From Thermoplasmata archaeon (lineage in GTDB: Archaea; Thermoplasmatota; Thermoplasmata; RBG-16-68-12; SOIM01), in contig JAGLME010000014.1 in assembly GCA_023140195.1 (NCBI GenBank), positions 17,656 to 81,655 of the forward strand: a stretch of DNA of 64,000 bases. Reading direction: 5' to 3'. Under the pieces are notes generated by a model that worked only from the letters and a program-made list of their open reading frames with translations, did not search any database and was not told where the DNA came from. Within the stretch, counting starts at the first letter, position 1; each line of letters begins with the position of its first letter. A program made the translations under genes and the position numbers. This document shows, one piece after another, positions 1-64,000 of this stretch.

Positions 1-7
1 GAGGATC

Positions 8-661
8 ATGACGTTTGATATGAGGGCCGTTCATTCGGTCACCATCGAGCTTCACGGTGGAATGCTTACACTGGCTTTCATCTGCATTGCTATCAAGGTC
101 ATCGACATGCTTTGGGGCAGGTTCCTGGGAGAGAAGGGTGGGTTCCTTCGAAGGGTGTTGCTGAAGGCGTCCGAGTATTCTTCGCCGACCATTCTGCTGG
201 CGGCCATCGGCGGGGTCGTCGGCCTGCTGCTGTCAGCATATACCGGAGCGAGTCTTGTTCCTGAAGGCACTCTCCAAACCTCTTCTATCACTCTCAACAA
301 GGTCATGGTAACGGTTGCGGCAACTGAGCTCTGGATGCTGTTGATAGCCTTCAACTTGACCTACGGAGAGAAATCCTGGGACACCAGGAACAGGTCCCTC
401 ATGATGATCTTCACCGGAGGCCTGGGCTACTTCTTCTCCATCACTGGTGGCAGCATCGGGGGCACCATGGCAGGAAAGGTCAGCATTATGGAACCGCTCT
501 GGGAGTTCCTTGGCGTGGACCTTCATGCATCCTGGATATTCCCGCCTGAACTCTTGTACGTGATTGTGGCCGTTGTGAGCATCATCGGTGTTCTGTTGGT
601 CATCTACTCCAGCAAGATCCTTGACATAGTATCCATCAGGCACAGAACATCCAACAAATAG
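8..661 (+). CDS. polytopic integral membrane protein, function unknown
   Basis: 217-aa ORF with 5-6 hydrophobic helices (LTLAFICIAIKVI, ILLAAIGGVVGLLLSAY, VMVTVAATELWMLLIAF, LLYVIVAVVSIIGVLLVIY). No stop lies between the window edge and the ATG at 8, so the start may be upstream. No family motif recognised. Confidence 0.55.
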   Translation: MTFDMRAVHSVTIELHGGMLTLAFICIAIKVIDMLWGRFLGEKGGFLRRVLLKASEYSSPTILLAAIGGVVGLLLSAYTGASLVPEGTLQTSSITLNKVMVTVAATELWMLLIAFNLTYGEKSWDTRNRSLMMIFTGGLGYFFSITGGSIGGTMAGKVSIMEPLWEFLGVDLHASWIFPPELLYVIVAVVSIIGVLLVIYSSKILDIVSIRHRTSNK

Positions 662-700
662 CCGGTTTTCGAATTCGTCATTCCATTGCGATTTCGGGAA

Positions 701-723
701 GTTAGATATATCTTGTCGTCATT
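701..723 (+). promoter_or_regulatory. putative TATA-box promoter of multihaem cytochrome cassette A
   Basis: GTTAGATATATCTTGTCGTCATT lies about 55 nt upstream of the ATG at 762. A near-identical element, GGTAGATATAGTTTGTCGTCATT, sits at the same distance from the paralogous gene (6533-6555). GGAGAGGAAGGGG RBS-like stretch at 749-761. Confidence 0.5.
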
Positions 724-761
724 ACCAACACGGCAAAAACCGATTTACGGAGAGGAAGGGG

Positions 762-2465
762 ATGAAACTCACCAAAAGAGACTTAGGTGTGCTGGTATTT
801 GCGGCTTCCCTTGTAGTGTTTTTCTTCGCCGTTGTCGGTTTCGTATCCACTGATATGAAGGCGGATACACCAGGAACGCGGGCGACAGGCGACTATCTAG
901 GTCCCGAATACTGTCAGCAATCTGGATGCCATATTGATATCTATGATTCTTGGATCACATCTCCACACGCGAGCGCCTGGGACACCCTGAACACATCTGC
1001 CGAGAAGAAGGAATGGTGTGAGACCTGCCACACTACTGGAGCCAATGACACAGATCACAACGGCTTCGATCCCGCCACCGACCAGCCTGAGTATCTGAAG
1101 AATGTGACCTGTGAGTCATGCCATGGCCCGGATCCACACTCGTCAGGTTCATCTGATGCAGTGGACTACGGTCCCTCTGTTTGCGGGACATGCCACACAT
1201 CCGAGATTGCCAACACAACAAGGACGTATCATCCTTACTACGACGAATGGGTGAACTCAAAACACGCCATATCTCTCACTGCCGCAGGAGGTATCGTTGC
1301 CACAGATCCAGACTGTCAAGGATGCCACGTTGCCCAGATTGCGATCGCGGAGACCATTGAGGGCGGAACTGCCCAACTCCCTGTGACCGATCCCCAGCCA
1401 ATAACATGCGCCGTGTGCCACGATCCTCACGGCTCTCCCTATCAGAGCCAATTGCGTCTGGACCCGGCAGATTTGTGCGCTACCTGTCATTCTGGAACAA
1501 CTGTGCCTGGCGAAGAGATCAGACACCCCCAATCTTCCATGAGAGAGGGTACCAGCGGCATCAAACCCACTGACGTTCCAAAGAAGGATTTCATGGCGGA
1601 TGTTCTGTGTGCCGACTGCCACCTGTACTCATCCGGTCCTCCCCAGAACATAACTGGACACTCGTTCAGCTTCAAGCCAGAGGCATGCGCGGACTGCCAC
1701 AACGGGAATCCCAGGACATTCGATCTCTCCGTTGATCAGGCTCTGACGGCCGTCAACGCATACCAGTCCAGTACCTCAACTCTCCGAGATCAGGTCGCCT
1801 TCGACCTCGGCATCGCATATTCTATGATCGAGAACGCCACCCGTTACGGTTTCGACCTGGCCACCATCGATCTTGCCATGGATAATTATGAGGATGCCAA
1901 TTACTCCTACGGTTTCGTCACCGCGGACAAGAGTCAGGGTGCTCACAATCCGCAGTATGCCATGGCCTTGCTCAACTTCGCTTCCGACCGGATCGATATG
2001 GTCAAGAACGCTCTGCAGCCCGGACTCGTTACCGGTGTCATCAAGGACTCGGATGACGATACGGTTTCAGGTGTGATTGTCAGACGGAGCGGAAAGGATC
2101 TGGCCATTTCAGGTGCAGATGGTACGTACTCATTTGAATATGCATCTGGAACCTATGATTTCGACCTGGTCAAGGACGGGGAACACGTCGGGACTGTGAG
2201 TCAAGTCTCCATTGTAGGCGGGTCCATGACAAACGCTGGTGAGAGCGTCATAAGCTTCTCCGAGCCGTTCGACTGGACTCTTCCTTTGCTCGCAGTCATA
2301 ATCGTCCTAGTGATACTCCTCGTATTCCTCTTCATGAGATCGGCGGGCAAGAAGGAAGAAAGGGATGGACCCTCGGAAGAACCTGAGGACGAGAAAGAGT
2401 CTCCTGCGACTGATGAGGATAGAGTTGATGAATCCCAGGTCGAGAAAGAACCCGAGATGAAGTGA
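762..2465 (+). CDS. membrane-anchored multihaem c-type cytochrome (8 CxxCH + 1 CX4CH)
   Basis: N-terminal signal/anchor helix. CxxCH motifs: CETCH, CESCH, CGTCH, CQGCH, CAVCH, CATCH, CADCH, CADCH, plus the conserved CQQSGCH. Helical middle region, then a carboxypeptidase-regulatory-like beta domain (GVIKDSDDDTVSGVIV...GTYDFDLVKDG), a C-terminal TM helix and an acidic tail. Paralogue of 6591-8222. Confidence 0.9.
   Translation: MKLTKRDLGVLVFAASLVVFFFAVVGFVSTDMKADTPGTRATGDYLGPEYCQQSGCHIDIYDSWITSPHASAWDTLNTSAEKKEWCETCHTTGANDTDHNGFDPATDQPEYLKNVTCESCHGPDPHSSGSSDAVDYGPSVCGTCHTSEIANTTRTYHPYYDEWVNSKHAISLTAAGGIVATDPDCQGCHVAQIAIAETIEGGTAQLPVTDPQPITCAVCHDPHGSPYQSQLRLDPADLCATCHSGTTVPGEEIRHPQSSMREGTSGIKPTDVPKKDFMADVLCADCHLYSSGPPQNITGHSFSFKPEACADCHNGNPRTFDLSVDQALTAVNAYQSSTSTLRDQVAFDLGIAYSMIENATRYGFDLATIDLAMDNYEDANYSYGFVTADKSQGAHNPQYAMALLNFASDRIDMVKNALQPGLVTGVIKDSDDDTVSGVIVRRSGKDLAISGADGTYSFEYASGTYDFDLVKDGEHVGTVSQVSIVGGSMTNAGESVISFSEPFDWTLPLLAVIIVLVILLVFLFMRSAGKKEERDGPSEEPEDEKESPATDEDRVDESQVEKEPEMK
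934..1140 (+). repeat. high-identity tract shared with 6763-6969 (candidate gene-conversion tract between cytochrome paralogues)
   Basis: Includes a 47-nt perfect match (ttgatatctatgattcttggatcacatctccacacgcgagcgcctgg). Only scattered mismatches over about 200 nt, whereas the rest of the two genes is clearly more diverged at nucleotide level. Confidence 0.7.
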
Positions 2466-3472
2466 ACATGTTGAAGGAACGCCGGAGCCAAGTCCTGGTA
2501 GCGACACTAGCCCTCGTCGCCTCAATCTGCTTGTCATCAATGACCTTCGGCTTTCCAAGCGGCACTGGCGATTCCAGCATTGGATATGGTGGTTGCGCCG
2601 TTACTGGCTGTCATTTCGACGATCCACAAGAAGGGAACGCAACCGTCGAAATGTGGGCCTCAAGCCTTTCTGTGCTCGTGGATGAGACGGTCACCGTCTA
2701 CATCAATGTCACTTCCTGGACGCTCTCCTCCAATAACATGATCGGCATCTTCCTTGTGAGGGCGCTTACGGCGGATGACACTGACGTCCCTTCAAGCGAC
2801 GGTTGGAGGATTACTACGGACCCCAACGGGAACAAGCACAACTATGTGCAAACCACCGTGAGCGGTCCCGGAGATACGGCATCCTTCCGGTGGGAGCTTC
2901 GCGCACCCTTCTCCTCTGGTACCTACAGCCTATTTGCGAGGGTACACCACGGGGGAGGAAGTGCATATTGGGTCGAGGATTCCACGGGGCTCACGTTCGT
3001 GGTTGAGCCCGATGTTTCTGCTCCGCCAGACTTGGTCCTGGTGGACACTTTCTGCGCTTCGGAGTCAGAGGAAGGTGAGCAGATTGTTCTGTATGCCACA
3101 CTATTCAACGATTACACTGCTGATTTGGACGGGATAAGCATCGATTTCGAGATAGACGGCGTGGTCGTTGCCGAGGTTGTCAATCTGACAGTCACCGGCA
3201 AGGGGATCCGCAATGCGACCGCGACTTGGACCTCTGCGGATGCTGGTAACTTCACACTCAATGCAATCGTAGATCCTCAGAACGATATTGTTGAGAGTGA
3301 TGAATCGAACAATGAACTTGGCTTTTCATTCTTGGTTACTGAACCAGAGCCTGAGCCGGTCCCCCGGTTTGAGATACTTGGCCTCTTGCTGGCCGCGCTT
3401 TTCGTTTTCATCGCCTCGGTGGCGGTCATCGGCTTATTGAGAAGGGAGGAGGACGAAGATGAGGAGGATTAG
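2462..3472 (+). CDS. secreted, C-terminally anchored protein with CX4CH motif and CARDB-like domain
   Basis: GTG start overlaps the upstream stop (GTGA). Signal/anchor VLVATLALVASICLSS, with GGCAVTGCH just after it. Beta-rich domain with SSDGW. CARDB-like C-terminal domain (ESDESNNELGF). C-terminal TM helix plus an EEDEDEED tail. Paralogue of 8255-9274. Confidence 0.75.
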   Translation: MNMLKERRSQVLVATLALVASICLSSMTFGFPSGTGDSSIGYGGCAVTGCHFDDPQEGNATVEMWASSLSVLVDETVTVYINVTSWTLSSNNMIGIFLVRALTADDTDVPSSDGWRITTDPNGNKHNYVQTTVSGPGDTASFRWELRAPFSSGTYSLFARVHHGGGSAYWVEDSTGLTFVVEPDVSAPPDLVLVDTFCASESEEGEQIVLYATLFNDYTADLDGISIDFEIDGVVVAEVVNLTVTGKGIRNATATWTSADAGNFTLNAIVDPQNDIVESDESNNELGFSFLVTEPEPEPVPRFEILGLLLAALFVFIASVAVIGLLRREEDEDEED

Positions 3473-4121
3473 TCGCTTTCACTTCCTGTTCACTTGCCTC
3501 GCATCGGTCGTGGTAGTACTTCTCGCTGCTCCGCTGGGCGACAGCTATCAGAACGTGGACGTTGAGAGTTGTGGCGACGCGGAGACCCCGTGTCATGGTG
3601 TGCAGGATTCCAGCGTCAACATCGTTGTGGACGGGCCAGACACTGTCCATACCAACATCCCTGCCACATATATCATCACCGTTATTGGCGGTCCGTCTGA
3701 AACTTATGGTTACTTCGTGCTGGTTGAGGATCCAGATGGTGTCAGCAGGGATCTTCAAGGAGAATTCTTGTTTGAGGTCGCGCCTAACTCGGTAACCAGG
3801 GTGGGAGAGACCAACACCTTTGTCATTGAGTTCACTCCCCCCAGATATGCTGTTCATCTGAAGATGACTGTTGCTGCTGTTTCCTCTGACAACAGTGGAG
3901 AACCGTCCGGTGATGGCTGGAACACAGTTGAGAAGGACATCAAGGTCGAGTACCCATCGAGCGTGGAGTTCCCAGGTCTGGACGTTTCATCAAACGCACA
4001 TCTTCTCGGCTCCGGCATTCTTGCGGTCGGATTCGTGATGTGGGTCGCATTCACATTGATTGATAGAAAGGTCAAGAAGGAGGTGTCGAGAGCTGCAAGA
4101 CGAAAAGAACGGGATAACTAG
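3459..4121 (+). CDS. secreted, C-terminally anchored protein with CX6CH motif
   Basis: ATG overlaps the upstream gene by 14 nt. N-terminal hydrophobic signal, SCGDAETPCH motif, SGDGW motif as in 2462-3472 and 8255-9274. C-terminal TM (ILAVGFVMWVAFTLI) plus a basic tail. Confidence 0.7.
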   Translation: MRRISRFHFLFTCLASVVVVLLAAPLGDSYQNVDVESCGDAETPCHGVQDSSVNIVVDGPDTVHTNIPATYIITVIGGPSETYGYFVLVEDPDGVSRDLQGEFLFEVAPNSVTRVGETNTFVIEFTPPRYAVHLKMTVAAVSSDNSGEPSGDGWNTVEKDIKVEYPSSVEFPGLDVSSNAHLLGSGILAVGFVMWVAFTLIDRKVKKEVSRAARRKERDN

Positions 4122-4659
4122 AAGGGAGTTCTTGTCACGAGTGGCGCAAGGAGCTATCGCGGCAGGTCTGGGCATCGCGGTGGCCGAGGTCGCCTACCTG
4201 TTCAGCTACTTCGGTCCGACCGAGGGCTTCATGTCTGATTGGAAAGGCTCCCTTCCGAAGCGCGACGAGGAAGGCTTCCTAGTGTTCGATCAGAAGTTCA
4301 TCTCGGAGTCCATGATAATCGACATCATTGCGAGGACTGGCAGTTTCATCTTCCTCTTCGAGGGCGAGTTCCACGGCAGGAACGAGCTCCTTCCGGGAAT
4401 AATCTCCAGGGACGCCCAGGGAGTCCTCTTCGCATCGTCCAGGAAGTGCACCCATGAGGGCTGTCTGGTTGAGTTCAGGGATGATGTGGTCGTGAGCTCC
4501 AAGAGCTACCAGAAGGTCTGGTATTGCCTGTGCCATGACGCAATTTTCAATGCCAACAATAATGGGGGCGTACTCGCCGGTCCTCCCCCATCCCCGCTCC
4601 AGCAGTTCGACATAGAAGTGAATGAAGGTGGAAAGAAAGTGAAGTTGATACCACGGTGA
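4060..4659 (+). CDS. Rieske [2Fe-2S] protein with twin-arginine signal
   Basis: Tat motif TRREFLSRV. Rieske boxes CTHEGC and CLCHDA. The only in-frame start upstream of the Tat motif is TTG at 4060, which overlaps the upstream gene by 62 nt. Confidence 0.88.
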   Translation: MIERSRRRCRELQDEKNGITRREFLSRVAQGAIAAGLGIAVAEVAYLFSYFGPTEGFMSDWKGSLPKRDEEGFLVFDQKFISESMIIDIIARTGSFIFLFEGEFHGRNELLPGIISRDAQGVLFASSRKCTHEGCLVEFRDDVVVSSKSYQKVWYCLCHDAIFNANNNGGVLAGPPPSPLQQFDIEVNEGGKKVKLIPR

Positions 4660-4660
4660 T

Positions 4661-5389
4661 ATGGTGGGAATACTAGGTAAGATCCAGACATTCAGCATTA
4701 CGAAGCTCTTCCAACGCCTAGTCAATTGGATTCTTACCAGCGCTGGTCTGAAAGAGATCTGGGAGCATCAGGTCCAGAAGGGCGTTCCCCGGCACGCTCG
4801 AAACCCACTATGGTGTCTGGGCGGAGTGACGCTTGTCGCCTTCATAGTTCAAGTCATGAGCGGGACCTTCCTCGCAACCTATTACGTTCCGTCTGTTGAC
4901 CACGCATGGGACAGCATCAGGTACATCGAACAGGCGGTCCCCTTCGGGTACATCATCAGGAACATCCATCGGTGGACGGCCAACATAATGGTGATCACTC
5001 TGGTCCTTCACGCCATGAGGGTCTACTTCACTAAGGCATACAGAAAGCCAAGGGAACTCAACTGGATGGTTGGTGTGACCCTCTTCTTCATGACGATTGG
5101 GATTGCATTCACCGGATACATTCTCCCCTGGGACCAACGCGCCTATTGGGCCGCGACCGTGGGCACCAACATGATCACTGCTCTCAGCGGTATGCCCGTC
5201 ATAGGCTCCTTCTTACTTCCGATAACTCAGTTTGCCCGGGAGGTGTTCATTGGCGGTGGCGAGATCGGACCCTCTACTCTTACCAGATTCTACGGATTCC
5301 ACATACTGATATTCCCTTTGAGCATCATGATGCTCCTCTTGACCCACTTCTACCTGGTCAGAAAGCACGGGATTGCTGATCCATTATGA
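4661..5389 (+). CDS. cytochrome b6-like subunit (N-terminal four-helix half of cytochrome b)
   Basis: Starts 2 nt after the Rieske stop. His pairs in NIHRWTANIMVITLVLHAMRVYF and FYGFHILIFPLSIMMLLLTHFYLV. Size is typical of split b6-type proteins. Confidence 0.9.
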   Translation: MVGILGKIQTFSITKLFQRLVNWILTSAGLKEIWEHQVQKGVPRHARNPLWCLGGVTLVAFIVQVMSGTFLATYYVPSVDHAWDSIRYIEQAVPFGYIIRNIHRWTANIMVITLVLHAMRVYFTKAYRKPRELNWMVGVTLFFMTIGIAFTGYILPWDQRAYWAATVGTNMITALSGMPVIGSFLLPITQFAREVFIGGGEIGPSTLTRFYGFHILIFPLSIMMLLLTHFYLVRKHGIADPL

Positions 5390-5390
5390 G

Positions 5391-5852
5391 ATGAGAGAAA
5401 TGGTCGCGAAGAAAGAGAAAACCAAGAGAAGAACGCTGAGATCGAGGCCCTTCTGGCCCGGATTCGCCTTAGAGGAACTCTCGATCTTACTGCTATTCTT
5501 CGGCCTCATTCTCATTTTGGCCTCACTCCTTCACCCCTCACAGATATTCGAGTCTGGGCTGGGAGAAACAGAGCTCCAGAGGCTGGAATATCCCGCCGAC
5601 CCCTTCAACACTCCTCCACAGATCCTGCCCGAATGGTACTTCCTCGCCGTCTTTGAGCTCCTGAAGATGATGGATGCCTGGATAGTCACTCTTCTCATCG
5701 GCCTATTCGCGGTCGGGTTCATCAGTGTGCCATTTGCTGAGAGGTTCCTGTCCAAGTACAATGTTGGGGACTGGGTGTTGAGAATTGCTGTCATATTCAT
5801 CGTTATCATTTTCCTGTATTTCACTGCAAAGGGAATGGGTATGGTGGATTAG
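5391..5852 (+). CDS. cytochrome b C-terminal half / subunit IV-like protein
   Basis: PEWYFLAVFELLK (PEWY quinol-site motif) and 3 TM helices. ATG at 5391 lies directly after the cyt b stop (ORF opens at TTG 5373). Confidence 0.85.
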   Translation: MREMVAKKEKTKRRTLRSRPFWPGFALEELSILLLFFGLILILASLLHPSQIFESGLGETELQRLEYPADPFNTPPQILPEWYFLAVFELLKMMDAWIVTLLIGLFAVGFISVPFAERFLSKYNVGDWVLRIAVIFIVIIFLYFTAKGMGMVD

Positions 5853-5860
5853 GTGGTCGA

Positions 5861-6151
5861 ATGAACGAGGAGAAGAAGGAATCAAGGCTCAAGAAATCCA
5901 AGCCCCTATTCGCGGTCATCTTCTTCGTATCACTTGGCGGGTTCTCCGGAAGCCAGGTCCTCTATGCAATACAGGCATTGGCGAGAGGATTCGACATATT
6001 GTGGCTCATCGAGTTCTTCGTATTCGGCTTCTTGCTCGTGTTATCGTTCGTGGTGCTTCTCACCATCATTTATGTTCTCGACACTTCGCAGGGCAGGATT
6101 AAACACAGGAACAAGTTCCTTGAGAGCTTCTTGGGTGATCAGAATGGATGA
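5861..6151 (+). CDS. small 2-TM membrane protein in Rieske/cyt b operon
   Basis: 96-aa ORF 9 nt after the subunit IV gene, with two long hydrophobic helices. Its stop overlaps the next ATG. Confidence 0.55.
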   Translation: MNEEKKESRLKKSKPLFAVIFFVSLGGFSGSQVLYAIQALARGFDILWLIEFFVFGFLLVLSFVVLLTIIYVLDTSQGRIKHRNKFLESFLGDQNG

Positions 6152-6458
6152 GTCGACCGTGAGACATGCTGCCACAGTATCCCTGCTGGCAACGTTCGCG
6201 TTCCTTCCTATCGTTTTCTATTTCATGGCAGTGTCCTACCTTGAAGAGGCTTATGCGGAATCCGCCTTCCTTATCGGCGTTTCATTCGTTCTCATAGCCC
6301 AACTGGTCTACTACTTCGAGAGGGCGTTCACTCCCGCAGAGATCTGGAGGACAAAGGACGGATTCATGGTCCGCCTGATCGGAGAGAAGCCGGCTGAAGA
6401 TGTGTCCTCGTCCGGTCAAGTGGAGGAACCTGGCGAGGAGGCAAGCGAGAAACAGTGA
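6144..6458 (+). CDS. small 2-TM membrane protein with acidic tail
   Basis: The internal ATG at 6144 of ORF 5934-6458 overlaps the upstream stop (ATGGATGA). MDESTV... has two hydrophobic helices and an acidic C-terminus. Confidence 0.55.
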   Translation: MDESTVRHAATVSLLATFAFLPIVFYFMAVSYLEEAYAESAFLIGVSFVLIAQLVYYFERAFTPAEIWRTKDGFMVRLIGEKPAEDVSSSGQVEEPGEEASEKQ

Positions 6459-6460
6459 GG

Positions 6461-6481
6461 TCCTATTTCGGAGGGTTTTTG
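6461..6481 (+). terminator. possible oligo-T terminator of cassette A operon
   Basis: TCCTATTTCGGAGGGTTTTTG directly after the stop at 6458. Archaeal terminators are T-tracts. Weak evidence. Confidence 0.3.
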
Positions 6482-6532
6482 AGGCAGAAAAGGGGAGTCC
6501 ACTCTTCATTCTGAGATTGTCGTTTTTCGCAA

Positions 6533-6555
6533 GGTAGATATAGTTTGTCGTCATT
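6533..6555 (+). promoter_or_regulatory. putative TATA-box promoter of multihaem cytochrome cassette B
   Basis: GGTAGATATAGTTTGTCGTCATT, the paralogous copy of 701-723. AGGAGG RBS at 6581-6586 precedes the TTG start at 6591. Confidence 0.5.
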
Positions 6556-6590
6556 CAAAGTTTGCGATACGAACCTACGGAGGAGGAAGA

Positions 6591-8222
6591 TTGGACACGA
6601 AAAGGAATCGCATTTTTAAGATTCTACTTCTCTCAGTTGTCTTCATCTTCATCGTTGTTCTGATGTCTTTTGCGACCTCTGACTTGAGCGCCGACTCACA
6701 TGGAACCCGCGCTCCCGGAGATTACAAGGGGCCTGAATACTGTCAACAACCCGGCTGCCATGTTGATATCTATGATTCTTGGATCACATCTCCACACGCG
6801 AGCGCCTGGAACACCCTGAACGCATCGCCCGAGAAGAAGGAATGGTGTGAGACCTGCCACACTACTGGAGCCAATGAGCCAGAACACAACGGCTTCGATC
6901 CCGCCACCGACCAACCTGAATATCTGAAGAATGTGACCTGCGAGTCATGCCACGGACCCGACCCGATGTCACTGGCAGATTCGTCAGATGCTACGGATTA
7001 CGACGCTGCGGTCTGCGGCACTTGTCATAGGACCGCTCAGTTCGACGGCCAATCGAAGACCTATCACCCCTATTATGACGAATGGTCGAACTCATCCCAT
7101 GCCCTTTCTCTCACAGCACAGGGAGGACTCGTCGCCACCGATCCAAGTTGCCAGGGCTGTCACGTCGCACAGGTAGCAATCGCTGAGAACTTCGAAGGAG
7201 GGACAGCAGAGCGACCTGTCAAGGACCCCCAGCCCATAGTCTGCGCTGTTTGTCACGATCCCCATGGATCATCCAATGAGAATCAGCTGAGGAAGCCAAT
7301 TGAAGAGATATGCAGTACGTGTCATACCGTGGGTTCGCCCTTGCCTGGCGAGGTCATCAGACATCCACAATCCTCCATGAGAACAGGTATCAGCGGGATC
7401 GATGTGTCCAAGGTCCCCAGGTTGGAGTTCATGAGAGACGCTCTCTGTTCAGACTGTCACATGTACTCGACCGGGCCGCCTCAGAACATAACCGGACACA
7501 CATTCAGGCCAAAGATGGAGGCGTGCGTCTCTTGCCATGCTGCGGACTCCAGAACATTTCCCATTACAGTAGATCAGGCTTCCAGCGCGGTTAACTCTTG
7601 GCAGTCTATTACCCTCGAGAGGTTGCTTTCGACCGAATCAAATCTGACCCTTGCCAAGAATGCGATTGACAACGCCCATCTGTATCATTTCAGCGATCAG
7701 GTCTTGAACACTGCTCAGAATCTGTACGATGACGCCAACTACTCCTACAGTTTCGTGATCGCTGACAGGAGTCAAGGAGCACATAACCTCCCGTACGCAC
7801 TTGCCCTTTTGGACTTTGCCAACGAAAGCTCGCAGGGAATAATCGATATGCTAACGCCAGGAAAGGTGGTCGGGAAGATCGTGGACCAGGATGGAGAGGA
7901 TGTTGTCGGCGCTTCAGTTCTGTTGAACGGTGAGCAGATAGCGGTTTCTGGAAGTGGCGGGAGCTTTGCCATCGATATTGCTCCTGGTACATACACGTTC
8001 AAGATCAAAAAAGACGGCTCGACCATTGGGTCTGTTGAGAACGTCGAGGTTCTGTATAGAGATACCACGGATTTAGGGACCATTTCAACCGAACCCACTC
8101 AAGGAGGATTAGAATTAATGATTCTGGTGGCCGTCTTGATCATCATCGTTGTGGTCATAGTGGTCGTCTATTTCGTGAGATTCAAGCCGCCAAAGGAGAA
8201 TGAGAAGCCGGACGAAGAATAG
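6591..8222 (+). CDS. membrane-anchored multihaem c-type cytochrome, paralogue of 762-2465
   Basis: TTG start after AGGAGG. Same set of 8 CxxCH motifs plus CQQPGCH. Same helical region (GAHNLPYALALL), beta domain (GKIVDQDGEDVVGASV...GTYTFKIKKDG), C-terminal TM and charged tail. Confidence 0.9.
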   Translation: MDTKRNRIFKILLLSVVFIFIVVLMSFATSDLSADSHGTRAPGDYKGPEYCQQPGCHVDIYDSWITSPHASAWNTLNASPEKKEWCETCHTTGANEPEHNGFDPATDQPEYLKNVTCESCHGPDPMSLADSSDATDYDAAVCGTCHRTAQFDGQSKTYHPYYDEWSNSSHALSLTAQGGLVATDPSCQGCHVAQVAIAENFEGGTAERPVKDPQPIVCAVCHDPHGSSNENQLRKPIEEICSTCHTVGSPLPGEVIRHPQSSMRTGISGIDVSKVPRLEFMRDALCSDCHMYSTGPPQNITGHTFRPKMEACVSCHAADSRTFPITVDQASSAVNSWQSITLERLLSTESNLTLAKNAIDNAHLYHFSDQVLNTAQNLYDDANYSYSFVIADRSQGAHNLPYALALLDFANESSQGIIDMLTPGKVVGKIVDQDGEDVVGASVLLNGEQIAVSGSGGSFAIDIAPGTYTFKIKKDGSTIGSVENVEVLYRDTTDLGTISTEPTQGGLELMILVAVLIIIVVVIVVVYFVRFKPPKENEKPDEE

Positions 8223-8254
8223 TGGCTACATTGGAGCAATGAGGGAGGAATCGG

Positions 8255-9274
8255 TTGACCAAGTTTAGGAAATCGCGCAGAAGAATGGCAATATTCGTCG
8301 CCTCGTTCTTACTGGTCACCGGCATCTTCGTTTTCACTCCTAACGATATTCAAGGTTTTCTCGGAGGAGTTGGGGACGGCAAGTTCAGTTACGGTGGATG
8401 TTCCTGCCACATAGGTGAAGCACAGAGGGGCGACGGGACCATGACTTTGTGGGCTTCAACGCTCGAAGCTGATGCCAACCAGGAAGTCACCGTGATCGTG
8501 AATGTGACCGAGACAGTTCTCACCAATGACAAGATCATTGGAGTCTTCCTGCTCAGGGCGATGACGGGCAGTGATTCAGACCAGCCCTCAGAAGATGGAT
8601 GGAGGATCGACTCTGATCCAAATGGCAATGAGAACAACTATGTCATCAAGAACGCAACGGGCCTCGGATCCCCCGTTTCTTTCCAATGGGTCCTTCTGGC
8701 TCCGTTCCGGGGGGGAACCTATGACTTGACGGCGAGAGCCCAACACGGCGGGAATCTCAACAGCTGGTTCGAGACAGGCGAGGTCCTGACATTCTCTGTG
8801 ACAGGGACCCAGTTGATATCCACCAATCTGACCCTCGACGCACCAGAAGAGGTGAACGAGGATGAGCAATTCACGACATCCGCTTGGTTGACAAACGAAG
8901 ATGGCGACCCCTTGGAGGGTTTCCAGGTGGACTTCTTCAGGATTACGACGTATGGAAACATGTATCTCGGCTCCAACATAACCGATAGTGACGGGACCGC
9001 ATATCATTCGGATATCTCGTACGATATCGGGATCTTCAACATCGAAGCGCGCTTCCAGGCGACCTCCACTCACGCACCTTCCAACGCCACTGCAGAGATA
9101 CCTACCATTGGCGAAGTGGAAAGTGAGCCATTCTTGATAGGTGGGGCACCCGCCGTAATCGTGTTTCTCGTCTTTATCATCCTATTCAGCGTATGGACGA
9201 CCTTCGGCTTCGTGATCTATCAACTTGTAAGAATCAACAAAGAGGGGAAAATCGAAGAGGGTGGGAATCAATGA
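8255..9274 (+). CDS. secreted, C-terminally anchored protein with CXCH motif, paralogue of 2462-3472
   Basis: TTG start after GGGAGG. Signal/anchor, with GGCSCH at the position of GGCAVTGCH in the paralogue. SEDGW motif, Ig-like C-terminal domain and C-terminal TM helix. Confidence 0.75.
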   Translation: MTKFRKSRRRMAIFVASFLLVTGIFVFTPNDIQGFLGGVGDGKFSYGGCSCHIGEAQRGDGTMTLWASTLEADANQEVTVIVNVTETVLTNDKIIGVFLLRAMTGSDSDQPSEDGWRIDSDPNGNENNYVIKNATGLGSPVSFQWVLLAPFRGGTYDLTARAQHGGNLNSWFETGEVLTFSVTGTQLISTNLTLDAPEEVNEDEQFTTSAWLTNEDGDPLEGFQVDFFRITTYGNMYLGSNITDSDGTAYHSDISYDIGIFNIEARFQATSTHAPSNATAEIPTIGEVESEPFLIGGAPAVIVFLVFIILFSVWTTFGFVIYQLVRINKEGKIEEGGNQ

Positions 9275-10032
9275 ACGAAGAAAGGCGTCGTTTCATCAAG
9301 TTCGTCGGGCTCGGAGCCGCTGGTGTAGGTATCGGTCTGTTGGGATTCTCTAATCTTTCGAAGCTCCTTACCAGCGCCGCCGCGCTTGGTCCGAATGACC
9401 TGAAGATGAGGAAGTGGGGGATGGTCATCGATTTGGGCAAGTGCACCGGTTGTGGCGCATGTACAGAGGCGTGCCAAGCTGCGCATTTCATACCTTTCAA
9501 TCAAGAGTGGATCAAGATCTATGAGCTGCACGACAACCCTCTGGCCCCTTCATACCACTTCCCTCGGCCCTGCATGCACTGCGAGGACCCTCCCTGCAGG
9601 AACGTTTGTCCCGTGGGTGCGACCTTCAGAAGGGACGATGGCGTCGTATTGATCGACCATAGAATATGCATAGGCTGCCGGTATTGCATGGTCGCCTGCC
9701 CGTACTCAGCACGATACTTCAACTGGGGCGATCCTCCCCACACTCCAGAGGAACTCGCACATGATTATTCGCCTGAAGAACCCTGGCCACATCAAAGAGG
9801 AGTGGTCGAGAAGTGCGATTTCTGCGTGACCCACGGCGAGAAGGGCATGCTTCCAGCATGCGTGATAGGTTGCCCTTCGGGTGCGGTCTATTACGGCGAT
9901 CTCGCGGAGGATGCGGTGTCCAATGGTAAGGAGATACTCAGGGTTTCAGAAGTGATGAGGGTCAGGCAGGGATACAGGTTCAAAGAGGAATTGGGAACTC
10001 ACCCGCGGGTGTACTATCTGCCTCGTGGTTGA
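9271..10032 (+). CDS. NrfC/PsrB/DmsB-family 4x[4Fe-4S] electron-transfer subunit with Tat signal
   Basis: ATG at 9271 overlaps the upstream stop (ATGA). Tat motif RRRFIKFVG. Cluster motifs: CTGCGACTEAC, CMHCEDPPCRNVCP, CIGCRYCMVACP, CDFC...CVIGCP. Confidence 0.9.
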   Translation: MNEERRRFIKFVGLGAAGVGIGLLGFSNLSKLLTSAAALGPNDLKMRKWGMVIDLGKCTGCGACTEACQAAHFIPFNQEWIKIYELHDNPLAPSYHFPRPCMHCEDPPCRNVCPVGATFRRDDGVVLIDHRICIGCRYCMVACPYSARYFNWGDPPHTPEELAHDYSPEEPWPHQRGVVEKCDFCVTHGEKGMLPACVIGCPSGAVYYGDLAEDAVSNGKEILRVSEVMRVRQGYRFKEELGTHPRVYYLPRG

Positions 10033-10044
10033 ATCGGTGATCGT

Positions 10045-11355
10045 TTGAAAGACGAGAAGATGTCCGATGAAGAGATGGAACGCATCGTATTCAGACCTCT
10101 GGTCTACTCAGGCCGAGGCTTCTATGCACTAGTGGTTCTGCTCTCGGGTCTGACCCTTCTTGGTGTATACGCATACATCACCCAACTGTCACAAGGGCTC
10201 ATAGTCACTGGGATGAACGACGAGGTCATCTGGGGAATATACATCACCAATTTCGTTTTCTTCATCGGCATCAGTCACGCCGGCACTCTGATATCAGCGA
10301 TTCTGAGGCTGACAAAGGCCGAGTGGAGGAGACCAATCACCAGAATGGCCGAGGCCATCACCGTCTTCGCGCTGATTGTTGGCGGATCGATGATCCTGAT
10401 AGACATGGGTCGCCCGGACAGGATTCAGAACGTCATCTTCTTCGGAAGGATGCAGTCAGCTATACTCTGGGATTTCCTCTCCATCGCGACCTACCTGACT
10501 GGGAGCTTCATCTATCTGTACCTTCCATTGATTCCAGATCTAGCTAGGCTAAGAGATAAGCTGAAGAACGTCTCCCGATTCAAGATGTGGATATACCGAA
10601 AGTTCTCACTGAATTGGAAGGACACCCCTGAACAGAAGAGGAGACTGGAGCTGGGCATAGGCATCATGGCTGTTCTCATCGTGCCGATCGCGGTTTCGGT
10701 TCACACTGTCGTCTCGTGGATTTTCGGTATGACAACTAGGGCTGGCTGGCACAGTACGATATTCGGTCCATACTTCGTGGTCGGTGCGATATTCTCAGGC
10801 ATCGCTTCCGTCATAATCGCCATGGCGATCTTGCGTAAGGCCTACGGCCTTGAGAAGTTCCTCAAACCAAAACATTTCAAGTATCTCGGCCTGATGCTCT
10901 TGACTCTCAACATCGCTTATCTGTACTTCACCTTGAGCGAATACCTGACGACGGGGTACTCAGGTCCTGAGGCAGAGGCTCTATTACTGGAGCAGATCTT
11001 CGGCGGTTCATATGCAACGTACTTCTGGATATTCGCGGTGTTCGGCATAATAATTCCAGCCTTCATTCTGGCCATTCCTAAGACAAGGACCATCGGTGGA
11101 ATCGTGGTGGCATCGGTGATGGTGAATCTTGGGATGTGGATCAAGCGGTTCATAATCACGGTTCCATCTTTGGCTGTTCCTCAAGTGGGTCTTGAGTGGG
11201 GAATGTACTCTCCAACTTGGGTTGAGTGGGCTATTACTCTCGGAGCGTTCTCAGCGTTCTCCCTTCTGTTCCTGCTATTCTCGAAATTCTTCCCATTGAT
11301 TTCCATCTGGGAGGTCAAGGAGGCACCAGCCACATCAGACGAGGTGTCCGAATAG
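10045..11355 (+). CDS. NrfD/PsrC-family polytopic quinone-interacting membrane subunit
   Basis: 436 aa with about 10 TM helices, sited immediately after the NrfC-type gene. Start is TTG 10045 or ATG 10060. Confidence 0.85.
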   Translation: MKDEKMSDEEMERIVFRPLVYSGRGFYALVVLLSGLTLLGVYAYITQLSQGLIVTGMNDEVIWGIYITNFVFFIGISHAGTLISAILRLTKAEWRRPITRMAEAITVFALIVGGSMILIDMGRPDRIQNVIFFGRMQSAILWDFLSIATYLTGSFIYLYLPLIPDLARLRDKLKNVSRFKMWIYRKFSLNWKDTPEQKRRLELGIGIMAVLIVPIAVSVHTVVSWIFGMTTRAGWHSTIFGPYFVVGAIFSGIASVIIAMAILRKAYGLEKFLKPKHFKYLGLMLLTLNIAYLYFTLSEYLTTGYSGPEAEALLLEQIFGGSYATYFWIFAVFGIIIPAFILAIPKTRTIGGIVVASVMVNLGMWIKRFIITVPSLAVPQVGLEWGMYSPTWVEWAITLGAFSAFSLLFLLFSKFFPLISIWEVKEAPATSDEVSE

Positions 11356-11500
11356 CCGGCACCTGCTCCTCCAGCATCCGCAGACTAGATTGATTTGCCT
11401 CTGTGTCGCTTCCTCACCCCTGAACTGATTCTAGGCGACTTTCTCGACATCGTGAGAGGTTTAAATACGAGGTAAATCTGTTCAATTGACTGGTGAGACA

Positions 11501-12211
11501 ATGATTCTCGGTGTATATGGCCTGAAGGATTCTGGGAAGACGACTCTTGTCGAGGGCCTGACAAATCGACTCACAGAGATGGGGTATTCGGTCGGAACTG
11601 TCAAACACACCCACCTCAAAGATGTCGGTCTGGATGTGGAAGGCTCTGATACATGGAAGCATGCGAGAGCAGGCGCTGGTATCGTCGCATTGAGCTCAAG
11701 CGAGGAGACCATGTTCTTGGTGAAGCGGGAGCTGAAACTGGGAGAAATCGAGACCGCCATGGGTAGCATATCACCGTTCGATCTCCTTTTGGTCGAGGGC
11801 TTCAAAGGCGAAGACATGCCCAAGATCGCCGTCGGAGACATTGAGGAGGAAAGCAACACAGTCCTCAGGTTCACGGACAATATCGACGAGATCGTTGAAT
11901 TCGCTCGAAACAACATAGAATCGGAGAGGATATTGGCAAGACTGCCCGGACTCGATTGTGAGAAATGTGGTTTCCTGTGTGCTGGCATGGCCGCCGAAAT
12001 ACTGGATCACCAGAGGTCTTTCGAGGATTGCGTCTACTACTCGACCGATGTCCTCGTCAGAACCAAAGTCAATGGCAAGAAGATACCTATGGGCAAGTTC
12101 GCAAAGGACGTTCTATCCAAGACGTTGAAGGGTTTGGTCTCTTCCCTCAAGGGCGTCCCCGAGGAGGAGGTCGAGACAATCGAGATCGAAGTCAGCATGA
12201 CCGAGAACTGA
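11501..12211 (+). CDS. mobB: molybdopterin-guanine dinucleotide biosynthesis adapter MobB with C-terminal Cys-containing domain
   Basis: MILGVYGLKDSGKTTLVEGL P-loop and VKHTH motif. C-terminal LPGLDCEKCGFLCAGMA domain. TATA-like GGTTTAAATACG at about 11458. Confidence 0.8.
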   Translation: MILGVYGLKDSGKTTLVEGLTNRLTEMGYSVGTVKHTHLKDVGLDVEGSDTWKHARAGAGIVALSSSEETMFLVKRELKLGEIETAMGSISPFDLLLVEGFKGEDMPKIAVGDIEEESNTVLRFTDNIDEIVEFARNNIESERILARLPGLDCEKCGFLCAGMAAEILDHQRSFEDCVYYSTDVLVRTKVNGKKIPMGKFAKDVLSKTLKGLVSSLKGVPEEEVETIEIEVSMTEN

Positions 12212-12305
12212 CGGCTCCTCAGTGTGCTTCATCGTCTGTGATTCCAGGTCAGTCAGTCTGATAATCGGGAAAGGATAAATAGGACTGGTTCAATCTTCTA
12301 AACCC

Positions 12306-13112
12306 TTGTCATTCGAATGGCTCAATGCATATCTGGAACATCTGGATGATCTGCGAAAGAGGATCATTGTCATAGCCGCGTCAATCGGCGCGATATTCTT
12401 CTTCTGCATAGTCTTCGAACTCAAATCTGTGGTGGTTTCCGGTATCACACTGGCCTATCCCTACCCTAACCCATTCAACCCGGTGGCAATACAGTTATTC
12501 ACGAAGATGCGAGCGGATTTGGTCCCAGCTGCGATCAACGGCCAGCCCATCATCACCGCCGTTCTCACCCCTCTGGACGCCATCATGGTCGAGATCAAGG
12601 TCGCTCTCTTCATTGCCGTGGCGATCGGGATGCCAATAATCGTCTATCAGATCGGAAAGTTCATTGCTCCAGCTCTGAAGCCAAAGGAGAAGAGCCTCCT
12701 GATCAAGATCGCGCTCCCCTCTGCCCTGTTGTTCATCGCAGGCGCCGTCTTCGCGTACATGTTTGTCGTGCCATTCGTGTTCTCCTTCTTGTACAGAATA
12801 GCTGGGAGCATGGTCGACCAGACATTCCTCAGTCCTGGAGAGTTCATCGATTTCACCTTGACCTTTCTGATAGGATTCGGATTGGCTTTCGAACTTCCAG
12901 TTTTCATGGTCGGTCTTTGTGCATTGGGTCTTGTTCAACCAGACTTCTGGAAGAAGAACTGGAGATATTCCACAGTGGCAATATTCGTCTTCGGAGCGGT
13001 CATCACTCCTGATGGCAGTGGGGTGACCATGTTTCTGGTGGCGATCCCTATGCTCGTGCTTTACGTGGCTGGCTATTTGATATCGAGATACAAATACCGT
13101 GGGGAGAGTTGA
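12306..13112 (+). CDS. tatC: twin-arginine translocase subunit TatC
   Basis: 268 aa with 6 TM helices and a TatC-like N-terminus (LEHLDDLRKRIIVIAASIGAIFFF). TTG start; no in-frame ATG nearby. Confidence 0.8.
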   Translation: MSFEWLNAYLEHLDDLRKRIIVIAASIGAIFFFCIVFELKSVVVSGITLAYPYPNPFNPVAIQLFTKMRADLVPAAINGQPIITAVLTPLDAIMVEIKVALFIAVAIGMPIIVYQIGKFIAPALKPKEKSLLIKIALPSALLFIAGAVFAYMFVVPFVFSFLYRIAGSMVDQTFLSPGEFIDFTLTFLIGFGLAFELPVFMVGLCALGLVQPDFWKKNWRYSTVAIFVFGAVITPDGSGVTMFLVAIPMLVLYVAGYLISRYKYRGES

Positions 13113-13184
13113 CTGGCTGACTCTCTGTGTCTACCGCCGAAAAGCTAATAAGCCTTGACGCAATTGAAAACCCTGGGTGAAATC

Positions 13185-13583
13185 ATGGGTCTGCTTGATC
13201 CTGGACCGGAATTAATAATCCTGATATTCATAGTAGTTATACTGCTTTTTGGCGCGAAGAAGATCCCCGAACTTGCCAGAGGGGTAGGCAGAGCGATGGG
13301 TGAGTTCAAGAGGGGGAAGATGGAGATCGAGCGGGAGATAGCCCAATCCTCATCTGCTGGCGCGGCGTCTGCAGCCGGTGGCGATGGAATTACTGCTGCC
13401 GCGAAAGAACTGGGGCTCATCGTGGAAGGTCGAAGCGAGGCCGAGCTGAGGGGCAAGATCCTCGAAGAGATCCCCAAGAGGGACAGAGTCATTGTTGTCA
13501 GTGTTGCCAAGGCATTCAGGATTGATGTTGAAGGCATAGGCGTTGACGAGCTTAGGGAACGCATTCTGGTTGCGTTGCAGTAG
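13185..13583 (+). CDS. tatA: TatA/E-type translocase subunit with extended C-terminal domain
   Basis: MGLLDPGPELIILIFIVVILLFGAKKIPELARGVGRAMGEFKRG gives a TatA TM helix plus amphipathic helix. An additional ~60-aa C-terminal region contains two ELGLIVEG...ELR..IL-type motifs. Confidence 0.8.
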   Translation: MGLLDPGPELIILIFIVVILLFGAKKIPELARGVGRAMGEFKRGKMEIEREIAQSSSAGAASAAGGDGITAAAKELGLIVEGRSEAELRGKILEEIPKRDRVIVVSVAKAFRIDVEGIGVDELRERILVALQ

Positions 13584-13600
13584 TATCATAGATTCGTCTT

Positions 13601-13612
13601 CTTGGCTTTTTT
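13601..13612 (+). terminator. possible oligo-T terminator after tatA
   Basis: TTGGCTTTTTTC T-tract about 20 nt after the stop. Confidence 0.3.
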
Positions 13613-13689
13613 CTAGCATCTAGCATTCTCATGACCAGTCCATATCCCCCCCGGGACAAGAGTCCAAAAAGTAATTAAGTGGCAATCCT

Positions 13690-13860
13690 ATGCGTGGACT
13701 CATGAGCGATAAGGAAGAAGCTGAGAGACTCTTGGCCGTCATGAGTGGTATCGAGGCTCTGGACTACAGAACAAGGGTGATTCTCACAATACTACTGATA
13801 ATCCTCGCTACAAACATAGCGTTCTTCGTGTGGCTCTTGGCAAGCTGGCCTATTGGTTAG
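13690..13860 (+). CDS. possible 56-aa single-TM protein
   Basis: ATG ORF below the track cutoff: MRGLMSDKEEAERLLAVMSGIEALDYRTRVILTILLIILATNIAFFVWLLASWPIG. One clear TM helix. No homology evidence. Confidence 0.3.
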   Translation: MRGLMSDKEEAERLLAVMSGIEALDYRTRVILTILLIILATNIAFFVWLLASWPIG

Positions 13861-13927
13861 ATCCGCATCATTGTTTCACGCAATTCGATGTGTTTGGGAT
13901 GTACGTTTCATGTGGGGAACGAAGGGC

Positions 13928-14827
13928 TCACTCCTCTTCCCCATAACACTGCCCCGGACAGAGCGTTTCTGGATAATCTTCCCTCAGTTTTGAACGCAAT
14001 TCATAACAGAAGTGGCAAGCATCAGCGTACTCCCCATCAGGTGTGCATGCGTATTTCCTGGAGAGCTCAACAGGGCCACCAGCAGCCAGAGGACCGATCA
14101 TTGGATGTGATCTGTAATCGTAGTTCTTGATTATCTCTGAGAAGGGCTTCTCGAAAAGATTCCCAATCGTCAGGCCCTGACATACGTGAACGAACCCAAA
14201 CGGATCAACGTGTACTCTTCCAGGGTCCTCCAGGTCCTCATGAGGGCATTCATCGAACTCTTCCCAAGACTTCTTGGGGGCATCCTCGGTCAGGTTCACT
14301 GCCGCTCTACCCTTGTACATCACTCCTCCGAACCCAACTTCAGCCTCACCCACTTTGTCCTTTTTCACGGTATCTCCGTAGTCGATGGACATGATGTTCA
14401 CCGGTATGCCCAATTCCACTGCAGCATCTGCAGCGTTCTTGGTTCGTTCCGATTCCAGATCTTCGTAGTGGAACGGGTCTGCGCTCAGAGAAAGTGACCT
14501 CAATCCCAGCTTGGAGATAGGTCTTAGCCATAACTTGGAGTCCTCTGGGTATGTCGCCCAGTAAGCATTTGACAGAAGCCCGACATCAAAGCCCTTGTCC
14601 TTTGCCATCTTGAGCGACTCAACTAGAACTGGATAGTACAGGAAAGGCTCCCCACCCTCGAAATAGACATGATCCACGGTCCCGATCTTCTTTGATTCCT
14701 CAAGGATCTCCTCGACCTGAGCAAGGGACATCACACCCATGGCTTCCGGCCCACTCCAGACAAAACAGTGGTCACATTCTTCGATACATCTGTAGGTCAG
14801 CAAGAAATGAACGCCTGTCAACGGCAA
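13928..14827 (-). CDS. radical SAM enzyme with Cys-rich C-terminal (SPASM/twitch-like) region
   Basis: CIEECDHC (CX3CX2C) near the N-terminus, GGEPFL motif, and 8 further Cys in the C-terminal third (CPHED, VCQG, ACTPDG, ACHFC, LCPGQC). TTG start. Confidence 0.85.
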   Translation of the reverse strand: MPLTGVHFLLTYRCIEECDHCFVWSGPEAMGVMSLAQVEEILEESKKIGTVDHVYFEGGEPFLYYPVLVESLKMAKDKGFDVGLLSNAYWATYPEDSKLWLRPISKLGLRSLSLSADPFHYEDLESERTKNAADAAVELGIPVNIMSIDYGDTVKKDKVGEAEVGFGGVMYKGRAAVNLTEDAPKKSWEEFDECPHEDLEDPGRVHVDPFGFVHVCQGLTIGNLFEKPFSEIIKNYDYRSHPMIGPLAAGGPVELSRKYACTPDGEYADACHFCYELRSKLREDYPETLCPGQCYGEEE

Positions 14828-14898
14828 TCTATCACCATGACTGATATGAAAAATGACTAGAAAAGAGTTGGGAGAAAAAGAAAAGAGGGGAAGAGGGG

Positions 14899-16890
14899 CT
14901 AGATCCTCTTCTTGAAGAACTCCATGGCCAGCACGGTCTCGTTGTCCATCTCTCCGTCCTCGTCCGTGTCCTCGCCTTCGTAATGGTAGACTATCACGTG
15001 GACTATGTTGGGCTCTCCATCATCATCGGGATCGACCGCTTCGTACAACAGGGCCGTGACCTTTGACTTCTCCTTCACTCCGTTGCTGTTCTCATCCCAG
15101 CTCTCCGCATGCACCGCAAAGAGCCTCTCCGCTTCATGGGTCCCATCTTCGTCCAGGTCGATGTACTGGAAGCCCAAGACAACCAGCAGCTCGTGCTCGG
15201 CGTTCCCATCATCGTTGTCATCCTGGAGCTCGTATGCGATCACTATGACCCCTGCGTATTCAGGCGTTCCGTTCGAGTTCATGTCAAGCATCTCGGCTGC
15301 CATTATGGCGGCGAAAGCGCTCTCGTTGTTGCCATTGCTGTTGGTGTCGTTCACCTGAGCCGTTCCCATGAGCGCCCTCTGGAACTCCGGGGCGCCATCC
15401 TCGTTTATGTCCAGACGCTGATAGGCGAGGAACTCCAGCTTGTCCTTCTCGGTGATGCCGTCCTCGATCTCGTCGGTCCTCTCGAATCTGATTGCCAGGA
15501 CACCAGTGTATTCAGGGACACCGTTGCTTGTGAGGTCTATGCCCTCGTATGCTCCGATCTCCGCGGACATCTTCTCCTGGAAACCGTTGGAGTTCTCGTC
15601 AAGCACTTCCAGGCTCAGGGAGAAGGCCTTCTCGACCTCTGGGTTCCCGTCCACGTCAAGGTCCAGCTTCTCGTATGCCCATGCCTTTGCCGTCATCGTC
15701 TCATTGTTCCCGTCGTCGTTGTCATCAACGGCGCTAAACTCGATCACCGCTGCGCCCTCATATTCGAGTGTCCCGTCGTCATGGATGTCATATGATCGAT
15801 AGCCAGCTATCCTTGCGTAGGTGTATTCTGGGAGCTCGTTCTCGTTCTCGTCCATCATCTCAAGTTCAATTGTCAAAGCCCTCTGGAACTCGTAGTTGCC
15901 GCTTTCATTGGCATCAACGTGCTCATAACAGCCGGCCTTGCCGATGATCCAGCTGGGCACCCCGTCGTCATCGAAGTCCTCTATCGTTGCCCGAAGCGTG
16001 CAGACTCCCTCGTATTCCTGGTATCCATTGCTCGTCGGGTCAAGTGTCAGATAGGCTCCAGCGAAGACCTCGGCCTTGTTGAACGTACCGTCCGAATCAA
16101 CGTCCCAAGCCTGGATCTCCTTCACCAGAACAAGCCTGATCTCCGGGTTTCCGTCGTCGTTCTCGTCGACCTCGCAGATGCCCATGATCGTCACGTTGAT
16201 GTACTCGGGATTACCGTCACCATCCGCGTCCTCGAAGTAAATGCTCCTTGTCCAGACGCACAGGGGGTCCTCGTCTTCGTCGTTCATGACCTTGGTGAGA
16301 AGGTCCGTGTCATATTGTTCGTCCATCTCCCGTGTCTCTTCAGTGCCCTCTAGAAGCATGCCAGCAAGGTCTCCCAGATCTCCGTCCTCTCCCTGCTCCA
16401 TGTCAAGTCCTTTCTGGTCCAGGATCTCTGAGATCTCGCCCAGGTTGTCCTTGTCCTTGAACTCCGCCGGGTCAAAAGGTTCTACCGGATAATCGGGATA
16501 TTCCTGTCGTGCCACATCCCATGGGTTACCGACGCTGTCCTTCGTCGTGGGGACGGTGGGCTCTTCCGCTTCTTCGGCTTCCTCAATACTCTTCTCGATC
16601 TCTGATTCATGTGTAATACCGGATTCCTTTCCTTCCGCGAACGTCACTGCTTCAATCTCAGCGGAATCGTCCATCTCGGCGCTCCTCGTGCCTTCGAACT
16701 TGGCTGAGGGATCCTCCTGATTGAAGCCCGTGACCTTCTGGTAATCGCTGTTATCCTCAAAGCTCGTCATTCCATAGTTCCCAGAGAGGATCACAGATAA
16801 TCCAATCGCTCCCAAAATCATGCACACACTAGCCAAAATCACTGGCAGTTTGCTGCTCTTTTCCGGAATTGGTGTTCCGTACATTTCCAA
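14899..16890 (-). CDS. N-terminally anchored, extremely acidic repeat protein with about 21 DxDxDG-type loops
   Basis: TM helix LPVILASVCMILGAIGLSVILSG. Acidic linker, then repeats every ~22 aa with consensus D-x-[DN]-x-[DN]-G-x-x-E followed by an alternating hydrophobic strand. Likely ATG at 16884. Confidence 0.85.
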   Translation of the reverse strand: MEMYGTPIPEKSSKLPVILASVCMILGAIGLSVILSGNYGMTSFEDNSDYQKVTGFNQEDPSAKFEGTRSAEMDDSAEIEAVTFAEGKESGITHESEIEKSIEEAEEAEEPTVPTTKDSVGNPWDVARQEYPDYPVEPFDPAEFKDKDNLGEISEILDQKGLDMEQGEDGDLGDLAGMLLEGTEETREMDEQYDTDLLTKVMNDEDEDPLCVWTRSIYFEDADGDGNPEYINVTIMGICEVDENDDGNPEIRLVLVKEIQAWDVDSDGTFNKAEVFAGAYLTLDPTSNGYQEYEGVCTLRATIEDFDDDGVPSWIIGKAGCYEHVDANESGNYEFQRALTIELEMMDENENELPEYTYARIAGYRSYDIHDDGTLEYEGAAVIEFSAVDDNDDGNNETMTAKAWAYEKLDLDVDGNPEVEKAFSLSLEVLDENSNGFQEKMSAEIGAYEGIDLTSNGVPEYTGVLAIRFERTDEIEDGITEKDKLEFLAYQRLDINEDGAPEFQRALMGTAQVNDTNSNGNNESAFAAIMAAEMLDMNSNGTPEYAGVIVIAYELQDDNDDGNAEHELLVVLGFQYIDLDEDGTHEAERLFAVHAESWDENSNGVKEKSKVTALLYEAVDPDDDGEPNIVHVIVYHYEGEDTDEDGEMDNETVLAMEFFKKRI

Positions 16891-16917
16891 ACCTCAAGAA
16901 TAGATGCTGGTGAAGGG

Positions 16918-16975
16918 GTATATAAAGGACTGAAACTCTCTTACAGAACAAAGTTTCCGTAGTCTTTATATATGG
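16918..16975. promoter_or_regulatory. divergent promoter region with two TATA-like boxes
   Basis: GTATATAAAGG (16918-16928, serving the minus-strand gene starting at 16884/16890) and CTTTATATATGG (16964-16975, serving the GTPase gene at 17053). Confidence 0.4.
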
Positions 16976-17052
16976 GAAATCGGGCCCCGGAGCCAGACGA
17001 TTCCCGAAGAAATAACCATATATTGTGATACTGATACGCCCACGGAGCGAGG

Positions 17053-17943
17053 GTGGTCATGGCCGTCAAGAAGAAGATCGTGATGTTAGGGGATAGCGCT
17101 GTTGGCAAGACTAGCTTGATCAGACGCTTTGTGTTCGACAAGTTCGATGATGCCTATATATCGACAATAGGCAGCAAGGTCACCAAGAAGGAGATGGTGA
17201 TTCCCAAGGATGGCAAGGAGACCGACCTGAGGCTCATGATATGGGACGTCCTGGGGAGAGAGGGCTACACCGCAACACACTCCAGGACCTTTGCGGGCGT
17301 TCACGGTGCGATACTCGTTTGCGATATGACCCGGAGGGAGACGCTGAAGACCCTTGAACGGTATTGGATACCACTGCTCTTCGATGTCGTGGAGCACGTT
17401 CCGCTGATCTTTGCCTGCAACAAGAACGATCTGTCCGCTGATTCCGCTTTTGAGCAGGACGACCTCATTTCAATCGCATCAAGGTACAATTCGGGGTTCA
17501 AGAAAGAGCTTCCAGCCAATCTCACAACTTGTTTTTCGACCAGTGCCAAGACCGGGGAGAATGTAGAGAGCGCCTTCGAAAGCCTGGGGCATATGGTACT
17601 TGCCAAGGGGATACCTGATGACCCGATAAAGGACCTCTATGAGAGCTTGGTGGCAATGGGTAAGCACAGGCAGACGGACACCGGTACTCCTGTGGGAGCT
17701 CTTGATGCCATCATAGTCGATTTCTGTGACGATTTCAAGGATGATCGGGTGGCCATGTCTCTTCTTCGTCAGGAGATTGTCAGAGCCGGCATAGACATCA
17801 GAAGTCCGTCGAAGGAAGGTCTTCTGAAGGTTGCCGAGTACCTGGCTGAAGCTGGGGCTGAGTTCCAGGACGAGAAGACTGTTCTGGCAAACAGGGACAA
17901 GTGGATGAATCTGGCAAGGAATGTGAAAGACCAGTCGGGCTAG
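17053..17943 (+). CDS. Ras/Rab-like small GTPase with ~120-aa C-terminal helical extension
   Basis: G1 GDSAVGKT, switch I YISTIGSKV, G3 WDVLGRE, G4 CNKNDL, G5 SAKTGENV. No C-terminal Cys. GTG 17053 or ATG 17059. Confidence 0.85.
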   Translation: MVMAVKKKIVMLGDSAVGKTSLIRRFVFDKFDDAYISTIGSKVTKKEMVIPKDGKETDLRLMIWDVLGREGYTATHSRTFAGVHGAILVCDMTRRETLKTLERYWIPLLFDVVEHVPLIFACNKNDLSADSAFEQDDLISIASRYNSGFKKELPANLTTCFSTSAKTGENVESAFESLGHMVLAKGIPDDPIKDLYESLVAMGKHRQTDTGTPVGALDAIIVDFCDDFKDDRVAMSLLRQEIVRAGIDIRSPSKEGLLKVAEYLAEAGAEFQDEKTVLANRDKWMNLARNVKDQSG

Positions 17944-18007
17944 AAGGATATGTTTTCCACTGGGGAGCAAATTATATAGAAGAATTCAGATGGCGTGATG
18001 GAGAACG

Positions 18008-20974
18008 ATGCTGGACATCCATTTTGAGCCAGAGATGGTTGGACGTGAAGAAGATCTCGAAGAGCTTCAGGCCTACGTGGAGATGGCATCTGACGGTTTT
18101 GGAAGTACGGTCCTACTCTCCGGAGAAGCTGGCATCGGAAAGACTAGGCTGATTGAGGAAGTTAAGGATTACGCTCAGTCAAAGGGCTTCCAAGTCCTTT
18201 CCGGATATAGTCTGTATGAATCTCTGACACCGTACATGCCCTTCATGGATGTCCTGAGGTCAGGCGGCCTGGACAATCTCTTCGCAGAGCAGTCCCCAAT
18301 GATCGAGGGCGTGTATCTGGTGACCAAGACCGGTCTTCTGATCCAGGAGATCATTAGAGAGGAGACCGAGCTTGACCCTGATCTTTTCGCATCCATGCTG
18401 ACCACCGTTGGTGACTTTGTCAGGGATACTCTCTCTCAGCTCAGGGGCGAGGAGACATTGGACTCGCTCAACAAACTTGGTTATGGTGACTACACAATCC
18501 TCATCGAGAGCGGCGAGAGCACATATCTAGCTGCGATCATCACTGGGGAAGAGAACGAGTTCCTCATAAACGACATGAGGGACAGTCTGATCATTGTTGA
18601 CAGAAGATATGGCCAAGTGTTAGACAGATGGGATGGGGACGAAGAGAAGGTGAAGGGAATTGGAGGCATCTTGAGTCCTCTGATTTCTTCAGGGAAGTAC
18701 GATGGCGTGTATCATGGCCGAGATGACCCTAGGTCACGGCGGAACCTTCTTTTTGAGAATGTATCTCTGGGCCTGCAAAGGCAAGCACAGATGAGGCCTA
18801 CCCTGTTGTGTCTGGAGGATCTCCAGTGGGCAGACCCATCTTCTTTGGCTTTGATGCATTACGTCGCCAGGAACACAAGGAAGCATAAGCTTCTGATTTT
18901 GGGCACATATCGTCCAGAGGACATCTTGGTCAAAGAAGGAGAATATCATCCCCTTGTCGATACGATGCAGTTGATGGGCAGGGAGGAGTTGTTCAAGAAG
19001 TTGGACCTTGGACGATTGCCAGAAGAGAGCATGACCGAATTCCTGTCCTCCATGTTGGGCAAGGTGGGATTAGGCGAGGAGTTCCAGCTCAGGATTTACG
19101 AAGAGACCGAAGGGAATCCGCTTTACATAATAGAGCTCACGAAATTGCTGATCGATGAGGGAATTCTGGAGAAGTTTGATGAAATCTGGGTGCTTCGCAA
19201 GGGTTGGGAAGAGGTAAACATACCTTCGAAAATCTGTGATGTGATTGTGAGGAGGCTTAACAGAGTTGAGACGGGGGATCGCAGGGTGTTGGACTATGCT
19301 TCTGTTGTGGGTGATGTCTTTGCATCAGATACCCTGTCAAAAGCTCTGAAATTGGAGAAGGTGCATCTCCTGGAGCGTCTCAGGGTACTCGAGAAGTCCC
19401 ACGGGCTTGTACACTCACAGGACGGTGCATTCAAGTTTGACCATGCGAAGGTGAGAGAAGTCCTCTATGGCGAGATTCCACATGAGCTAAGAATGGAGTA
19501 TCATGCAATAGTAGCCGACTCGATCGAGATGGTGAATAGTGCAAATCTGGACGAAGTGATTGGGGATCTAGCATTCCATTACTATCACTGCAAGAACAAG
19601 GAGAAGGCCACGACCTATCTGGTCAGGGCCGCTAGGAAAGCGATGGAAGAATACTCGAACGACGAAGCGATTAGATTCTTCACCGAAGCACAAGGCGTTG
19701 AAGATGACACGGACAAGAGGAAGGACATCCTGGAGGAACTTGGTTCGGTCTACGAGCTAATCGGGGACCTCAACGGGGCCTTGAAGACGTACAATGATGC
19801 ACTTGAACTGGCCAGGGACCCTAGAGCAAGAGCCGCGATCCTTACAGGGATTGGTGGCACACTTGAACGTCAGGGTCAGTATGACAGTGCAATCGGCACC
19901 TACATCGAAGCACTTGATTTGGTGAGGGGTGAAGGATGCAGGGAAGAAGCATATGCGATCGCGGGAATAGGAATTGTGCATTGGAGCCTCGGAGAGTATG
20001 ACAAGGCCCTGGAGTACTATACCAACTCTCTTGAGATAATGAGGGCCATAGGTGATAAACGGGGAATCGCCGACAGCCTCAATAATTTGGGCAACCTCCA
20101 TGTTCAGAGGGGAGACTATCGACAAGCTCTAGAGAACTATCAGGAGAATATGGAAATCAGGGAGAACACTGGTGATCTAAGGGGTGCCGCGCATGCTCTC
20201 AGCAACATCGGTGCGATTCACCTACACAAAAGTGAATTCGACGACGCCCTTGAGAAGTTCGAAGAGACCCTCCGAATCCTCGACAGGATCGGAGATCAGC
20301 TGGGCATCGCATATTCCCTGAACAACATAGGCGTCATACACGAAACCAGAAGCGAATACGAAGAGGCACTGGAGAACTACCGGAAGAGCCTGGAGTTAGT
20401 GGAGAAGATTGGCGATCAACAGGTTGTCGCATCCACTCTTCATAACATCGGCCTAATATGCAAGTACACCGGGAAGTACGACGAGGCCCTTGAACAGTAC
20501 AAGAAGAGCCTGGAGATATGTAAGAAGATAGGCCTTCAGGTGGGCTTGGCTTTCAACTATTGCGGCATCGCTGAGGTTCACTTCATGAAGAATGAACTGC
20601 AAAAGGCAATGGACTTTTGCAGTCGCGGATTAGAACAGTCCGAGGAAATTGGCGTGAAGGAGTACATCTCTGATTCGAAGAGGATTTTGGGGATGATTTT
20701 CCGAGAGACGAGCAGGTGGGAAGAGGCCGCAGAGAACTTCAGGGAAAGTGTCGATATATGCAAGGAGATAGGAAGGGAGAAGGAGCTCGGGAAGTCATAC
20801 TACGAATTCGGGTTGATGTGGGCACGGAAAGGAGACACCCAGAATGCCCGAGCAAATCTGGACAATGCAATTGAGATATTTCAGAAGCTGAAGCTCGGCA
20901 GGGAACTCCAGAGTGCAAGGGAAGCCCTAAGTGACCTAACCGAGTCTGAACGAACTTCCGCCGAATCTCTATGA
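18008..20974 (+). CDS. STAND/AAA_16-type P-loop NTPase with inserted alpha/beta domain and about 10 TPR units
   Basis: Walker A GEAGIGKT (aa 39-46) and Walker B region LLCLEDLQWAD (aa 266-276), with a ~120-aa insert between them. The C-terminal half is made of 40-residue TPR_12-like units (GDxxxALxxYxxxLEI). Confidence 0.85.
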   Translation: MLDIHFEPEMVGREEDLEELQAYVEMASDGFGSTVLLSGEAGIGKTRLIEEVKDYAQSKGFQVLSGYSLYESLTPYMPFMDVLRSGGLDNLFAEQSPMIEGVYLVTKTGLLIQEIIREETELDPDLFASMLTTVGDFVRDTLSQLRGEETLDSLNKLGYGDYTILIESGESTYLAAIITGEENEFLINDMRDSLIIVDRRYGQVLDRWDGDEEKVKGIGGILSPLISSGKYDGVYHGRDDPRSRRNLLFENVSLGLQRQAQMRPTLLCLEDLQWADPSSLALMHYVARNTRKHKLLILGTYRPEDILVKEGEYHPLVDTMQLMGREELFKKLDLGRLPEESMTEFLSSMLGKVGLGEEFQLRIYEETEGNPLYIIELTKLLIDEGILEKFDEIWVLRKGWEEVNIPSKICDVIVRRLNRVETGDRRVLDYASVVGDVFASDTLSKALKLEKVHLLERLRVLEKSHGLVHSQDGAFKFDHAKVREVLYGEIPHELRMEYHAIVADSIEMVNSANLDEVIGDLAFHYYHCKNKEKATTYLVRAARKAMEEYSNDEAIRFFTEAQGVEDDTDKRKDILEELGSVYELIGDLNGALKTYNDALELARDPRARAAILTGIGGTLERQGQYDSAIGTYIEALDLVRGEGCREEAYAIAGIGIVHWSLGEYDKALEYYTNSLEIMRAIGDKRGIADSLNNLGNLHVQRGDYRQALENYQENMEIRENTGDLRGAAHALSNIGAIHLHKSEFDDALEKFEETLRILDRIGDQLGIAYSLNNIGVIHETRSEYEEALENYRKSLELVEKIGDQQVVASTLHNIGLICKYTGKYDEALEQYKKSLEICKKIGLQVGLAFNYCGIAEVHFMKNELQKAMDFCSRGLEQSEEIGVKEYISDSKRILGMIFRETSRWEEAAENFRESVDICKEIGREKELGKSYYEFGLMWARKGDTQNARANLDNAIEIFQKLKLGRELQSAREALSDLTESERTSAESL

Positions 20975-20990
20975 AGCAAACCCGCGTGGA

Positions 20991-21299
20991 TTATTTTCTC
21001 GATGTGAACAGAATAACGACCCCGTTTGGAGCTTGCGGTCCGCCGAGATTTATGTTCGCCTGTTTGTTGGACGTGGACTCCAATGGCAGAGTCACTGGTG
21101 CACTTCCTTGATGGGGGCCACCCTGTGGAATGACCACCAGTCCCGCCGGATAATCATTCTGATCCACTGTCATATTGCCCGCGGCGTGATTCTCTACCGG
21201 AACAACGCATGGGAATCCTGTCTCTGGTGGCAATGGCGTCACACTAGCATATCCGTCCTCATCGATATTCTGAAAAGGTACGACTCCTGCATCTGGCAT
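20991..21299 (-). CDS. hypothetical Pro/Gly-rich protein
   Basis: ATG at 21299 is preceded by GGGAGGTGA at optimal spacing. 102 aa with no recognisable motif. Confidence 0.45.
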   Translation of the reverse strand: MPDAGVVPFQNIDEDGYASVTPLPPETGFPCVVPVENHAAGNMTVDQNDYPAGLVVIPQGGPHQGSAPVTLPLESTSNKQANINLGGPQAPNGVVILFTSRK

Positions 21300-21372
21300 T
21301 CTTATCACCTCCCTCTTGTAATCGATGACCGCGAAAAGAGTATAAAAGGGATTCGGTCATCTCACTGGATAC

Positions 21373-23559
21373 TCACAGCTCAGAGTATTTCTTCCATTCC
21401 TCCAAGATCCTCTCTTTGGTCTTGAGGCTCAACTTCTGAAGTTCAAGGGCGCTGTCATGCGCACCGACTTCGTACAACACATACCCCAGCTGATTAAGGA
21501 CCCTGGCAATCTCCTCTTTATCTGCCTCTTGTCTCGCGATCTTCAGATCTTTCATCAAGTATCCGACAGCCTTCTCAAATCTCCCCTTCCTGGCCATTAT
21601 GGATCCAATTCCCCCCAGTATCCTCGCCGCCTCCATTGTTTCGCTATCCTTGCCGATGGTCGACAGTGCCTTCAGGTAAGCTTTCAGTCCGTCCTCGAAT
21701 TCTCCGATGCTTCTGTGGATCGAACCGATCTTACGCCCGCACCTCGCCGCCCCTTCGCCGTCCCCCACCTCTTCGTGAAAAACCCTGCCTTCCTCATACT
21801 TGGCAATGGCATCGTCCAAGTGCCCCTTCGTCCAGAAAATGTCTCCCTCCCTCTCTGTGAGGATTGCCTTCTCTTCTGCGTTCAGGATCTTAGGGTCGAA
21901 CTCCATGAGAAGCGCCAGCATCTCATCGTCAAACCCGCTCTTGATGAGTCTCTCGCCGATATCTCTAAGATATCTGGCTGCCCAGGAATGGTTGCCGGAG
22001 ACAAGAAGATGATGAATTCCCTCTATCTGGAGTATCTCGTCCTCCTCCCTAAGCAAACCCTCTGACGCCCAGAAGTGATATCTATCCTTCTCTTGGGGAG
22101 TCAACATCGACAGGAAGGGCTTGCGTATCATCTCATGTACCTTGACCCGCCCGTCTTCAAGCGTTATAATCAGCATCCTCTTCTTCAGGGCGAGATACGT
22201 TTCGATGCCCATCGTTTCGTCAAAGAACAATCTCGAGGTCTGAACCGGGTTCTCATACACCGAAGCGATCTTCATCATCTGCTTCTCCTTCGGCTCCAGT
22301 TCCGAGTAGATCTCCTCCTCGATGAACTGGTCGACGTACCTCAATCTTGGCTCTGGACCTATCGTGGGAACTGAGGAGATTAGCTCCAAGAACAAGGGGT
22401 GACCCTGGGTGGCAGTGTATATCTCATCAAACATGCCAAATTCATCCAAGTCATTCCCGAGTAGGTCCTTGCTGCTCATCTTGTCCAATCCCAGCAGCTG
22501 AATCTCCTCCACCGTGTGATTCACTTCCACTTCCTTGCGATCGTAGAAAGGTGCGGTCTCCCTCGTCATCACAACTATCGCAAGCTCACTCTTCTCTTTG
22601 AAGACGGGCAATAGCTGACGGAAGAAATCCACTGTTTCATCGTTCGCTTTCTGGAAATCGTCAAAGAACAACACGGCTCTATCTGCGTCGATATCGTCTC
22701 TGAGCGCTGACCTCACATCCTTCATGTCCAGGTCTTTTTCTGCTCTCAGATACTTGCTCAGATTTCTGGATCCCATTGCCTCTAGGAACCGTGAGAGCTC
22801 ATTCAGGAGACCCCAAAGGCTATGCCATTTACGAAACTCGTACCAGAAAACGCTTCTCTTCTTCTTGACCTCGGAGCAGACCTTTGATGCGAGTGCCGTT
22901 TTGCCGATTCCTGCAATCCCCTGGATGACCACTATTCTCCCCCTCTCGATTCCGGTCAGGATAGCCTTCTTCTCAACTTCCCTGCCGCAGAACCTCTCCG
23001 GCCTCGGGCTTGTCCTAGAGAAATCCACAGGGCGGGATTCCGGCCTTCGGGCTCTTCTCCTCAGAAGACTAGGATCCAGTACATCGCTCGTTTCCAGTTC
23101 GTCTACCAGCTGGACCAAGGACACATTTCCTGCCGACTCAACAATGTCTGATATCTTTCCTTCTGAGATTCTTCCATCCAAATCGAAGTATCGAATCTCC
23201 TCGGAGAGCAAGGAGTTCTTGAGGCTGGTTGCGCTCGAGAGACCTTCCATCTCCAGTGAGTACACCTTCCTCTTCCTCTTCCCCCCGCTTATTCGGGAGG
23301 ATCGCTCTGCAACCAGTTCCTCCTCCAGCAGTGGTTTCATGTACTGTCTGAAGTGGGACGGCAGGATGCCAATACCTTCCGAAATGCCGGTCTGAGTTAT
23401 GTCCTCAGGCGCCTCATGATCGTCAGCCGAGGAACGGTTCTCCAAGAGATACAGCTGTATTTTCTCCTTTGTCGTAAGGATGCGCCTCAGAACCCACTCC
23501 TCCAGTACAAACCTCATGCTGAGAGCCATAAATATCTTTTTGGGAGCAAATGGCTCCAT
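21373..23559 (-). CDS. wHTH - P-loop NTPase (ORC/STAND-like) - TPR protein
   Basis: N-terminal winged-helix-like segment, Walker A GIAGIGKT, Walker B LFFDDFQ, C-terminal TPR units (GHLDDAIAKYEEG..., IGEFEDGLKAYLKAL...). Confidence 0.85.
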   Translation of the reverse strand: MEPFAPKKIFMALSMRFVLEEWVLRRILTTKEKIQLYLLENRSSADDHEAPEDITQTGISEGIGILPSHFRQYMKPLLEEELVAERSSRISGGKRKRKVYSLEMEGLSSATSLKNSLLSEEIRYFDLDGRISEGKISDIVESAGNVSLVQLVDELETSDVLDPSLLRRRARRPESRPVDFSRTSPRPERFCGREVEKKAILTGIERGRIVVIQGIAGIGKTALASKVCSEVKKKRSVFWYEFRKWHSLWGLLNELSRFLEAMGSRNLSKYLRAEKDLDMKDVRSALRDDIDADRAVLFFDDFQKANDETVDFFRQLLPVFKEKSELAIVVMTRETAPFYDRKEVEVNHTVEEIQLLGLDKMSSKDLLGNDLDEFGMFDEIYTATQGHPLFLELISSVPTIGPEPRLRYVDQFIEEEIYSELEPKEKQMMKIASVYENPVQTSRLFFDETMGIETYLALKKRMLIITLEDGRVKVHEMIRKPFLSMLTPQEKDRYHFWASEGLLREEDEILQIEGIHHLLVSGNHSWAARYLRDIGERLIKSGFDDEMLALLMEFDPKILNAEEKAILTEREGDIFWTKGHLDDAIAKYEEGRVFHEEVGDGEGAARCGRKIGSIHRSIGEFEDGLKAYLKALSTIGKDSETMEAARILGGIGSIMARKGRFEKAVGYLMKDLKIARQEADKEEIARVLNQLGYVLYEVGAHDSALELQKLSLKTKERILEEWKKYSEL

Positions 23560-23633
23560 TTACATGATTCCCATCACCCCTGTCCTGATAATGCTCCAAA
23601 CTCCGTGTTCATAGTACCTACTACGATTCCCTT

Positions 23634-23966
23634 ATGTATCTCGGCTTAGAGAGGGGTTGCTACGCGCAGCTCAGGGCAGTTGAGAGGCATGCCTTGGGCT
23701 CGCGATCAAAGAAAAAGGGGAGGAGGGCCATTTCGCCCGGAATAAGAATCAAGGAAGTTGGCGAGTTTGGCGGGACGGGACCCAACGGTTTCGGACCCGA
23801 GTCCAGGAACCTCGAGTCCCTGAGAGGGCTTATTCAGAGGCTTGAGATGTACGAAGAGACCCGGATCACGAGACAAGGAAGCGAGGAGGAGTGCTTCGTC
23901 CTTGCACTGAGAAAGTGGCTGGACGGAGATGATCGCGCAATCGACGAGTGGCTGAGCATACTCTAA
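23634..23966 (+). CDS. hypothetical protein (weak call)
   Basis: The only sizeable ORF in an otherwise ~690-nt gap. The C-terminal half looks helical (LESLRGLIQRLEMYEE...FVLALRKWLDGDD). The true start may be an internal ATG. Confidence 0.3.
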   Translation: MYLGLERGCYAQLRAVERHALGSRSKKKGRRAISPGIRIKEVGEFGGTGPNGFGPESRNLESLRGLIQRLEMYEETRITRQGSEEECFVLALRKWLDGDDRAIDEWLSIL

Positions 23967-24045
23967 CCCGATGTCACGTCACTAAGGGGAAGAAGTTCCG
24001 CATGTCGCGTCCGTATGGGGGGAACGAGGCATGCCGGGTTCCGCC

Positions 24046-24081
24046 CACCATCAAATGGTCCTCTGTGCCCCTGTCCAACGA
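24046..24081 (+). promoter_or_regulatory. conserved upstream element shared by the two BNR surface-protein genes
   Basis: CACCATCAAATGGTCCTCTGTGCCCCTGTCCAACGA versus CACCATCAAATGGTCCTCCGTACCCCTGTCCAGCAA at 28423-28458. Both lie about 55-60 nt (end of element to box) upstream of a TTAAGTA box. Confidence 0.4.
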
Positions 24082-24252
24082 TAAACTCCATTATACGTCA
24101 AATTGTTGCGAATTCCGGCTAAATCACGCTAACCTTAAGTACGTCCTCGGAAATCATTGATGGATGCCTTAACCTCAGAGGTACGCCAAGAACGGTATGA
24201 GGAGGGTCGTGTCTTGAGTTTGAGGTTCTCAATACATAATGGGAGAAATCGG

Positions 24253-27200
24253 ATGATGAAGAAAACTTTGAGTTCTGTGAGCGAGCCTGAAAGAATTTGG
24301 AAATACCGCGGATTTGCCCTCATTGTATTTGCCGTTCTTGTGACATCTGCAATGGGAGTTCTCGTGAGCTCCTTCGCCGCCTTTGCGGGTCAAACAGAGA
24401 CCGCCAACGGTCTTCCCGAGATGGAAGCTCTGGGTGATGATTGGCCGGAGCCCACTGGAGCTCTTGGAAGCGGATGGATAGCTGACCAGTTGGCCGAAGG
24501 TTTATCCAATGATGCTGCGTCCCCGTCAATAACGACCGGACCTGGTGGCACGTTGCATGCCGCCTACGAAAGTTTCTCGGTCGCCGCTGGGTACCAGATC
24601 GCTTACACTAATTCGACCGACGGTGGAACCACTTGGAATCCTATCGGTTTGGCTGGATATAATGTCGAAGACGACTTGAATCCCGACATCGCGGTATCTC
24701 CCGCCGATGGTAGGATCTTCGTTGCCTTTGAACGCCACGTCTTATTACAGGATGTTGACTTGCACATTGCCTATTCTGACGACGGAGTCACCTGGACACA
24801 GGTGGTGATCGATCCGGGTGTGACCGAGTATATTAATCCCAGTATAGTTGTCGAACACAATCAGGGGGCCACGTATAACGTGTATGTGGCCATTGAGGAG
24901 TTTTTCGGTGATCCCGACAACGTAAACATCCATCTCTTTCGGAGCACCGACCAAGGAGTATCCTACACAGAGCAATTATACCTCGGTTCCCCCCCGGACC
25001 CCAGCGTGTACACCGACCCTGACCTAGCGTATCAGCGTGGTCCTGACTTGATCGATCGTTTGTACATGGTGTACGCCTATGGTAATGACGCTGTAGACAC
25101 GCAGAATATCGGTCTACTGTGGTCGGAAGATAGGGCGGGAACATTTTCGGCGACCACTGTGCGTCTAGACACCGCTCTAGTGTACTATCCGACGATAGCC
25201 GCTTCCCGCGATGGGGACACAATCTTGACGGCCTGGCAGGTGAACACAGTTGGGGATTATCTGATTCGTTATGCCTATCAACTGGATACGACCAATCCTG
25301 GGGCAGTCTGGAACTTCGCCAGCAGAGACAGTCTTGGCGCCAATGACTATGCGCCCAAGTTGTCAGTTGATGGGGAGGGGACAACGTCGGACGCGATCGC
25401 AGGTAACTACCACCTCATCTGGACGGTCGGCACTGGTTTCAATTACTTGAACTACACCTCCAGATCGACGGCCTTGGATATAGACCCCTGGACGGCAATC
25501 GAGACCATTGATGACCTGGTCAGCGGACCGTCTGTGTTTCTACCGGTGAAAGGTCTTACGACTCAGAACAGGGATGGAACTTGGTATCCAGCCGCCGTCT
25601 GGACGGATTCTCGATCTGGCGGTTCTGACGACATCTACTATGTGACACCCGGCATGCGCTCGACGGTGGATGCAGTTCCTGGAACTCGTGTACTCGACGT
25701 TGACGGAGTCCTCTTTGCCGATCCTCGGACATTCGACTGGCCTGCAGGAACCCTGCACGATATCTTCGCTCCTTCTCCACAGGCTGGAGCTCCTGGTCAG
25801 CAGTTCGCCTGGAACAGCTGGAGCGATGCTGGGGCCCAGTTGCACACCGTTACCGCGACGACAACGGACGCGACCTACACGGCCCAGTTCTCTGTCCAAT
25901 ATGAAGTCGTCCTGGACACTTCCCCAACCGGATTGAAAGCCTGGGTTGACGGGATGGAAGTTTCCACACCGCTGGCGTACTGGTGGGACGATGGAAGCCT
26001 CCATGATCTTGACGTGACTTCGCCTCAACCTGGCCCTATCCCGCTACAGAGGTACGTCTGGAACAGCTGGAGCGATGCCGGTCCTCAGTCCCATCAGATA
26101 TCAGTAACAATGGCTGATACGATTACAGCCAACTTCGGCTTGGAGGACGAGATGACGATAGAAGCCTGGGACCAGACGAACTTGGTACCACTGCCGGATG
26201 TTCCCGTCTACATAGACGGACCACAGGTAGGGATCACTCCACATGTAGCTTGGCTCAATAACGGACAGATGTATGATATCGGCGTACAGGATCCATACAA
26301 TGACGGTGTCAACGACTACAACTTCGTCGACTGGGATTTCGGTCTCACTGCGAATCCGGCTCCAGTTACCGGATGGGGATCTATCATTGCCAATTATGAC
26401 GAGGCACCCCCGACCGCATTCTCCCTCGAGGTTGCACCATTGACGAGAACAATAAACCCTGGAGACATGACAACAACGTTCACCATTACCCTGAAGTCCC
26501 TGAGCGGATATGCGGGTGATGTCCTGTTGAGTGCCACTGCCCTTCCGGACACACTTTTGCTGCCAGCGGGTCCAGCGAGTGCGGCATTCTCGCCCAATCC
26601 AGCAACCGTTCCACTTGGAGGACAAGTAACATCTACATTGACCATCGACAACACTGCAACAGTTCCCGACGACATCTACACAATAACGGTCGTTGGCGTG
26701 GACACGGTATCAGCAGCAATATCTGACAGCAACGACACCGAGCTGATAGTAGTAACACCGACCTTTGACGTCACAGCCACGCCTCTGACGCTAACTAGAG
26801 GACCAGGTCAGGATGCAATCTACACTGTGACCGTGACATCTGTCAACGGCTATGAGGGGGACGTAGGCCTCAACGCAACGGCTCTCCCGGGTGGCCTACT
26901 ACCTCCAGGTCCAGGGATAGCGACCTTTGTGCCGAGTGTGGTCTCAGTTCCTCTCGCAGGAAGTGCACAATCAACTCTGACCATCAGCAATACTGGAGCT
27001 GTTTCTGATGCCACATACACAATCACCATCATCGGCGATGATCCGTCGGGCACAGACGCTTTCAATGTCGATCTGATCGTCACAACGGTTCCGTTCTTCA
27101 CAATGGATGCCACACCTGCGACACAACAGGTCTCACCCGGAGGAGTAGCCGCATACACGGTAACAATAACGTCTTACAATGCATACGTCGGAACAGTTGA

Positions 27201-28233
27201 TGTAGGCGTTAACCACCTGATTCCAGCTCCGAATGCCATGCTCACCTGGAGTTCCACTTCTGTTGATGTTCTCGCTGATGCTTTCAATACGACGACTCTG
27301 ACTGTCGACACTAATTCCAGCATCACCGACGGAGATTACACTCTCACATTCTGGGCCAATGATGGCGGGCCGGATGTGAACGATGATACTATTCTCAACG
27401 TTTCCACCTCACCACCCGGTACCATTTCAGGATCCGTCAAAGACGAGAACGGCGACCCCATTGAGAACGCGGACGTGGAATTGATAGACAATAACACTCA
27501 GCTCGTGGACTCAACGACCACGGACAGCCTTGGTTTCTACGAGTTCACCGATGTCGATCCCGGTTCCTACACCGTCAAGGCCAGCAAGACCGGCTACAGG
27601 GACGATGAAAAGTCTGTCACCTTAGCAGGCGGTGAGGACAAGACCCAGGATCTCGAACTTAAGTTCGGCTCCATCGAAGGCGTAGTGGTCGATGAGAACG
27701 GTGACCCAGTTCCCGACGCAACCGTTCAAGTGCTCGACGAGAACGGCGATGTGGTAGGAACAGACACAACCAACTCCCAAGGGAGGTTCGAGATCGATGA
27801 TCTTCTGTTGGGGACGTATACCGTCAGAATATCTGCTGATGGCTTCAAGACCCTGACGGTGGACGGTGTCGAGATCACTGACACGCCGACCAATGAGTTG
27901 GAAGACCAGACACTGACCGAAGAGGTCACAGGCAACTTCCTCGCCGACTACTGGTGGCTACTGCTCATCATAATCATAATCGTGGTTGTGTTGATACTGG
28001 TGCTCATGTTGGCCAAGAGGAAGAAACCCGCTCCAGAGGAAGCACCTCCCGAGTATGCGACTGCGCAGGTCCCAGCAGAACAGGCACCGCCTTACCAGGA
28101 GGCACCTGCGGAACAGCCCCCATACCAGGAGGCCCCGCCAGAGCAATACCCACCACAGGAACCGCAGCCAGAGACACCTCCCGAGGAGACTCCCCCGGAG
28201 ACACCTCCGGAAGGATACCCTCCTGAAGAGTAG
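24253..28233 (+). CDS. giant surface protein: BNR/Asp-box beta-propeller, Ig-like repeats, carboxypeptidase-regulatory-like domains, TM helix, Pro-rich cytoplasmic tail
   Basis: ORF opens at 24157; the likely start is ATG 24253, just before the signal anchor FALIVFAVLVTSAMGVLV. Asp-boxes STDGGTTW, SDDGVTWT, STDQGVSY, SEDRAGTF. Repeated YTVTVTS.NGY.G modules. GSVKDENGDPIENADVEL-type domains. TM WWLLLIIIIIVVVLILVLML and a PPxY/PPYQEAP tail. Confidence 0.85.
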   Translation: MMKKTLSSVSEPERIWKYRGFALIVFAVLVTSAMGVLVSSFAAFAGQTETANGLPEMEALGDDWPEPTGALGSGWIADQLAEGLSNDAASPSITTGPGGTLHAAYESFSVAAGYQIAYTNSTDGGTTWNPIGLAGYNVEDDLNPDIAVSPADGRIFVAFERHVLLQDVDLHIAYSDDGVTWTQVVIDPGVTEYINPSIVVEHNQGATYNVYVAIEEFFGDPDNVNIHLFRSTDQGVSYTEQLYLGSPPDPSVYTDPDLAYQRGPDLIDRLYMVYAYGNDAVDTQNIGLLWSEDRAGTFSATTVRLDTALVYYPTIAASRDGDTILTAWQVNTVGDYLIRYAYQLDTTNPGAVWNFASRDSLGANDYAPKLSVDGEGTTSDAIAGNYHLIWTVGTGFNYLNYTSRSTALDIDPWTAIETIDDLVSGPSVFLPVKGLTTQNRDGTWYPAAVWTDSRSGGSDDIYYVTPGMRSTVDAVPGTRVLDVDGVLFADPRTFDWPAGTLHDIFAPSPQAGAPGQQFAWNSWSDAGAQLHTVTATTTDATYTAQFSVQYEVVLDTSPTGLKAWVDGMEVSTPLAYWWDDGSLHDLDVTSPQPGPIPLQRYVWNSWSDAGPQSHQISVTMADTITANFGLEDEMTIEAWDQTNLVPLPDVPVYIDGPQVGITPHVAWLNNGQMYDIGVQDPYNDGVNDYNFVDWDFGLTANPAPVTGWGSIIANYDEAPPTAFSLEVAPLTRTINPGDMTTTFTITLKSLSGYAGDVLLSATALPDTLLLPAGPASAAFSPNPATVPLGGQVTSTLTIDNTATVPDDIYTITVVGVDTVSAAISDSNDTELIVVTPTFDVTATPLTLTRGPGQDAIYTVTVTSVNGYEGDVGLNATALPGGLLPPGPGIATFVPSVVSVPLAGSAQSTLTISNTGAVSDATYTITIIGDDPSGTDAFNVDLIVTTVPFFTMDATPATQQVSPGGVAAYTVTITSYNAYVGTVDVGVNHLIPAPNAMLTWSSTSVDVLADAFNTTTLTVDTNSSITDGDYTLTFWANDGGPDVNDDTILNVSTSPPGTISGSVKDENGDPIENADVELIDNNTQLVDSTTTDSLGFYEFTDVDPGSYTVKASKTGYRDDEKSVTLAGGEDKTQDLELKFGSIEGVVVDENGDPVPDATVQVLDENGDVVGTDTTNSQGRFEIDDLLLGTYTVRISADGFKTLTVDGVEITDTPTNELEDQTLTEEVTGNFLADYWWLLLIIIIIVVVLILVLMLAKRKKPAPEEAPPEYATAQVPAEQAPPYQEAPAEQPPYQEAPPEQYPPQEPQPETPPEETPPETPPEGYPPEE

Positions 28234-28376
28234 GATCTCCGGGAATCGGTCAATGCACATCAAGTCTGGTCTAGCACAAGACCAGCCAGTCTTCCTTTAT
28301 TTCGACTCATGGAATCATTTCTAGCCTTGGCTCCCGATGCGTCTCAGCACTCATAGGGTTAATCATCCTCGAAAGG
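27931..28376 (+). repeat. near-identical 3' coding end plus downstream flank shared with 31990-32461
   Basis: By-eye alignment shows long perfect runs (for example about 95 nt covering the TM helix) and one 27-nt indel in the Pro-rich tail. Similarity continues about 140 nt past the stop codon. Confidence 0.85.
28266..28303 (+). terminator. conserved stem-loop plus T-rich tract after BNR gene 1
   Basis: CTGGTC-tagcacaa-GACCAG followed by CCAGTCTTCCTTTATTTC. The same structure occurs at 32352-32389. Confidence 0.4.
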
Positions 28377-28422
28377 AATGAAAGGCACCTTGGAAAAGCC
28401 CAAGGAAAATAGGCGGAGTACT

Positions 28423-28458
28423 CACCATCAAATGGTCCTCCGTACCCCTGTCCAGCAA
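28423..28458 (+). promoter_or_regulatory. second copy of conserved upstream element
   Basis: See 24046-24081. Followed by AAGTTTAAGTATCC (about 28510-28523). Confidence 0.4.
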
Positions 28459-28617
28459 TTAACATCGTTATGTTTCGGGTAGCCCAGCATTTTGGCTCGA
28501 ACACACTAAGTTTAAGTATCCTTATGGAATTCATCTGACAGATTCCCCGATTGCGAAGGATGCAACTCTGAAGTGGATGGCTATCCTCGTTGGGGGGTTC
28601 TGGATATGGTAGGAGGA

Positions 28618-31600
28618 ATGAATCCAATGAGAAAGAATTCGAATAATGTGAGCGGGAAGAACAGGACTATCGGCATGCTAGCCATCGCCGCTTTCTTGGT
28701 GCTCTTCGCTTCCACGTTGGGCGTGGGATGGATATCCCTTAGCGCTGTGGCCGGTACGTCGGAAATCGACTGGATGGGTGATATTGGTCCGGAACCAACT
28801 GGTGGTTGGGGAAGCGGATGGATAAACGACACGGTCTTTGACCAGGTCGCGGTGGATTGCCGGAATCCAGCTATCGCTACAGGAGCAGGGAACTCACTGC
28901 ATGCCACCATACAATGCAATGTTTTCATCGGAGGTTGGAACATCTATTATGCCTTGTCGACCGATGGTGGAGCGACGTGGGGCGGATGGGACTTGGTCGC
29001 AAATTCCGCTGTTGCCGAAACGAATCCTGACATCTCTGTGCATCCAAGTCAAGACCGGATCTTCATAGCGTACGAACTATTGGCTGGTGCTGGCGATAAT
29101 GACATATATGTTGCCTATTCTGACGACGGTGCCACTTGGACGAACGTTCTTGTCATCAGCTCGCCCCAGAATCAGGTGAACCCAAGCGTATTGACCGAGC
29201 ATGATAACACTGGCGCGGCCTATGATGTATGGGTAGCATTCGAGCATCAGGTTGACGCTAACAACATAAACGCCATGGTTTGGAGGAGCATCGATCAGGG
29301 CGCAACATGGAGCATAGCATTGAACCATGGCGGAGCTGATCAGAACACATACGTTGATCCTGACTTGGCTTATATGCAGTGCACGGACGGTATCGACAGG
29401 CTGTACGTCGTATTCCAGGAAGGAGTCGATGCCGGTGACATGACGGACATCACATACGTGGTGTCTGAAAATGACGGAACCACCTGGCTCGCTCCCGTGA
29501 CATTCAGAACTGGAGCGAACACGGTTTCATATCCGACAATAGCAGCCTCCAGAGATGGAGACCTCGTCATGGCAGCCTGGCAAGTCAATGCGGCTGACGC
29601 GTACATAGAGTACTCCTACGATCACACTCCCGATACTCCGCTTACGGGCTGGGGCGGTGGCACCATTCGATGGGACACCGATACCAATGGGTTCGATGAT
29701 CTTGCCCCCGAGTTGAAGACCGACGGCGAGGGCATCTTCTCCAATACGATTGGTGGCAATATCTACCTTGTCTGGACTCAGGGCTCTGGGGAAAATGACG
29801 TTGTCATGTCTCAGGCGGCAGTAAGTGGATTTGGCTTCGCTGGAGCTCCTATTGAAATATCTGATACACGCGCATCTGGGTCAATCATTGTCAAAGGTCT
29901 CACAACACGAATGGGTCCGAATGATGGGTTGTGGTATCCGGCTGTGACTTTCATATTTTGGTCAACTCTATATGAAGGGATGTACACTACCCCAGGGATG
30001 CGGTCAATCGTTGACACAAACCCCTCCGGTCTGGGTACCAATGTCGACGGAACGCCGTTGACGGCACCTCAGTACTACATATGGCCCGCAGGCTATAACC
30101 ACGACCTTTGGGCACCTTCTCCACAGGCCGCCGGTCCTGGAAACCAATATAGTTGGGTCGACTGGAGCGACGCTGGAGCGCAAGGCCATGCAATAACGGC
30201 AGGAACAGTTGACATCAATTACACGGCGAACTACGACAGACAAGTCTGGATTGATATCTTTGGCTGGGACACGACCAACCTCGTCAATTTGAACGGCATA
30301 GTGGTTACAGGCGGTCCATCACCAGGGACGACTCCGTACGGAGACTGGTTCAATGATGGCCAGCTTTACAATATGGGTGTCGAAGATCCGTATAACGATG
30401 GTTTCAACGACTTTATCTTCGTGGATTGGAACACTGGATCAAATCAGAATCCGCTGCCATACACACCAATAGCCCCGGACCAGCTTACGGCTAACTATGT
30501 CCAAGTTCCGTCAACCTACTTCAGTCTCACAGTGAATCCACCTTCAGTTTCCGTATCATCGGGGGACATCGCGACTTATACAGTGACGGTCCAGTCGCAC
30601 AATGGGTACACCGGTAATGTGGATCTCACCACGGTTGCGAATCCGGGCGTCGAGAACTTTGCTCCACCGACTGTGTCTCCTCCCGCCGACGGTTCGATTA
30701 CCTCGACACTGACCATAGACACCGCGGCAGTGGCGGACGGCACATATCCGTTCACAATAGAAGGATTTGACGGACTGTTCACCAACAACACTGCAGCCGA
30801 GCTTGTCATTGCTACGCCGTACTTCAAGATTGATGTGATTCCGACAACAAGATTGATCGCGCCTGGCGAGACTACAACATACACGGTCAACGTGTCATCG
30901 TTCGTCGGCTACAATGGCCAAGTGGATTTGAACGTCACCGGCGTTCCGGCACCGGCATCCGGTAGCTTCACTCCTGACATAGTGACAGTTCCAGCTGACG
31001 GATACATACTGTCTACACTGGAGATCACCGGCACGGCTGGAGTATCTGACGCGGTGTATCAGCTGACAATCACCGGCGACGACTACACTCTGCCACAAGA
31101 GGTTCAGATCGTGGACCTCGATGTGCAGACGGTTCCATTGTTCTCGATTGGTGCTAGTCCCATTTTGAACCAGGTCAGCCCAGGAGGCTCAGCGGACTAC
31201 GTCATAACCTTCACATCGTTCAACGGCTATTGGGGAAATGTCAGCGTAAGTGTTGAGCATTCCATACTTTCCACACATGCAACATTCTCATTCGCTTCCC
31301 CTGTTGACGTACCACCACCCTCGAATTCCACCACGATCACAATCACAACAACTGCCAGCATACCCGACGGAGACTACACGATAACCGTCTACGGTGAGGA
31401 TCCCTTGCTTCCAGCGAACCGCAGGAACAAGAGCATCCAGATCACCCTGAACGTCTCCAGCATGGTGCCAGGGACCATTTCCGGAACAGTCACGGACCAG
31501 AACGGTGATACTGTCGAGGATGCTGATGTGGAGTTGCAGGATGATCAGGGCAACCCAGTTGAGACGACCCAGACGGACAACTTTGGCGTCTACTCATTCA

Positions 31601-32319
31601 CTGACGTCGATCCAGGCGACTACACCGTCATAGCCACGAAGACCGGTTATAAGAGTGATCAAGGCGACGTGACTCTCGGATCCGGCGGATCCGAAACGCG
31701 AGACCTTCAGATCGAACAGGGAACGATCAGGGGAAAAGTGGTCGACGAGGACGGGAAGGGCATTGAGGATGCCGACGTGGAACTGCGCGACGATAACGGC
31801 GATCTTGTGCGCGAAACGAAGACGGACGCCGGCGGTAACTTCCGCTTCGATGACCTGCCGTTGGGAACATACACGGTCATAATCAAAGCCAGTGGCTACG
31901 ATACCCGCACGGAAGACGGAATCGTGGTCGACGAGGACGACAATGTTAATAACCTCGGATCGCTGGATGTGACCCCGGAGGCCGCGGCTGGCAACTTCCT
32001 CGCCGACTACTGGTGGCTACTGCTCATCATAATCATAATCGTGGTTGTGTTGATACTGGTGCTCATGTTGGCCAAGAGGAAGAAGCCAGCCCCAGAGGAA
32101 GCACCGCCCGAGTATGCGACGGCACAGGTTCCAGAAGGACAGGCACCTCCCTACCAGGAGGCACCTGCGGAACAGCCCCCATACCAGGAGGCCCCGCCAG
32201 AGCAATATCCACCACAGGAACCACAGCCAGAGCAGTACCCCGAGGAACCGCAGCCAGAGACACCTCCAGAGGAAACTCCCCCGGAGACACCTCCGGAAGG
32301 ATATCCTCCTGAAGAGTAG
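28618..32319 (+). CDS. giant surface protein, paralogue of 24253-28233
   Basis: ATG 28618 is preceded by AGGAGG (the ORF opens at 28573). Signal anchor MLAIAAFLVLFAS. Asp-boxes STDGGATW, SDDGATWT, SIDQGATW, SENDGTTW. Same domain order, same TM helix and Pro-rich tail. Confidence 0.85.
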   Translation: MNPMRKNSNNVSGKNRTIGMLAIAAFLVLFASTLGVGWISLSAVAGTSEIDWMGDIGPEPTGGWGSGWINDTVFDQVAVDCRNPAIATGAGNSLHATIQCNVFIGGWNIYYALSTDGGATWGGWDLVANSAVAETNPDISVHPSQDRIFIAYELLAGAGDNDIYVAYSDDGATWTNVLVISSPQNQVNPSVLTEHDNTGAAYDVWVAFEHQVDANNINAMVWRSIDQGATWSIALNHGGADQNTYVDPDLAYMQCTDGIDRLYVVFQEGVDAGDMTDITYVVSENDGTTWLAPVTFRTGANTVSYPTIAASRDGDLVMAAWQVNAADAYIEYSYDHTPDTPLTGWGGGTIRWDTDTNGFDDLAPELKTDGEGIFSNTIGGNIYLVWTQGSGENDVVMSQAAVSGFGFAGAPIEISDTRASGSIIVKGLTTRMGPNDGLWYPAVTFIFWSTLYEGMYTTPGMRSIVDTNPSGLGTNVDGTPLTAPQYYIWPAGYNHDLWAPSPQAAGPGNQYSWVDWSDAGAQGHAITAGTVDINYTANYDRQVWIDIFGWDTTNLVNLNGIVVTGGPSPGTTPYGDWFNDGQLYNMGVEDPYNDGFNDFIFVDWNTGSNQNPLPYTPIAPDQLTANYVQVPSTYFSLTVNPPSVSVSSGDIATYTVTVQSHNGYTGNVDLTTVANPGVENFAPPTVSPPADGSITSTLTIDTAAVADGTYPFTIEGFDGLFTNNTAAELVIATPYFKIDVIPTTRLIAPGETTTYTVNVSSFVGYNGQVDLNVTGVPAPASGSFTPDIVTVPADGYILSTLEITGTAGVSDAVYQLTITGDDYTLPQEVQIVDLDVQTVPLFSIGASPILNQVSPGGSADYVITFTSFNGYWGNVSVSVEHSILSTHATFSFASPVDVPPPSNSTTITITTTASIPDGDYTITVYGEDPLLPANRRNKSIQITLNVSSMVPGTISGTVTDQNGDTVEDADVELQDDQGNPVETTQTDNFGVYSFTDVDPGDYTVIATKTGYKSDQGDVTLGSGGSETRDLQIEQGTIRGKVVDEDGKGIEDADVELRDDNGDLVRETKTDAGGNFRFDDLPLGTYTVIIKASGYDTRTEDGIVVDEDDNVNNLGSLDVTPEAAAGNFLADYWWLLLIIIIIVVVLILVLMLAKRKKPAPEEAPPEYATAQVPEGQAPPYQEAPAEQPPYQEAPPEQYPPQEPQPEQYPEEPQPETPPEETPPETPPEGYPPEE

Positions 32320-32461
32320 GATTTCTGGGAATTGGTCAATGCACATCAAGGCTGGTCAAGCACAAGACCAGCCAGTCCTCCTCTATTTCAATCCCTAAAA
32401 TCCTTTCCAGCCACAGCTTTCAATGTGTCTCAGCACTCATAGGGCTAATCATCCCCGAAGG
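31990..32461 (+). repeat. second copy of homogenised 3' end/flank
   Basis: See 27931-28376. Confidence 0.85.
32352..32389 (+). terminator. conserved stem-loop plus T-rich tract after BNR gene 2
   Basis: CTGGTC-aagcacaa-GACCAG followed by CCAGTCCTCCTCTATTTC. Confidence 0.4.
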
Positions 32462-32605
32462 TCATCTAACCCTCTTCTCATCACAGACGTTCTCAGAATG
32501 CAACTCCTCGATTATAAGGCTTGTCAAGCCTCCCAGCAGGCATCAGAGTATCAAGTTGGCACTTTGTCACGAAATCTTTATGAGAAATGAGCCGATAGTC
32601 GCGAA

Positions 32606-34975
32606 TTGATGGAACTCCCGCCGGGCAAAACGGTCGAATCCCTTTTCGGAGGAAGAGACGTGCTTGTCAGTCTACTTGACAGCCTGAACCAGCACAATCT
32701 GACCGGCTTCATCAGGACCAGCCTGTTTCGGGACGATGTTCGGTCCGAGGGCATGATGGTATTCCACAAAGGATCAGCGGTGATGGCCGACCACAAGTCG
32801 GATTCGTATCTGCTGGGTGTTGATTCAATCAGGGAGATCCTGCGGGATTCTCTGGACGAAGACTGCGTTCTGGAGGTCCATTCGTATGATTACAAATCCT
32901 CCATGATAAGCATCCCACATCTTGCTGGCAATCACCCTGATGCTGCGGTTTCGGATCTGCCAAACATGGTCTCTCTTTTGACCGAAGTTGAGTCCGAGGA
33001 GCGGAGGCGAAGGGAGGAACACCTCAGGGAGCTCGAGGAGAGGGAGGTCCGTGCGGACAAGGCCACTGCAGACCTTGAGGCATTGCAGGGCCAGAAGATC
33101 AGGTTCGAGCAGGAACAGAGGAAGTATCAACAGCAGGAAGAGGAACTTCGACATCTCCGGGAGGAGATGCAGACGGTCAAGGACAAGAGCCTAGAACTGA
33201 TGAGCCAGATCAGCGTCCAGAGGGAGAAGGAGCAGGCCCTGTCCGAAGCCGAGAAGAAGCTGGAACAGATCAAACTCAGCAAAGAGAGGGAGGAGCTCAA
33301 GGATTTCGGTCTGAGACTCCAGGCAAAAGAGAAGGAACTTCTGGGAAAGGAAAGGGAACTCAGCGGTATGGAAACGGCACTGGCGGCAATAGAGGAGCAG
33401 AGAGAGAACGAGAAACAACTCCTCAATCGGGAGAGGACCGAACTGAACAACATATGGAAGGAACTGTCCAATGAGACCGGTCGGATCTCCGAGGCCAGAA
33501 AGCTCTTCGAGAAGAGGGCCGAGGAAGCAATCCACAGGGAGAAGGAACTGGCCAGAATGGAAGGAACCCTAGAGAAGCTCAAGGACAAGCAGGAATCCGA
33601 GAAGCATGAGATGGATGAGGATCAAACACTCCTCAAGGAGAAGGAGGCCGAGCTGGAGAAGAAGGAGGAGTCTGCGGACCAAAGGGCAAAGGAGCTCGAG
33701 TCACTTCATTCCAGATTGAAGGATCTGGATAACGCCCTCAAGAACAGGGAGAATGAGATCAGGTCTCTGGAAAAGGATGCCAAATCCGAAGGTAAAGGGC
33801 TCCGGTCCGAGATGGACAAGCTGGTTGCCGAAAAGATGTCTCTTGACAACATCGACTCGGATATGAAGGAGAGGGAGAGGGATCTCAGGAGCTCGGAGAA
33901 GAAGCTCCAGAAGAGGGAGAAGGAGTTCGAACGGAAGTTCAGGGCCCTGGAGGACGATAGAAAGGAGCTGGATGCCACCAAGAAAGAACTGGATATGAAG
34001 AAGGTCCAGAACGCAGCCTGGTACCAGAAGGTGGAGAACAGGTCAAAGTCACTCATTGAATTGGAGGAGGAGCTCAAGAGCAGGAGCTCCCGGGCGAAGA
34101 AGCAGTTGGCCGAGGCGAAGAAGAGGACCAAGATCGCGAACCAGATGGAGAGGGAGCTCAAAAAGAGGCGGTCAGAACTTGACAGATTTGAGTTCGAGTT
34201 GGCGGCGGTCTCAAAGGACCTGGAGGCGCGGGAAGGATCGTCCGAGAAGAAGGATCATCGACTTGCCATGAAGGAGATCGAACTGGAGGAGAAGTTCTCG
34301 GTCATCAAGAATGGCCTGGAGGACAAGAAGGCAACCGCCGAAGAGAAGGCCAAAGATCTGGAATCCAGGGGGAGGTCCTTAGATGAATTCGACGGGGAAT
34401 TAGTTTCAAGAGAACGCGAGCTGGAAGAACTGGAGAAGAACCTCCTCGTGAAGAAGAAGGAAATGATGTCCTTGGAGAAGAAACTGGAGAAGACGGCGAG
34501 TTCGCTTCGATTGACCGAGGATGAGCTGGCCAAACGGACAGAGATGTCCAGAGAGCGTGCAGAGAAGGAATCCAAGGACCTGAATAAGAAGGAAAAGAAG
34601 CTCAAGAGCAAAGAAACCTCACTCACTTCCCAGGAGAAGGAACTCTCCCAGCTGGAGGAGACCCTAGGGGCCAGGGAGAAGGACCTAACTGACAGGGCTT
34701 CTGGACTGAGGATTGGCCTGGTCGAGATCGAAAAGGAGAAGGATGAGCTGGGTGAGACGCAAGAAAGGCTGTCCGCCCTTGAGAAGAAGCTGAAGAAGAG
34801 AGAAATCAGGGCCACAGCAAAAGAGAAGCGGACCAAGGAGAAGCTGGAAAAAGAGCTCGTCCAGAAGGAGAGGGAGCTTGCTCAGAAGGAACAGAGGCTT
34901 CTGGAGAAGGAGAAGCAACTTGCCAAAAGCGCACAGGAACTGGAAGAGCTCAAGGAGAGCCTCCGGTCGCTCTAA
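32606..34975 (+). CDS. coiled-coil-rich protein with ~130-aa globular N-terminal domain
   Basis: 789 aa. After the N-terminal domain there are about 650 residues of E/K/R/L-rich heptad-like sequence with no P-loop. TTG 32606 or ATG 32609. Confidence 0.8.
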   Translation: MMELPPGKTVESLFGGRDVLVSLLDSLNQHNLTGFIRTSLFRDDVRSEGMMVFHKGSAVMADHKSDSYLLGVDSIREILRDSLDEDCVLEVHSYDYKSSMISIPHLAGNHPDAAVSDLPNMVSLLTEVESEERRRREEHLRELEEREVRADKATADLEALQGQKIRFEQEQRKYQQQEEELRHLREEMQTVKDKSLELMSQISVQREKEQALSEAEKKLEQIKLSKEREELKDFGLRLQAKEKELLGKERELSGMETALAAIEEQRENEKQLLNRERTELNNIWKELSNETGRISEARKLFEKRAEEAIHREKELARMEGTLEKLKDKQESEKHEMDEDQTLLKEKEAELEKKEESADQRAKELESLHSRLKDLDNALKNRENEIRSLEKDAKSEGKGLRSEMDKLVAEKMSLDNIDSDMKERERDLRSSEKKLQKREKEFERKFRALEDDRKELDATKKELDMKKVQNAAWYQKVENRSKSLIELEEELKSRSSRAKKQLAEAKKRTKIANQMERELKKRRSELDRFEFELAAVSKDLEAREGSSEKKDHRLAMKEIELEEKFSVIKNGLEDKKATAEEKAKDLESRGRSLDEFDGELVSRERELEELEKNLLVKKKEMMSLEKKLEKTASSLRLTEDELAKRTEMSRERAEKESKDLNKKEKKLKSKETSLTSQEKELSQLEETLGAREKDLTDRASGLRIGLVEIEKEKDELGETQERLSALEKKLKKREIRATAKEKRTKEKLEKELVQKERELAQKEQRLLEKEKQLAKSAQELEELKESLRSL

Positions 34976-35895
34976 TCGCCCCTTCCGATATCCACCATCC
35001 TCTGCAATGGTATTTTCGCCAGACGCATCGTTTCATCGTCAAGTTCAATGGCTGGGCTGAGATTTCTCAATGATTCAAGGACATTCTCGATTCGTATCTG
35101 CTTCATGTTGGGACAGACCGCTCTCTTTCCGAAGTAGAACTGCTTGTCTGGGTGTGCCTTTCTCAAACGATGACCCAATTCCCGTTCCGTTCCGACAATG
35201 AACTCTCTTGAGTCCGAGGACTTCACGTATTTGACCATTCCCTCGGTCGAAAAGACCTCGTCTGCGATGTCCACCACTTCGCTGGTGCATTCAGGGTGGA
35301 CTATTATGATCGCCTCAGGGTGATCCTCCTTCAGGTCCAGAATGTCCTCTTTCGTTATCCGAACGTGGGTCCTGCAGTAACCAGGCCAGAGGATTATCTC
35401 CTTGTCCTTGACCGATCTCTTCACCCAATTGCCCAGGTGTTCGTCTGGTACGAAAATGACCTTGTCCTCCGGCACTCTGGAGACGATCTTCACGGCGTTG
35501 GATGATGTGCAACAATAATCGCTGACCGCTTTCACCTCAGCGGTGGTATTGACGTACGAGACCACGGCGGCCCCAGGATGTTCGTTCTTGAATGCCAGTA
35601 CCGTTTCCCTATCGGCCATTGCTGCCATTGGGCATTTTGCGATCAGATGCGGAGGAACGATGGGATGTACCACCTTCTTGTCCGGGTTCAGTATCTTCGC
35701 GGACTCCGCCATGAAGTCCACACCGCAGAAGATTATGTTCTTACTGTCAACCTTGGACGCTTCCATCGCAAGGCCGAGAGAATCCCCCAAAAAGTCTGCC
35801 ACATCCTGGATCTCCGGCCTCTGGTAGTTATGCGCCAGGAGTATAGCGTCCTGCTCCCCCTTCAGCCGGGCTATCTCCCCGGCGATGTCTTGCAT
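34972..35895 (-). CDS. nadA: quinolinate synthase
   Basis: AILLAHNYQRPEIQDVADFLGDSLGLA, FCGVDFMAESAKIL and HPEC motifs. Preferred start is the internal ATG at 35895 (the ORF opens at 35985). Confidence 0.88.
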   Translation of the reverse strand: MQDIAGEIARLKGEQDAILLAHNYQRPEIQDVADFLGDSLGLAMEASKVDSKNIIFCGVDFMAESAKILNPDKKVVHPIVPPHLIAKCPMAAMADRETVLAFKNEHPGAAVVSYVNTTAEVKAVSDYCCTSSNAVKIVSRVPEDKVIFVPDEHLGNWVKRSVKDKEIILWPGYCRTHVRITKEDILDLKEDHPEAIIIVHPECTSEVVDIADEVFSTEGMVKYVKSSDSREFIVGTERELGHRLRKAHPDKQFYFGKRAVCPNMKQIRIENVLESLRNLSPAIELDDETMRLAKIPLQRMVDIGRGD

Positions 35896-35975
35896 GGCGG
35901 TGGAATACCTGAATCTCTGCTTAAACTTTTTCTGGTGCGGAAAGACATATAAGAAGGGAGGTTTTACTCTCGAAT

Positions 35976-37205
35976 GTGCCTCCAAAGAAGATACTTATGA
36001 TCATACTGGACGGCTTGGCTGACAGGCCCGTGGCCGACCTCGGGAACAAGACCCCTCTCCAGGTCGCAGAAAGGCCCAACCTGAACTGGTTCGCCGAGAA
36101 TGGAATGTGTGGCCTGATGGACCCAATAGCGCCGGGGATACGACCCGGGAGCGACACATCCCACCTGGCCATACTCGGCTACGATCCGCACAAGGTGTAC
36201 ACCGGTAGGGGGCCCTTCGAAGCTGCTGGAGTCGGGCTTTCCCTTGAGCCGGGGGATGTCGCGTTCAGGTGCAATTTCGGCACGATCGACCAAGAAGGAC
36301 TTGTAAGGGACAGAAGGGCCGGGAGGATCAAAGAAGGAACTTCAGAGATTGCCAGTGACTTGGACGGTCTGCCAATCGAGGGAGCCGACATAACTTTCAA
36401 GGAAGGGACCGAACATCGTGCGGTTCTGATTCTGAGGGGAGAAGGGCTTTCTCCGAAGGTAACCGATGTCGACCCACACAAGGTCGGTGTCAGATACCTG
36501 AAGTGTCAGCCTCTGGAGCCAGAAGCCTCAAGGACGGCTGACATCGTCAATGAGTTCGTAGAGAAGTCCAGGAAGATACTGGAGAACCACGACGTCAACA
36601 AGAAGAGGCTGGAGAACGGAGACCTTCCTGCCAACATAATCATGCCTCGGGGAGCCGGCGTGTATCCCAACATTCAGTCACTGGAAGAGAAGTTCGGCCT
36701 CAGAAGTGCGGTTGTCGGGGGTGTGACCCTGGTCAAAGGAATATGCAAGATGGCCGGGATGGACACCATAGACGTTCCTGGAGCCACCGGCGGATTGGAC
36801 ACCGATATGATCGCCAAAGGCCAAGCGGCCATCAGGGCACTGGAATCATACGACCTCGTCTTTTTGAACGTAAAAGCAGGGGACATTTGCGGCCATGACG
36901 GAGATGCAGATGGGAAGGTGAAGGTAGTTCAGAGGCTCGACCAGATGATGTCCATAATCAGAAAAGAGATTCCAGATGACGTAGTAATGGCTGTAACCTC
37001 TGATCACACCACTCCAGTATCTGTCAGGGACCATGCCGGTGACCCTGTTCCTCTCATGATCTACGGAAAGGACATTCGCGTGGATGATGTGACCTCTTAC
37101 GATGAGATGGCGGTCGCCAAAGGTTCTCTGGGCAGGATCAGGGGCTCCGATCTTATGCCTATTCTGATGAACCTGTCCAACCGGTCCGAGAAGTTCGGGG
37201 CCTGA
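35976..37205 (+). CDS. apgM: archaeal cofactor-independent phosphoglycerate mutase
   Basis: ILDGLADRP, GSDTSHLAILGYDP, TSDHTTP motifs. About 409 aa. GTG start. Confidence 0.88.
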   Translation: MPPKKILMIILDGLADRPVADLGNKTPLQVAERPNLNWFAENGMCGLMDPIAPGIRPGSDTSHLAILGYDPHKVYTGRGPFEAAGVGLSLEPGDVAFRCNFGTIDQEGLVRDRRAGRIKEGTSEIASDLDGLPIEGADITFKEGTEHRAVLILRGEGLSPKVTDVDPHKVGVRYLKCQPLEPEASRTADIVNEFVEKSRKILENHDVNKKRLENGDLPANIIMPRGAGVYPNIQSLEEKFGLRSAVVGGVTLVKGICKMAGMDTIDVPGATGGLDTDMIAKGQAAIRALESYDLVFLNVKAGDICGHDGDADGKVKVVQRLDQMMSIIRKEIPDDVVMAVTSDHTTPVSVRDHAGDPVPLMIYGKDIRVDDVTSYDEMAVAKGSLGRIRGSDLMPILMNLSNRSEKFGA

Positions 37206-37207
37206 GA

Positions 37208-37675
37208 TCATCTCTGGATGTTGACCGCTTCTCCCTCCAGCCTTCTGGCCTCTGACTCGTGCTCCCTCCTCAACGTGCTGTGCTCCTCCGCTTGTTTCAG
37301 AATCTCATTTGCCTTCCCGTCGATGACCTTTATCTGTCTCTCGCGCATCCTAGCCTGTTTGCTCAATGTTCTAGATTTGATGTGTCTGGACTCAGCCGCG
37401 TTCTTGAAAGAACCCACACCCTCTTCCTGGTGATACTTGTCATACTCATGCGCTCTGGACTTGAAAAGCCTGCTCCTGGCATTCAGACGCGCCATTTCTT
37501 CCTCATAGACCGCCTTTCTCACGAGGATCTTGGCCGCTCTGCTCTCATACTCCCTGGCCTTCGCCAGGTGCTTCTGCGCCTGGACCATCTCCCCAGCGGC
37601 TTCGGCTCTCAAGACCATACTCTCGTACACCGCAGTCTCAAAAGCGAGTGCCTCCGCATCCGATCCCAGAGCCAT
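37208..37675 (-). CDS. hypothetical alpha-helical protein
   Basis: The ATG at 37675 lies about 25 nt downstream of ATTTTAT (likely leaderless). Charged helical sequence with no motif recognised. Confidence 0.55.
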   Translation of the reverse strand: MALGSDAEALAFETAVYESMVLRAEAAGEMVQAQKHLAKAREYESRAAKILVRKAVYEEEMARLNARSRLFKSRAHEYDKYHQEEGVGSFKNAAESRHIKSRTLSKQARMRERQIKVIDGKANEILKQAEEHSTLRREHESEARRLEGEAVNIQR

Positions 37676-37832
37676 TGGACATAGTAATTCATGGAAGACA
37701 TAAAATCCTTTTGCATTCAATACTGATGACGATTCTAAGCCTACTATCGTCTTCGATTTTGAAATGATTTATAAGCGAAAGCGTTATCTATGACAGACCC
37801 ATCGGCAACGCTGGCTAATAAAGGGTGACTGA

Positions 37833-40319
37833 ATGAGTGTGATTGGTTCATCTGGAACGAAATATCGGGCCGCAGTCCTATTCCTGGGACTCATGGTGGC
37901 CTTCTCTGTGGCGCTCCAAATGGGGGCGCAGACAGCCTTGGCTCAGGGAGAACTGGAGGTCGAGTTCTTCAAGGGCGATCTTATGATTGAGGAACCTGTG
38001 GATGGAGACACGGTGACTATCAAGTTCTGCAACAAAGGGGAATCCACCAGGACCCTCCAGGACCTGGAGGTCTTGAAAGGAGTAAGCATAATCTACGGCC
38101 CCCAGAATCTCGTTCTGGACCCAGACCAGTGCGAGATCCTGGTGATGGATGAGGACTTCATTGAGGGGGACACTCTTGAGATCAGGGATTTCGCTGGCGT
38201 GTACTTCGACGGGACGATCAAGAAACCCTCCGAGGGCTCCTTGCTTGTTTGGATGATCCTAATCGGTGGCGTGGTAGGACTGGGATTCGCCATTTACATG
38301 ATACGAAAGGTCATGAGTTTCGACCAGGGTACAGAGAAAATGAGGGAGATCTCTGACGCGATCCAGGAGGGTGCCAAAGCCTTCTTGAATACCCAATACA
38401 AGACGATTCTGATAATCACAGTCGTCTTTGCGGTTGTCTTTGCAGTTGCCATGGGGTTCGCGATCACCGAGTACTACGGTCTGGACGGCTGGACGTTCGG
38501 CATAATGACATCTTCTGCGTTCCTGATGGGAGCGCTGTTCTCTGCAGTGTCAGGCTATATCGGCATGCACATGGCCATCCGTGCCAACATTCGATGCGCA
38601 TCCGCTTCGAGAAGGAGCTACGACGAGTCCCTGAGGGTCGCGATGTGGGGCGGTTCCGTTTCAGGGTTCTCAATTGTGGCTCTCAGTTTGCTTGGTGTCA
38701 TGCTTATCTACTTCATCTTTGGTTACGGCCAGGATCCGAGATTGACCCCGTTGATAATCGTCGGATTCGGTTTCGGCGCCAGTCTGGTAGCCCTTTTCGC
38801 TCAGTTGGGTGGCGGTATATACACCAAGGCGGCTGATGTTGGCGCTGATCTGGTCGGAAAGGTGGAGGCCGGCATTCCCGAGGACGATCCCCGCAATGCA
38901 GCCGTTATTGCAGACCTGGTTGGGGATAATGTTGGAGATTGCGCTGGCAGAGGTGCCGATCTGTTCGAAAGCACTGCTGCCGAGAACATCGGCGCCATGA
39001 TCCTGGGAATCGCTCTCTATCCAGTATTCGGAATCAACGGAATCATATTCCCGCTTGTCGCTCGAGCCTTTGGACTCCTGGCGTGCATGGTCGGAGTGGC
39101 ATTCGTCAAGGCGAAGGAGGACGAGGTTCCCATGAAACCATTGAATAGAGGGTACTACGTCGCATCCTTCCTTTCAGCACTATTCTTCGGGATAGCGACC
39201 TATTTCATGCTCGGAGACGCTTGGCTCTATTACGCTGGCTGCGGGGTAATTGGCATCCTTACCAGCATCGCCTTCGTTTTCATCACCCAGTATTACACCG
39301 AGGCCAGGTTCAAGCCTGTTCAGGAGATCGCCAAGGCTTCTGAGACTGGTCCAGCTACAAACATCCTTTCGGGTTTCTCATATGGACTGGAGACCGTATT
39401 CGCACCCATACTCGTGATCTCCTCCGCATTGCTCGGGGCCTTCTTCTTGGGGCAGGCCGGTGGAGAAGCCGCGGGCTTGAACCCATTCAATGCAGGACTG
39501 TACGGAACCGCGATGGCAACAATGGGTATGCTGGCAACATGCGCATATATCCTGGCCATGGACACTTACGGGCCAATCACCGATAACGCCGGAGGAATCA
39601 ACGAGATGTCCGGCGATTCACCCGAGGAGGCAAAGTACATCACCGCCAAACTGGATGCCTCCGGTAACACAACGAAGGCCCTGACCAAAGGTTATGCCGT
39701 GGGCAGCGCAGCCCTGGCGGCGTTCCTGTTGTTCTCGGCCTACATGACCGAGGCCCACCTCACCTCTGTTGATCTGGCCAAGCCAGTCGTCTTCGTAGGT
39801 GCCATGATCGGTGCTATGATGATCTTCCTCTTCAGCGCATTCGCGATCAGGGCCGTTGGAAAGGTAGCTGGCAAAATAATAGAGGAGGTCAGAAGGCAGT
39901 TCAAGGAGATGCCCGGCATCATGGAAGGCACTCAGAAACCCGATTACGCACGTTGCGTGGACATCACAACCCGTGGAGCGCTCAAAGCGATGGTTCTTCC
40001 CGGGATGATCGCGATTACCACCCCCATTGCGGTCGGACTGTTGCTGAGGGCCGAAGCGCTTGGTGCTACGCTCATGATAGGGACAATAGTCGGAGTCGTA
40101 CTGGCCCTGGTGCTGAACAACGTGGGCGGTGCCTGGGACAACGCCAAGAAGTACATTGAGGACGGACACCACGGAGGAAAAGGGTCGGACCCCCACAAAG
40201 CCTCTGTTATTGGCGATACCGTGGGCGATCCGTTCAAGGACACGGCTGGCCCTTCACTGCACATCGTGATCAAACTGCTCAGTACCATTACACTGGTGTT
40301 GGCACCCCTCTTTATATAG
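37833..40319 (+). CDS. hppA: membrane-bound proton-translocating pyrophosphatase with N-terminal extracytoplasmic extension
   Basis: GGIYTKAADVGADLVGKVE, DNVGDCAGRGADLFES and GDTVGDPFKDTAGPSL motifs. GNTTKA (Lys variant) suggests the K+-independent class. About 130 extra N-terminal residues with a signal-like helix. Confidence 0.9.
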   Translation: MSVIGSSGTKYRAAVLFLGLMVAFSVALQMGAQTALAQGELEVEFFKGDLMIEEPVDGDTVTIKFCNKGESTRTLQDLEVLKGVSIIYGPQNLVLDPDQCEILVMDEDFIEGDTLEIRDFAGVYFDGTIKKPSEGSLLVWMILIGGVVGLGFAIYMIRKVMSFDQGTEKMREISDAIQEGAKAFLNTQYKTILIITVVFAVVFAVAMGFAITEYYGLDGWTFGIMTSSAFLMGALFSAVSGYIGMHMAIRANIRCASASRRSYDESLRVAMWGGSVSGFSIVALSLLGVMLIYFIFGYGQDPRLTPLIIVGFGFGASLVALFAQLGGGIYTKAADVGADLVGKVEAGIPEDDPRNAAVIADLVGDNVGDCAGRGADLFESTAAENIGAMILGIALYPVFGINGIIFPLVARAFGLLACMVGVAFVKAKEDEVPMKPLNRGYYVASFLSALFFGIATYFMLGDAWLYYAGCGVIGILTSIAFVFITQYYTEARFKPVQEIAKASETGPATNILSGFSYGLETVFAPILVISSALLGAFFLGQAGGEAAGLNPFNAGLYGTAMATMGMLATCAYILAMDTYGPITDNAGGINEMSGDSPEEAKYITAKLDASGNTTKALTKGYAVGSAALAAFLLFSAYMTEAHLTSVDLAKPVVFVGAMIGAMMIFLFSAFAIRAVGKVAGKIIEEVRRQFKEMPGIMEGTQKPDYARCVDITTRGALKAMVLPGMIAITTPIAVGLLLRAEALGATLMIGTIVGVVLALVLNNVGGAWDNAKKYIEDGHHGGKGSDPHKASVIGDTVGDPFKDTAGPSLHIVIKLLSTITLVLAPLFI

Positions 40320-40378
40320 GGAAACGGAAAAAGACCAAATAAGAGATTGCTCATTCCAGACAGAAGGTCGTCATATAG

Positions 40379-40975
40379 ATGTATCTGAAAGCAAGGAGAG
40401 AAGATGTTGTCCGCATACCTCCAGAGAGGTTGGACGAGGACTTGGATCAGCTCACGCGAGAACTGACCCGGGAATCATTGGAAGGAAGAATGGACGCTGA
40501 GAAGAATCTCATTCTCATCACCAGCGACATCGAGAGGATAGGCGACGGCAGAATAGTCCACGGTGACGGTGCCGTGTATCAGAGGGTCAGCTTCGACGCC
40601 ATAGTCTTCAGACCTGTGTTGCAGGAAGTCGTGGAAGGCGAGATATGCGAGGTCCTGAAGTTCGGGGCTTTCGTCAGGTTCGGCCCTCTGGACGGTCTTC
40701 TGCACATCAGCCAGATCATGGACGACCGCGTGGATGTGGATGTTGACGGTGGGCGGTTGATAGGAAAGGACACGAGAAAGGACCTGAGAGTCGGAGACAG
40801 GGTGAGGACAAGGATAGTCGCAATCAGCATCAATGAGAGGAACCCGCGAGAGAGCAAGATTGGCCTGACAATGAGACAGCCAGGCTTGGGGAAGCTGGAC
40901 TGGATGAAAGAAGAGAAAGAGAAGACAGAAGCGCCCAAACCCAAGAAGAAGAAGAAGAAGAAAAAGAAGAAGTGA
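40379..40975 (+). CDS. rpo7: DNA-directed RNA polymerase subunit Rpo7 (E') with poly-Lys tail
   Basis: Typical N-terminus plus S1 domain (GEICEVLKFGAFVRFGPLDGLLHISQ). Ends in 10 consecutive Lys codons (40943-40972). Confidence 0.85.
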   Translation: MYLKARREDVVRIPPERLDEDLDQLTRELTRESLEGRMDAEKNLILITSDIERIGDGRIVHGDGAVYQRVSFDAIVFRPVLQEVVEGEICEVLKFGAFVRFGPLDGLLHISQIMDDRVDVDVDGGRLIGKDTRKDLRVGDRVRTRIVAISINERNPRESKIGLTMRQPGLGKLDWMKEEKEKTEAPKPKKKKKKKKKK

Positions 40976-40979
40976 GATC

Positions 40980-41171
40980 ATGGCAGTCAAGAATCCTAAG
41001 GCTTGTAGCCAATGTTCAAAGATAACCGATGACGATAAATGCTCCCACTGCGGGAACAAGACCTCCAAGGACTGGCAGGGCTATGTAGTAATCATAGATG
41101 CCCCGAAATCGGAGATCGCCAAGAGGATGGGCATAGATGTCGATGGAGAATACGCGCTTCGGGTCCGGTAG
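40980..41171 (+). CDS. spt4: transcription elongation factor Spt4 / RpoE''
   Basis: 63 aa with zinc ribbon CSQC...CSHC and WQGYVVIID. Canonical position after Rpo7. Confidence 0.85.
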   Translation: MAVKNPKACSQCSKITDDDKCSHCGNKTSKDWQGYVVIIDAPKSEIAKRMGIDVDGEYALRVR

Positions 41172-41691
41172 TCTGAGTACCGATCTCTTCCTTCCCGTTG
41201 AACTCCGGCAAGAGCTTCGAGAACCGCTTGGTGACATAATGCCCGGAAAGATGGCCATTGGTGCTTTGAAGGATGGGGAGAAGTTGTATACAATCGGGGA
41301 CCAGTGCACGCTGACGTTCGTCGAGGAGAACATAATCCCGGACGTTTTCATAGTGGACTACCAGATCAAAAGGGAACCCAATCCGCAACTGGAGCCAAAG
41401 TTCGAGAGCGTCTCCGAGGCGACGATCAAGGTTCATAATCCTGCCGGGACGATCACAAAGGAGCTTTGGTCTGCCATATCCGAGTCTCTCCTTTCTGAGA
41501 AGAAGGTCAGGATAGAGGTGGACGGAGAGGAGGATCTGGCAACGCTACCGTGCATAAGTCTCGCCCGGAACGGGTCGCAGGTGGCCTATGGGCTTCCGGA
41601 TCAGGGTCTCGTGCTGGTTGAGGTTGATGACGGTGCAAAGGATTATGTAAGGAAGATTCTTGAGAGAATGAGGGAGAGCAATGCAAGCTGA
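41137..41691 (+). CDS. DUF359-family protein (GTP-dependent dephospho-CoA kinase family)
   Basis: PLGDIMPG, YTIGDQCT and FIVDYQIKR motifs, in the conserved position downstream of spt4. Start uncertain (35-nt overlap with spt4). Confidence 0.65.
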   Translation: MSMENTRFGSGSLSTDLFLPVELRQELREPLGDIMPGKMAIGALKDGEKLYTIGDQCTLTFVEENIIPDVFIVDYQIKREPNPQLEPKFESVSEATIKVHNPAGTITKELWSAISESLLSEKKVRIEVDGEEDLATLPCISLARNGSQVAYGLPDQGLVLVEVDDGAKDYVRKILERMRESNAS

Positions 41692-42124
41692 GATAATTTC
41701 CAGGAAGGAGAATCCGTTACTGAAGAGGATTGAAATCCAGTTCAAGGTGGTACATCACGGAGAGGGAACCCCTCAAAGGGAGACCATCAAAGAGGAGATA
41801 GCCAAACTCGCCAAGGCGCCCAAGGACCGGGTCGTCATAGACCATATGGACTCCCAGTTCGGGACCACTCACGCTCTTGGTTATGCCAAGATTTACGATT
41901 CAAAAGAGGACGCACTGGCCTTCGAAAGAAAGCACATTCTGGGAAGGAACAAGCTCATCGAACTCGAAGCGAAGAAGAAAGTGAAGAAGGTGGGAGCCTA
42001 CAAGCCGGTAAAAGCTGAGGAGGAGGCACCTGCCGGAGAGCCCGAGGAGAAACCCGAAGAGGAGCCAGAGGCCGGGAAGGAAGAGCCCAAAGAGGCCCCA
42101 GAAGCCGAGGAAAAAGGTGAGTGA
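41681..42124 (+). CDS. rps24e: ribosomal protein S24e with ~50-aa charged C-terminal extension
   Basis: [32 protein letters not shown], then [15 protein letters not shown]. Tail is [33 protein letters not shown]... Confidence 0.85.
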
Positions 42125-42126
42125 AC

Positions 42127-42312
42127 ATGGCAGAAGGCGAGAAATCCAAGAGGCATCTGTACGAGGTCAAGGACGACAAACTTGTCCGACTGAGGGATGA
42201 ATGTCCCAAGTGCGGACCAGGGATATTCCTGGCAAAACACAAGGACCGCGTTGCCTGTGGCCGGTGCGGATACACTGAGTTCTCAACACCGAAGTCCAGG
42301 TCCACTGAATAG
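42127..42312 (+). CDS. rps27ae: ribosomal protein S27ae
   Basis: Zinc ribbon [27 protein letters not shown] at 42127 (GTG at 42121 overlaps the upstream stop). Confidence 0.85.
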
Positions 42313-42314
42313 TC

Positions 42315-43034
42315 TCATTTCCTCAGAATCGTTTTGACCGGGTTTGCCCTTATTCTAAGATGGAATATGTTCTGGCCGTCATCAATCTTCACTTTCAGGA
42401 CCGCCCTTGACCTTCCCTGGATATGGGGGTTGAGGCCATCACCGCGGAGCATTTCCAGGACCCTGTCCAGATAGCCGGAGGACCTATCCACATATTTCTG
42501 TTCAAGATCTGCCGCCTTGTCCCCCACTTGATAGACCTTCTTCCTTCCTGAGGCCACCGCAGTGAGGAATCCGTGACGCTCCAAGGCAGCCAGGTGTGGT
42601 TGCACATATTGCTGATACTTGCCCATCTTTCTCGCAATGTCCGTCTGGCTCAGTCCTTTGTTCTTCACGACTAGGAAGTAGATGTCCTTGGTGGTCCCGT
42701 CCTGGAGAGCGCTCAAGCACGCCAGATCTCCGCTCTCTATCCAACCCGTGGGGTAGTAGTGGCATCGGTTCCTGTCCTCAAAGGTCGAGACTATGTGCTC
42801 TTGAGTGAGTATCTTCAAGTGCCAATCAGCCGTGCCGACAGGTGTTTCCGTCTTCCTTGCCAGTTCTCTAAGGTGTGTCAATGGGTTCTCCATCAGATGC
42901 TGGAGGATCTCCCTCCGCTTTTCGTTCATCAAGATGGAGACCCCACCCTCTCTGGGTTTTATTCTGGAAAGTACATCATCCCTTCCAATCACCCTTCTCA
43001 GGGCTCTACCAACGCCTTCCTTCATGACACTCAA
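42315..43034 (-). CDS. transcriptional regulator with two winged-helix (ArsR-like) domains
   Basis: EKRREILQHLMENPLTHLRELARKTETPVGTADWHLKIL and a second segment LSQTDIARKMGKYQQYVQPHLAALERHGFL. Confidence 0.7.
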   Translation of the reverse strand: MSVMKEGVGRALRRVIGRDDVLSRIKPREGGVSILMNEKRREILQHLMENPLTHLRELARKTETPVGTADWHLKILTQEHIVSTFEDRNRCHYYPTGWIESGDLACLSALQDGTTKDIYFLVVKNKGLSQTDIARKMGKYQQYVQPHLAALERHGFLTAVASGRKKVYQVGDKAADLEQKYVDRSSGYLDRVLEMLRGDGLNPHIQGRSRAVLKVKIDDGQNIFHLRIRANPVKTILRK

Positions 43035-44128
43035 ATCAGGAACTTACCATTGGACATTATTCTCTTTCCGTCCACCTCGATGTCAGGTTTCATCATGACC
43101 ATGTCCCAGTGCAAGGTGGATTCGTTCTTCCCGCCAAACATCCTGTTCTCTCCGACCGCGATGTGGATGGTGCCGATTATCTTCTCATCGGTTATGACAT
43201 AGCCGATCGCCTTCTTGACCTTGGGATTGATGCCGATGCCGAACTCCCCAATCCTGTCCTTGTCTCCCTGTGAGTTCTTGAGGACCTCCTTGAAGAGTTT
43301 CTCGTTCTTTTTGGCCTTGGCTTTGACTATCCTTCCTTTCTTGAAGGTCACATTTATGTCCTCAATCCTCTTACCCTTTCTGAAGGCCAGGTCGAACACG
43401 GCTCTTCCATTTGCCGAGGTCTCCACGGGTGGGAAGAACACTTCTCCACACGGGAGGTTGTTGCCCACGTCCTTGTTCCTGATATCCTCCGGCGAGATGA
43501 CCCCATCATCTATCAGCGGCTTCCTGTTCTTCACTGAGAAGGTAAGGTCAGTGCCTTTCTTGGATGTCAGGTGGACCTTGTCTGCGCCCTTGAACGCTCT
43601 GGCTATGGTCTTCCCCCTTTCGTAGAGCTTGTCATAATTGACGTTGACCGCGGACCAGAACATATCCCAGAATTCGGCGTATGGTACGCCAAATGTGGCC
43701 GCCAGCTCTTTGGTCGGATAGCCCATCCCCGTCCATCTGATCTCCTCCTTGATGAACTTGTCCTGGACCTTTCTCGATCCTTCCCTGGCCGCACCCATCC
43801 TGTTCTCGGATACCGCCGAAAGGCTCCTCGGATCGCAGGTCGGGTCGATGGATATCGCCCCGTCAATGTCCTCATACCAGTTCAGCCAGAACTTCGGGGT
43901 CTTCTTCAAGTACTTAATCGGGACCTCTTGATACATTCTTCTTGTCAGCTCATCCGAATAGGTCTGGAACAGCACGAACGCTCCTTTCTTCCTAACATTC
44001 ACGGCGATCTTCTCGGCGAGCTCGAAATTGTGTATGCCCCCCCTCACAACAATGACCTCTCCTTCCTTCACTCGCATGCACTTGTTCACGATCTTCTTCG
44101 CGACTGATTCGAAATCGACCTTCATCAT
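43031..44128 (-). CDS. M29-family (AmpS/PepS-type) aminopeptidase
   Basis: 365 aa with motifs GEVIVVRGG, LTSKKGTDLTF, NLPCGEVFFPP and IGEFGIGINP. Confidence 0.8.
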   Translation of the reverse strand: MMKVDFESVAKKIVNKCMRVKEGEVIVVRGGIHNFELAEKIAVNVRKKGAFVLFQTYSDELTRRMYQEVPIKYLKKTPKFWLNWYEDIDGAISIDPTCDPRSLSAVSENRMGAAREGSRKVQDKFIKEEIRWTGMGYPTKELAATFGVPYAEFWDMFWSAVNVNYDKLYERGKTIARAFKGADKVHLTSKKGTDLTFSVKNRKPLIDDGVISPEDIRNKDVGNNLPCGEVFFPPVETSANGRAVFDLAFRKGKRIEDINVTFKKGRIVKAKAKKNEKLFKEVLKNSQGDKDRIGEFGIGINPKVKKAIGYVITDEKIIGTIHIAVGENRMFGGKNESTLHWDMVMMKPDIEVDGKRIMSNGKFLI

Positions 44129-44198
44129 AGGGATCGATTGATTGTATGGAAGGATTCATAATAAGGTTTTCTGGATTCTGTCCTTGGCGTGGGGATAA

Positions 44199-45098
44199 TC
44201 AGAAGTCCGCGGTAAACTCTTCCTTCCTCAGGAGCAGTTCCCAGTTCCTGTCGGCACCTCTCTGGATCTTTTCAATAACATCCTCAGGAAGATGTCTGAA
44301 TCTGCCTTGAAGTCTCAGATAATCCTTTACCGGTATCTTCTTCTTGGGCTTCCTGGTGATCCTGTACTTACCCTTCTCCACCTCGAACAGCGGGAAAAGG
44401 TTGGAGTCCACTGCCATCTTCGCGATCTTGACCATGTGTTCTGGAGGATGCCTCCATCCAGTGGGACACGGCGCGAACGCATGATAGAACTTGGGGCCCA
44501 CGATGTCCTTACCTTTGGCGATCTTCTTCACAAAGTCCTCTGGAAAGGCGACGTTCACTGTTGCGGTGTACGGAATGTCATGTGCCACCATGATCTCAAC
44601 CATGTTCTTCTTGGGGCCTTTCTTCCAGTCCCCGGTCGTACCTACGGGGGTGGTTGTCGTCCACGCACCCTCCGGCGTGGCTCCGCTTCTCTGTATGCCG
44701 GTGTTCATGTATGCCTCGTTGTCGTACATCACGTAGAAGATGTCGGTGTTCCTCTCCACAGCACCTGAAAGCGCTTGTATCCCGATGTCCACAGTTCCTC
44801 CATCTCCGGCGAAACCGACCACGTTGACGTCCTTTATCCCTTTTGCATCCAATGCCGCTCTGATCCCTGAGATGGATGCACCAGTCACTTCGAATGCCGT
44901 ATTTACAAGGGGTACGTCCAAAGCAAAACTGGGATGTTTTCCGTGCATTATCGCCCAGCAGCAAGCGGGAACACTGACTATGGTCCTCCTTCCCAGTGCC
45001 TTGAGCATGTATCGCATTGCGAGGCCTCCGCCGCAGCCCAGACACGCAATGTGGCCCGGATGCATCAGTTCCTCTTCTGGGATGGTCGTTTTTCCCAT
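44199..45098 (-). CDS. porB: pyruvate (2-oxoacid):ferredoxin oxidoreductase beta subunit
   Basis: TPP-binding GFAGDGGTVDIG and CLGCGG. ATG at 45098 overlaps the porA stop (ATGA). Confidence 0.9.
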   Translation of the reverse strand: MGKTTIPEEELMHPGHIACLGCGGGLAMRYMLKALGRRTIVSVPACCWAIMHGKHPSFALDVPLVNTAFEVTGASISGIRAALDAKGIKDVNVVGFAGDGGTVDIGIQALSGAVERNTDIFYVMYDNEAYMNTGIQRSGATPEGAWTTTTPVGTTGDWKKGPKKNMVEIMVAHDIPYTATVNVAFPEDFVKKIAKGKDIVGPKFYHAFAPCPTGWRHPPEHMVKIAKMAVDSNLFPLFEVEKGKYRITRKPKKKIPVKDYLRLQGRFRHLPEDVIEKIQRGADRNWELLLRKEEFTADF

Positions 45099-46294
45099 CA
45101 GGGCACCTCCCCATGTGGCGCACCATCCTTGAGATCGACCCACTCTATCTCCTGGCCGGGTCCGTTCTCCTTCATCTGAAGTAACTCATCGTACAGGCCC
45201 CTCAGAGTTGCGGGAGTGATGTCCCTACCTCCGAGACCTGCGATGTAGTTCTTCAGCATCGGCTTGCTGGGTGAATTGTATAAAGCACCGGCGACCTCGG
45301 TGTAGAAGGCCCCTCCGTGTGCGAAGGTGAAGCTCCGGTCCAAGACTCCTATGGAATCCACTTCCTTCGCCAAAGATCTCAACTCGTCCGCTGGGAACGG
45401 TCGGAAGAACCTCATTCGAGCCAGACCTACCTTCTTTCCCTGTTCTCTGTACTCATCGACGACCTCTCTTGCCGTGGCGGCCGAAGTTCCTGCAGCGATT
45501 AGAACGACATCAGCATCATCGCATCTGTAATTGTCAAGAAGTGCTCCGTGGTTCCTGCCGAACTTCTGCTCGAATTCCTCCACCACGTCATAGATGACCT
45601 TCTTGGCCTTGTTCCAGGCCTCGTACATCAGATATCTGAACTCCATGTACCAGTCGGGCATTACGAGGGAACAGAAACCTTTGGGATCGTCCACATCGAG
45701 CTTCTCAGGGGGATCGTAAGGCGGAAGGAAAGCGTCCACGTCGGCTTGTTCGGGTATGTCCACGGCCTCTGTCGTGTGCGAGAGGAAGAACGCATCCTCC
45801 ATTATCATGCTGGGAAGTAGTACGTCATGGTCCTCGGAGATCTTATAGGCCTGGATGATCGAGTCCAGAACCTCTTGGTTGGTCTCGGCATATATCTGCA
45901 TCCAACCCGTATCCCTCTGAGCCACGCTATCCAGATGGTCCGCCCACACGCTCCAGGGGGGTGCCATTGCCCGGTTGATGTTCCCCATGACTATGGGCGT
46001 CCTTGATCCTGAGGCCCAGATGAGGACCTCATGCATGAGAGTCAAGCCGTGAGCGGACGTTGCCGTGAATGTCCGCGCCCCTGCCAGGGAAGCCGAGATA
46101 CAGGCCGCCATGGCGCTGTGCTCGCTCTCGACCTTGACATATTGTGTGTCCATCTCGTTGTTGGCGACGAACTCGGCGAGCTTCTCGACCACCGTGGTTT
46201 GGGGAGTTATTGGATAGGCAGCGACGACCTCCGCTCTGCACAGCTTGCAGCCGTAAGCCAGTGAGTAATTGCCAGTTATGACCTTCTTCACCAT
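45098..46294 (-). CDS. porA: pyruvate (2-oxoacid):ferredoxin oxidoreductase alpha subunit
   Basis: MVKKVITGNYSLAYG...AYPITPQT...SEHSAMAA. Internal ATG at 46294 lies just after the porD stop. Confidence 0.9.
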   Translation of the reverse strand: MVKKVITGNYSLAYGCKLCRAEVVAAYPITPQTTVVEKLAEFVANNEMDTQYVKVESEHSAMAACISASLAGARTFTATSAHGLTLMHEVLIWASGSRTPIVMGNINRAMAPPWSVWADHLDSVAQRDTGWMQIYAETNQEVLDSIIQAYKISEDHDVLLPSMIMEDAFFLSHTTEAVDIPEQADVDAFLPPYDPPEKLDVDDPKGFCSLVMPDWYMEFRYLMYEAWNKAKKVIYDVVEEFEQKFGRNHGALLDNYRCDDADVVLIAAGTSAATAREVVDEYREQGKKVGLARMRFFRPFPADELRSLAKEVDSIGVLDRSFTFAHGGAFYTEVAGALYNSPSKPMLKNYIAGLGGRDITPATLRGLYDELLQMKENGPGQEIEWVDLKDGAPHGEVP

Positions 46295-46296
46295 GG

Positions 46297-46587
46297 CTAT
46301 CTCTCCCTTTCCATCTTGATGCACTTGACCGGACATTCCTCGGCGCATACCGCGCAGCCCTTGCAGTGGTCATAGTCAATCTCGACCTTTCTGTCTTCCT
46401 CTTCCACTATTATGATGGCAGCGTCCGGACAGAACTTCCAGCATATGTAGCACTTGGTGCACTTCTCATAATCTATGATCGGTCTGAACGTCCTCCACAC
46501 TCCGGTCTTGTTGTGGGTCGTGGGCCTGTCCATGATTGGTGTGTAAGGAAGGTCTTTGTAGCTCTTGGGGTCCCATCTCTTCTTCAC
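46297..46587 (-). CDS. porD: pyruvate:ferredoxin oxidoreductase delta subunit (2x[4Fe-4S])
   Basis: [12 protein letters not shown] and [12 protein letters not shown]. Confidence 0.9.
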
Positions 46588-47144
46588 TGAGATGATCTCA
46601 CCTCCACCTTTTCGTAAGCGTCCTTGGCAGCCGCGGCGTTCTCCTTTTTCTTGGCAGGTGCGGACTCGAGAATGCTGTCGATCAGAGAATCCAAGCTCAC
46701 GAGTCCGGAGACCTTCGCGAAGGCCCCGAGGATGGCGCTGTTCACTATTGGGGCTGTCTTGCTACCCAAGCCATGTTCGATAGCGATGCTGGTGCCATCC
46801 ACCGTTGCTACCTTCCTGACCTCACCAAGCTCCAGTTCATCAGGGGATTTCTCAGTGTTCACCAGGACCATGCCGTCTTCCTTCAGTCCCTCGATCACGT
46901 TCACTACCGTTACCAGAGAAGGATCCAAGACCAGGACGTAATCAGGCGTGTAGATCTCGGACCTGTCCCTGATAGGATTGTCGTCAACCTTGGCGAAAGC
47001 GGTCACAGGAGCGCCCCTTCTCTCAACGCCAAAATAGGGAAAGGCCTGGACATATTTGCCTTCCCTAAAAGCCGCTTCCACAAGGATTTGAGAGGCAACC
47101 ACGGAACCCTGGCCTCCCCGTCCGTGGAATCGAATCTGAATCAT
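46584..47144 (-). CDS. porG: pyruvate:ferredoxin oxidoreductase gamma subunit
   Basis: [21 protein letters not shown], first gene of the G-D-A-B order. Substrate (pyruvate versus 2-ketoisovalerate) cannot be decided by eye. Confidence 0.88.
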
Positions 47145-47292
47145 ATCGTACCGATTTTACCTAAGTCAGACCGATTATATTATGTTTGCTTAGACCCCCG
47201 AGCCATATTCCGAATTTCGATAATCATTGTAGATAATCTTGACGAAACGTATAGACCCCCCCAGGTTAATCAATTTACGAGGAGTTAGAAGA

Positions 47293-47547
47293 GTGCCAAA
47301 GATAGAAGACGACTATACCAAGAAAATACTCATGGGTCTCTCCATCTCTCCAAAATGCCCTAGGGAACTAGGCAGGATCTACGATATACCCATAGCCACA
47401 TGCTACGAAAGAGTACGTATGCTCGAGACCAAGGGAATCATTGAGCAAATCCTGACGTTGTTTACCAAGAACGGGAAAGCCTTACGCTTCTATCGAATCT
47501 CATGTAAGAACCGGAAGATTCTGGTTCAACCTCTCACCCATGCATGA
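47293..47547 (+). CDS. small winged-helix transcriptional regulator
   Basis: GTG at 47293 lies 8 nt after AGGAG. CPRELGRIYDIPIATCYERVRMLETKGII is an HTH-like segment. Confidence 0.55.
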   Translation: MPKIEDDYTKKILMGLSISPKCPRELGRIYDIPIATCYERVRMLETKGIIEQILTLFTKNGKALRFYRISCKNRKILVQPLTHA

Positions 47548-47563
47548 GTGAGTTTTCATACTG

Positions 47564-48217
47564 CTAGCCCAAAACACCCCGCACGCTTCTAATTTCCTCT
47601 ACTATCTTTTTGGCGGAGCCACTTGGGTCCGGAGAATTGTATATCGACCTTCCCACTATGCAGTAGTCTGCTCCCGCCTCAATGGTTGCGGCCGGGGTCC
47701 CTCCCTGCGCGCCCACGCCCGGTGACAGGATGGTCAGATCTCCCACTATCTCTCTCAACACCTTCACCCTCTCGGGCCTTGTCGCCGGAGCGATGATCCC
47801 CGATGCGCCCGCGTCCACTGCCAGACGTGCCAACTGATCCGCTATAGGTGCTGTGTACGCCTGCCCTCCAGGATGGCTCATCTCGGTCACCACGAAGACG
47901 TCGCCCTTGGCCGCATCAACGCACGCTTTCACCGAGTCCTCGCCCACGAAACCCTGCACTATGACCCCGCTGGCACCGTGTCCGAACACCTGCTCTACGA
48001 TCAACCTGTTGATGTTGGGGATGTCCGCGACCTTGAAATCGCATATCACGTCCTTTCTCTCTGCCAGTTCGGTGATGATCTCCATGCCGCAAGATAGGGC
48101 GAGAGGATAGTTCACCTTTATCGCGTCAAGGTACTCAGAAACCTCATCGGCGATGTGGATGGCCTGGCTTCTCTTGGTGACATCAAGGGCCAAAACCAGC
48201 CTCGTGTCCCTCTTCAT
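47564..48217 (-). CDS. pyrF: orotidine 5'-phosphate decarboxylase
   Basis: LVLALDV, DFKVADIPN, GVGAQGG motifs; 217 aa. Confidence 0.85.
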   Translation of the reverse strand: MKRDTRLVLALDVTKRSQAIHIADEVSEYLDAIKVNYPLALSCGMEIITELAERKDVICDFKVADIPNINRLIVEQVFGHGASGVIVQGFVGEDSVKACVDAAKGDVFVVTEMSHPGGQAYTAPIADQLARLAVDAGASGIIAPATRPERVKVLREIVGDLTILSPGVGAQGGTPAATIEAGADYCIVGRSIYNSPDPSGSAKKIVEEIRSVRGVLG

Positions 48218-48266
48218 CGCACCCGTATGGGGGCACGTGTTAAAACTCTTTTTGAGAATTGAGGCA

Positions 48267-48280
48267 ACACTTTTAAGTAG
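48267..48280 (+). promoter_or_regulatory. TATA-box promoter of first tandem GTPase gene
   Basis: ACACTTTTAAGTAG about 50 nt upstream of GTG 48328. Shares the ACTTTTAAGTA core with 48926-48941 and 49602-49617. Confidence 0.45.
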
Positions 48281-48327
48281 AAACGGAAGGCTGGAATTCC
48301 CATACTGCCAGCGTTGGACTTGCGAGT

Positions 48328-48903
48328 GTGACTATCGTGAGCGAACTCGAAAAGGTAAAGGCGAAGATTTGTCTCGTTGGAGAGGCTGCAGTGGGTAAGA
48401 CCTCACTCATAAGGCGGTACGTTCTCGACGATTTTGACGACAAGTACATTACGACTCTTGGTGCGAAGGTGTCCAAGAAGAAGATGGAGTTCGATGTGCC
48501 CAACAACGGTATGCGCGTCGGAATGGACATGACCATCTGGGACATTATGGGAGAGAAGGGGTTCAGGGACCTGGTGAAAGAAGCTTTCTTCGTTGGGACC
48601 CGAGGGGTACTGGCGGTGTGCGACATAACTCGGTATGATACGCTGAAAGAACTGGATGATTGGGTCCAGTCCGTTTTCAAGGTGGTCGGGAACATCCCGG
48701 TGATCTTCGCTGTCAACAAGGTCGATCTCAAGGACGAGGTACTTCTGATGTACGGTGACACCGAGCTCGACCAGGCATCCAGAGCGTTCGATGCACACTA
48801 TCTGTACACCAGTGCAAAGACGGGTGAGAACGTCGAGGAAGCTTTCAGGTTGATGGGCGAGAGGATTGTTGAATCCAGTATATCTCCTCGATTGGCGAAG
48901 TGA
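48328..48903 (+). CDS. Ras/Rab-like small GTPase
   Basis: G1 GEAAVGKT, switch I YITTLGAKV, G3 WDIMGEKG, G4 VNKVDL, G5 SAKTGENV. 191 aa, no CaaX. Confidence 0.85.
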   Translation: MTIVSELEKVKAKICLVGEAAVGKTSLIRRYVLDDFDDKYITTLGAKVSKKKMEFDVPNNGMRVGMDMTIWDIMGEKGFRDLVKEAFFVGTRGVLAVCDITRYDTLKELDDWVQSVFKVVGNIPVIFAVNKVDLKDEVLLMYGDTELDQASRAFDAHYLYTSAKTGENVEEAFRLMGERIVESSISPRLAK

Positions 48904-48925
48904 TAGACACCCGTGAGAATCCACT

Positions 48926-48941
48926 CGATACTTTTAAGTAT
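48926..48941 (+). promoter_or_regulatory. palindromic TATA-box element upstream of second GTPase gene
   Basis: CGATACTTTTAAGTAT, identical to 49602-49617. GATACT-TTTA-AGTATC forms a 6-bp inverted repeat. The ATG at 48965 is about 26-33 nt downstream (leaderless-like). Confidence 0.5.
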
Positions 48942-48964
48942 CTCAGAATTATAGAAATACCCTG

Positions 48965-49570
48965 ATGGGTCCTGACTTTTCTGAAGGTGGAGAATCCGTG
49001 TCGACATCCGGAGCGCAGACCAAGAAGGTGAAGAGCAAGATTTGCCTCATCGGAGAGAAGGCTGTGGGCAAGACCAGTCTGATAAGACAGTACGTTACTA
49101 ACATGTTCGACGACAGATACATCACCACCGTCGGTACGAAGGTCTCCAAGAAGGAGATGTTGATAAAGAAGCCTGAGCACGGTTTCGACGTTCAGATCGA
49201 CATGACCATATGGGACATCATGGGGGAAAAAGGATTCAGGGAGCTACTGAAGGATGCCTATTTCTACGGCGCCAATGGAATACTCGGGGTGGCGGACATC
49301 ACCCGGGAGAAGACGTTGGACGACCTGGACGATTGGATCGACTCCACACTGAAGACCGCTGGAAAGATACCGCTTCTGATCGCGATCAACAAGACCGATC
49401 TGGAAGAGGCAGTGCAGGTGGGCGACAAAGAGGTTCTTCAGCTGGCAAAGGCCTTCAATTGCCCGTTCATCTACACGAGCGCCAAGGAGGGCAACAACGT
49501 GGAGGATGCGTTCTACCAGTTGGGTGAGATGACCTTGGACGCCCAGTTGGGTTTTGTGAAGCCTGAGTGA
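48965..49570 (+). CDS. Ras/Rab-like small GTPase
   Basis: G1 GEKAVGKT, switch I YITTVGTKV, G3 WDIMGEKG, G4 INKTDL, G5 SAKEGNNV. 201 aa, no CaaX. Confidence 0.85.
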   Translation: MGPDFSEGGESVSTSGAQTKKVKSKICLIGEKAVGKTSLIRQYVTNMFDDRYITTVGTKVSKKEMLIKKPEHGFDVQIDMTIWDIMGEKGFRELLKDAYFYGANGILGVADITREKTLDDLDDWIDSTLKTAGKIPLLIAINKTDLEEAVQVGDKEVLQLAKAFNCPFIYTSAKEGNNVEDAFYQLGEMTLDAQLGFVKPE

Positions 49571-49601
49571 TATTCGCTGGTTTCTGAGCCAGACCATTAT
49601 C

Positions 49602-49617
49602 CGATACTTTTAAGTAT
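49602..49617 (+). promoter_or_regulatory. second copy of the 16-nt TATA-box element, upstream of giant surface-protein gene
   Basis: CGATACTTTTAAGTAT lies about 160 nt upstream of ATG 49778. An in-frame TAG 6 codons upstream of that ATG excludes a longer ORF. Confidence 0.45.
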
Positions 49618-49777
49618 TTCCCGCTTAATGAGAAAGGTTGCATTCCCTTGTCGATTTGCGTGTATACTTGGTAATGTCCCTATTGGAGAAGACGACAGCA
49701 GACTTGAGCTACTGGGGCTGAAGCCAGCATCGGGGTGTGAAGAAGGGGGAACTGTTCCCTAGCCTCGGGGAAAAGCC

Positions 49778-52700
49778 ATGAGAGATCCCAACCTCACACG
49801 GAAGGCAATCCATCTCCTCGTTCTAATCGTTGTAGTGCAGAGCATAATGGCGGGATTCTCAAACAGGCCTGTCTCCGGCCAAGAGCCAGTGGTCTCTGAT
49901 GTTGGTAGCTGGAGGAGAACCGCCACTTGGGGATTAGACGATCCTGGGAACTACACATTGAATAATGTCAACTTCCAAAGTGGAAGTGCGAATCTCACCC
50001 TCAACGACTTCTCATGGTCCGAAAGCAATCAGAGTGATTTCATGGACGGTTCTTGGGACGACAATGTCACGATTACGCCAGATGGGAACTTGACGCTGAA
50101 ACATGATGATACAAACCTCATCCAGAATGGGGATTTCAGCGCTGATTCGGATTGGACGTATTCCAATGGAACGGGGGGCAATGTCATCGCTGAACGCGAT
50201 GGAGTTCTGAACAACTCACATCTCCACCACTTTGAGCCAGTGCAACTCCCACTTTTCTTTGACAGAATGGACAGCGAGGCTAACTGGTTTTGGATTGGAA
50301 ACTCCTCTGGTGGCTCGAAATCCCTCAACACTTCCCTGCCCCATGAAGGGGGTGCATCCATACGGGTCAACTGGACACCCAGTAGCCCCGACAAGTGGGC
50401 TGGTATGATTCGAACTGCACCTACACAATGGGATTGGTCATCCTACAACAGGTTGAGTATGTGGCTAGCGACAGGCTATGACGGGGGCAATCTCGAGAGT
50501 CATCTTACGTTGATGGATGTGAATACAGTCAGTTGGGACTCTCCCAGGGAACTGGTCTCGGGAGATTGGAGTGAGCGTGTCTTTGATTTGGATGGGTTCA
50601 CTGGCAACATCTCGCGGGTCAAGGAGATTTCCATCAAGTTCACGGGCATCGGTGGTTCTGTGAACATGAGCGTTTCCATCGACGACATCAAACTATATCG
50701 AGTGAAGATCTTCGAGGAAACCGGTTACGTAAATCAAACCTTTGCAAAAGCCAATGTGACTGAAAACATCCCGGGAAATGTCATGTTGAGCTTTGATGTT
50801 CTAATCGAGGAACGTACGAACGTAGTAGATTCCAACCTCACTCTTCTGGTTATGAATTCGACAAGTAATTTCACGTGGGAAAAGAATCTGACCACTCCGC
50901 CCTATTCGAGTCATATCATTGCAGATCTGAGTTGGCTCATGATTAAGGACGGTAGCTACAATCTTAGTCTTCAACTTCATTTGTCGGTAAACACCCGTAT
51001 GGTAACGAGTTATTCCGTCAGGTTTGACAACATCACAATTATCGCCCATAATCGCAAGAACGGAACGTATCTGTCTGAATCCTATGACACGCAGTCCCAG
51101 TCTCTATGGAAGAACATAGCTTGGACCGAGGGCCAACCAGATCCAGAGACGAACATCAGCATTATGACAAGAACTGGGAACTCCAGCAACACATCCGATG
51201 GGTCATGGTCTGGCTGGGACACACATCTTGCCAACTCAATCATGTCACCTCCAAACAGGTACATCCAATACAGGGTCGGCCTCAACACCACAAACGCCAG
51301 CAAGGGTCCGATGCTCACCAACATCAGCTTGAGTTATGACCAATACCCTCGAATCGGCACCGTTGAAACAGACAACTTCACTGTACCAGATATTCACTCC
51401 TGGGAGATCTTTGAGGTAAACGAGACCATTCTCCCCGAGACCGAGATAGACTACTACTTCTCCTCTGACCTTGGCAGTAATTGGGTCCCCATGGGCGACG
51501 GGGCCAACCTCTCATTCGTCACAAACAACACCATCAAACTGAAAGCCGAGCTCAAGACATCCAACACCACCTTCACTCCACAGTTGCTTGAGTTTAGACT
51601 CACCTACGAGTACACGGGGCCGCTCGACCACATCCACATGTCTGATTCGCTCTTGTCCACGACTGCCAACACCACCCTCTTCCTGTCGGCCTGGGGCCAC
51701 GATATACTTCATCGTAACGTCACATTCACCCAGAAATGGGAAACGACCGATCCGCTGGGCAATGTAATCCAATTCGGGAGCTACACTGCCGGCAAGGTCG
51801 GGAGCTGGAGGGTCTACTGCAACAACACCGCTGACACCATCTCCAACTGGACCACGGTCGATGTGTCAGCAGGTTCTATATTCCGAATTGGGATCGATCC
51901 GTGGGACCCTGGAACGCTTACCGCGGATGACGAACTTCGGTTCAATGCCACTGGCTACGATGCGATGGACAACCCCTTTACTATCACTCCCAACTGGTCC
52001 GTATCAGGCGGTATTGGCACTGTAGATTCTGGCCCGAACGCCACATCCCTCTTCCAGGCCACTCAAACCGGAACGGGTCGGGTCAGCATAACTGACGGAA
52101 TCCATACGAACCAAACCAACCTCTTCTCCGTGATTGCTGGACAACTGGCCTCGATTGCCGTAAACCCCTCTTCCAAGGACCTCCTGCCCGACCAGTCAAC
52201 CGTCTTCACGGCTCAGGGATATGACGGGGATGGGAACCCACTGACACTCACTTCCACATCTTGGGAAACGAACGCAGGCACCATAACCGGGAGCACACCT
52301 ACCATTGCCGACTTCACCGCCCAATCCACGGAGCTGTTGGGGGGATACGTCAGGGCAACCCAGGATTCCATTTCAGGTGAGGCCGTTGTCAACGTGAATG
52401 ACAATGACGATCCACCGCGGATCCAAGGCGTTGTGCCAGACCAGCTGAAGACCGAGGACCATGGTACGTGGACGCTGGACCTTTCTACCTTCGCCAGCGA
52501 TCAGGAGGATGACGATTCCAAACTCAAGTGGAGGGTCACTGGGGATGATTCATCCCTATACACGATTGCAGGAGAGGACCAACCCGGGAACCATGTTCTC
52601 ACATTCTCCACAAAGCAGGACGCGAACGGCAACAACGGGGTCACGCTCTGGTTGATTGATACTCGTGGCCAAACCTCCCAGCAGTCGCTCTGGGTCAACA

Positions 52701-54637
52701 TCACCCCTGTGAATGACAGACCATCGATATTTGCCCCGGAAAAGGTCTTTGTCAGGTTCGATGTGCCAAGTCCTGAGGACTACTCCTCATATGTCGATGA
52801 TGTGGACAACCCCATTGGAGATCTAACGATATCCACAGACGATCCTGGTCACACGTCAGTTCAAGGCCTGGAGGTCACTTACGAGTACCCAGAGAGCATG
52901 GTGGGGGAATCAGTCCTTGTCATCCTCACGGTTTCAGACGGGCTTGACCAGGCTCAGGACGTGGTGGAGGTCATCGTGAGCAGCAACTACCCTCCCCGCA
53001 CTCTCACCCCAATCCCGGATGTTGTCATAGACGAGGACGAGATCCTCAACGATCATTTCGACCTGAACGACCACTTCGAAGATCCGGACGACAGTGAACT
53101 CACCTTCGGGTCACTCTCTCAGAGAGTGGGAATAGACATCGACTCCAACGGTTTGGTCTCCCTCCACCCGGAGGCGAACTGGTTCGGAGACGAATTGGTG
53201 ATGTTCTCCGCTACGGACAGTTCTGGCGCGGTTGCGTACGATCCGGTGTCCGTCAGCGTGCTCCCCATCAACGATCCACCCAGCATTGGAGGCTTGCCAG
53301 ACATAACGATTCACTATGGCATCACATTCGACTTCGATGTCTCACCCTACATTTCTGACGTTGACAATCTGATCAGTGAGCTGACGATCTTCTGCTCGGA
53401 TCCTGGCTGCTCGACCATTCAGGGCACCACCATCTCGTTCACGTATCTGACTGAGACGACGGTCCTGGTGACCGTTACCGTCAGCGATGGGGAGTATCAG
53501 GATTCTGATAACATGGAGGTCCGAGTGACAGACAACAATCCGCCCGTGTCCAAAGGTCTTCCAGATGTGTTCTTCAATGAAGATGAGGCTCTTCAGTCTG
53601 CATTTGACCTTGACCATTATTTCAGCGATTTGGAGGGCGACGCTCTTACCTTCTCGGTCAACCAGACCCAGTCCTACGTCCAGGTCTTAATTGGGATCGA
53701 CAACGTGGTATCATTCTCTTCATCCGAGAACTGGAGCGGCCAACAGATCATTGTATTCAGGGCCGTTGACGAGGACGCTGCGGTCGTTGAGGACTCGATC
53801 ATTGCCACAGTGATCCCTGTGAACGATGCTCCCGTCATCTCCCCGATTCCAAGGCAGAGTGGCGAGAAGAACAAGGCCTGGCTGCTCGATCTGACTTCAT
53901 ACATCTTTGATTCCGACAACAAGACCGACGACCTTTGGATAGAGTCTGACTTTGAATATGTGGTAGTGGCCGGACACTTCCTGATTTTCAATTGCGAAGA
54001 GAGCTTCGATTCGAGGGATGCCAGGGCAACCGTGAACGATGGTCTGCTTCAGAGCTCCAGCCCATTCGAGGTCAGCGTCACCTCTCCTGTCAACCCTCAG
54101 GTCGAGATGTACATATGGCCGACGTCGATAGGTATCATCCTGCTGGGATTGGTCGGATTGCTTTACTGGAGAGCATCCAGGGGTTTTGTGCTGGAGGATC
54201 TCTTCGTTATCGGAAAGGACGGAAAACTCCGGGTCCACAAGAGCACGCGGACCAGACCAGACAGAGATGAGGATCTTTTCTCCGGAATGTTGACCGTCAT
54301 TCGAGATTTCACCGCAGACACCTTCAGGGAAGAAAAGGGCACCCTGAAGTCTTTCGAGCTGGAAGAGGATAAGAAGGTCATCATGGAGTCTGCAGAGGGC
54401 TTCTATGTAGCATTGATTTTCTCTGGAAAGGAACCCCGGTGGGCGCCGAAGTCGCTTGAAGCCTTCTCCCAGGACATGGAGACCATGTACGGTCCTTTGA
54501 TCACGTCTTGGTCAGGAGCCATGGATGAGTTGGGAGACCTTCCTAATATGGCCGATTTCTTCATACATAAGAGAAGATACAGCGTCGGGGATTGGCAACC
54601 AACTGAAGATGAACTATCGTTCGAAGAAGCGGACTAA
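49778..54637 (+). CDS. giant sequon-rich surface protein with Ig/cadherin-like repeats, one TM helix and a cytoplasmic alpha/beta domain
   Basis: Signal anchor LLVLIVVVQSIMAGFS. About three dozen N-x-S/T sequons in the first ~700 aa. Repeats ending in VNDRP / INDPP / VNDAP. TM MYIWPTSIGIILLGLVGLLYW (54107-54169). C-terminal ~150 aa resembles the insert of 18008-20974. Confidence 0.9.
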   Translation: MRDPNLTRKAIHLLVLIVVVQSIMAGFSNRPVSGQEPVVSDVGSWRRTATWGLDDPGNYTLNNVNFQSGSANLTLNDFSWSESNQSDFMDGSWDDNVTITPDGNLTLKHDDTNLIQNGDFSADSDWTYSNGTGGNVIAERDGVLNNSHLHHFEPVQLPLFFDRMDSEANWFWIGNSSGGSKSLNTSLPHEGGASIRVNWTPSSPDKWAGMIRTAPTQWDWSSYNRLSMWLATGYDGGNLESHLTLMDVNTVSWDSPRELVSGDWSERVFDLDGFTGNISRVKEISIKFTGIGGSVNMSVSIDDIKLYRVKIFEETGYVNQTFAKANVTENIPGNVMLSFDVLIEERTNVVDSNLTLLVMNSTSNFTWEKNLTTPPYSSHIIADLSWLMIKDGSYNLSLQLHLSVNTRMVTSYSVRFDNITIIAHNRKNGTYLSESYDTQSQSLWKNIAWTEGQPDPETNISIMTRTGNSSNTSDGSWSGWDTHLANSIMSPPNRYIQYRVGLNTTNASKGPMLTNISLSYDQYPRIGTVETDNFTVPDIHSWEIFEVNETILPETEIDYYFSSDLGSNWVPMGDGANLSFVTNNTIKLKAELKTSNTTFTPQLLEFRLTYEYTGPLDHIHMSDSLLSTTANTTLFLSAWGHDILHRNVTFTQKWETTDPLGNVIQFGSYTAGKVGSWRVYCNNTADTISNWTTVDVSAGSIFRIGIDPWDPGTLTADDELRFNATGYDAMDNPFTITPNWSVSGGIGTVDSGPNATSLFQATQTGTGRVSITDGIHTNQTNLFSVIAGQLASIAVNPSSKDLLPDQSTVFTAQGYDGDGNPLTLTSTSWETNAGTITGSTPTIADFTAQSTELLGGYVRATQDSISGEAVVNVNDNDDPPRIQGVVPDQLKTEDHGTWTLDLSTFASDQEDDDSKLKWRVTGDDSSLYTIAGEDQPGNHVLTFSTKQDANGNNGVTLWLIDTRGQTSQQSLWVNITPVNDRPSIFAPEKVFVRFDVPSPEDYSSYVDDVDNPIGDLTISTDDPGHTSVQGLEVTYEYPESMVGESVLVILTVSDGLDQAQDVVEVIVSSNYPPRTLTPIPDVVIDEDEILNDHFDLNDHFEDPDDSELTFGSLSQRVGIDIDSNGLVSLHPEANWFGDELVMFSATDSSGAVAYDPVSVSVLPINDPPSIGGLPDITIHYGITFDFDVSPYISDVDNLISELTIFCSDPGCSTIQGTTISFTYLTETTVLVTVTVSDGEYQDSDNMEVRVTDNNPPVSKGLPDVFFNEDEALQSAFDLDHYFSDLEGDALTFSVNQTQSYVQVLIGIDNVVSFSSSENWSGQQIIVFRAVDEDAAVVEDSIIATVIPVNDAPVISPIPRQSGEKNKAWLLDLTSYIFDSDNKTDDLWIESDFEYVVVAGHFLIFNCEESFDSRDARATVNDGLLQSSSPFEVSVTSPVNPQVEMYIWPTSIGIILLGLVGLLYWRASRGFVLEDLFVIGKDGKLRVHKSTRTRPDRDEDLFSGMLTVIRDFTADTFREEKGTLKSFELEEDKKVIMESAEGFYVALIFSGKEPRWAPKSLEAFSQDMETMYGPLITSWSGAMDELGDLPNMADFFIHKRRYSVGDWQPTEDELSFEEAD

Positions 54638-55263
54638 GCGGACTGGGACTTTTTCAGCATTTTCAGCCTGAAGATATTCTCCCTTTCTAGCTCTTCAAGT
54701 CTCAACCTGATGAACGCCTCTGCCGATTTCAGGTCCGGTATGATCTTGAATTCCAGAGCATTGACCCTTCGCTTGGTCTTCTCTATCTCGTCCAGGAGCT
54801 TTCTCATCGTGGTCTCGGCTTCGGCTGCGACTATTATGTCCTCCACCAGATCCTCGTAGGCTTCTGCCGCCTCATCTATACGCGCTGATGATTCGATTAT
54901 CCCGTAGCCCCTCTCGTCCAGCCTTTTCCTGACGCTCTTGGCCTTTATCTGCGGGACAACGATTCCCATGACGTTCTTGGTGGTCAGTTCCATGGACGGT
55001 ACTTCAATGAGCGACAATGCCGCCGACTTGACCCCCACCGCACCCTCGATCGCTTCCGCGACCGCGATCTTCTGTCTGGCAGTCTTGTATTTTTCGGTGA
55101 TCTGCCCTCGAATCTCCTTTGCCTTGTCCAGGACCTTGAAGAACTCCATAATGAGGCTGTCCCTCTTCATCCTCAGCAGCTTGTAGCCTTTCTCGGATAG
55201 CTTGATCCTCTTCCTGAGTTCCAGGAGTTCCGATCTTGTGGGTTTGAACTCTCTCAATGCCAA
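54634..55263 (-). CDS. atpD: A-type ATP synthase subunit D
   Basis: Position after subunit B. PTRSELLELRKRIKLSEKGYKLLRMKRD is a typical N-terminus. Confidence 0.9.
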   Translation of the reverse strand: MALREFKPTRSELLELRKRIKLSEKGYKLLRMKRDSLIMEFFKVLDKAKEIRGQITEKYKTARQKIAVAEAIEGAVGVKSAALSLIEVPSMELTTKNVMGIVVPQIKAKSVRKRLDERGYGIIESSARIDEAAEAYEDLVEDIIVAAEAETTMRKLLDEIEKTKRRVNALEFKIIPDLKSAEAFIRLRLEELERENIFRLKMLKKSQSA

Positions 55264-56646
55264 TTATCCACTCTTCCTGTGCGCCGGGTGATACTTCTCT
55301 ATGGTCTCTCTATCGATCTTGGTCAGCATGCTCTCGTCCACTTTGCTGAGCAGGTCCCATGTAATCTCCAGGGTCTTCTCTATGTCTCGGTCCTCTTCCC
55401 TTCCCTGCCGGACCAGCTTGTCCTCGAAGACGTCCGCGAAGTCCAGGAGCTTCCTGTCCCTTTCCGTGAGAGCTTCCTTGCCAACGATGGCCACTAGGCC
55501 TCTGAGATCCCTTCCTTCAGCGTATGCAGCGTAGCTCTGGTCGGATACCTGCTTGTGGTCCTCTCTGGTCTGGCCAGGTCCTATCCCAGCGTCCATCAGT
55601 CTCGACAGAGATGGGGACACATCCAGAGGCGGATAGATACCTTTCCTGTGCAGTTCCCTGGAAACGACCAATTGGCCTTCGGTAATGTATGCGCTGAGAT
55701 CTGGTATGGGGTGCGTTATGTCATCATCCGGCATCGTAAGGATCGGGATCTGGGTGATCGAACCCTTCTTGCCTTTGATCTTCCCCGCTCTCTCATACAT
55801 TGTGGCCAGATCGGTGTACATATAACCGGGATATCCTCGTCTTCCAGGAACCTCTTCTCTTGCCGCTCCGATTTGTCTCAACGCTTCGCAGTAGTTCGTG
55901 AGGTCGGTCAGGATGACCAGAATGTGATAATCATGCTCGAAAGCCAGGTATTCGGCGGCCGTCAATGCCATTCTCGGCGTGATCAACCGTTCGACCGCAG
56001 GATCGTCGGCGAGGTTCAGGAACAGAACAGCTCTTTTGAGCGCTCCGGTCCGCTCGAAGTCTCTCATGAATATCTGTGCTTCCTCATGTGTGATGCCCAT
56101 TGCGGCAAAGACCACCGCGAAAGCCTCTTCCTTTCCCGGAACCTTCGCTTGTCTTGCGATCTGAAGGGCGATCTCGTTGTGTGGCAGACCAGATCCAGAG
56201 AATATGGGTAGTTTCTGACCCCGGACCAGCGTGTTCATGCCGTCGATGGTCGAAATGCCCGTCTGAATGAACTCCTTGGGCGAGTCCCTGGCGTAGGGAT
56301 TAATCGCAGCGCCACCGATCTCGAGTCTCTTCTCCGGAATGACCGGCGGACCTCCGTCCAACGGATTGCCACCGCCGGAGAGGATCCTTCCCAGCATGTC
56401 CTTTGACACGTTCAGCTTGGCGGTCTCTCCTAGGAACTTGACGCTGGATGCCTTGTCGATGCCCGCGGTGCCTTCGAAGATCTGAATCACGACCAGGTCC
56501 TTGGAAGTGTCCAGAACCTGTCCTCTCTTCGTCGTGCCATCCGGTAAGCCGACTTCCACCAGTTCTCCATACCCAACCCATTCGGTCTTCTCCACGAAGA
56601 CCAGCGGACCGGCGATCTCGGTTATCGTCCTGTATTCCTTGCTCAT
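55264..56646 (-). CDS. atpB: A-type ATP synthase subunit B
   Basis: [32 protein letters not shown] motifs; 460 aa. Confidence 0.95.
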
Positions 56647-58418
56647 GAGGTCACCTCCAGGTCCCGGAATTCCTTTTCCATCAGTTCACTGATCACCTTG
56701 AGCTTTCCATCGAAGTCCTCCTCGAACTTCAGCTTTGCCAGCTCATCTCTCGATTTGAGATACGCAATGTCCTTTACCGGAACCTCCAGTGCCAAAGCCT
56801 TCTCCGCAAGGTCCGAGTACTTCTTTATCTGGTTGAGGAGGAGGAACTGCTTGTTCAACTCGCAGTAGGTGTCAACCTTGTGGAACGCGTTCTGCTGAAG
56901 GACGAATTCCCTGATCATCCTGGCGATCTCCAATGTAAGTTGCTGTTGTTCGGGCAGCGCATCGGAACCAACCAGCTGGACAATCTCCTGCAGTTCCGCT
57001 TCGGTCTGCAGTGTGGCCATCGACCATTCCCTGAGTGACGACCAATCGGAATCCACTTCCTTGTCGAACCAATCCTTCACTATCTGGTTATACAGGCTGT
57101 ACGAGGTGAGCCAGTTGATGGCCGGGAAATGTCTTCTTTCCCTCAACTTTGTGTCCAGAGCCCAGAAGACCTTCACGATACGCAGTGTTCCCTGCGTGAC
57201 CGGTTCTGAGAAATCGCCTCCAGGAGGTGAGACCGCACCAACGACCGATACTGATCCTTCCTTTCCGCTGAGGGTTGAGACGCGACCAGCCCTCTCGTAG
57301 AACTCTGAGAGCTTTGACGAAAGGTAAGCTGGATATCCCTCCTCTCCCGGCATCTCTTCCAGTCTGGATGAGATCTCCCTCATCGCCTCGGCCCATCTGC
57401 TGGTACTGTCCGCCATCAGGGAGACGTCGTAGCCCATGTCCCTGTAGTATTCTGCAATCGTGATTCCGGTGTATACGGATGCTTCCCTGGCAGCGACCGG
57501 CATGTTGCTGGTGTTGGCGATTAGCACAGTCCTTTCCATCAACGGAGCTCCGGTTCTGGGGTCCTCCAATTTCGGGAAATCGGACAGAACCTCGGTCATC
57601 TCGTTCCCCCTCTCTCCGCAGCCGATGTACACGACGATCTCGGAGTCGCACCACTTCGCCAGCTGATGTTCAGTGACCGTCTTTCCCGTGCCAAAACCGC
57701 CGGGGATGGCAGCAGTCCCACCTTTAGCCAGCGGGAAGAACATGTCCAAGACCCTCTGCCCAGTGATCAGCGGGATATCCGGCATGAGCTTGTCCTTGCT
57801 CGGCCTCGGCAATCTCACCGGCCACTTTTGCATCAGTTTTATCTTCGATCCGTTGTCGAGCGTGCAGACGGTGTCCTCCACGGTGTACTCGCCTTCTTGT
57901 ATGCTTGAGATCTTCCCACTTATTCTCGGGGGGACCATGATCCGGTGCTCCACGTTCTTTGCCTCTTGCACGGTTCCTATGATCTGACCACCTGTGACAT
58001 CTTCGCCTACGCTTGCCGTGGGAACGAACTTCCATCTCTTGCTCCTGTCGAGCCCGGGAGCGGAGACTCCTCTCCTGATGTACTCTCCCATTTGCTCAAC
58101 CAATACTGGAAGGGGCCTCTGAACGCCATCGTAGATACTGCCCAGCAACCCAGGTCCGAGCTCTACCACCAGGGGCAAGCCAGTGTCTATGACCTTCTCA
58201 CCCGGCCTGATGCCGCTGGTGTCCTCGTACACCTGGATGATCGTCTTGTCCCCAACGATCTTTATGACCTCTCCCATCAATAGTTCTTCACCCACATGGA
58301 CAACGTCGTACATCTTGGGAGCAATGCCAGTGGCTGTTACGACGGGTCCCGCGACCCGGAATATCTCACCACCGCGTCCCAAAGCCGACGATTCCGGTTC
58401 CTTCGTTCTCATTTCCAC
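56643..58418 (-). CDS. atpA: A-type ATP synthase catalytic subunit A
   Basis: Walker A GGFGTGKT and [10 protein letters not shown]. 591 aa, no intein-sized insertion. Confidence 0.95.
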
Positions 58419-58427
58419 TATACCACC

Positions 58428-58730
58428 TCATCCAGTTTGATACAAATCAACGCCAATTGCCCTCTTGACCTTGCTTCTAAGGTCCTCTTCTTCCTCCTCA
58501 CCCACGGATATGACCACGGGCTTGGGGCTATCCACCAATTTTGCCTTGAAAACAGCTGGAACTTTGGCCAGGGAGCTTGAATGGACTATCAATACGCCGA
58601 TCCTTTCGTCCTCCATGACCTCGGTGATCTTTGCCTCCAGGTCTTCATCGGGAACCGCGTAGGTCCTTCTTATGCCAACGAGCTTGAAGCCCAACACGAA
58701 TTCCTCATCACCGACTGCAGCCAGTTCCAA
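58428..58730 (-). CDS. atpF: A-type ATP synthase subunit F
   Basis: 100 aa. AAVGDEEFVLGFKLVGI... is the typical F subunit pattern and the operon position fits. Confidence 0.85.
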   Translation of the reverse strand: MELAAVGDEEFVLGFKLVGIRRTYAVPDEDLEAKITEVMEDERIGVLIVHSSSLAKVPAVFKAKLVDSPKPVVISVGEEEEEDLRSKVKRAIGVDLYQTG

Positions 58731-58731
58731 C

Positions 58732-59826
58732 TTAGACCACCAACATCTCCTTCATCATATCATTGCTCAGTCCAGCCTGCTTTCCTCTAGCGATTATCCT
58801 GATGTTCTCAACCTCTCTCTCCTTACGGGAGAAATAATCCAACACTGGCAGTATTGAGAGAGGATGAATGTGCGAATACTTGGTCGCACGTCTTATCAAC
58901 GACTTCTCGAGCGCCCTCATCACATCGCCCAGTCCCTTCTCCTCGATGTCCTTAAGAAGGGGTGAGACGATAGTTTGGAAGGAGGTTCCCTTCAACCTAG
59001 CCTCCAGTTGCTCGTTGGGCAGTACTATCATCTCGTTCAGGTCCGTCGCCGGTATCTCGAGCCCACCCTTCACAAACACCTCGCCCTCGATCTCGCACTG
59101 AATGTACCTTACCCTGAGCAAGGTCTTCATGTTGAGGGTATCGATCTCTCTCTGGATGTGCCTTCTGAAGCGCACATTGGGCTCGATCGTCGGGGGGATG
59201 ACCTCCAGCAGATACGAGTAGTACTTGTGGGTCAACGCATCTTCGAAGGGGGCCATGGTTCCCGATGCTTCCACCTTGTCCTCGACCTCCTTCAGGGATT
59301 CCCAGAAGATGGTCCCTTCAAGGCCGTCGATTATCTCATCTATGGTCTCCAGTTCCAGAAGGCTCTCCAAGAACTCCCGTCTGAATGACCCTGCCGGTAC
59401 GATGGTCTCCCAGATCTCCTCGTTTGTCGAGCCAGAGAACTTCCCCCTCAGTATGCTCTTGATGTTCCATACGTCCCATCGGTCCAGATATCTTGAGATC
59501 ATGGTCCTCAGATGCCCTTCAGAGAACTCATATATCTGTGTGAAGACCTTCGCCAGGTTGTTCCTCGTTGCCATCTCTATCAGATCCACTCCCGTGAGCT
59601 TCGTACCCAGGCTCAGGATCTCCTCGGCGTACTGTCCTTCACCTATCGACCTCGCTATCTGGGGGATGTCCATCTGCAGGTACCTCGTGTACACGTCCGG
59701 GCTCAAAAGCCATTTCTTCTTGGCCTTCACCCTGGCGCAGACGTAGGGATAGTTCCCACTCTCGAATGGTAGTGCCGATCGCACTCTATCTTTCAAGTCC
59801 TTGAGAGTCGTCATTCCTCGCCCCAC
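58732..59826 (-). CDS. atpC: A-type ATP synthase subunit C
   Basis: 364 aa, YPYVCARVKAKKKWLL N-terminus, correct operon position. Confidence 0.85.
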   Translation of the reverse strand: MGRGMTTLKDLKDRVRSALPFESGNYPYVCARVKAKKKWLLSPDVYTRYLQMDIPQIARSIGEGQYAEEILSLGTKLTGVDLIEMATRNNLAKVFTQIYEFSEGHLRTMISRYLDRWDVWNIKSILRGKFSGSTNEEIWETIVPAGSFRREFLESLLELETIDEIIDGLEGTIFWESLKEVEDKVEASGTMAPFEDALTHKYYSYLLEVIPPTIEPNVRFRRHIQREIDTLNMKTLLRVRYIQCEIEGEVFVKGGLEIPATDLNEMIVLPNEQLEARLKGTSFQTIVSPLLKDIEEKGLGDVMRALEKSLIRRATKYSHIHPLSILPVLDYFSRKEREVENIRIIARGKQAGLSNDMMKEMLVV

Positions 59827-60368
59827 AACAGGTCAGAGACTTCCTTTATCGAGTCGTCCCAGATCTCCCTGAGAGCCGTCTCGTATCTGAGATCGATCCG
59901 CATCTGGCCGTCCTGACTCTCGATTATGAGCCCACCGATGCAGTCCGTGGTCCCGGCGAAGTTGCCGCCCACCAGCCCTTTCACAAGAGGGGAGTCCTTC
60001 TCGTTGCAGAACACCTTTCCAGAACTGATCTCCGTTTGGTTCCGCCTCACCATAGATCTGAGAATGTTCTCGTTCTGCGGGAGATTCCCGAGCCTGTCAA
60101 GAGCTCTCTGATAGACGGCGTCGAGCATGTCCTTCTGACTGCCCAGCACTATCTTCTTGGATTCCAGCTCCGTTCTGGCGATCTCTTGTGTGTTCATTCT
60201 CACTACGAGCTTCTTGGACTCTTCCACCTTGGAGTCGAGAAGCAACTGCCCTTCGGCCTGAGCTTCCTTGACCTGCTTCTTCTTCTCTTTTTGCCCCTGC
60301 TCGATGATCTGCCGCGCTTCCTCTTTCCCCGTGTTGAGGATACTCTCTATCACTTTGTCTAGTGACAT
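59811..60368 (-). CDS. atpE: A-type ATP synthase subunit E
   Basis: Preferred start is the internal ATG at 60368 (MSLDKVIESIL...). Charged helical N-terminus and correct operon position. Confidence 0.8.
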   Translation of the reverse strand: MSLDKVIESILNTGKEEARQIIEQGQKEKKKQVKEAQAEGQLLLDSKVEESKKLVVRMNTQEIARTELESKKIVLGSQKDMLDAVYQRALDRLGNLPQNENILRSMVRRNQTEISSGKVFCNEKDSPLVKGLVGGNFAGTTDCIGGLIIESQDGQMRIDLRYETALREIWDDSIKEVSDLLWGEE

Positions 60369-60384
60369 AGGTCTGTCGCCTTGG

Positions 60385-60621
60385 TTATCCCATTTTGCCC
60401 AACAACATAAGCGCAATTACAAGCCCGAAAATGACTATAGTCTCTGGTAGAACCATGAAGACTATACCCTTTCCGAACAACGATTCGTTCTCTGCCATTG
60501 CGCCCACAGCCGCTGCTCCCACGACCTTCTCAGCCCATGCCGTAGCTACGGCTGAACCGACCATCGCGATTGCGGCTGCCAATGCTATTAGGCCATCACC
60601 TATTTCGCCTGCCATTTTCAT
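60385..60621 (-). CDS. atpK: A-type ATP synthase proteolipid subunit K (c)
   Basis: 78-aa two-helix hairpin, Gly/Ala-rich helix 1 and a conserved Glu in LPETIVIFGLV. Confidence 0.88.
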   Translation of the reverse strand: MKMAGEIGDGLIALAAAIAMVGSAVATAWAEKVVGAAAVGAMAENESLFGKGIVFMVLPETIVIFGLVIALMLLGKMG

Positions 60622-62570
60622 ACCTCCTTAGACATTGCTCCCGGCTCTCCAAAGGGTTTGAATCTCTCTCCATTCCCCTCGTAGAACTTGAGGAAGAATT
60701 CCACATAGTTGAGCCTGATTGCCTGAATTCCCGCGGACAGCGCCCCCAGGACGAATATCACAAAGTGAGATAATATCAGGAAGATACCACCTAAGATCAG
60801 CCCTTCGATGGCCCCGCTGACTGCCCATGGCACCAGCATTTCATTGAACGCGTTCGCCATTGCCCCCTTCGCCACGGCCACACCTGCCAGCCTCGCGTAC
60901 GAGAACATGTTAGCGAGGAGACCTATTACCTCCACCAGACCCATGGGTTCGCCTATCCCCAAGAGAACAGCTCCGATTACCAGCAGGATTATACTCACGT
61001 AAGAGACGATCCACCCGCCGAAATCGAATCCAAAACCGGTTGGAAACGCGATGTCCAGCCCCACGGTCTGCCCTATCCAGTGTGGGAGGTCCACTACGAA
61101 GACGGCCACTCGTGGCGGATAAGGTCTGTTGTAAGCCGTGACCATGATCAGGATGAAGAAGGCGAAGAGAATCAGCATCCATCCGACCTTGGCCATGGCA
61201 TGTTTCTTCTTCCCCTTCTTGAACTCGTTGATGAAACCGAATGCGTACCCTATCCCCAGGTGGATGAGAGCGGCGATAAAGGACACCATGATGAGGTCCA
61301 TCACGTCATCGAGTTTGTGGAATAGCGGGAACTTCAGAGACAGGAAACCTATCTCAACCTCCAGATGTTCCCAAATAGGGAACCCAAAGGCGTCCCCGAA
61401 CACGAACAGGCCGAAGAACACCGAGAACACACCACCCCAGAACATGACCAACATCAGATTTCTGAAATCTGGCATGCTCTTCAGTTTCGCCTGCATGATG
61501 AAGGCGGTGACCATCATCGCTACTCCGTATCCTATGTCACCGATCATGAAGCCGAAGAAAAGCGGGAAGACGAAGAACAGAATCGGCGTGGGATCCAACT
61601 CATCGCTCTTGGGTGTAGAGAACATGTGAACGAAGAATTCTGCCCGGCTGGCGGGTTCTGGATTGTCCAGGAGGACAGGCGATTCCTCCTCCTCCTTTTC
61701 TATCTCTTCGATGTAGAGTGTGCCCATCTTGGACAGGGAGGACTTGACCTCCTTGGCTCGTTCCTTGGGGATCCATCCATCAACGGCGAACGAGTGTTCT
61801 GTGGACGCGAATCTCAAAGGAGCTTCGGCCTTCTCCACCTGAACTGTAAGGAAATCCTCGGCCGACAGGACGAAATGTGCGTGTTTCTCCTTGAGCTTCT
61901 CCAACGTATCCTGTGTCTGCTCCAGTCTCTTCTTGAGGTTCTTCTTCTCGGTCTCAAGGTCCTTGGTCACCTTCAACGGTAGTCCATCTCCCTCCGGAAC
62001 CTCGACAGCCACGAAACCGCGGTCATTCAGGAATGTCTGTACCTCCGAAGCCTTCTTCTCAGGTACAAAAAGAGCAATGAACTTCTCATGCTGGTAGACC
62101 TCGAAATCCGGGGCGACCTTCGCCAACCCTTCCAGGGATTTGGATGTCCGACCGACAAAGACATGCAGGTTCTCATAACCTCTATACAACCCGAGTGGAA
62201 GTGGAATATGTGAGAATGGCTCCAGAGTCCTCAATCGAATGTCTATGTTGCTCAATCTGGATTCTATATGCTTCCTGGCATTGTCCTCATCGGATATCTG
62301 CAGTTCGAGGCTCGTGATCTTGCCCTCTATCTCCCCCGTGACAGGGCCCCCCTTCCTTGCCTGCGATTCATCCAGTTCCAGCACCGAACAGATGGATCGA
62401 AGCTTGATCAGGCTGGTGGATGCCGAGGATGCCTTCTCTAAGGGCTTCCCGATCTTGAAGGTCTCATCTTCTTCGACAAAATCCAGAAGGTGCAGAGTTT
62501 CCAGAGAATAAAGGATCTCTACTGTAGGTTCAAGGTCCTTCTTGGGACCCACAATAAGAATCCTAGACAT
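60618..62570 (-). CDS. atpI: A-type ATP synthase subunit I (a)
   Basis: 650 aa with a soluble N-terminal half and a polytopic C-terminal half (SYARLAGVAVA motif). Confidence 0.9.
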   Translation of the reverse strand: MSRILIVGPKKDLEPTVEILYSLETLHLLDFVEEDETFKIGKPLEKASSASTSLIKLRSICSVLELDESQARKGGPVTGEIEGKITSLELQISDEDNARKHIESRLSNIDIRLRTLEPFSHIPLPLGLYRGYENLHVFVGRTSKSLEGLAKVAPDFEVYQHEKFIALFVPEKKASEVQTFLNDRGFVAVEVPEGDGLPLKVTKDLETEKKNLKKRLEQTQDTLEKLKEKHAHFVLSAEDFLTVQVEKAEAPLRFASTEHSFAVDGWIPKERAKEVKSSLSKMGTLYIEEIEKEEEESPVLLDNPEPASRAEFFVHMFSTPKSDELDPTPILFFVFPLFFGFMIGDIGYGVAMMVTAFIMQAKLKSMPDFRNLMLVMFWGGVFSVFFGLFVFGDAFGFPIWEHLEVEIGFLSLKFPLFHKLDDVMDLIMVSFIAALIHLGIGYAFGFINEFKKGKKKHAMAKVGWMLILFAFFILIMVTAYNRPYPPRVAVFVVDLPHWIGQTVGLDIAFPTGFGFDFGGWIVSYVSIILLVIGAVLLGIGEPMGLVEVIGLLANMFSYARLAGVAVAKGAMANAFNEMLVPWAVSGAIEGLILGGIFLILSHFVIFVLGALSAGIQAIRLNYVEFFLKFYEGNGERFKPFGEPGAMSKEV

Positions 62571-62919
62571 CTGTTTGGGACGGAACAGCTACTACCCCCT
62601 CCTCGAAGCGTTTCAGCAGCAATGAAACCGCCGGATCGATCTTTGCCTCTCCCTTCTGCTTAATGACCATGGCCTCCTGCCTTCCTTGCTCCAGAATACT
62701 GGCAGTCTTGACCTCGATCTCCTTCTTTCCTGCGTCCAATCGTCCTCTGAGTGTTTCATCTGCCGTACGCCTGGACTCATCCTGAATCCGGAGTACCTCC
62801 TTCTTGGTTTCCTTCAAAATCCTCTCTTTCTCGTCGGTTGCCCTCTTCTTCATCTCCTGGACTTCCGCCTCCGCCTCCTTAACCTTGACTAATGCCTCAC
62901 CCTTCCTCATGGAACCCAT
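62563..62919 (-). CDS. atpH: A-type ATP synthase subunit H
   Basis: 118-aa charged helical protein and first gene of the operon. Assignment is by position and composition. Confidence 0.7.
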   Translation of the reverse strand: MGSMRKGEALVKVKEAEAEVQEMKKRATDEKERILKETKKEVLRIQDESRRTADETLRGRLDAGKKEIEVKTASILEQGRQEAMVIKQKGEAKIDPAVSLLLKRFEEGVVAVPSQTDV

Positions 62920-62936
62920 TGGGTAAATGAAATAAT

Positions 62937-62949
62937 CGACTTAAAGGTT
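62937..62949 (-). promoter_or_regulatory. TATA box of ATP synthase operon
   Basis: Minus strand reads AACCTTTAAGTCG about 23 nt upstream of the atpH ATG (62919), giving a leaderless-like geometry. Confidence 0.4.
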
Positions 62950-63078
62950 TCGTGAAACGGCATCTTGAGGATCCCATAGCCAGACACTCCGAGCATTCCT
63001 CGGCATTTACGCCCCTTCTCCCTTTTCAATGAAGACACCATCCAAGGTCGGATTATTGGAAAAAAAGGACTCCCATTC

Positions 63079-63885
63079 CTACTCAGGAGGTGCTATGCCG
63101 AGCCCCAGTCCTATCGTCCCCAGCAGGTCTTCGAACGTCGGGTTCTTTGGTGTTATCATCACCCCGATACCTTCCTCTTCCAGCCGTTTTCTGGTGGAGC
63201 GATTCATGGCCGCGACTATCTTGTCGTTCAGTATGTCCGCCACCTTGTCTCTTACCCCGAGTTCGTTGGCAATCTCCAGGAAATGGGTCACCGTTCGGGC
63301 GCTGGTGAAGGCAAAGATGTCGATATCCCTTCGAATGGCCATCTGAATGAGCTTCTTGGGCTCGGACAGGTCTTCGGGAAGGTCGATCGTATACAGGGGC
63401 AGAACATGGACCTCCACTCCCATGTCTATCAATCTCTCCGCCAGCATCTTCGATCCCTTCGAGCTTGTCAGGACCTCCACTCTCTTCCCGACCAGATCAT
63501 ATTGGCTGGAAAGGTAGCTTATCAGTCCTTTGATTGTCACAACCTCGGGAACATCCGAAGGTTCCAAACCCACCTTTTTGAGAGATTCCGCGGTCTGGTC
63601 CCCAACGGCAATCACATGACAATGACCCAGCTGGCTTAGGAAACGGTCTTTCGGAACGTACGCGTCCGCGTTCTCGATCGCGAACCTGATCACGTTCTCG
63701 CTCATGACTAGGCAGAGGTAGATAGAACGGTTCGATAGTGCAACCAGAAAACTACGGAACTCATTGCCCGAGACACTCTTCATCTCAATCATCGGTGCCC
63801 CAACTGGATCGAAGCCCAGTTCTCTGGCAAGCTCCATCGACTCTGGAAGCGATTCTATTGGTCGCATCAATGCGATTCGATTCAA
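63079..63885 (-). CDS. hemD: uroporphyrinogen-III synthase
   Basis: HEM4-like two-lobe pattern (VMSENVIRFAI..., IAVGDQTAESLKKVG, FAFTSARTVTHFL, IVAAMNRSTRKRLEEEG). TTG 63885 or ATG 63867. Confidence 0.65.
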   Translation of the reverse strand: MNRIALMRPIESLPESMELARELGFDPVGAPMIEMKSVSGNEFRSFLVALSNRSIYLCLVMSENVIRFAIENADAYVPKDRFLSQLGHCHVIAVGDQTAESLKKVGLEPSDVPEVVTIKGLISYLSSQYDLVGKRVEVLTSSKGSKMLAERLIDMGVEVHVLPLYTIDLPEDLSEPKKLIQMAIRRDIDIFAFTSARTVTHFLEIANELGVRDKVADILNDKIVAAMNRSTRKRLEEEGIGVMITPKNPTFEDLLGTIGLGLGIAPPE

Positions 63886-63891
63886 AGCTCC

Positions 63892-64000
63892 TCACCCGTG
63901 CCTTATCTCCGAAACCCATTCTTTCAGAATGCTCTCGTTTGCTTCTATGTCTATGGTTATGTGAAAGGGGGTATTTGCCGTTTTCTCACGCTCTATGTCA
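63892..64000 (-). CDS. 3' end of an unidentified gene running off the window
   Basis: Open frame from the window edge to the TGA (complement at 63892-63894): ...DIEREKTANTPFHITIDIEANESILKEWVSEIRHG. Too short to assign. Confidence 0.3.
   Translation of the reverse strand, partial: DIEREKTANTPFHITIDIEANESILKEWVSEIRHG

Follow-up and report, generated by a model that had tools for sequence, protein, structure and literature searches.

OcwA-like nine-haem cytochromes beside alternative quinol modules in a probable respiratory supercluster from an uncultivated Thermoplasmata archaeon

OcwA and OmhA serve the Gram-positive metal reducers Thermincola and Carboxydothermus as terminal reductases at the cell surface. 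OcwA (PDB 6I5B) is a surface nonahaem cytochrome with iron-oxide reductase activity (PMC6703420; PMC9250108), and it also reduces nitrite and hydroxylamine slowly, with a kcat for nitrite of about 1 per minute (PMC6703420). In Methanoperedenaceae, gene clusters for bc/b6f-, cytochrome b- and NrfD-based MK:cytochrome c oxidoreductases are found beside multihaem cytochromes (PMC7327174). We analyzed a 64,000-nt stretch of DNA (the window) from an uncultivated Thermoplasmata archaeon, in which positions 762 to 11,355 form the 3' half of a respiratory supercluster of ~21-24 kb.

Extent and layout of the supercluster

The window features described here all lie on the + strand, including every ORF named in an earlier sequence-only reading of this DNA, whose proposal of two paralogous multihaem cassettes was borne out by HMM, solved-structure and fold searches. 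Cassette A runs in the order A1, A2, A2b, Rieske protein A3, cytochrome b6 A4, PEWY subunit IV A5, A6, and A7, and cassette B in the order B1, B2, Tat-exported 4x[4Fe-4S] protein B3, and NrfD-family protein B4. Within a cassette the genes overlap, abut, or are separated by gaps of at most about 30 nt on a single strand. Compared with the longest ORFs, probable internal starts were identified at 5400 (A5), 6144 (A7), 9271 (B3), and 10060 (B4).

The sequence-only reading let the cluster start at 762, but it continues 5' past the window edge. The window's own contig (L003, the same DNA) adds 9.2 kb 5' of the window, where we identified 2 further OcwA-like cytochromes, a CcmF-like maturation gene, and a third quinol module comprising a 12-haem cytochrome, a b6 protein, a short subunit IV, and 2 small subunits resembling A6 and A7, with Rieske absent from this module. 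A count of 2 output cytochromes and 2 quinol modules thus holds within the window only, as the supercluster contains 4 OcwA-like output cytochromes and at least 3 quinol modules. One upstream paralogue, M1, has no quinol module directly 3' of its gene, and the other belongs to the M2 cassette, consisting of an OcwA-like cytochrome, a 333-aa partner, and, as the final gene, a 5-TM membrane protein (8..661; hydropathy scan). This last protein is a divergent DUF2231 member with 39 homologues, of which all source-named ones come from Thermoplasmata/Thermoplasmatota; the Pfam DUF2231 profile was matched by 7 of 20 homologues (best E 7.6e-6), residues H9, E14, H16, N97-K98, and G148-S-x-G151 are invariant in the family, and the position of the gene is kept in L001, L084, and L085.

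Several Thermoplasmata MAGs conserve the cassette types. These cassettes recur on 5 other contigs (L001, L002, L084, L085, and L086, with L002 being a 93%-identical relative), all of which keep the order cytochrome, partner, module, and across genomes the cytochrome paralogues cluster according to cassette type.

A promoter-like element, composed of a TAGATATA box followed by TTGTCGTCATT, was identified at 703..723, 39 nt before the ATG of A1, and sequence matching located a paralogous element 5' of B1 at 6535..6555. The 2 elements agree at 19 of 19 specified positions and differ at the two N positions, and the pattern occurs twice in the window, whereas 100 shuffles gave an expectation of 0. 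The L002 orthologues have both putative promoters, with 1-3 changes.

Nine-haem cytochromes and their anchored partners

Sequence and predicted fold place A1 (762..2465, 567 aa) and its paralogue B1 (6591..8222, 543 aa) in the OcwA/OmhA family of nine-haem c-type cytochromes, whose known members are cell-surface terminal reductases. Each protein has 8 CxxCH motifs plus CQQSGCH (A1) or CQQPGCH (B1), and this CX4CH motif was counted as the ninth haem site because the spacing of site 1 varies (CX2-5CH) in the family alignment of 24 sequences, in which all 9 haem sites are conserved. No further window ORF of at least 80 aa has more than 1 CxxCH motif. At the protein level A1 and B1 share 57% identity over 511 aa (blastp E = 0), and at the DNA level 73% over 836 nt. 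When compared with PDB sequences by phmmer, A1 matched OcwA (6i5b, E 8.5e-23) and OmhA (6qvm, E 2.7e-8), and Foldseek with its AF2 model (pLDDT 82) likewise returned 6i5b as the best match (E 8e-12, TM 0.52), followed by 6qvm. The model has a beta-sandwich at 421-496 and a helix at 506-528, giving A1 a predicted architecture of a beta-sandwich stalk, a C-terminal TM anchor, and an acidic tail, while B1 matched every Pfam family found in A1 and CarboxypepD_reg in addition. Pfam (CarboxypepD_reg in B1), the hydropathy scan, and the AF2 model confirm the beta domain, lone TM helix, and charged tail that the sequence-only reading placed at the C-terminus, and an outward-facing topology, also suggested earlier, agrees with the signal/TM segment at the N-terminus, the TM anchor at the C-terminus, and the cluster's Tat signals.

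Each cytochrome is followed by a member of a second paralogous pair, as had been proposed: A2 (2462..3472) and B2 (8255..9274), 41% identical over 226 aa (blastp E 3e-53). A2 is a predicted secreted protein with an N-terminal CAVTGCH motif, a choice-of-anchor-V-like beta-sandwich (NCBIfam choice_anch_V at 26.9 bits, under the cut-off of 42), a CARDB domain (Pfam E 1.6e-13), and a C-terminal TM anchor, and its AF2 model (pLDDT 67) contains 2 beta-sandwiches and a TM helix. The alignment shows a CSCH motif in B2, which also has a beta-sandwich, an Ig-like domain (weak Pfam Big_1 match), and a C-terminal TM anchor. Cassette A does not run directly from A2 into the Rieske gene, as had been read, because an overlooked gene, A2b (3459..4121), intervenes. 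It encodes a 220-aa protein with a choice-of-anchor V domain (NCBIfam NF041895 at 55 bits, cut-off 42) containing CX6CH, and a C-terminal TM anchor at 183-201 by hydropathy; its orthologues occupy the matching position in L002, L084, and L085.

A conserved C-Xn-CH motif is a common feature of the partner proteins. The C-H of the A2 motif is invariant across 16 paralogues and orthologues, and one such motif was present in all 16 single-domain A2b relatives found among 1.84 billion representatives.

Quinol modules and adjoining genes

HMMs, motifs, and hydropathy confirmed the Rieske/b6-type module of cassette A as first described, from the Tat-Rieske protein and b6-like cytochrome b to the PEWY subunit IV and the two 2-TM mini-proteins. 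A3 (4060..4659), a Tat-exported Rieske [2Fe-2S] protein with boxes CTHEGC and CLCH, matched Pfam Rieske (E 1.7e-6) and b6f PetC-like NCBIfam models, and its Tat motif TRREFLSRV is kept in orthologues, although gene callers place their starts 3' of the motif. A4 (4661..5389) is a 4-TM b6-type cytochrome b (Pfam Cytochrome_B, E 6e-50) carrying H-x13-H, H-x14-H, and the CLGG cysteine of the b6 haem ci site, with cytochrome b6 of b6f complexes as its nearest solved relatives (6rqf_I, E 4.6e-53). A5 (5400..5852; longest ORF from 5373) is a PetD-like subunit IV with 3 TM and PEWY at residue 77 (Pfam Cytochrom_B_C, E 1.7e-9). The 2-TM small subunits A6 (5861..6151) and A7 (6144..6458) complete the module. 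The 97-aa protein of the upstream b6 module is paralogous to A6 (phmmer E 1e-8), and both L002 and L084 have conserved copies of A6. A7 matches a 78-aa protein in the upstream b6 module of L002 (phmmer E 6e-5), whereas the 78-aa copy on the window's own contig fell below the phmmer threshold of 1e-4; A7 is conserved in L002, L084, L085, and L086.

In cassette B, HMM and solved-structure searches confirmed an NrfC/NrfD-type module lacking a Mo subunit, with no molybdopterin enzyme found among window ORFs longer than 590 aa. B3 (9271..10032; longest ORF from 9193) is an NrfC/PsrB/DsrO-type protein with an RRRFIKF Tat motif and 16 Cys across four [4Fe-4S] motifs (Pfam Fer4_11, E 1e-21; NCBIfam DsrO at 207 bits, cut-off 200), and its nearest solved relatives are PsrB (2vpw_B), ArrB, and the ActB Fe-S domain. 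B4 (10045..11355) is an ActC-like NrfD-family membrane subunit (Pfam NrfD, E 3.4e-36) predicted to interact with quinol, with at least 8 hydrophobic segments in a crude hydropathy scan. The earlier suggestion of a likeness to alternative complex III (ACIII) was upheld, with ActC chains as the best solved relatives of B4 (6f0k_C, E 4.3e-71; 6btm_C, 6lod_C, and 8k9e_C) and no PsrC chain among the solved structures at E 1e-3.

Pfam confirmed that MobB, TatC, and TatA genes follow cassette B. The MobB-like P-loop protein (11486..12211; MobB, E 1.4e-28) has a C-terminal Fe-S domain (PF04060), and its gene, which adjoins the cluster, has the same position in L002 and is absent from that position in L001. 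TatC (12306..13112) was identified by PF00902 (precomputed, L003 and L001) and TatA/E (13155..13583) by TatA_B_E (E 5.8e-15). Cytochrome c maturation genes, which the sequence-only reading had recommended looking for, were found beside the cluster, with CcmF-like and CcmABC genes adjoining it in L002, L003, L084, and L086. The window also encodes HemD, pyruvate:ferredoxin oxidoreductase, and H+-pyrophosphatase.

Proposed role and comparison with known systems

On balance, we favor electron transfer from menaquinol to extracellular acceptors via alternative entry modules as the most likely role of the cluster. Electrons would exit the (mena)quinol pool via one of the modules and pass to its cognate nine-haem cytochrome, tethered to the membrane's outer face by its beta-sandwich stalk and C-terminal TM helix, and from there to acceptors beyond the membrane, for instance metal oxides, humics, or a partner cell. 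Individual modules might suit acceptors of differing redox potential or differ in energy yield. Gene order suggests that each cytochrome associates physically with its neighboring module, perhaps as a complex in which the partner proteins may also have a role.

It is less likely, but worth weighing, that the nine-haem proteins, instead of conducting electrons to insoluble acceptors, are enzymes that act on a soluble substrate (nitrite, hydroxylamine, NO, sulfite, polysulfide, or tetrathionate), with the cassettes acting as Nrf/Onr/Mcc-like quinol:substrate reductases and the NrfC/NrfD pair of cassette B mirroring NrfABCD. The proteins belong to the NrfA superfamily and match Pfam Cytochrom_C552, octaheme nitrite reductases are their next-best solved relatives, and NCBI names homologues 'ammonia-forming cytochrome c nitrite reductase'. 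However, that name stems from a C-terminal NrfA-like part only, with the NrfA match limited to profile positions 242-383 of 438, and the CXXCK haem is absent from A1 and B1, in which 9 of 9 motifs end in His. We keep a catalytic role on soluble substrates in view because both OcwA-type open-coordination haem pockets appear conserved (of the aligned non-ligating distal His residues, A1 H157 is kept in at least 90% of sequences and H255 is invariant) and OcwA itself reduces nitrite and hydroxylamine, albeit with very low nitrite turnover. The closest proteins by sequence and fold are nonetheless the 2 surface metal reductases, not ONR or NrfA, and 4 paralogues with 3 or 4 quinol entries better fit potential-tuned electron export than a single-substrate enzyme.

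Inward flow, in which Fe(II), a reduced mineral, a cathode, or a syntrophic partner would supply electrons to the surface cytochromes for delivery to the quinone pool (Rieske/b6 working uphill, as in acidophilic iron oxidizers) or to a terminal oxidase encoded elsewhere, appears improbable. Multihaem wires are reversible in principle, and iron oxidizers contain ACIII-like modules, both of which count in its favor. Rieske/cytochrome b complexes can also run in reverse in iron oxidizers and have been linked to uphill electron flow in Ferroplasma, which also belongs to the Thermoplasmata, and in other iron oxidizers (PMC8280799). Against this, no terminal oxidase, cupredoxin, or Cyc2-like gene was found in the window or L003, the pyruvate:ferredoxin oxidoreductase and H+-pyrophosphatase fit an anaerobic heterotroph, and OcwA and OmhA act as reductases in their hosts. 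Incidental adjacency, with the cytochromes acting on their own at the surface and the Rieske/b6 and NrfCD modules serving other partners, is very improbable, for although M1 lacks a module directly after it and the cassettes are separate units because a TATA-like element of its own precedes each cytochrome gene, the genes within a cassette are tightly packed on one strand, their order recurs on the 5 other contigs, cytochrome paralogues co-cluster with module type, and the Rieske and Fe-S subunits have no alternative c-type acceptor encoded in the cassettes.

Orthology to a characterized complex with an identical subunit set, which would have spoken against the sequence-only reading, was found by no search. 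In bacteria OcwA-like genes likewise lie near Rieske/cytochrome b or NrfCD, with cytochrome b nearby at 10 of 79 bacterial loci and NrfC/NrfD-like genes at 6 of 79 (e.g., L014 and L060). Comparable layouts have already been described in other archaea, and Methanoperedenaceae present the same concept, with several alternative quinol:cytochrome c modules within a single archaeon (PMC7327174).

The nine-haem cytochromes and their cassettes

An ORF check placed all genes that the sequence-only reading had named in window 762-11355 on the + strand at the positions assigned to them, but several true starts probably lie internal to the longest ORFs. The nine-haem cytochromes of the 2 cassettes, A1 (762-2465) and B1 (6591-8222), have 8 CxxCH motifs each along with CQQSGCH in A1 and CQQPGCH in B1, and the paralogy proposed for them was borne out at 57% identity over 511 residues (E = 0), as was that of the anchored beta-sandwich partner proteins that follow, A2 (2462-3472) and B2 (8255-9274), at 41% identity over 226 residues. 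Motif and hydropathy checks recovered the 1 N-terminal and 1 C-terminal hydrophobic helix expected in each cytochrome and partner protein. Downstream genes were identified as claimed through Pfam and NCBIfam matches (Rieske, Cytochrome_B, and Cytochrom_B_C; Fer4_11 and NrfD), with MobB, TatC (12306-13112), and TatA (13155-13583) following cassette B, whereas the described content of cassette A lacked a third gene, A2b (3459-4121), encoding another partner protein. No molybdopterin catalytic subunit was present among window ORFs longer than 590 aa, in line with the earlier claim, and among all other ORFs of 80 aa or longer across the 64-kb window, none had more than 1 CxxCH. A tRNA scan of the window identified no tRNA.

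The best solved relatives of A1 in phmmer were 6I5B (E 8.5e-23) and 6QVM (2.7e-8), followed by octahaem nitrite reductases (approximately 4e-5). Of these, 6I5B corresponds to OcwA, a terminal reductase with nine haems at the cell surface of Thermincola potens, and 6QVM to OmhA, an S-layer undecahaem cytochrome of Carboxydothermus ferrireducens (PMC6703420; PMC9250108). An AF2 model of A1, built from a 48-sequence alignment (pLDDT 82, pTM 0.72), consists, in order, of a haem domain, a three-helix bundle at 324-417 (helices 324-358, 366-389, and 397-417), a beta-sandwich at 421-496, and a TM helix at 506-528. Its top Foldseek matches were OcwA 6i5b (E 8e-12, TM 0.52 normalised to target, a moderate score for a model without haems) and OmhA 6qvm. 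All nine haem sites were conserved in a 24-sequence alignment with their order kept, as 8 CxxCH and 1 CX4CH in A1 and B1, the spacing at haem site 1 varying from CX2CH to CX5CH. The HH pairs of OcwA aligned with Y156-H157 and R254-H255 of A1 (HMMER alignment); H255 is invariant and H157 at least 90% conserved in the family, and the two align with OcwA H282/H381, described as non-ligating distal His at 2 penta-coordinate (open-coordination) haems (numbering from PMC9250108). The predicted topology of A1 and B1 comprises an N-terminal signal/TM and a C-terminal TM anchor. By sequence and modelled fold, A1 and B1 are members of the OcwA/OmhA clade of the NrfA multihaem superfamily, with a predicted surface location.

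Homologues of these cytochromes carry the NCBI label "ammonia-forming nitrite reductase c552," which we rejected as unsupported because A1 and B1 have no CXXCK haem and the NrfA profile (Cytochrom_C552) matched only in the C-terminal third.

Every cytochrome gene has its own TATA-like box upstream, and genes within a cassette overlap, abut, or lie no more than approximately 30 nt apart; we therefore infer that the cassettes are separate, possibly co-regulated, operons. A longer element of 21 nt, TAGATATANNTTGTCGTCATT, is common to A1 and B1 (window 703-723 and 6535-6555); the window contains 2 matches where 0 were expected, and the closest relative has a nearly conserved version. The elements upstream of A1 and B1 may represent a duplicated promoter with a regulator-binding site. 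At both genes, a second TCGTCATT / TTGTCGT copy lies approximately 35 nt further upstream.

The Rieske/b6 and ActC-like modules

In cassette A, the nearest solved relatives of the cytochrome b (A4) were the b6 subunits of b6f complexes (E 4.6e-53), which ranked above every bc1 cytochrome b; A4 carries H-x13-H, H-x14-H, and a CLGG cysteine equivalent to the b6 haem-ci ligand, with PEWY carried by subunit IV (A5). The Rieske protein (A3) has CTHEGC and CLCH boxes (Pfam Rieske, E 1.7e-6) and a Tat motif, TRREFLSRV, kept in orthologues. The Tat signal reported for it thus stood as a motif, but it lies upstream of the gene-caller start. The nine-haem A1 is the sole c-type cytochrome of cassette A, in which genes for cytochrome f, cytochrome c1, and a fused mono- or dihaem c subunit were all absent.

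Around the Rieske start (window 4060-4141; 16693-16864 in the related locus L084), the Tat motif RREFL/RRDFI is conserved, gene callers begin downstream of it, and an ATA or ATT codon is found 2 codons before RR in 2 lineages. The start is therefore either an upstream TTG, giving a 62-nt overlap with A2b, or a non-canonical ATH codon.

The NrfD-family subunit of cassette B (B4, 10045-11355) was closest to ActC of ACIII (6f0k_C, E 4.3e-71; 6btm_C, 1e-64; also 6lod_C and 8k9e_C), and no solved PsrC chain reached E 1e-3 against it. Its neighbor B3 (9271-10032, 253 aa) is a small Fe-S protein of the PsrB/ArrB/ActB-Fe-S type with RRRFIKF and 16 Cys in four cluster motifs, its match to ActB being confined to the Fe-S part (6f0k_B, residues 789-991). 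Read from their sequences, the 2 Fe-S subunits, Rieske and B3, are both shown to be predicted Tat-dependent proteins. Among NCBIfam models, B3 scored 207 bits for DsrO (cut-off 200) and B4 127 bits for DsrP (cut-off 350). Genes for the ActA pentahaem subunit, ActD, ActE, and ActF were absent from L003, a locus with the same DNA as the window but extended upstream, the ActF match there being a weak cross-hit of B4 itself, and genes for DsrM, DsrK, and DsrJ were absent from both the window and L003. Cassette B therefore encodes an "ACIII-core-like" pair of Fe-S and ActC subunits, without the other Act subunits or a Mo-like domain.

Assignments of cassette B to named complexes were considered and rejected: canonical ACIII because the other Act subunits are missing, DsrMKJOP because DsrM, DsrK, and DsrJ are absent and B4 falls far below the DsrP cut-off, and the NrfABCD nitrite reductase because there is no pentahaem NrfA and the nine haem motifs all end in His, with no CXXCK.

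The gene directly after NrfD (11486-12211, +) encodes a P-loop protein of MobB-like type that also has a fused PF04060 Fe-S domain, with no molybdoenzyme nearby; its position is conserved in the related locus L002 and not in L001.

Supercluster, distribution, and partner proteins

An identical-sequence look-up located the window on a metagenome scaffold of 161.5 kb, and L003 reaches 9.2 kb upstream of window position 1. Read in order, this upstream stretch (L003 1-9239) starts with the end of a CcmF-like gene (928 aa) and an anchored protein of 453 aa. An anchored cytochrome with 12 haems follows, then another b6-type cytochrome b that likewise has the CLGG cysteine, a short subunit IV lacking PEWY, and paralogues of both cassette A mini-proteins; last come 2 further OcwA-like cytochromes (529 and 521 aa) and a 333-aa paralogue of A2/B2 (L003 8256-9257). 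The upstream b6 module has neither Rieske nor PEWY. The window edge thus cuts through a supercluster of which the cluster forms the 3' half: the 2 cassettes of the sequence-only reading are there, but the system is larger, with four OcwA-like cytochromes and at least 3 quinol modules. From the CcmF-like gene to MobB its length is at least 21 kb, and counting the whole CcmF gene, TatC, and TatA brings it to approximately 24 kb.

Following the 333-aa paralogue is a 5-TM protein (window 8-661, +), a divergent DUF2231 member with 39 homologues, whose named sources are all Thermoplasmata/Thermoplasmatota and whose invariant features are H9, E14, H16, N97-K98, and a GSxGG motif. It always stands behind an OcwA-like cytochrome and the 333-aa partner, and could on that account represent a fourth module, of membrane redox or quinol type.

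Close homologues of A1 (35-93% identity) were identified only in Thermoplasmata/Thermoplasmatota MAGs and metagenomes. The same cassettes were present on 5 other contigs, with CcmABC and CcmF-like genes alongside in 2 of them. In a neighbor-joining tree without support values, the cytochrome paralogues group by cassette type across genomes, and the duplications would therefore predate the divergence of these MAGs. Among the matches listed, more remote OcwA-like genes (25-35% identity) occur widely in bacteria, including Gemmatimonadota, Verrucomicrobiota, and Ignavibacteria, and those from a scan of genome contigs with the cytochrome alignment, the best of them at 30% identity, comprised 1 "Euryarchaeota archaeon RBG_19FT_COMBO_56_21," the remainder being bacteria. 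Within 10 kb at 79 bacterial loci, cytochrome b was found in 10 and NrfC/NrfD-like genes in 6, including the order Rieske-cytochrome b-MHC in locus L014 and NrfCD, Rieske, cytochrome b, and MHC together in L060. This recurrent association of OcwA-like cytochromes with both quinol modules supports a functional link. Further, B4 matches the Gemmatimonadota NrfD encoded at L060 with E 1.5e-130, a sequence similarity that hints at possible lateral transfer between bacteria and this archaeal lineage.

A beta-sandwich domain is common to A2, B2, A2b, and the upstream 333-aa protein. With the NCBIfam choice-of-anchor V model NF041895 (cut-off 42 bits), A2b scored 55.0 and A2 26.9, below the cut-off, and B2 had no match. 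A2, A2b, and B2 align with an invariant C-H; this Cys-His, right after the signal peptide, is invariant in all 16 archaeal paralogues and orthologues, with a second Cys ahead of it at variable spacing (CX1CH to CX7CH). Searched exhaustively by phmmer with A2b alone as query, 1.84 billion representatives yielded only 17 relatives. Each of the 16 single-domain relatives has exactly 1 C-Xn-CH at residues 33-52, with n=1 in six, n=2 (canonical) in three, and n=4-10 in seven, and its cysteines are often the sole 2 Cys of a choice-of-anchor-V-type protein. Archaeal relatives end in a TM helix and bacterial ones in T9SS or MYXO-CTERM-like tails.

The AF2 model of A2 had a pLDDT of 67, with the motif region (23-57) below 50, and gave only generic tandem Ig-like/CARDB beta-sandwich matches in Foldseek against the PDB; sequence searches of the PDB with A2 and A2b found no match beyond CARDB. 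The domain HMM had no match in the 79 bacterial OcwA-like loci, and no cytochromes were present on the neighborhoods, of just 3.4-3.6 kb, of 2 bacterial choice-of-anchor-V relatives, which thus lend no support to a redox role across the family. In the literature, covered in part, no published function of the choice-of-anchor V domain was found.

From these alignments, we consider the C-Xn-CH motif genuine and family-wide. It may bind a haem or a metal, or form a disulfide beside a ligand His. Speculatively, and with considerable doubt, A2, A2b, and B2 could form an unrecognised redox-adaptor class in which a single haem or metal at the N-terminal C-Xn-CH would pass electrons from the Rieske/Fe-S subunit to the OcwA-type cytochrome. 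If so, the cassettes would be new respiratory complexes and this Thermoplasmata lineage unrecognised extracellular-electron-transferring archaea. The motif is a concrete, testable lead.

The remainder of the window encodes 3 Ras/Roc-family small GTPases (17053-17943, 48328-48903, and 48965-49570, all +), 2 large STAND (AAA_16/NB-ARC) + TPR NTPases (18008-20974, +; 21373-23559, -), and an extremely acidic 663-aa protein (14899-16890, -) with many repeated D-x-D/N-G-type motifs, an N-terminal TM, and no Pfam match. Two paralogous giant proteins of 1358 and 1248 aa (24157-28233 and 28573-32319, +) carry a BNR repeat as well as CarboxypepD_reg domains in tandem and are candidate surface or S-layer-like proteins; the CarboxypepD_reg stalk domain type is common to them and the cytochromes. 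HemD (uroporphyrinogen-III synthase) is encoded at 63079-63885 (-), so tetrapyrrole synthesis is represented on the contig that holds the cytochrome cluster. The window also has the archaeal markers Rpo7, an A-type ATPase, and TATA-like promoters; together with named homologues of no more than 59% identity, these are the basis of the Thermoplasmata assignment.

Proposed electron flow and comparison with known systems

Family membership, cofactor motifs, predicted outward topology, adjacent Ccm and Tat genes, and conserved gene order are established for this system. In the electron flow that we propose, each module would oxidise (mena)quinol and pass electrons to its cognate anchored nine-haem cytochrome, which would in turn reduce acceptors outside the membrane; the Rieske/b6 (Q-cycle), Rieske-less b6/12-haem, and ActC-like modules may correspond to different potentials or energy yields. 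Catalysis by the cytochromes on soluble N or S compounds is unlikely as an account of their last step: octahaem nitrite reductases are among the solved relatives of A1, and the cell-surface and S-layer cytochromes OcwA and OmhA rank ahead of them. Electron flow in the inward direction, through the same quinol modules and cytochromes, is less probable still, the nearest solved relative being a terminal reductase. Incidental adjacency of the cytochromes and quinol modules is highly improbable, given the recurrence of the cassettes on other contigs.

Four OcwA-type surface cytochromes, 3 or 4 distinct quinol entry modules, and neighboring Ccm and Tat genes in one conserved supercluster point to an uncultivated Thermoplasmata group that could respire extracellular acceptors, with relevance to iron, manganese, and humic cycling in sediments. 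Thermoplasmata were nearly without known c-type cytochromes as of 2015 (PMC4429474), and iron metabolism in Ferroplasma involves copper proteins, not multihaem wires (PMC8280799). We found no published account of the cluster under multihaem cytochromes or EET in Thermoplasmata/Thermoplasmatota, in a literature coverage that was partial and leaves such absence unproven. Having been called "very poorly represented" (PMC9250108), the OcwA/OmhA family now extends into archaea and many bacterial phyla. The Rieske/b6 module beside an ActC-like module with paralogous outputs also offers a natural system on the choice between quinol oxidases of differing energy yield.

Compared with OcwA and OmhA, A1 and B1 are closest to these two by sequence and by fold, share nine haem sites with OcwA, and retain the NrfA-like three-helix bundle and the distal-His positions. 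However, identity is only approximately 20-30%, haem site 1 of the archaeal proteins is CX4CH, an extra CarboxypepD_reg-like beta-sandwich and a C-terminal TM anchor are present, and the genes, with four paralogues, adjoin quinol modules and beta-sandwich partners.

In common with b6f and the Firmicute-type Rieske/b6c complexes, cassette A has a Rieske protein that is exported by Tat and bears CTHxGC/CxCH boxes, a split cytochrome b in which helix D contains H-x14-H and the haem-ci cysteine is retained, and a subunit IV with PEWY. It differs in that cytochrome f, c1, and any fused c-type domain are lacking, the candidate acceptors being anchored beta-sandwich proteins and the nine-haem cytochrome, and in its 2 novel 2-TM subunits. 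Cytochromes f and c1 are beta-rich, have their haem site at the N-terminus, and are anchored by a C-terminal TM segment; the partner proteins are likewise beta-rich, with an N-terminal motif and a C-terminal TM anchor, and under the speculative adaptor reading they would be functional analogues.

With ACIII (ActABCDEF; 6F0K, 6BTM, and 6LOD), cassette B shares an NrfD-type quinol-oxidising subunit, a periplasmic Fe-S subunit, a c-type cytochrome, and the lack of a Mo cofactor. In contrast to ACIII, it has no ActA pentahaem, ActD, ActE, or ActF and, because B3 is only 253 aa, no ActB1 molybdopterin-like domain, and its cytochrome is of the unrelated nine-haem OcwA type. An NrfC/NrfD-type pair is common to cassette B, NrfABCD, and DsrMKJOP, but the CXXCK haem of NrfA is absent.

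Alternative quinol:cytochrome c modules feeding multihaem cytochromes in an archaeon are already known (PMC7327174). Methanoperedenaceae have several alternative MK:cytochrome c oxidoreductase clusters by multihaem cytochromes, with a suggested role in supplying extracellular electron transfer (Leu et al. 2020, PMC7327174), with modules consisting of a non-canonical bc1/b6f and two hypothetical proteins, cytochrome b and an MHC, or NrfD, Fe-S, and an MHC (PMC7327174); in Archaeoglobales, Fe(III) reduction via multihaem cytochromes has also been proposed (PMC8280799). The likeness to Methanoperedenaceae, drawn by description, is in the concept of multiple quinol modules beside multihaem cytochromes in one archaeon. 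Five features differ here: the lineage, a different phylum represented by Thermoplasmata; cytochromes that are nine-haem and OcwA-type with a stalk and anchor, whereas those of Methanoperedenaceae are six-haem; the ActC-like/Fe-S core; the partner proteins with their C-Xn-CH motif; and the grouping of all modules in a single supercluster.

Follow-up and report, generated by a model that had tools for sequence, protein, structure and literature searches.

Two proteins encoded in a single 64-kb window of Thermoplasmatota DNA (the whole stretch that was analyzed) share a homologous domain of ~130 residues, labeled X in this report. One host is a STAND NTPase and the other a type-I surface protein. 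Its predicted structure places X in the Roadblock/longin superfamily as a divergent member with the longin-type element order β-β-α-β-β-β-α-α, and X genes are linked to Ras-like GTPase genes whether the search starts from X or from the GTPase. Small GTPases have ancient partners in the Roadblock and longin modules, but we know of no partner so far for the prokaryotic Ras-like (Rup) GTPases. The X family is a candidate for such a partner that standard profiles missed, and it appears both fused to membrane receptors and inserted in a STAND ATPase; the window supplies concrete gene pairs in the form of three GTPases and two X hosts. Taken as a whole, the evidence is probably best explained if divergent Roadblock/longin X is a common module of Thermoplasmatota small-GTPase signaling that serves as a GTPase-binding platform.

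The first-pass annotation had proposed, from an alignment by eye, that an insert in the STAND NTPase is homologous to the cytoplasmic tail of the surface protein, and sequence comparison bears this out. BLASTP aligns nt 18296-18652 with nt 54185-54634 at 29% identity over 114 aa (E 1e-13), and both copies belong to one HMMER family. When either copy is searched against all six frames of the whole window by tblastn, it recovers solely its counterpart (E 1e-10 to 2e-10), and no further copies are found, the next matches having E values of at least 0.2. Chance or composition as the cause of the similarity is ruled out by the BLASTP, window tblastn, and HMMER family searches. Copy 1 spans 18287..18688 on the plus strand (aa ~94-227 of the STAND NTPase; BLASTP, X-only HMM, AF2, and Foldseek), and copy 2 spans 54179..54550 on the plus strand (aa 1468-1591 of the surface protein; BLASTP, tblastn, and X HMM). 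The location given earlier for the insert holds, but its length (~97-215) was slightly too short because the C-terminal helix pair belongs to X.

The STAND host (988 aa; 18008..20974, plus strand) combines an AAA_16 domain with a TPR array (Pfam AAA_16 E 1.4e-21, TPR_12 E 4e-80, TPR_MalT E 1.5e-23). Walker A, GEAGIGKT (aa 39-46; 18122..18145, plus strand), and the Walker B region, LLCLEDLQWAD (aa 266-276; 18803..18835, plus strand), can be read directly from the sequence, as can every other motif and coordinate that the annotation quoted. Deletion of aa 94-226 turns the two stretches of the AAA_16 match into one that covers profile positions 2-166 of 167 at 82 bits, with the Walker B region aligned to the C-terminal part of the profile. 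This shows that X truly interrupts the P-loop domain and lies, as had been claimed, between the two Walker motifs. The insertion point is fixed, since X starts 51-58 aa past Walker A across 72 non-redundant homologues, and a single tree branch parts 77 of 79 STAND X copies from all 48 other X copies; the STAND insertion appears to be one ancient event. Host gene 1 has Walker A, Walker B, and a TPR_MalT-like array in common with MalT/AfsR-like AAA_16 STAND NTPases, but it is distinguished by the globular X between the two Walker motifs and by the absence of an N-terminal effector domain. No published account of a globular domain at this position in a STAND nucleotide-binding domain was found. 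In PADLOC only generic TPR models match, with no defense-system assignment, and X and the GTPase are left unmatched.

The surface protein (1619 aa; 49778..54637, plus strand; Pfam Big_9 E 2.3e-6) is built from an N-terminal signal or anchor, a Big_9/cadherin-like ectodomain, a TM helix, X, and an acidic tail. A hydropathy scan finds hydrophobic segments near residues 6 and 1445 (ORF positions 11 and 1449) and places the TM helix at aa ~1445-1464 (54110..54169, plus strand), right before X copy 2. The helix reads IWPTSIGIILLGLVGLLYW and is followed by RASRG; juxtamembrane, cytoplasmic X begins ~4 residues past it and gives way to a 28-aa acidic tail. The closest relatives of this copy in the family tree are other TM-tail copies.

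Structure prediction argues for a longin-like topology. The AF2 model of X (pLDDT 88.2, pTM 0.81) is an alpha-beta-alpha sandwich with elements E5-13, E18-23, H31-52, E62-66, E69-75, E79-86, H91-113, and H119-132, predicted in the longin order β1-β2-α1-β3-β4-β5-α2-α3. Canonical Roadblock domains follow the order α1-β1-β2-α2-β3-β4-β5, whereas the model opens with β1 and carries its extra helices at the C-terminus; because the N-terminal helix is missing, the topology of X is longin-like and not canonical Roadblock. All 50 Foldseek PDB matches listed (best E 5e-6, TM 0.4-0.65) are AP sigma/mu, zeta-COP, MglB, LC7, Rag C-terminal domain, LAMTOR, Asgard Roadblock, or MglC structures. The top matches are the sigma subunits and mu N-terminal domains of AP-1/2/3/4 and zeta-COP (E 5e-6 to 4e-4, TMq 0.45-0.60), and the sigma-adaptins give the best global structural matches (E 5e-6, TM 0.56-0.65, full-length alignments). 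A model from a shallower alignment retrieves the same families.

Profile searches point faintly in the same direction. Robl_LC7 (PF03259) is the sole recurrent Pfam match of X and a weak one, found in 5 of 58 members with a best E of 8.5e-6; one relative (P0089) reaches 25.3 bits, above the gathering score of 23, while the window insert scores 12-13 bits (E 0.095-0.16) against that cutoff and copy 2 has no Robl_LC7 match. An hhalign comparison of the X alignment with one canonical Roadblock sequence, from locus L020, is in register at a probability of 7.7%. Longin-family profiles yield nothing significant (Fuz_longin_1 in 2 of 58 members with E of at least 0.08, Intu_longin_1 in 1 of 58 with E 0.16), and sequence searches of PDB chains stop at a ribosomal protein for the single sequence (E 1) and at MotA for the profile (best E 0.3). 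The Roadblock/longin-like fold suggested in the annotation thus survives through the Foldseek matches of a pLDDT 88 model and the weak Robl_LC7 signal, without the canonical Roadblock topology.

X forms a large family in Thermoplasmatota. An exhaustive HMMER search collects 4329 proteins at E<=1e-3 and 1992 at E<=1e-10, the latter count of ~2,000 being one of clusters at 50% identity. The X-only HMM finds X in all 150 matches listed and in 3 proteins found separately. No Pfam or NCBIfam model covers the family, and no published description was found in the literature on Roadblock/longin domains in STAND, Thermoplasmata, or juxtamembrane contexts. A word-indexed protein search gave 3 and 9 matches, mostly fragments with uninformative names, and a cluster look-up of 10 representatives gave no informative names either. 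X is always part of a larger protein, whether TM-tethered, STAND-inserted, or repeated, and in TM-tail proteins it starts 1-37 residues past the TM helix, mostly 1-12.

Both host genes in the window are directly preceded by genes for Ras-family GTPases (Pfam Ras E 5e-28 to 6e-35), an adjacency already evident in the first-pass annotation. The gene at 17053..17943 (plus strand; Ras E 4.8e-28 over aa 8-182) precedes the STAND gene by 64 bp on the same strand and encodes a GTPase with a C-terminal extension that looks helical from its sequence. Two short Ras-like GTPases are encoded in tandem upstream of the surface protein, the first at 48328..48903 (plus strand; Ras E 1e-29) and the second at 48965..49570 (plus strand; Ras E 6.3e-35), 207 bp from host gene 2. 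The window GTPases also match TIGR00231 small_GTP. The G1 GxxxxGK[ST], G3 DxxG, and G4 NKxD motifs visible in the alignment mark the partner GTPases as Ras/Rup-type, and the catalytic Gln position is Arg or Glu in all three window proteins. Of 12 X-adjacent GTPases, 8 share a conserved C-terminal extension of ~90-110 aa; it has no Pfam match, and its identification as a Rag-like Roadblock domain was rejected, the segment looking helical from sequence and belonging to no Pfam family. In the window, neither X host shares its adjacent GTPase gene or genes with the other, so X plus a GTPase is what the conserved pairs have in common, whatever protein carries X.

Beyond the window, X is linked to Ras-like GTPase genes in both directions. 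The locus scan with X used 10 of the 58 aligned sequences as its query. In 79 genome loci retrieved with X as the starting point, all 13 Ras-like genes lie <=4.2 kb from an X gene and 9 of the 13 lie <=600 bp away (expected 28%, p=0.002); the GTPase gene is immediately upstream in four of five true TM-tail proteins. Conversely, 30 of 80 metagenome loci retrieved by the GTPase contain X. Among metagenome loci with both flanks of at least 1 kb, X occurs within 1.5 kb of the GTPase in 16 of 33, and in 11 of 16 where the GTPase has the C-terminal extension. Most X genes in these metagenome loci are close to the GTPase (27 of 37 at <=600 bp), and 24 of these 27 precede it on the same strand (p=6e-5). 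The usual arrangement is a TM-X membrane protein gene directly upstream of the GTPase gene, and almost every complete X ORF in these loci has a TM helix ahead of X.

The association suggested in the annotation between homologues of the domain and GTPase genes is accordingly strong for the membrane-tail form, partial for the STAND form, and absent from the giant CARDB-X proteins. A Ras-like gene accompanies STAND-X at 7 of 38 loci, with none at the other 31 within the available flanks of up to 10 kb. Giant CARDB-X-X proteins of ~2400 aa, which lack DUF835, never have a Ras-like gene nearby in 40 loci, although these loci amount to about one observation because they are syntenic orthologues. Members of the same GTPase family can instead be paired with DUF835 (iKaiC) genes, and no metagenome locus has both DUF835 and X as their partners. 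All-against-all clustering of neighboring ORFs, dominated by spurious high-GC ORFs and giant-protein synteny, revealed no further conserved partner genes. Fold and gene context suggest a putative GTPase-docking function for X, and the pairing of X and GTPase genes points to an undescribed membrane-to-GTPase signaling cassette.

In its basic form, such a cassette would have X as the cytoplasmic terminus, past the TM helix, of membrane proteins whose ectodomains vary, and the gene directly downstream (or upstream, as in the window) would encode a Ras-like, Rup-type DxxG GTPase. X appears to have been inserted once between strand 2 and Walker B, in the helical region, of an AAA_16/TPR STAND NTPase that later radiated. 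Domains of the Roadblock and longin kind usually exist as obligate dimers, either homo- or heterodimers. X, probably dimeric, would form a platform that binds its cognate GTPase nucleotide-dependently, after the pattern of MglB-MglA, SRX-SRβ, and Ragulator-Rag. At the membrane, the state of the surface protein would be coupled to the GTPase switch through X; in the STAND protein, a GTPase bound beside the nucleotide pocket would gate ATP-dependent activation or oligomerization. We infer that X binds the GTPase physically and dimerizes, with regulation running in one of several directions (GAP, GEF, or effector).

X might instead be a homotypic adaptor comparable to Death or TIR domains, in which the X of a receptor heterodimerizes with a STAND X, bringing the STAND protein to the membrane and activating it there; the GTPase would be accessory. 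Membrane receptors and cytoplasmic STAND proteins of one genome both carry X, in the window and in MAG SRP141376_co2_322 (L010, L015, and L020 STAND; L060 TM-X), tandem X-X occurs in polytopic membrane proteins (P0073, P0074), and the many STAND-X genes without an adjoining GTPase agree with such a role. Dimers of this superfamily are exemplified by LAMTOR2/3 and the RagA/C C-terminal domains, and LAMTOR and Rag are among the Foldseek matches listed. However, STAND-X and TM-X genes are adjacent in no locus examined and each pairs with its own GTPase gene, and the two X classes, split by one deep branch, share only ~29% identity; an adaptor role is unlikely.

More doubtful still is a reading in which X only dimerizes or scaffolds, without GTPase contact, while the GTPases act elsewhere and the linkage reflects co-regulation. 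It would account for the giant CARDB-X proteins and the majority of STAND-X loci, where no GTPase is near, and for the alternative pairing with DUF835. The near-invariant residues Gly16, Asp30, Gly87, Trp115, and Gly117 also look mostly structural, and no obvious arginine finger or asparagine thumb is found among the conserved positions. Yet X and GTPase genes are neighbors in three gene orders (upstream on the same strand, downstream and convergent, or upstream and divergent) and with four different architectures of the host, X is the only feature common to the GTPase-adjacent hosts, and the 50 structural relatives listed are all small-GTPase partners or dynein light chains of the same superfamily. 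A sensor of small molecules or lipids, with a PAS/profilin-like fold class binding a cytoplasmic ligand near the membrane or the ATP site, is very improbable: X is membrane-proximal and longin/Roadblock domains fall within the broad PAS-like fold class (Zhang et al., 2012, PMC3521125), but PAS, GAF, and profilin structures are missing from the 50 Foldseek matches listed and conserved pocket-type polar residues are not evident.

Known systems offer partial parallels to the proposed GTPase-binding platform. Like X, MglB is a Roadblock-superfamily alpha/beta sandwich encoded beside a small GTPase (MglA), and it is among the Foldseek matches listed. MglB, a soluble protein of ~130-160 aa that stands on its own, has an N-terminal helix, whereas X lacks that helix, ends in two helices, and is fused to other domains. 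The GTPase of the MglB system is MglA-type, whereas the neighbors of X are Ras/Rup-type (DxxG) with the G3 aspartate present, and none of 121 Rup GTPases is coupled to MglB (Wuichet & Sogaard-Andersen, PMC4316618). Closer in element order are the longin domains, including AP sigma/mu N-terminal domains, zeta-COP, SRX of SRα, Mon1-Ccz1, and DENN. Longins are regarded as eukaryotic (and Asgard) derivatives of Roadblock (PMC3521125), whereas X comes from Thermoplasmatota and lacks a significant longin profile match. SRX-SRβ resembles the proposed role of X in that a longin-like module holds a small GTPase at the membrane, although the anchor is on the GTPase in SR and on the longin-like domain here. 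In Ragulator, membrane-anchored Roadblock (LAMTOR) dimers likewise form a small-GTPase platform for the Rags; Ragulator is lipid-anchored and Rag GTPases have their own Roadblock domain, whereas X is anchored through the TM helix of the surface protein and the X-adjacent GTPase bears a helical non-Roadblock extension (helical by sequence). The actinobacterial conservon (CvnA sensor kinase, CvnB Roadblock, CvnC, and CvnD GTPase) also has its membrane sensor, Roadblock-type protein, and small GTPase encoded in one operon (PMC4316618; PMC13343842). Its GTPase is MglA-type and its histidine-kinase-like sensor is a protein apart from the Roadblock one, whereas here sensor and X form one polypeptide without a kinase.

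A broader and more tentative proposal, possible though doubtful, is a dedicated Thermoplasmatota transmembrane pathway that joins variable-ectodomain receptors with juxtamembrane, longin-topology X to Ras/Rab-like GTPases and X-bearing STAND NTPases. If this pathway exists, prokaryotic Rup-type GTPases would have in X their first family of regulators or partners, and a small GTPase would be seen for the first time to gate a STAND switch by way of a domain set into the P-loop fold. The longin arrangement, regarded as a eukaryotic/Asgard permutation of Roadblock, and its membrane pairing with Ras-like GTPases would then exist outside the Asgard-eukaryote lineage. X also bears on the origin of longin topology and of membrane-anchored GTPase platforms. 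To our knowledge, these origins have hitherto been debated almost only for Asgard archaea and eukaryotes. The GTPase-GTPase-[ectodomain-TM-X] order of the window recurs in loci L138 and L157, and up to four TM-X genes stand in a row before a single GTPase gene (four in L096, three in L105).

The 988-aa STAND NTPase encoded by the ORF at 18008-20974 (+) joins an AAA_16 nucleotide-binding domain to a long array of TPRs (Pfam); its Walker motifs lie at aa 39-46 (GEAGIGKT) and aa 266-276 (LLCLEDLQWAD). The first-pass annotation proposed that a segment between these motifs is homologous to the tail of the surface protein encoded at 49778-54637 (+). BLASTP indeed aligns nucleotides 18296-18652 with the C-terminal part of this 1619-aa ORF over 114 residues, 29% of them identical (E 1e-13). 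In tblastn searches of all six frames of the window, each segment retrieves just its counterpart copy at E ~1e-10, and neither retrieves a third copy below E 0.2. The domain that they share is here called X. With aa 94-226 present, the AAA_16 match falls into two stretches; with them removed it becomes one contiguous match (profile positions 2-166 of 167), so the segment is a genuine insertion into the P-loop domain. The insertion site is a helical region past strand 2 (FQVLSGYS) and ahead of Walker B. The position of the insert between the Walker motifs agrees with the original proposal, but X is slightly longer than first delimited, covering aa ~94-227 (nt 18287-18688). The surface-protein copy covers aa 1468-1591 (nt 54179-54550) and starts about 4 residues past a transmembrane (TM) helix.

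No Pfam or NCBIfam model recognises the window copies of X. AlphaFold2 returns a weak model from five sequences (pLDDT 65) and a model with pLDDT 88.2 and pTM 0.81 from a 58-sequence alignment, with the element order b1-b2-a1-b3-b4-b5-a2-a3. All 50 Foldseek matches listed against the PDB are longin-type or Roadblock structures, 49 at E<=1e-3 and one at 1.0e-3, which bears out the fold class suspected from sequence. Among the matches listed, the longin-type structures include AP-1/2/3/4 sigma and mu N-terminal domains and zeta-COP (aligned over their full length, with E down to 5e-6 and TM 0.45-0.65), and the Roadblock structures include MglB, dynein LC7, the RagC/Gtr2 C-terminal domain, Asgard Roadblock proteins and MglC. 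Run with the five-sequence model, the search recovers these families again, plus LAMTOR. Robl_LC7 is the sole recurrent Pfam match among the 58 members (5/58, best E 8.5e-6), and weak Fuz/Intu longin matches rank after it. One relative (library protein P0089) exceeds the Robl_LC7 gathering score, and a window copy matches sub-threshold (E ~0.1). Alignment of X with one canonical Roadblock sequence by hhalign gives the right register at a weak score. These results place X in the Roadblock/longin superfamily, with the longin element order and without the N-terminal helix; because of this order and the absence of that helix, the defining trait of canonical Roadblock, it is kept out of PF03259. 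Helix a1 is the best-conserved element of the 58-sequence alignment (D-x-D-[IL]-F-x-x-M-L-T-x-V-x-x-F-V-x-D-[ST]) and presumably corresponds to the central helix making the functional face of Roadblock/longin proteins.

Searched exhaustively by HMMER with a profile that took in some AAA_16 columns, a set of 1.84 billion representative proteins yields 4329 matches at E<=1e-3, of which 1992 reach E<=1e-10; an X-only HMM finds the domain in all 150 proteins among the matches listed and in three found earlier. Four architectures recur. STAND NTPases of ~1000 aa carry X invariably 51-58 aa past Walker A (n=72). Some of them follow an ectodomain and a TM helix: in five library proteins (P0016, P0025, P0031, P0036, P0085) a large N-terminal region leads into a TM helix that lies ~130-150 aa ahead of Walker A, which makes these proteins receptor-STAND fusions with an X insert. 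Membrane proteins of 200 to >1800 aa, DUF11/CARDB/Big_9 surface proteins among them, carry a C-terminal X just after a TM helix (TM-X), and polytopic membrane proteins carry X-X in tandem. Giants of ~2400 aa combine two or three CARDB-X modules, laid out as [CARDB-like sandwich]-X-[~380-aa helical], with a C-terminal DUF5915 (fetched loci L027-L072, e.g. L028:5606-12934; P0050, P0005). The giants come from soil Thermoplasmata MAGs with conserved synteny, and in a hydropathy scan they show few hydrophobic segments or none at all, with X never preceded by one. Of 79 genome loci, 78 belong to MAGs that bear the label Thermoplasmata, Methanomassiliicoccales or DHVE2 or an older euryarchaeal name, and one is a 1.2-kb contig binned as Planctomycetota; this range is a lower bound because one peptide pattern was used for retrieval. 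One locus from a Methanomassiliicoccales MAG (L001) has 99% identity to the window insert. Tandem arrays of two or three same-strand STAND-X paralogues are frequent (L008, L011, L014, L031, L074); in these five, flanks of up to 10 kb hold no GTPase gene.

The STAND insertion point is fixed, and when 139 X sequences are placed in a neighbour-joining tree, one branch sets 77/79 STAND copies apart from 48/48 clearly non-STAND copies. This pattern is consistent with a single ancient insertion and later radiation; the two window copies are members of the two old subfamilies, not recent duplicates.

Both host genes lie near Ras-like GTPase genes, as had been noticed at the outset: upstream of the STAND gene, at a distance of 64 bp, ends a gene for a Ras-family GTPase of 296 aa, and a tandem pair of such genes ends 207 bp ahead of the surface-protein gene; these three are the only Ras-family GTPase genes in the 64 kb. 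With a G3 motif of the DxxG form and matches to both the Ras and the small_GTP profile, the GTPases adjacent to X are Ras/Rup-type, not MglA-type. They have in common a conserved, apparently helical C-terminal extension of ~90-110 aa (window 17620-17943, aa ~190-296; also L016, L019, L020, L023, L060, L077) that has no Pfam match; this extension, with a consensus of roughly aLD.i...Fc...gd...m.....aGiDi, marks the GTPase subfamily whose link to X is tightest. The window GTPases (17053-17943, 48328-48903, 48965-49570) have a G3 without the catalytic glutamine (WDVLGRE, WDIMGEK and WDIMGEK, respectively), and DxxGQ is kept in most X-adjacent relatives. With the glutamine absent, intrinsic hydrolysis may be low, or a residue may be contributed in trans.

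Gene linkage between X and these GTPases is statistically supported in both directions. Starting from X, the 79 genome loci contain 13 Ras-like genes, none of them farther than 4.2 kb from an X gene and nine at 600 bp or less (binomial p=0.002, with just 28% of flanking sequence <=1.5 kb from an X gene; p=0.008 with apparent orthologues collapsed). A GTPase gene is directly upstream in 4/5 genuine TM-tail proteins. The association claimed from the window thus holds, but only partially for the STAND class, in which a GTPase gene adjoins 7/38 STAND-X genes, in three different gene orders. Some 40 giant-protein loci have no neighbouring GTPase and count as about one observation because they are syntenic orthologues. 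Starting instead from a GTPase alignment, X is present in 30/80 metagenome loci and in 16/33 of those having >=1 kb on both sides; within the latter it accompanies 11/16 extension-bearing GTPases versus 5/17 short ones. In this reverse set 27/37 X genes lie <=600 bp from a GTPase gene, 24/27 in the upstream, same-strand arrangement. The other ten are 0.7-4.1 kb off, none farther (p=6e-5), five of them in arrays in which four (L096) or three (L105) TM-X genes are followed by one GTPase gene. Almost always, X in these loci begins 1-37 residues past a TM helix.

On the model of MglB-MglA, SRX-SR-beta and Ragulator-Rag, X is probably a dimeric platform for nucleotide-dependent binding of the adjacent GTPase. 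A membrane-tethered X would link the surface protein to a GTPase switch; in the STAND protein, with X beside the ATP site, ATP-dependent activation would be gated by GTPase binding, and targets would be bound by the TPR array. X might instead be a homotypic X-X adaptor between receptors and STAND proteins, which is unlikely as a primary function: each kind of X host has a GTPase partner gene of its own, and STAND-X and TM-X genes never adjoin in the loci examined. A purely structural dimerisation module is less probable still, and a ligand sensor is the least likely reading of all.

Roadblock-GTPase operons are of ancient origin, and longin/Roadblock-GTPase fusions are known from Asgard archaea (PMC10933270). 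Longin domains are regarded as circularly permuted Roadblock domains of eukaryotes (PMC3521125). In a reference survey of prokaryotic Ras-superfamily GTPases, 0/121 Rup-type GTPases are coupled to MglB (PMC4316618), and Rab-like GTPases have been noted in a Thermoplasmatales archaeon and Aciduliprofundum with no partner named (PMC4915359). The literature searched, of incomplete coverage, yielded no description of X, TM-tethered X or STAND-inserted X. X is a new family with new architectures within the Roadblock/longin-GTPase theme, and it matters to the fields of small-GTPase evolution and archaeal signalling.

DUF835 ('iKaiC') is a second recurrent neighbour of the X-linked GTPase family, its gene lying directly downstream of or between GTPase genes (L084, L092, L117, L129, L130, L133, L139, L141, L156; L019:6890-8761 (-); L020:8031-8969 (-)), with Pfam matches at E 8e-21 and 3e-27. 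X and DUF835 occur together in 0/80 metagenome loci (X only in 30, DUF835 only in 9), and DUF835 is also found in giant ORFs adjoining giant X proteins (L073, L078, L079). A canonical Roadblock/LC7 gene (E 1.9e-11; L020:5374-6156 (+), also L037) stands beside V4R and CBS-domain genes; a STAND-X gene and the two GTPases that go with it are ~3.5 kb away, so classical Roadblock and X can share one neighbourhood.

In the window, the GTPase/STAND pair is divergent, across 160 bp, from a gene (14899-16890 (-)) for a 663-aa protein with an N-terminal TM segment and no Pfam match, whose many acidic D-x-[DN]-x-[DN]-G-x-x-E repeats look like calcium-binding loops. Convergent with the STAND-X gene is a second STAND NTPase gene (21373-23559 (-); 728 aa, AAA_16/NB-ARC and TPR) without an X insert. 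Two paralogous surface proteins of ~1300 aa (24157-28233 and 28573-32319, both (+)) carry BNR/sialidase-like and CarboxypepD_reg/SdrD_B-like domains.

Follow-up and report, generated by a model that had tools for sequence, protein, structure and literature searches.

In eukaryotes, membranes are organised by small GTPases together with longin or roadblock partner proteins, and the prokaryotic roots of such systems are debated. The pairing of a longin domain with a Rab is commonly taken to have arisen in eukaryotes or Asgard archaea from roadblock/MglB. Within the signal-recognition-particle receptor (SR), the SRX domain of SR-alpha is a longin-like domain that binds the small GTPase SR-beta at the membrane, with one of the two partners membrane-anchored. 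MglA/MglB, found in bacteria and archaea, consists of a Ras-like GTPase and a roadblock-domain GAP. Pairing of this kind has been regarded as an ancient prokaryotic trait (PMC4316618, PMC3521125), and Wuichet and Sogaard-Andersen found Rup GTPases coupled to MglB in 0 of 121 cases (PMC4316618). The actinobacterial conservon combines a membrane sensor kinase-like protein (CvnA) with a roadblock protein (CvnB), a DUF742 protein (CvnC) and a GTPase (CvnD), and it has been proposed to act like a G-protein-coupled receptor (PMC4316618). In the Asgard archaeon MK-D1, genes for GTPases and genes for longin or roadblock proteins seldom share an operon, and because the genes are unlinked, Asgard GTPases cannot be matched to their regulators (PMC10933270). 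Haloferax volcanii encodes an experimentally characterised small-GTPase system with conserved neighbouring regulator genes, ArvA/ArvB/ArvC, in which the Arf-like ArvA begins with an amphipathic helix, ArvB (DUF2073) is encoded directly downstream and ArvC (DUF2072) nearby (PMC10927574). It is the sole experimentally characterised archaeal small-GTPase system that we found in literature searches. Those searches returned no description of an architecture that joins a receptor with a longin tail to Rab-like GTPases, in agreement with a sequence-only reading of this DNA, which had known of no described archaeal system so built.

The window, a 64,000-nucleotide stretch of DNA from a Thermoplasmata (Methanomassiliicoccales-like) archaeon, contains what we propose to be a three-gene module composed of two small GTPases, G1 and G2, and a receptor; all features described here lie on the forward strand. 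Open reading frame calls place G1 (191 aa) at 48328-48903, its paralogue G2 (201 aa) at 48965-49570 and the receptor gene (1619 aa) at 49778-54637. The two GTPases, which are 54-55% identical, both match Pfam Ras, and the head-to-tail pair of paralogous GTPase genes recognised by the sequence-only reading is thereby recovered. The Pfam Ras E-values are 1e-29 for G1, 6e-35 for G2 and 5e-28 for a third paralogue in the window, protein G3, and the scores of G1 and G2 are 104-121 bits with the Ras model, versus 37-43 with Arf and ~22 with MMR_HSR1. The G1-G5 motifs (GxxxxGK[ST], switch-I Thr, DxxG, NKxD and SAK) are intact in all three proteins and kept in 78-79 of 79 aligned GTPase relatives. In HMM and phmmer rankings of PDB sequences, the best matches were Sec4, Rab7, Rab8, Rab21 and a Thorarchaeota Rab, the last with an E-value of 1e-22 to G2, and orthologues of G2 carry the NCBI label 'Rab family GTPase'. 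No C-terminal Cys prenylation motif is present in G1 or G2, whose C-termini read ...SISPRLAK and ...LGFVKPE, which suggests that they are Rab-like by sequence score but outside the Rab family. Based on sequence ranking without a tree, we conclude that G1 and G2 are bona fide Ras/Rab-type ('Rup'-like) switches. Placement among the translation and ribosome-assembly GTPases is ruled out by the Rab proteins among the best PDB matches and by the low MMR_HSR1 score, so that the Ras-superfamily assignment made earlier is supported by Pfam and PDB ranking alike. Membership of the MglA clade is ruled out by the Pfam Ras score and the Rab-dominated PDB ranking.

Motif G3 reads DIMGE in both G1 and G2, which puts Glu at the position of the Ras catalytic Gln. 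Among the 79 aligned relatives, the residue after the motif-G3 glycine is Glu in 65 and Gln in 12; protein G3 has Arg at this position, and the Ras-type catalytic Gln (DxxGQ) is absent from G1, G2 and protein G3. As with Rap and group-1 Rup, catalysis may call for a residue supplied in trans. Because Glu replaces this residue, G1 and G2 probably need a partner for GTP hydrolysis.

The receptor is a type-I membrane protein. Its signal peptide or anchor, with the hydrophobic stretch AIHLLVLIVVVQSIMAGF (aa 1-35, 49778-49882), was identified by eye from the sequence without a predictor, and its single transmembrane helix (aa 1444-1464, 54107-54169), already located there by the sequence-only reading, is followed by RASRG on the cytoplasmic side. 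An AF2 model of the N-terminal module of the ectodomain (aa 36-700, 49883-51877; pLDDT 92.0) consists of all-beta CBM/reelin/MAM-like jelly rolls, for which Foldseek returned CBM11 and CBM30 at TMt 0.65-0.66 as well as reelin repeats and CBM22; short (~880-aa) orthologous receptors have this module in common. The remainder of the ectodomain (~aa 700-1443, 51878-54106) is a Big_9/tandem-95 Ig-/cadherin-like repeat module by profile matches, with the tandem-95 repeat at 60.8 bits, under the curated cut-off of 90, and with V/I-N-D-x-P linkers (VNDRP at aa 978, INDPP at aa 1164, VNDAP at aa 1348). The repeat module and tail share 33-39% identity with receptors of a second genomic context. An Ig/cadherin-like ectodomain, as first read, is correct for the membrane-proximal half (~aa 700-1440) and incorrect for the N-terminal 665 aa, the predicted jelly rolls. 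The abundance of N-x-S/T sequons reported at the same time is real, in that the ectodomain contains 44 versus 19.4 +/- 3.6 in shuffled sequences (maximum 32, n = 1000); the cytoplasmic tail contains zero. We envisage a heavily N-glycosylated surface protein with a longin-type domain just inside the membrane, and the succession of CBM-like jelly rolls and Ig/cadherin-like repeats suggests that it probably binds a glycan or surface.

An adhesin- or lectin-like ectodomain with CBM-like jelly rolls, Ig/cadherin-like repeats and dense sequons would also suit control from the inside, whereby the GTPases, as a switch for polarity or assembly, act on the tail of an adhesin, so that this protein is positioned, clustered, activated or turned over without any external signal. 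MglA/MglB, which control polar complexes for adhesion and motility in bacteria, provide precedent in the literature. However, the locus contains no motility or polarity genes, and its GTPases are Ras/Rab-type rather than MglA-type. We regard this alternative as unlikely, although the data do not separate its direction from that of outside-in signalling.

The cytoplasmic part of the receptor comprises a domain of 137 aa (aa 1465-1601, 54170-54580), our proposed GTPase-docking platform, and a short acidic C-terminal tail that extends to 54634. No Pfam or NCBIfam model matches the domain, with no Pfam match even at E <= 10, and its family comprises 4,128 sequence clusters. The AF2 model (pLDDT 87.5, pTM 0.82) has the bb-a-bbb-aa order of longin topology, with DSSP elements E7-15, E20-25, H30-51 and E60-63 in its first half and E68-74, E78-85, H92-112 and H118-134 in its second. 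Foldseek assigned a probability of 1.0 to longin domains, including Sec22b (TMq/TMt 0.68/0.73, rmsd 3.2), Ykt6 (TM 0.66), TRAPPC (0.66), VAMP7 (0.62) and AP sigma (0.53-0.62). These were followed by the roadblock proteins MglB, MglC, LAMTOR and Asgard RB at TM 0.32-0.56, and the Rag C-terminal domain was also matched. Neither PAS nor GAF sensor domains appeared among the top 50 structural matches, which longin and roadblock proteins dominate. By topology and structural similarity, the model predicts that the tail is a longin domain, which would place it within the roadblock superfamily but in a different family. Sub-threshold contacts were made to Robl_LC7 by 5 of 29 tail-family members (best E 0.007) and to Intu_longin_1 by 2 of 29 (E 0.024), and no significant match to a curated longin or roadblock Pfam family was obtained for the tail. 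Assignment to the Roadblock/LC7 family was rejected because the model has no N-terminal helix, the Robl_LC7 matches are sub-threshold and the roadblock TM scores are lower. From the original description of a Roadblock/longin-like tail, we therefore retain the longin topology and the GTPase-regulator fold predicted by AF2 and Foldseek, and not the Roadblock/LC7 assignment. Residues H23, R26/27, D33, D35, D50 and W114-x-G116 are conserved in the tail, and the conservation of polar residues suggests a functional surface. None of the 150 best family members is a GTPase-tail fusion protein.

The three lowest Foldseek E-values for the tail belong to AP sigma and COPI zeta subunits, with Sec22b next, and an archaeal small GTPase, ArvA of Haloferax, is experimentally required for vesicle formation (PMC10927574). 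The tail might accordingly resemble an adaptor or COPI sigma/zeta subunit or a SNARE longin, with GTPases that drive membrane remodelling or the formation of extracellular vesicles and a receptor that serves as cargo or nucleator. However, longin subtypes are not separable by Foldseek at the 11-17% identity of these matches, the tail has no SNARE motif, and its order of transmembrane helix then longin is opposite to that of longin SNAREs. Furthermore, the GTPases are not ArvA-like, with Pfam Ras scores far above those of Arf and no DUF2073 or DUF2072 neighbours, and other coat-like genes are absent from the locus. We therefore consider a coat or vesicle role barely plausible.

The reading that we favour, a receptor-borne longin platform for GTPases, is a variant on the roadblock/longin-GTPase theme. 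As in MglA/MglB, a small GTPase gene adjoins a gene of the roadblock/longin superfamily, and MglB and MglC match the tail structurally. In contrast to MglB, which is a small soluble dimer, the tail is fused to a single-pass surface receptor; its topology is that of a longin, with two helices at the C-terminus and none at the N-terminus, and its GTPases are Ras/Rab-type ('Rup'-like) and number two per receptor. With the eukaryotic platforms (Ragulator-Rag, the longin GAPs FLCN-FNIP and GATOR1, TRAPP, Mon1-Ccz1 and DENN), the module shares a predicted longin fold, reflected in the TRAPPC, LAMTOR and Rag matches, and the proposed membrane-tethered docking of GTPases that sets their nucleotide state. 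Unlike those multi-subunit complexes, the tail is a single receptor-fused domain for which no relationship by sequence to the Pfam longin families was detectable, and the host is a non-Asgard archaeon with, to our knowledge, no endomembranes. The geometry of SR is reversed, since SR has an anchored GTPase and a soluble longin whereas here the longin is anchored and the GTPases are soluble; moreover, SR-beta is Arf-like and G1 and G2 are Rab-like. The conservon likewise couples a membrane sensor genetically to a Ras-like GTPase and to a protein of the roadblock superfamily, but here the platform domain is receptor-fused and the GTPases are Rab-like and archaeal, whereas CvnD belongs to MglA-group 2. 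Identity with the conservon was rejected, as histidine-kinase/HATPase domains, a separate roadblock protein and DUF742 are absent from the three proteins and their neighbours. Links to Asgard archaea are the Thorarchaeota Rab that matches G2, the Asgard roadblock structures that match the tail and a pair of STAND-longin and long-GTPase genes from a Hodarchaeales MAG. Unlike in Asgard archaea, the partners here are adjacent and conserved, and the host belongs to Thermoplasmata, outside Asgard. Identity with the Arv system was also rejected: neither an Arf-like GTPase nor an amphipathic helix was found, and DUF2073 and DUF2072 occur neither in the locus nor in its orthologous counterparts.

The synteny of the GTPases and the receptor, proposed earlier as a check, is conserved. 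At 43 of 50 Thermoplasmata loci, a homologous receptor has Ras-like GTPases no farther than 4 kb upstream, versus 2 of 61 downstream, and 80 of 82 GTPase open reading frames, over 968 kb, fall within 4 kb of a tail-bearing gene. The G1 orthologue precedes the G2 orthologue in every pair, and a reciprocal search that starts from the GTPase recovers the same receptor. The G1-G2-receptor loci are all flanked by pyrF and atpD, so that much of this synteny amounts to roughly one inherited arrangement. The pyrF and atpD genes are unrelated housekeeping genes, yet they are conserved neighbours of the block. Descent alone could thus keep the block in place, with the tail a generic juxtamembrane oligomerisation or small-ligand domain of the PAS/profilin/roadblock-like fold class that is unrelated to GTPases. 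About 7 of the 50 receptor homologues have no GTPase nearby, and members of the tail family are also present in 4-TM proteins and, in multiple copies, in giant soluble proteins, whose gene context was not examined. However, the pairing is seen again in no fewer than three further genomic contexts and architectures, among them a second pair in the window, and the asymmetry between upstream and downstream positions is strong. At loci L043-L070, which are not flanked by pyrF and atpD, GTPases lie upstream all the same, and at L052 and L064 a long GTPase immediately follows a mini TM-tail protein. Given also the longin- and roadblock-dominated structural matches, from which PAS and GAF are absent, we judge mere adjacency to be improbable.

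Two further features of the linkage would fit control of an adhesin from the inside: ectodomain modules are swapped among lineages while the tail and GTPases are retained, and two tail-bearing receptors lie behind a single GTPase pair at L018, L025, L033 and L063. In comparisons of distance matrices, the correlation of tail with G1 was the highest (raw r 0.91; partial r 0.72 given atpD, versus 0.32 for tail with pyrF), and covariation of tail with G2 was no better than controls. As evidence of coupling, the tail-G1 correlation is suggestive only.

A second pair in the window consists of protein G3 (17053-17943, 296 aa) and, directly downstream of its gene, a STAND (AAA_16) ATPase with TPR repeats (18008-20974). 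Walker A of the ATPase is separated from Walker B by a longin-type insert (aa 93-231, 18284-18700), which the receptor tail matches by BLASTP at E 5e-12 and 26% identity, consistent with the homology between tail and insert claimed in the sequence-only reading. Protein G3 is ~40% identical to G1 and G2 and has a conserved 112-aa C-terminal extension that is 47-62% identical in GTPases adjoining other STAND-longin genes. Genes with the STAND insert adjoin long GTPases in the window and at L115, L075/76, L089, L112 and L114, and such pairs come from the Hodarchaeales MAG and from metagenome contigs; many other STAND-insert genes have no neighbouring GTPase. PADLOC anti-phage models did not match G1, G2, protein G3 or the receptor, and they matched the STAND protein only through generic TPR models. 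The presence of protein G3 beside the STAND gene had escaped the first reading.

We propose, and hold to be rather more probable than its negation, that a membrane-anchored longin platform docks or regulates dedicated Rab-like GTPases. By analogy with MglB-MglA, Ragulator-Rag, SRX-SRbeta and TRAPP-Rab, the tail domain would dock G1 and G2 and regulate their nucleotide state. Without a lipid anchor, G1 and G2 would rely on the tail for recruitment to the membrane. A candidate for the role of hydrolysis partner is the conserved Arg with which tail strand beta2 ends, and this residue could parallel the arginine finger of longin GAPs. Gene content, conserved linkage and a shared motif are observed and the folds are predicted, whereas physical binding, GAP or GEF activity, direction and output are inferred, and a dimeric platform that binds a small GTPase is supported by genomic linkage alone; no effector is evident in the locus. 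The pairing of domain and GTPase may be reused in the cytoplasm by protein G3 and the STAND ATPase, with the domain inside the NTPase core. More tentatively, and with more doubt than belief, we suggest a non-Asgard archaeal receptor-to-G-protein pathway in which single-pass, glycan-binding surface receptors signal through the membrane to dedicated Rab-like GTPases by means of a fused longin GAP or GEF, and in which a longin-GTPase switch also gates STAND assembly in the cytoplasm. On that reading, the longin-Rab pairing would be an older, widespread archaeal signalling device, with more than 4,000 sequence clusters, and would offer matched GTPase-regulator pairs for experiment. A large, unannotated longin-type family is linked to particular Rab-like GTPases both in a surface receptor and in a STAND ATPase, and these two architectures supply matched pairs for direct expression and testing. 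If the coupling is real, it would provide a new archaeal route from the cell surface to a cytoplasmic switch, indicate that longin-topology domains and Rab-like GTPases already cooperated outside the lineage that led to eukaryotes, explain what thousands of 'hypothetical' proteins do and warrant the definition of a new domain family.

The three genes of the module also share an upstream motif. The identical 16-mer noted earlier before G2 and the receptor gene, CGATACTTTTAAGTAT, occurs exactly twice versus 0.01 expected, at 48926-48941, where it ends 24 nt 5' of the G2 start codon, and at 49602-49617, 160 nt 5' of the receptor start codon. The TATA-box-like and promoter-like 11-mer core of this sequence, ACTTTTAAGTA, also matched in the window 5' of G1 (48269-48279), and its presence there is an addition to the earlier observation. 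At one mismatch or fewer, the 11-mer was found three times versus 0.27 expected, once for each of G1, G2 and the receptor, with no further site in the 64-kb window, which argues against a merely inherited gene order. G1, G2 and the receptor may thus be transcribed from separate promoters with one common motif. The 24-nt spacing suggests that the G2 mRNA is probably nearly leaderless; the receptor leader is unstructured and matches nothing in Rfam. The first copy is kept at the equivalent position in L001 and L003, and the second and third copies are kept in L001, L003, L004 and L005, as is CTTAATGAGAAAGGTT, which adjoins the third. The motif is retained in relatives with no more than 54-57% receptor identity, and TTAAGTA-like cores are seen in high-GC relatives.

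The proposal that two tandem small GTPase genes precede the gene of a giant membrane protein is borne out by open reading frames for all three on the + strand. G1 (48328-48903, + strand, 191 aa) and G2 (48965-49570, + strand, 201 aa) match the Pfam Ras family with E-values of 1e-29 and 6e-35, respectively, with weaker matches to Roc and Arf. Families of the translation and ribosome-assembly type reach only marginal Pfam scores, which supports the claimed membership of both GTPases in the Ras superfamily. By sequence, their closest solved structures are Sec4, Rab7, Rab8, Rab21 and one Thorarchaeota Rab, and NCBI names the orthologues 'Rab family GTPase'. All five G motifs are kept in 78-79 of 79 aligned relatives. 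The residue following the glycine of the G3 motif is glutamate (DIMGE) in 65 of the 79, a position at which Ras has its catalytic glutamine, and neither the G1 nor the G2 sequence has a C-terminal cysteine. G1 and G2 are therefore Rab-like by sequence score, yet not Rab proper; the latter assignment was rejected for want of a prenylation motif and the catalytic glutamine. Genes for pyruvate:ferredoxin oxidoreductase, OMP decarboxylase and A-type ATPase subunits surround the module and identify the window as archaeal.

The receptor (49778-54637, + strand, 1619 aa) begins with a hydrophobic signal or anchor and crosses the membrane by a single TM helix (aa 1444-1464; 54107-54169, + strand). Its ectodomain contains 44 N-x-S/T sequons, compared with 19.4 +/- 3.6 in shuffled sequence, and the cytoplasmic end of 155 aa contains none, which agrees with the sequon-rich, single-pass topology put forward from sequence inspection. 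Matches to Big_9 and tandem-95 repeats are confined to the membrane-proximal half of the ectodomain, where V/I-N-D-x-P linkers recur every ~185 aa. Structure prediction of the ectodomain, which was built with proteins derived from the searches, yielded an all-beta chain for the N-terminal 665 aa (pLDDT 92.0), with domains resembling CBM11, CBM22, CBM30, reelin repeats and MAM-type jelly rolls. The predicted folds suggest that this N-module binds glycans or surfaces, although they do not point to a particular ligand. Alignment to related receptors shows a modular protein: short orthologues (~880 aa) consist of only the N-module, TM helix and tail, and a second group of receptors differs at the N-terminus but has the repeat module, the TM helix and the tail in common with it. 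The nearest public sequences come from Thermoplasmata/Methanomassiliicoccales MAGs, including locus L001 (JAUVGH010000006.1), whose tail is 98% identical. Across the same-species relatives L001 and L003, identity is 81-82% for the whole receptor, 93-98% for the tail and 96-98% for the GTPases.

Neither Pfam nor NCBIfam has a match to the receptor tail. As anticipated, the tail is homologous to an insert in the STAND protein (aa 93-231, E 5e-12), where the domain lies between Walker A and Walker B. A word-indexed homologue search found only 3 proteins with the tail alone and 6 with a 29-sequence profile, and therefore an exhaustive HMM search was needed; with a cut-off of E <= 1e-3, this profile search retrieved 4,128 cluster representatives, of which 1,823 remain at E <= 1e-10. 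The family occurs in recurrent architectures: a signal peptide, ectodomain, TM helix and tail; an insert in a STAND protein; four-TM proteins with two domain copies as a tandem pair behind the TM helices; giant soluble proteins of 1,100-2,400 aa with two or three copies; and small stand-alone proteins. The four-TM and giant multi-copy forms are proteins P0004-P0019 and P0020/21/28/33/44/48. An AlphaFold2 model of the tail based on the 29-sequence alignment (pLDDT 87.5, pTM 0.82) has the element order beta-beta-alpha-beta-beta-beta-alpha-alpha. This order is that of the longin arrangement, in which the N-terminal helix is absent and an additional C-terminal helix is present (PMC10933270). The top Foldseek matches of the model in the PDB are longin domains, namely AP sigma, COPI zeta, Sec22b (TM 0.68/0.73), Ykt6, VAMP7 and TRAPPC, followed at lower TM by the roadblock proteins MglC, MglB, LAMTOR and an Asgard roadblock. 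The suspected relation of the tail to GTPase regulators thus holds at the level of predicted fold. Sequence comparison gives only sub-threshold echoes, with Robl_LC7 in 5 of 29 members and Intu_longin_1 in 2 of 29. Judged by the model, the tail has a fold of the longin type, and its family is unannotated. Residues conserved throughout the family (among them H23, the Arg ending beta2, D33, D35, D50 and W114-x-G116) are inferred, without demonstration, to form a functional surface.

A scan of one genome per GTDB species with the tail profile gave 72 loci, whose six-frame ORFs were searched with GTPase and tail profiles; the locus search used narrower alignments, which biases the loci toward Thermoplasmata and two subfamilies. 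A Ras-like GTPase lies within 4 kb upstream of the tail gene in 43 of the 50 loci with sufficient upstream sequence and within 4 kb downstream in only 2 of 61. Among 82 GTPase ORFs in 968 kb, 80 sit within 4 kb of a tail-bearing gene. Where two GTPases are present, the G1 orthologue is always first and the G2 orthologue always second, which, with the upstream bias, substantiates the suggested synteny of two GTPases and a giant protein. In the reciprocal search, which began with two G2 orthologues located on long contigs, the gene that follows again codes for a large protein (879 or 1699 aa) with few Pfam matches.

In every G1-G2-receptor locus, that of the window included, pyrF lies at one end and atpD, the gene for the A-ATPase D subunit, at the other. 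For the most part, the set amounts to a single arrangement passed on vertically. Adjacency by itself is no proof of function, because pyrF and atpD are conserved neighbors as well. Independent support for the tail-GTPase linkage comes from other genomic contexts. Loci L043-L070, some of them from haloalkaliphilic Thermoplasmata, lack the pyrF/atpD flanks and nevertheless have Ras-like GTPases of other subtypes 0.1-2.4 kb upstream; in L052 and L064, a long GTPase gene immediately follows that of a mini TM-tail protein; and a third context pairs a GTPase with the STAND protein.

In this pair, the third paralogue of the window, G3 (17053-17943), a 296-aa Ras-like GTPase with ~40% identity to G1 and G2, is followed at a distance of 65 bp by the STAND ATPase gene (18008-20974), which encodes a 988-aa AAA_16+TPR protein with the longin-type insert. 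G3 has a conserved C-terminal extension of 112 aa that is 47-62% identical in GTPases adjoining STAND-insert genes on metagenome contigs and in a Hodarchaeales MAG; pairs of this type recur in that MAG (L115) and several metagenome contigs. GTPase coupling of STAND-insert genes is facultative, since many such loci show no GTPase in their flanks. A second STAND NTPase gene (21373-23559, - strand; AAA_16/NB-ARC + TPR, 728 aa, with a 188-aa N-terminal region) is convergent to the longin-insert gene, and large ORFs without a Pfam match occupy 14899-16890 (- strand, 663 aa) and 32606-34975 (+ strand, 789 aa).

Distance-matrix covariation (mirror-tree) is highest for tail and G1 (raw r 0.91), and a partial Mantel analysis given atpD leaves r 0.72 for tail-G1 versus 0.32 for tail-pyrF; covariation of tail and G2 is not above controls. 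The tail-G1 signal is suggestive only, and it is not a main argument because residual phylogeny makes all p-values small. A search of the 150 best family members for tail-GTPase (Rosetta-stone) fusions found none; its 'Walker A' matches were rejected as GTPase fusions because they are STAND fragments.

Several loci differ in gene content. In L018 (6268-7545), as in L024 and L063, a Pfam-less 425-aa protein, judged by eye to be helix-rich or coiled-coil, is encoded between G2 and the receptor; it is a candidate for a further component or an effector. A different gene set precedes the receptor in L056 (1520-5898) and in L050, L054, L057 and L060, also from haloalkaliphilic Thermoplasmata. On the opposite strand, it comprises genes for a DUF835 protein and for a Ras-like GTPase of the Gln type; these are followed by genes for a long GTPase (270 aa) and for a secreted protein with PQQ-like beta-propeller/PKD domains. 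In L117, the gene for the 1699-aa receptor orthologue is directly followed, on the opposite strand, by an exosortase/archaeosortase-family gene (PF09721; 13866-14747), which has no counterpart at this position in the window. The A-ATPase catalytic subunit adjoining the module in L116 (13702-16552) has an intein with a LAGLIDADG domain, which is absent from subunit A of the window (56643-58418, 591 aa).

In the mechanism we propose, the juxtamembrane longin domain would provide G1 and G2 with a platform anchored in the membrane, with binding inferred. The two GTPases have no lipid anchor, and they probably depend on a partner for GTP hydrolysis, since glutamate replaces the catalytic glutamine. 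The module would work like roadblock/longin-GTPase pairs. Precedents are MglB-MglA, Ragulator-Rag and TRAPP-Rab (PMC4316618, PMC3521125, PMC10933270). Longin GAPs, with their arginine finger, and SRX-SRbeta are further precedents. As to what the module does, our data cannot discriminate among three readings. One, which we rank second, is that the GTPases control the position of the receptor; another, ranked third, is that the module serves membrane remodelling, for which ArvA is the comparison (PMC10927574). Ranked first is that the receptor signals inward upon ligand binding.

Assignments to named systems were rejected one by one: to ArvABC because the GTPases are not Arf-like and DUF2073 and DUF2072 are lacking (PMC10927574), to MglAB because both the GTPase clade and the topology are wrong, and to the actinobacterial conservon because the HATPase domain and DUF742 are both absent. 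PADLOC gave no defence-system match, and a defence-island reading of the GTPase-receptor module was rejected on that ground. According to Wuichet and Sogaard-Andersen, none of the Rup GTPases that they surveyed is coupled to MglB, and they found archaeal Rup to be without conserved neighbors (PMC4316618); Surkont and Pereira-Leal describe lone Rab-like genes in Thermoplasmatales and, in the passages searched, report no partner. The full-text literature searched does not describe a longin domain that is fused to a receptor and linked to Rab-like GTPases, in line with the sequence-only reading, which was not aware of a described archaeal system of this architecture; coverage was incomplete, and a prior description is not excluded.

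The identical 16-mer reported before G2 and the receptor gene is present in exact copies at 48926 and 49602, and its 11-mer core, ACTTTTAAGTA, also precedes G1, at 48269. Allowing up to 1 mismatch, ACTTTTAAGTA is absent elsewhere in the window. The 16-mer ends 24 nt upstream of the G2 start codon, a position that fits an archaeal TATA box. Motif positions are retained in L001 and L003, and L004 and L005 retain the motif before G2 and the receptor gene, with receptors just 54-57% identical overall; high-GC relatives have TTAAGTA-like cores upstream of the genes. Because the 16-mer includes the inverted repeat ATACTT-N2-AAGTAT, it could also be the site of a regulator. On either reading, each of the three genes appears to be served by a separate promoter, whose type is common to them and specific to the locus. 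Within the stretch 3' of the receptor's TATA-like motif (49618-49777), TATTTC...CTTAATGAGAAAGGTT is conserved in L004 (5462-5515) and L005 (5189-5257) and may be a regulator-binding site or initiator region. An RNA element in the 160-nt receptor leader was rejected, since this sequence matches no Rfam family and its fold is less stable than those of shuffled controls (z +2.1), with no unusual structure. The 8-mer TTTAAGTA has one additional copy in the window (28511-28518), ~55 nt upstream of a gene for a 1248-aa surface protein (28573-32319) with BNR_2 and CarboxypepD_reg/SdrD_B domains. A 1358-aa paralogue with the identical domain set is encoded just upstream (24157-28233), and these two surface-protein genes may be regulated in common with those of the GTPases and the receptor.
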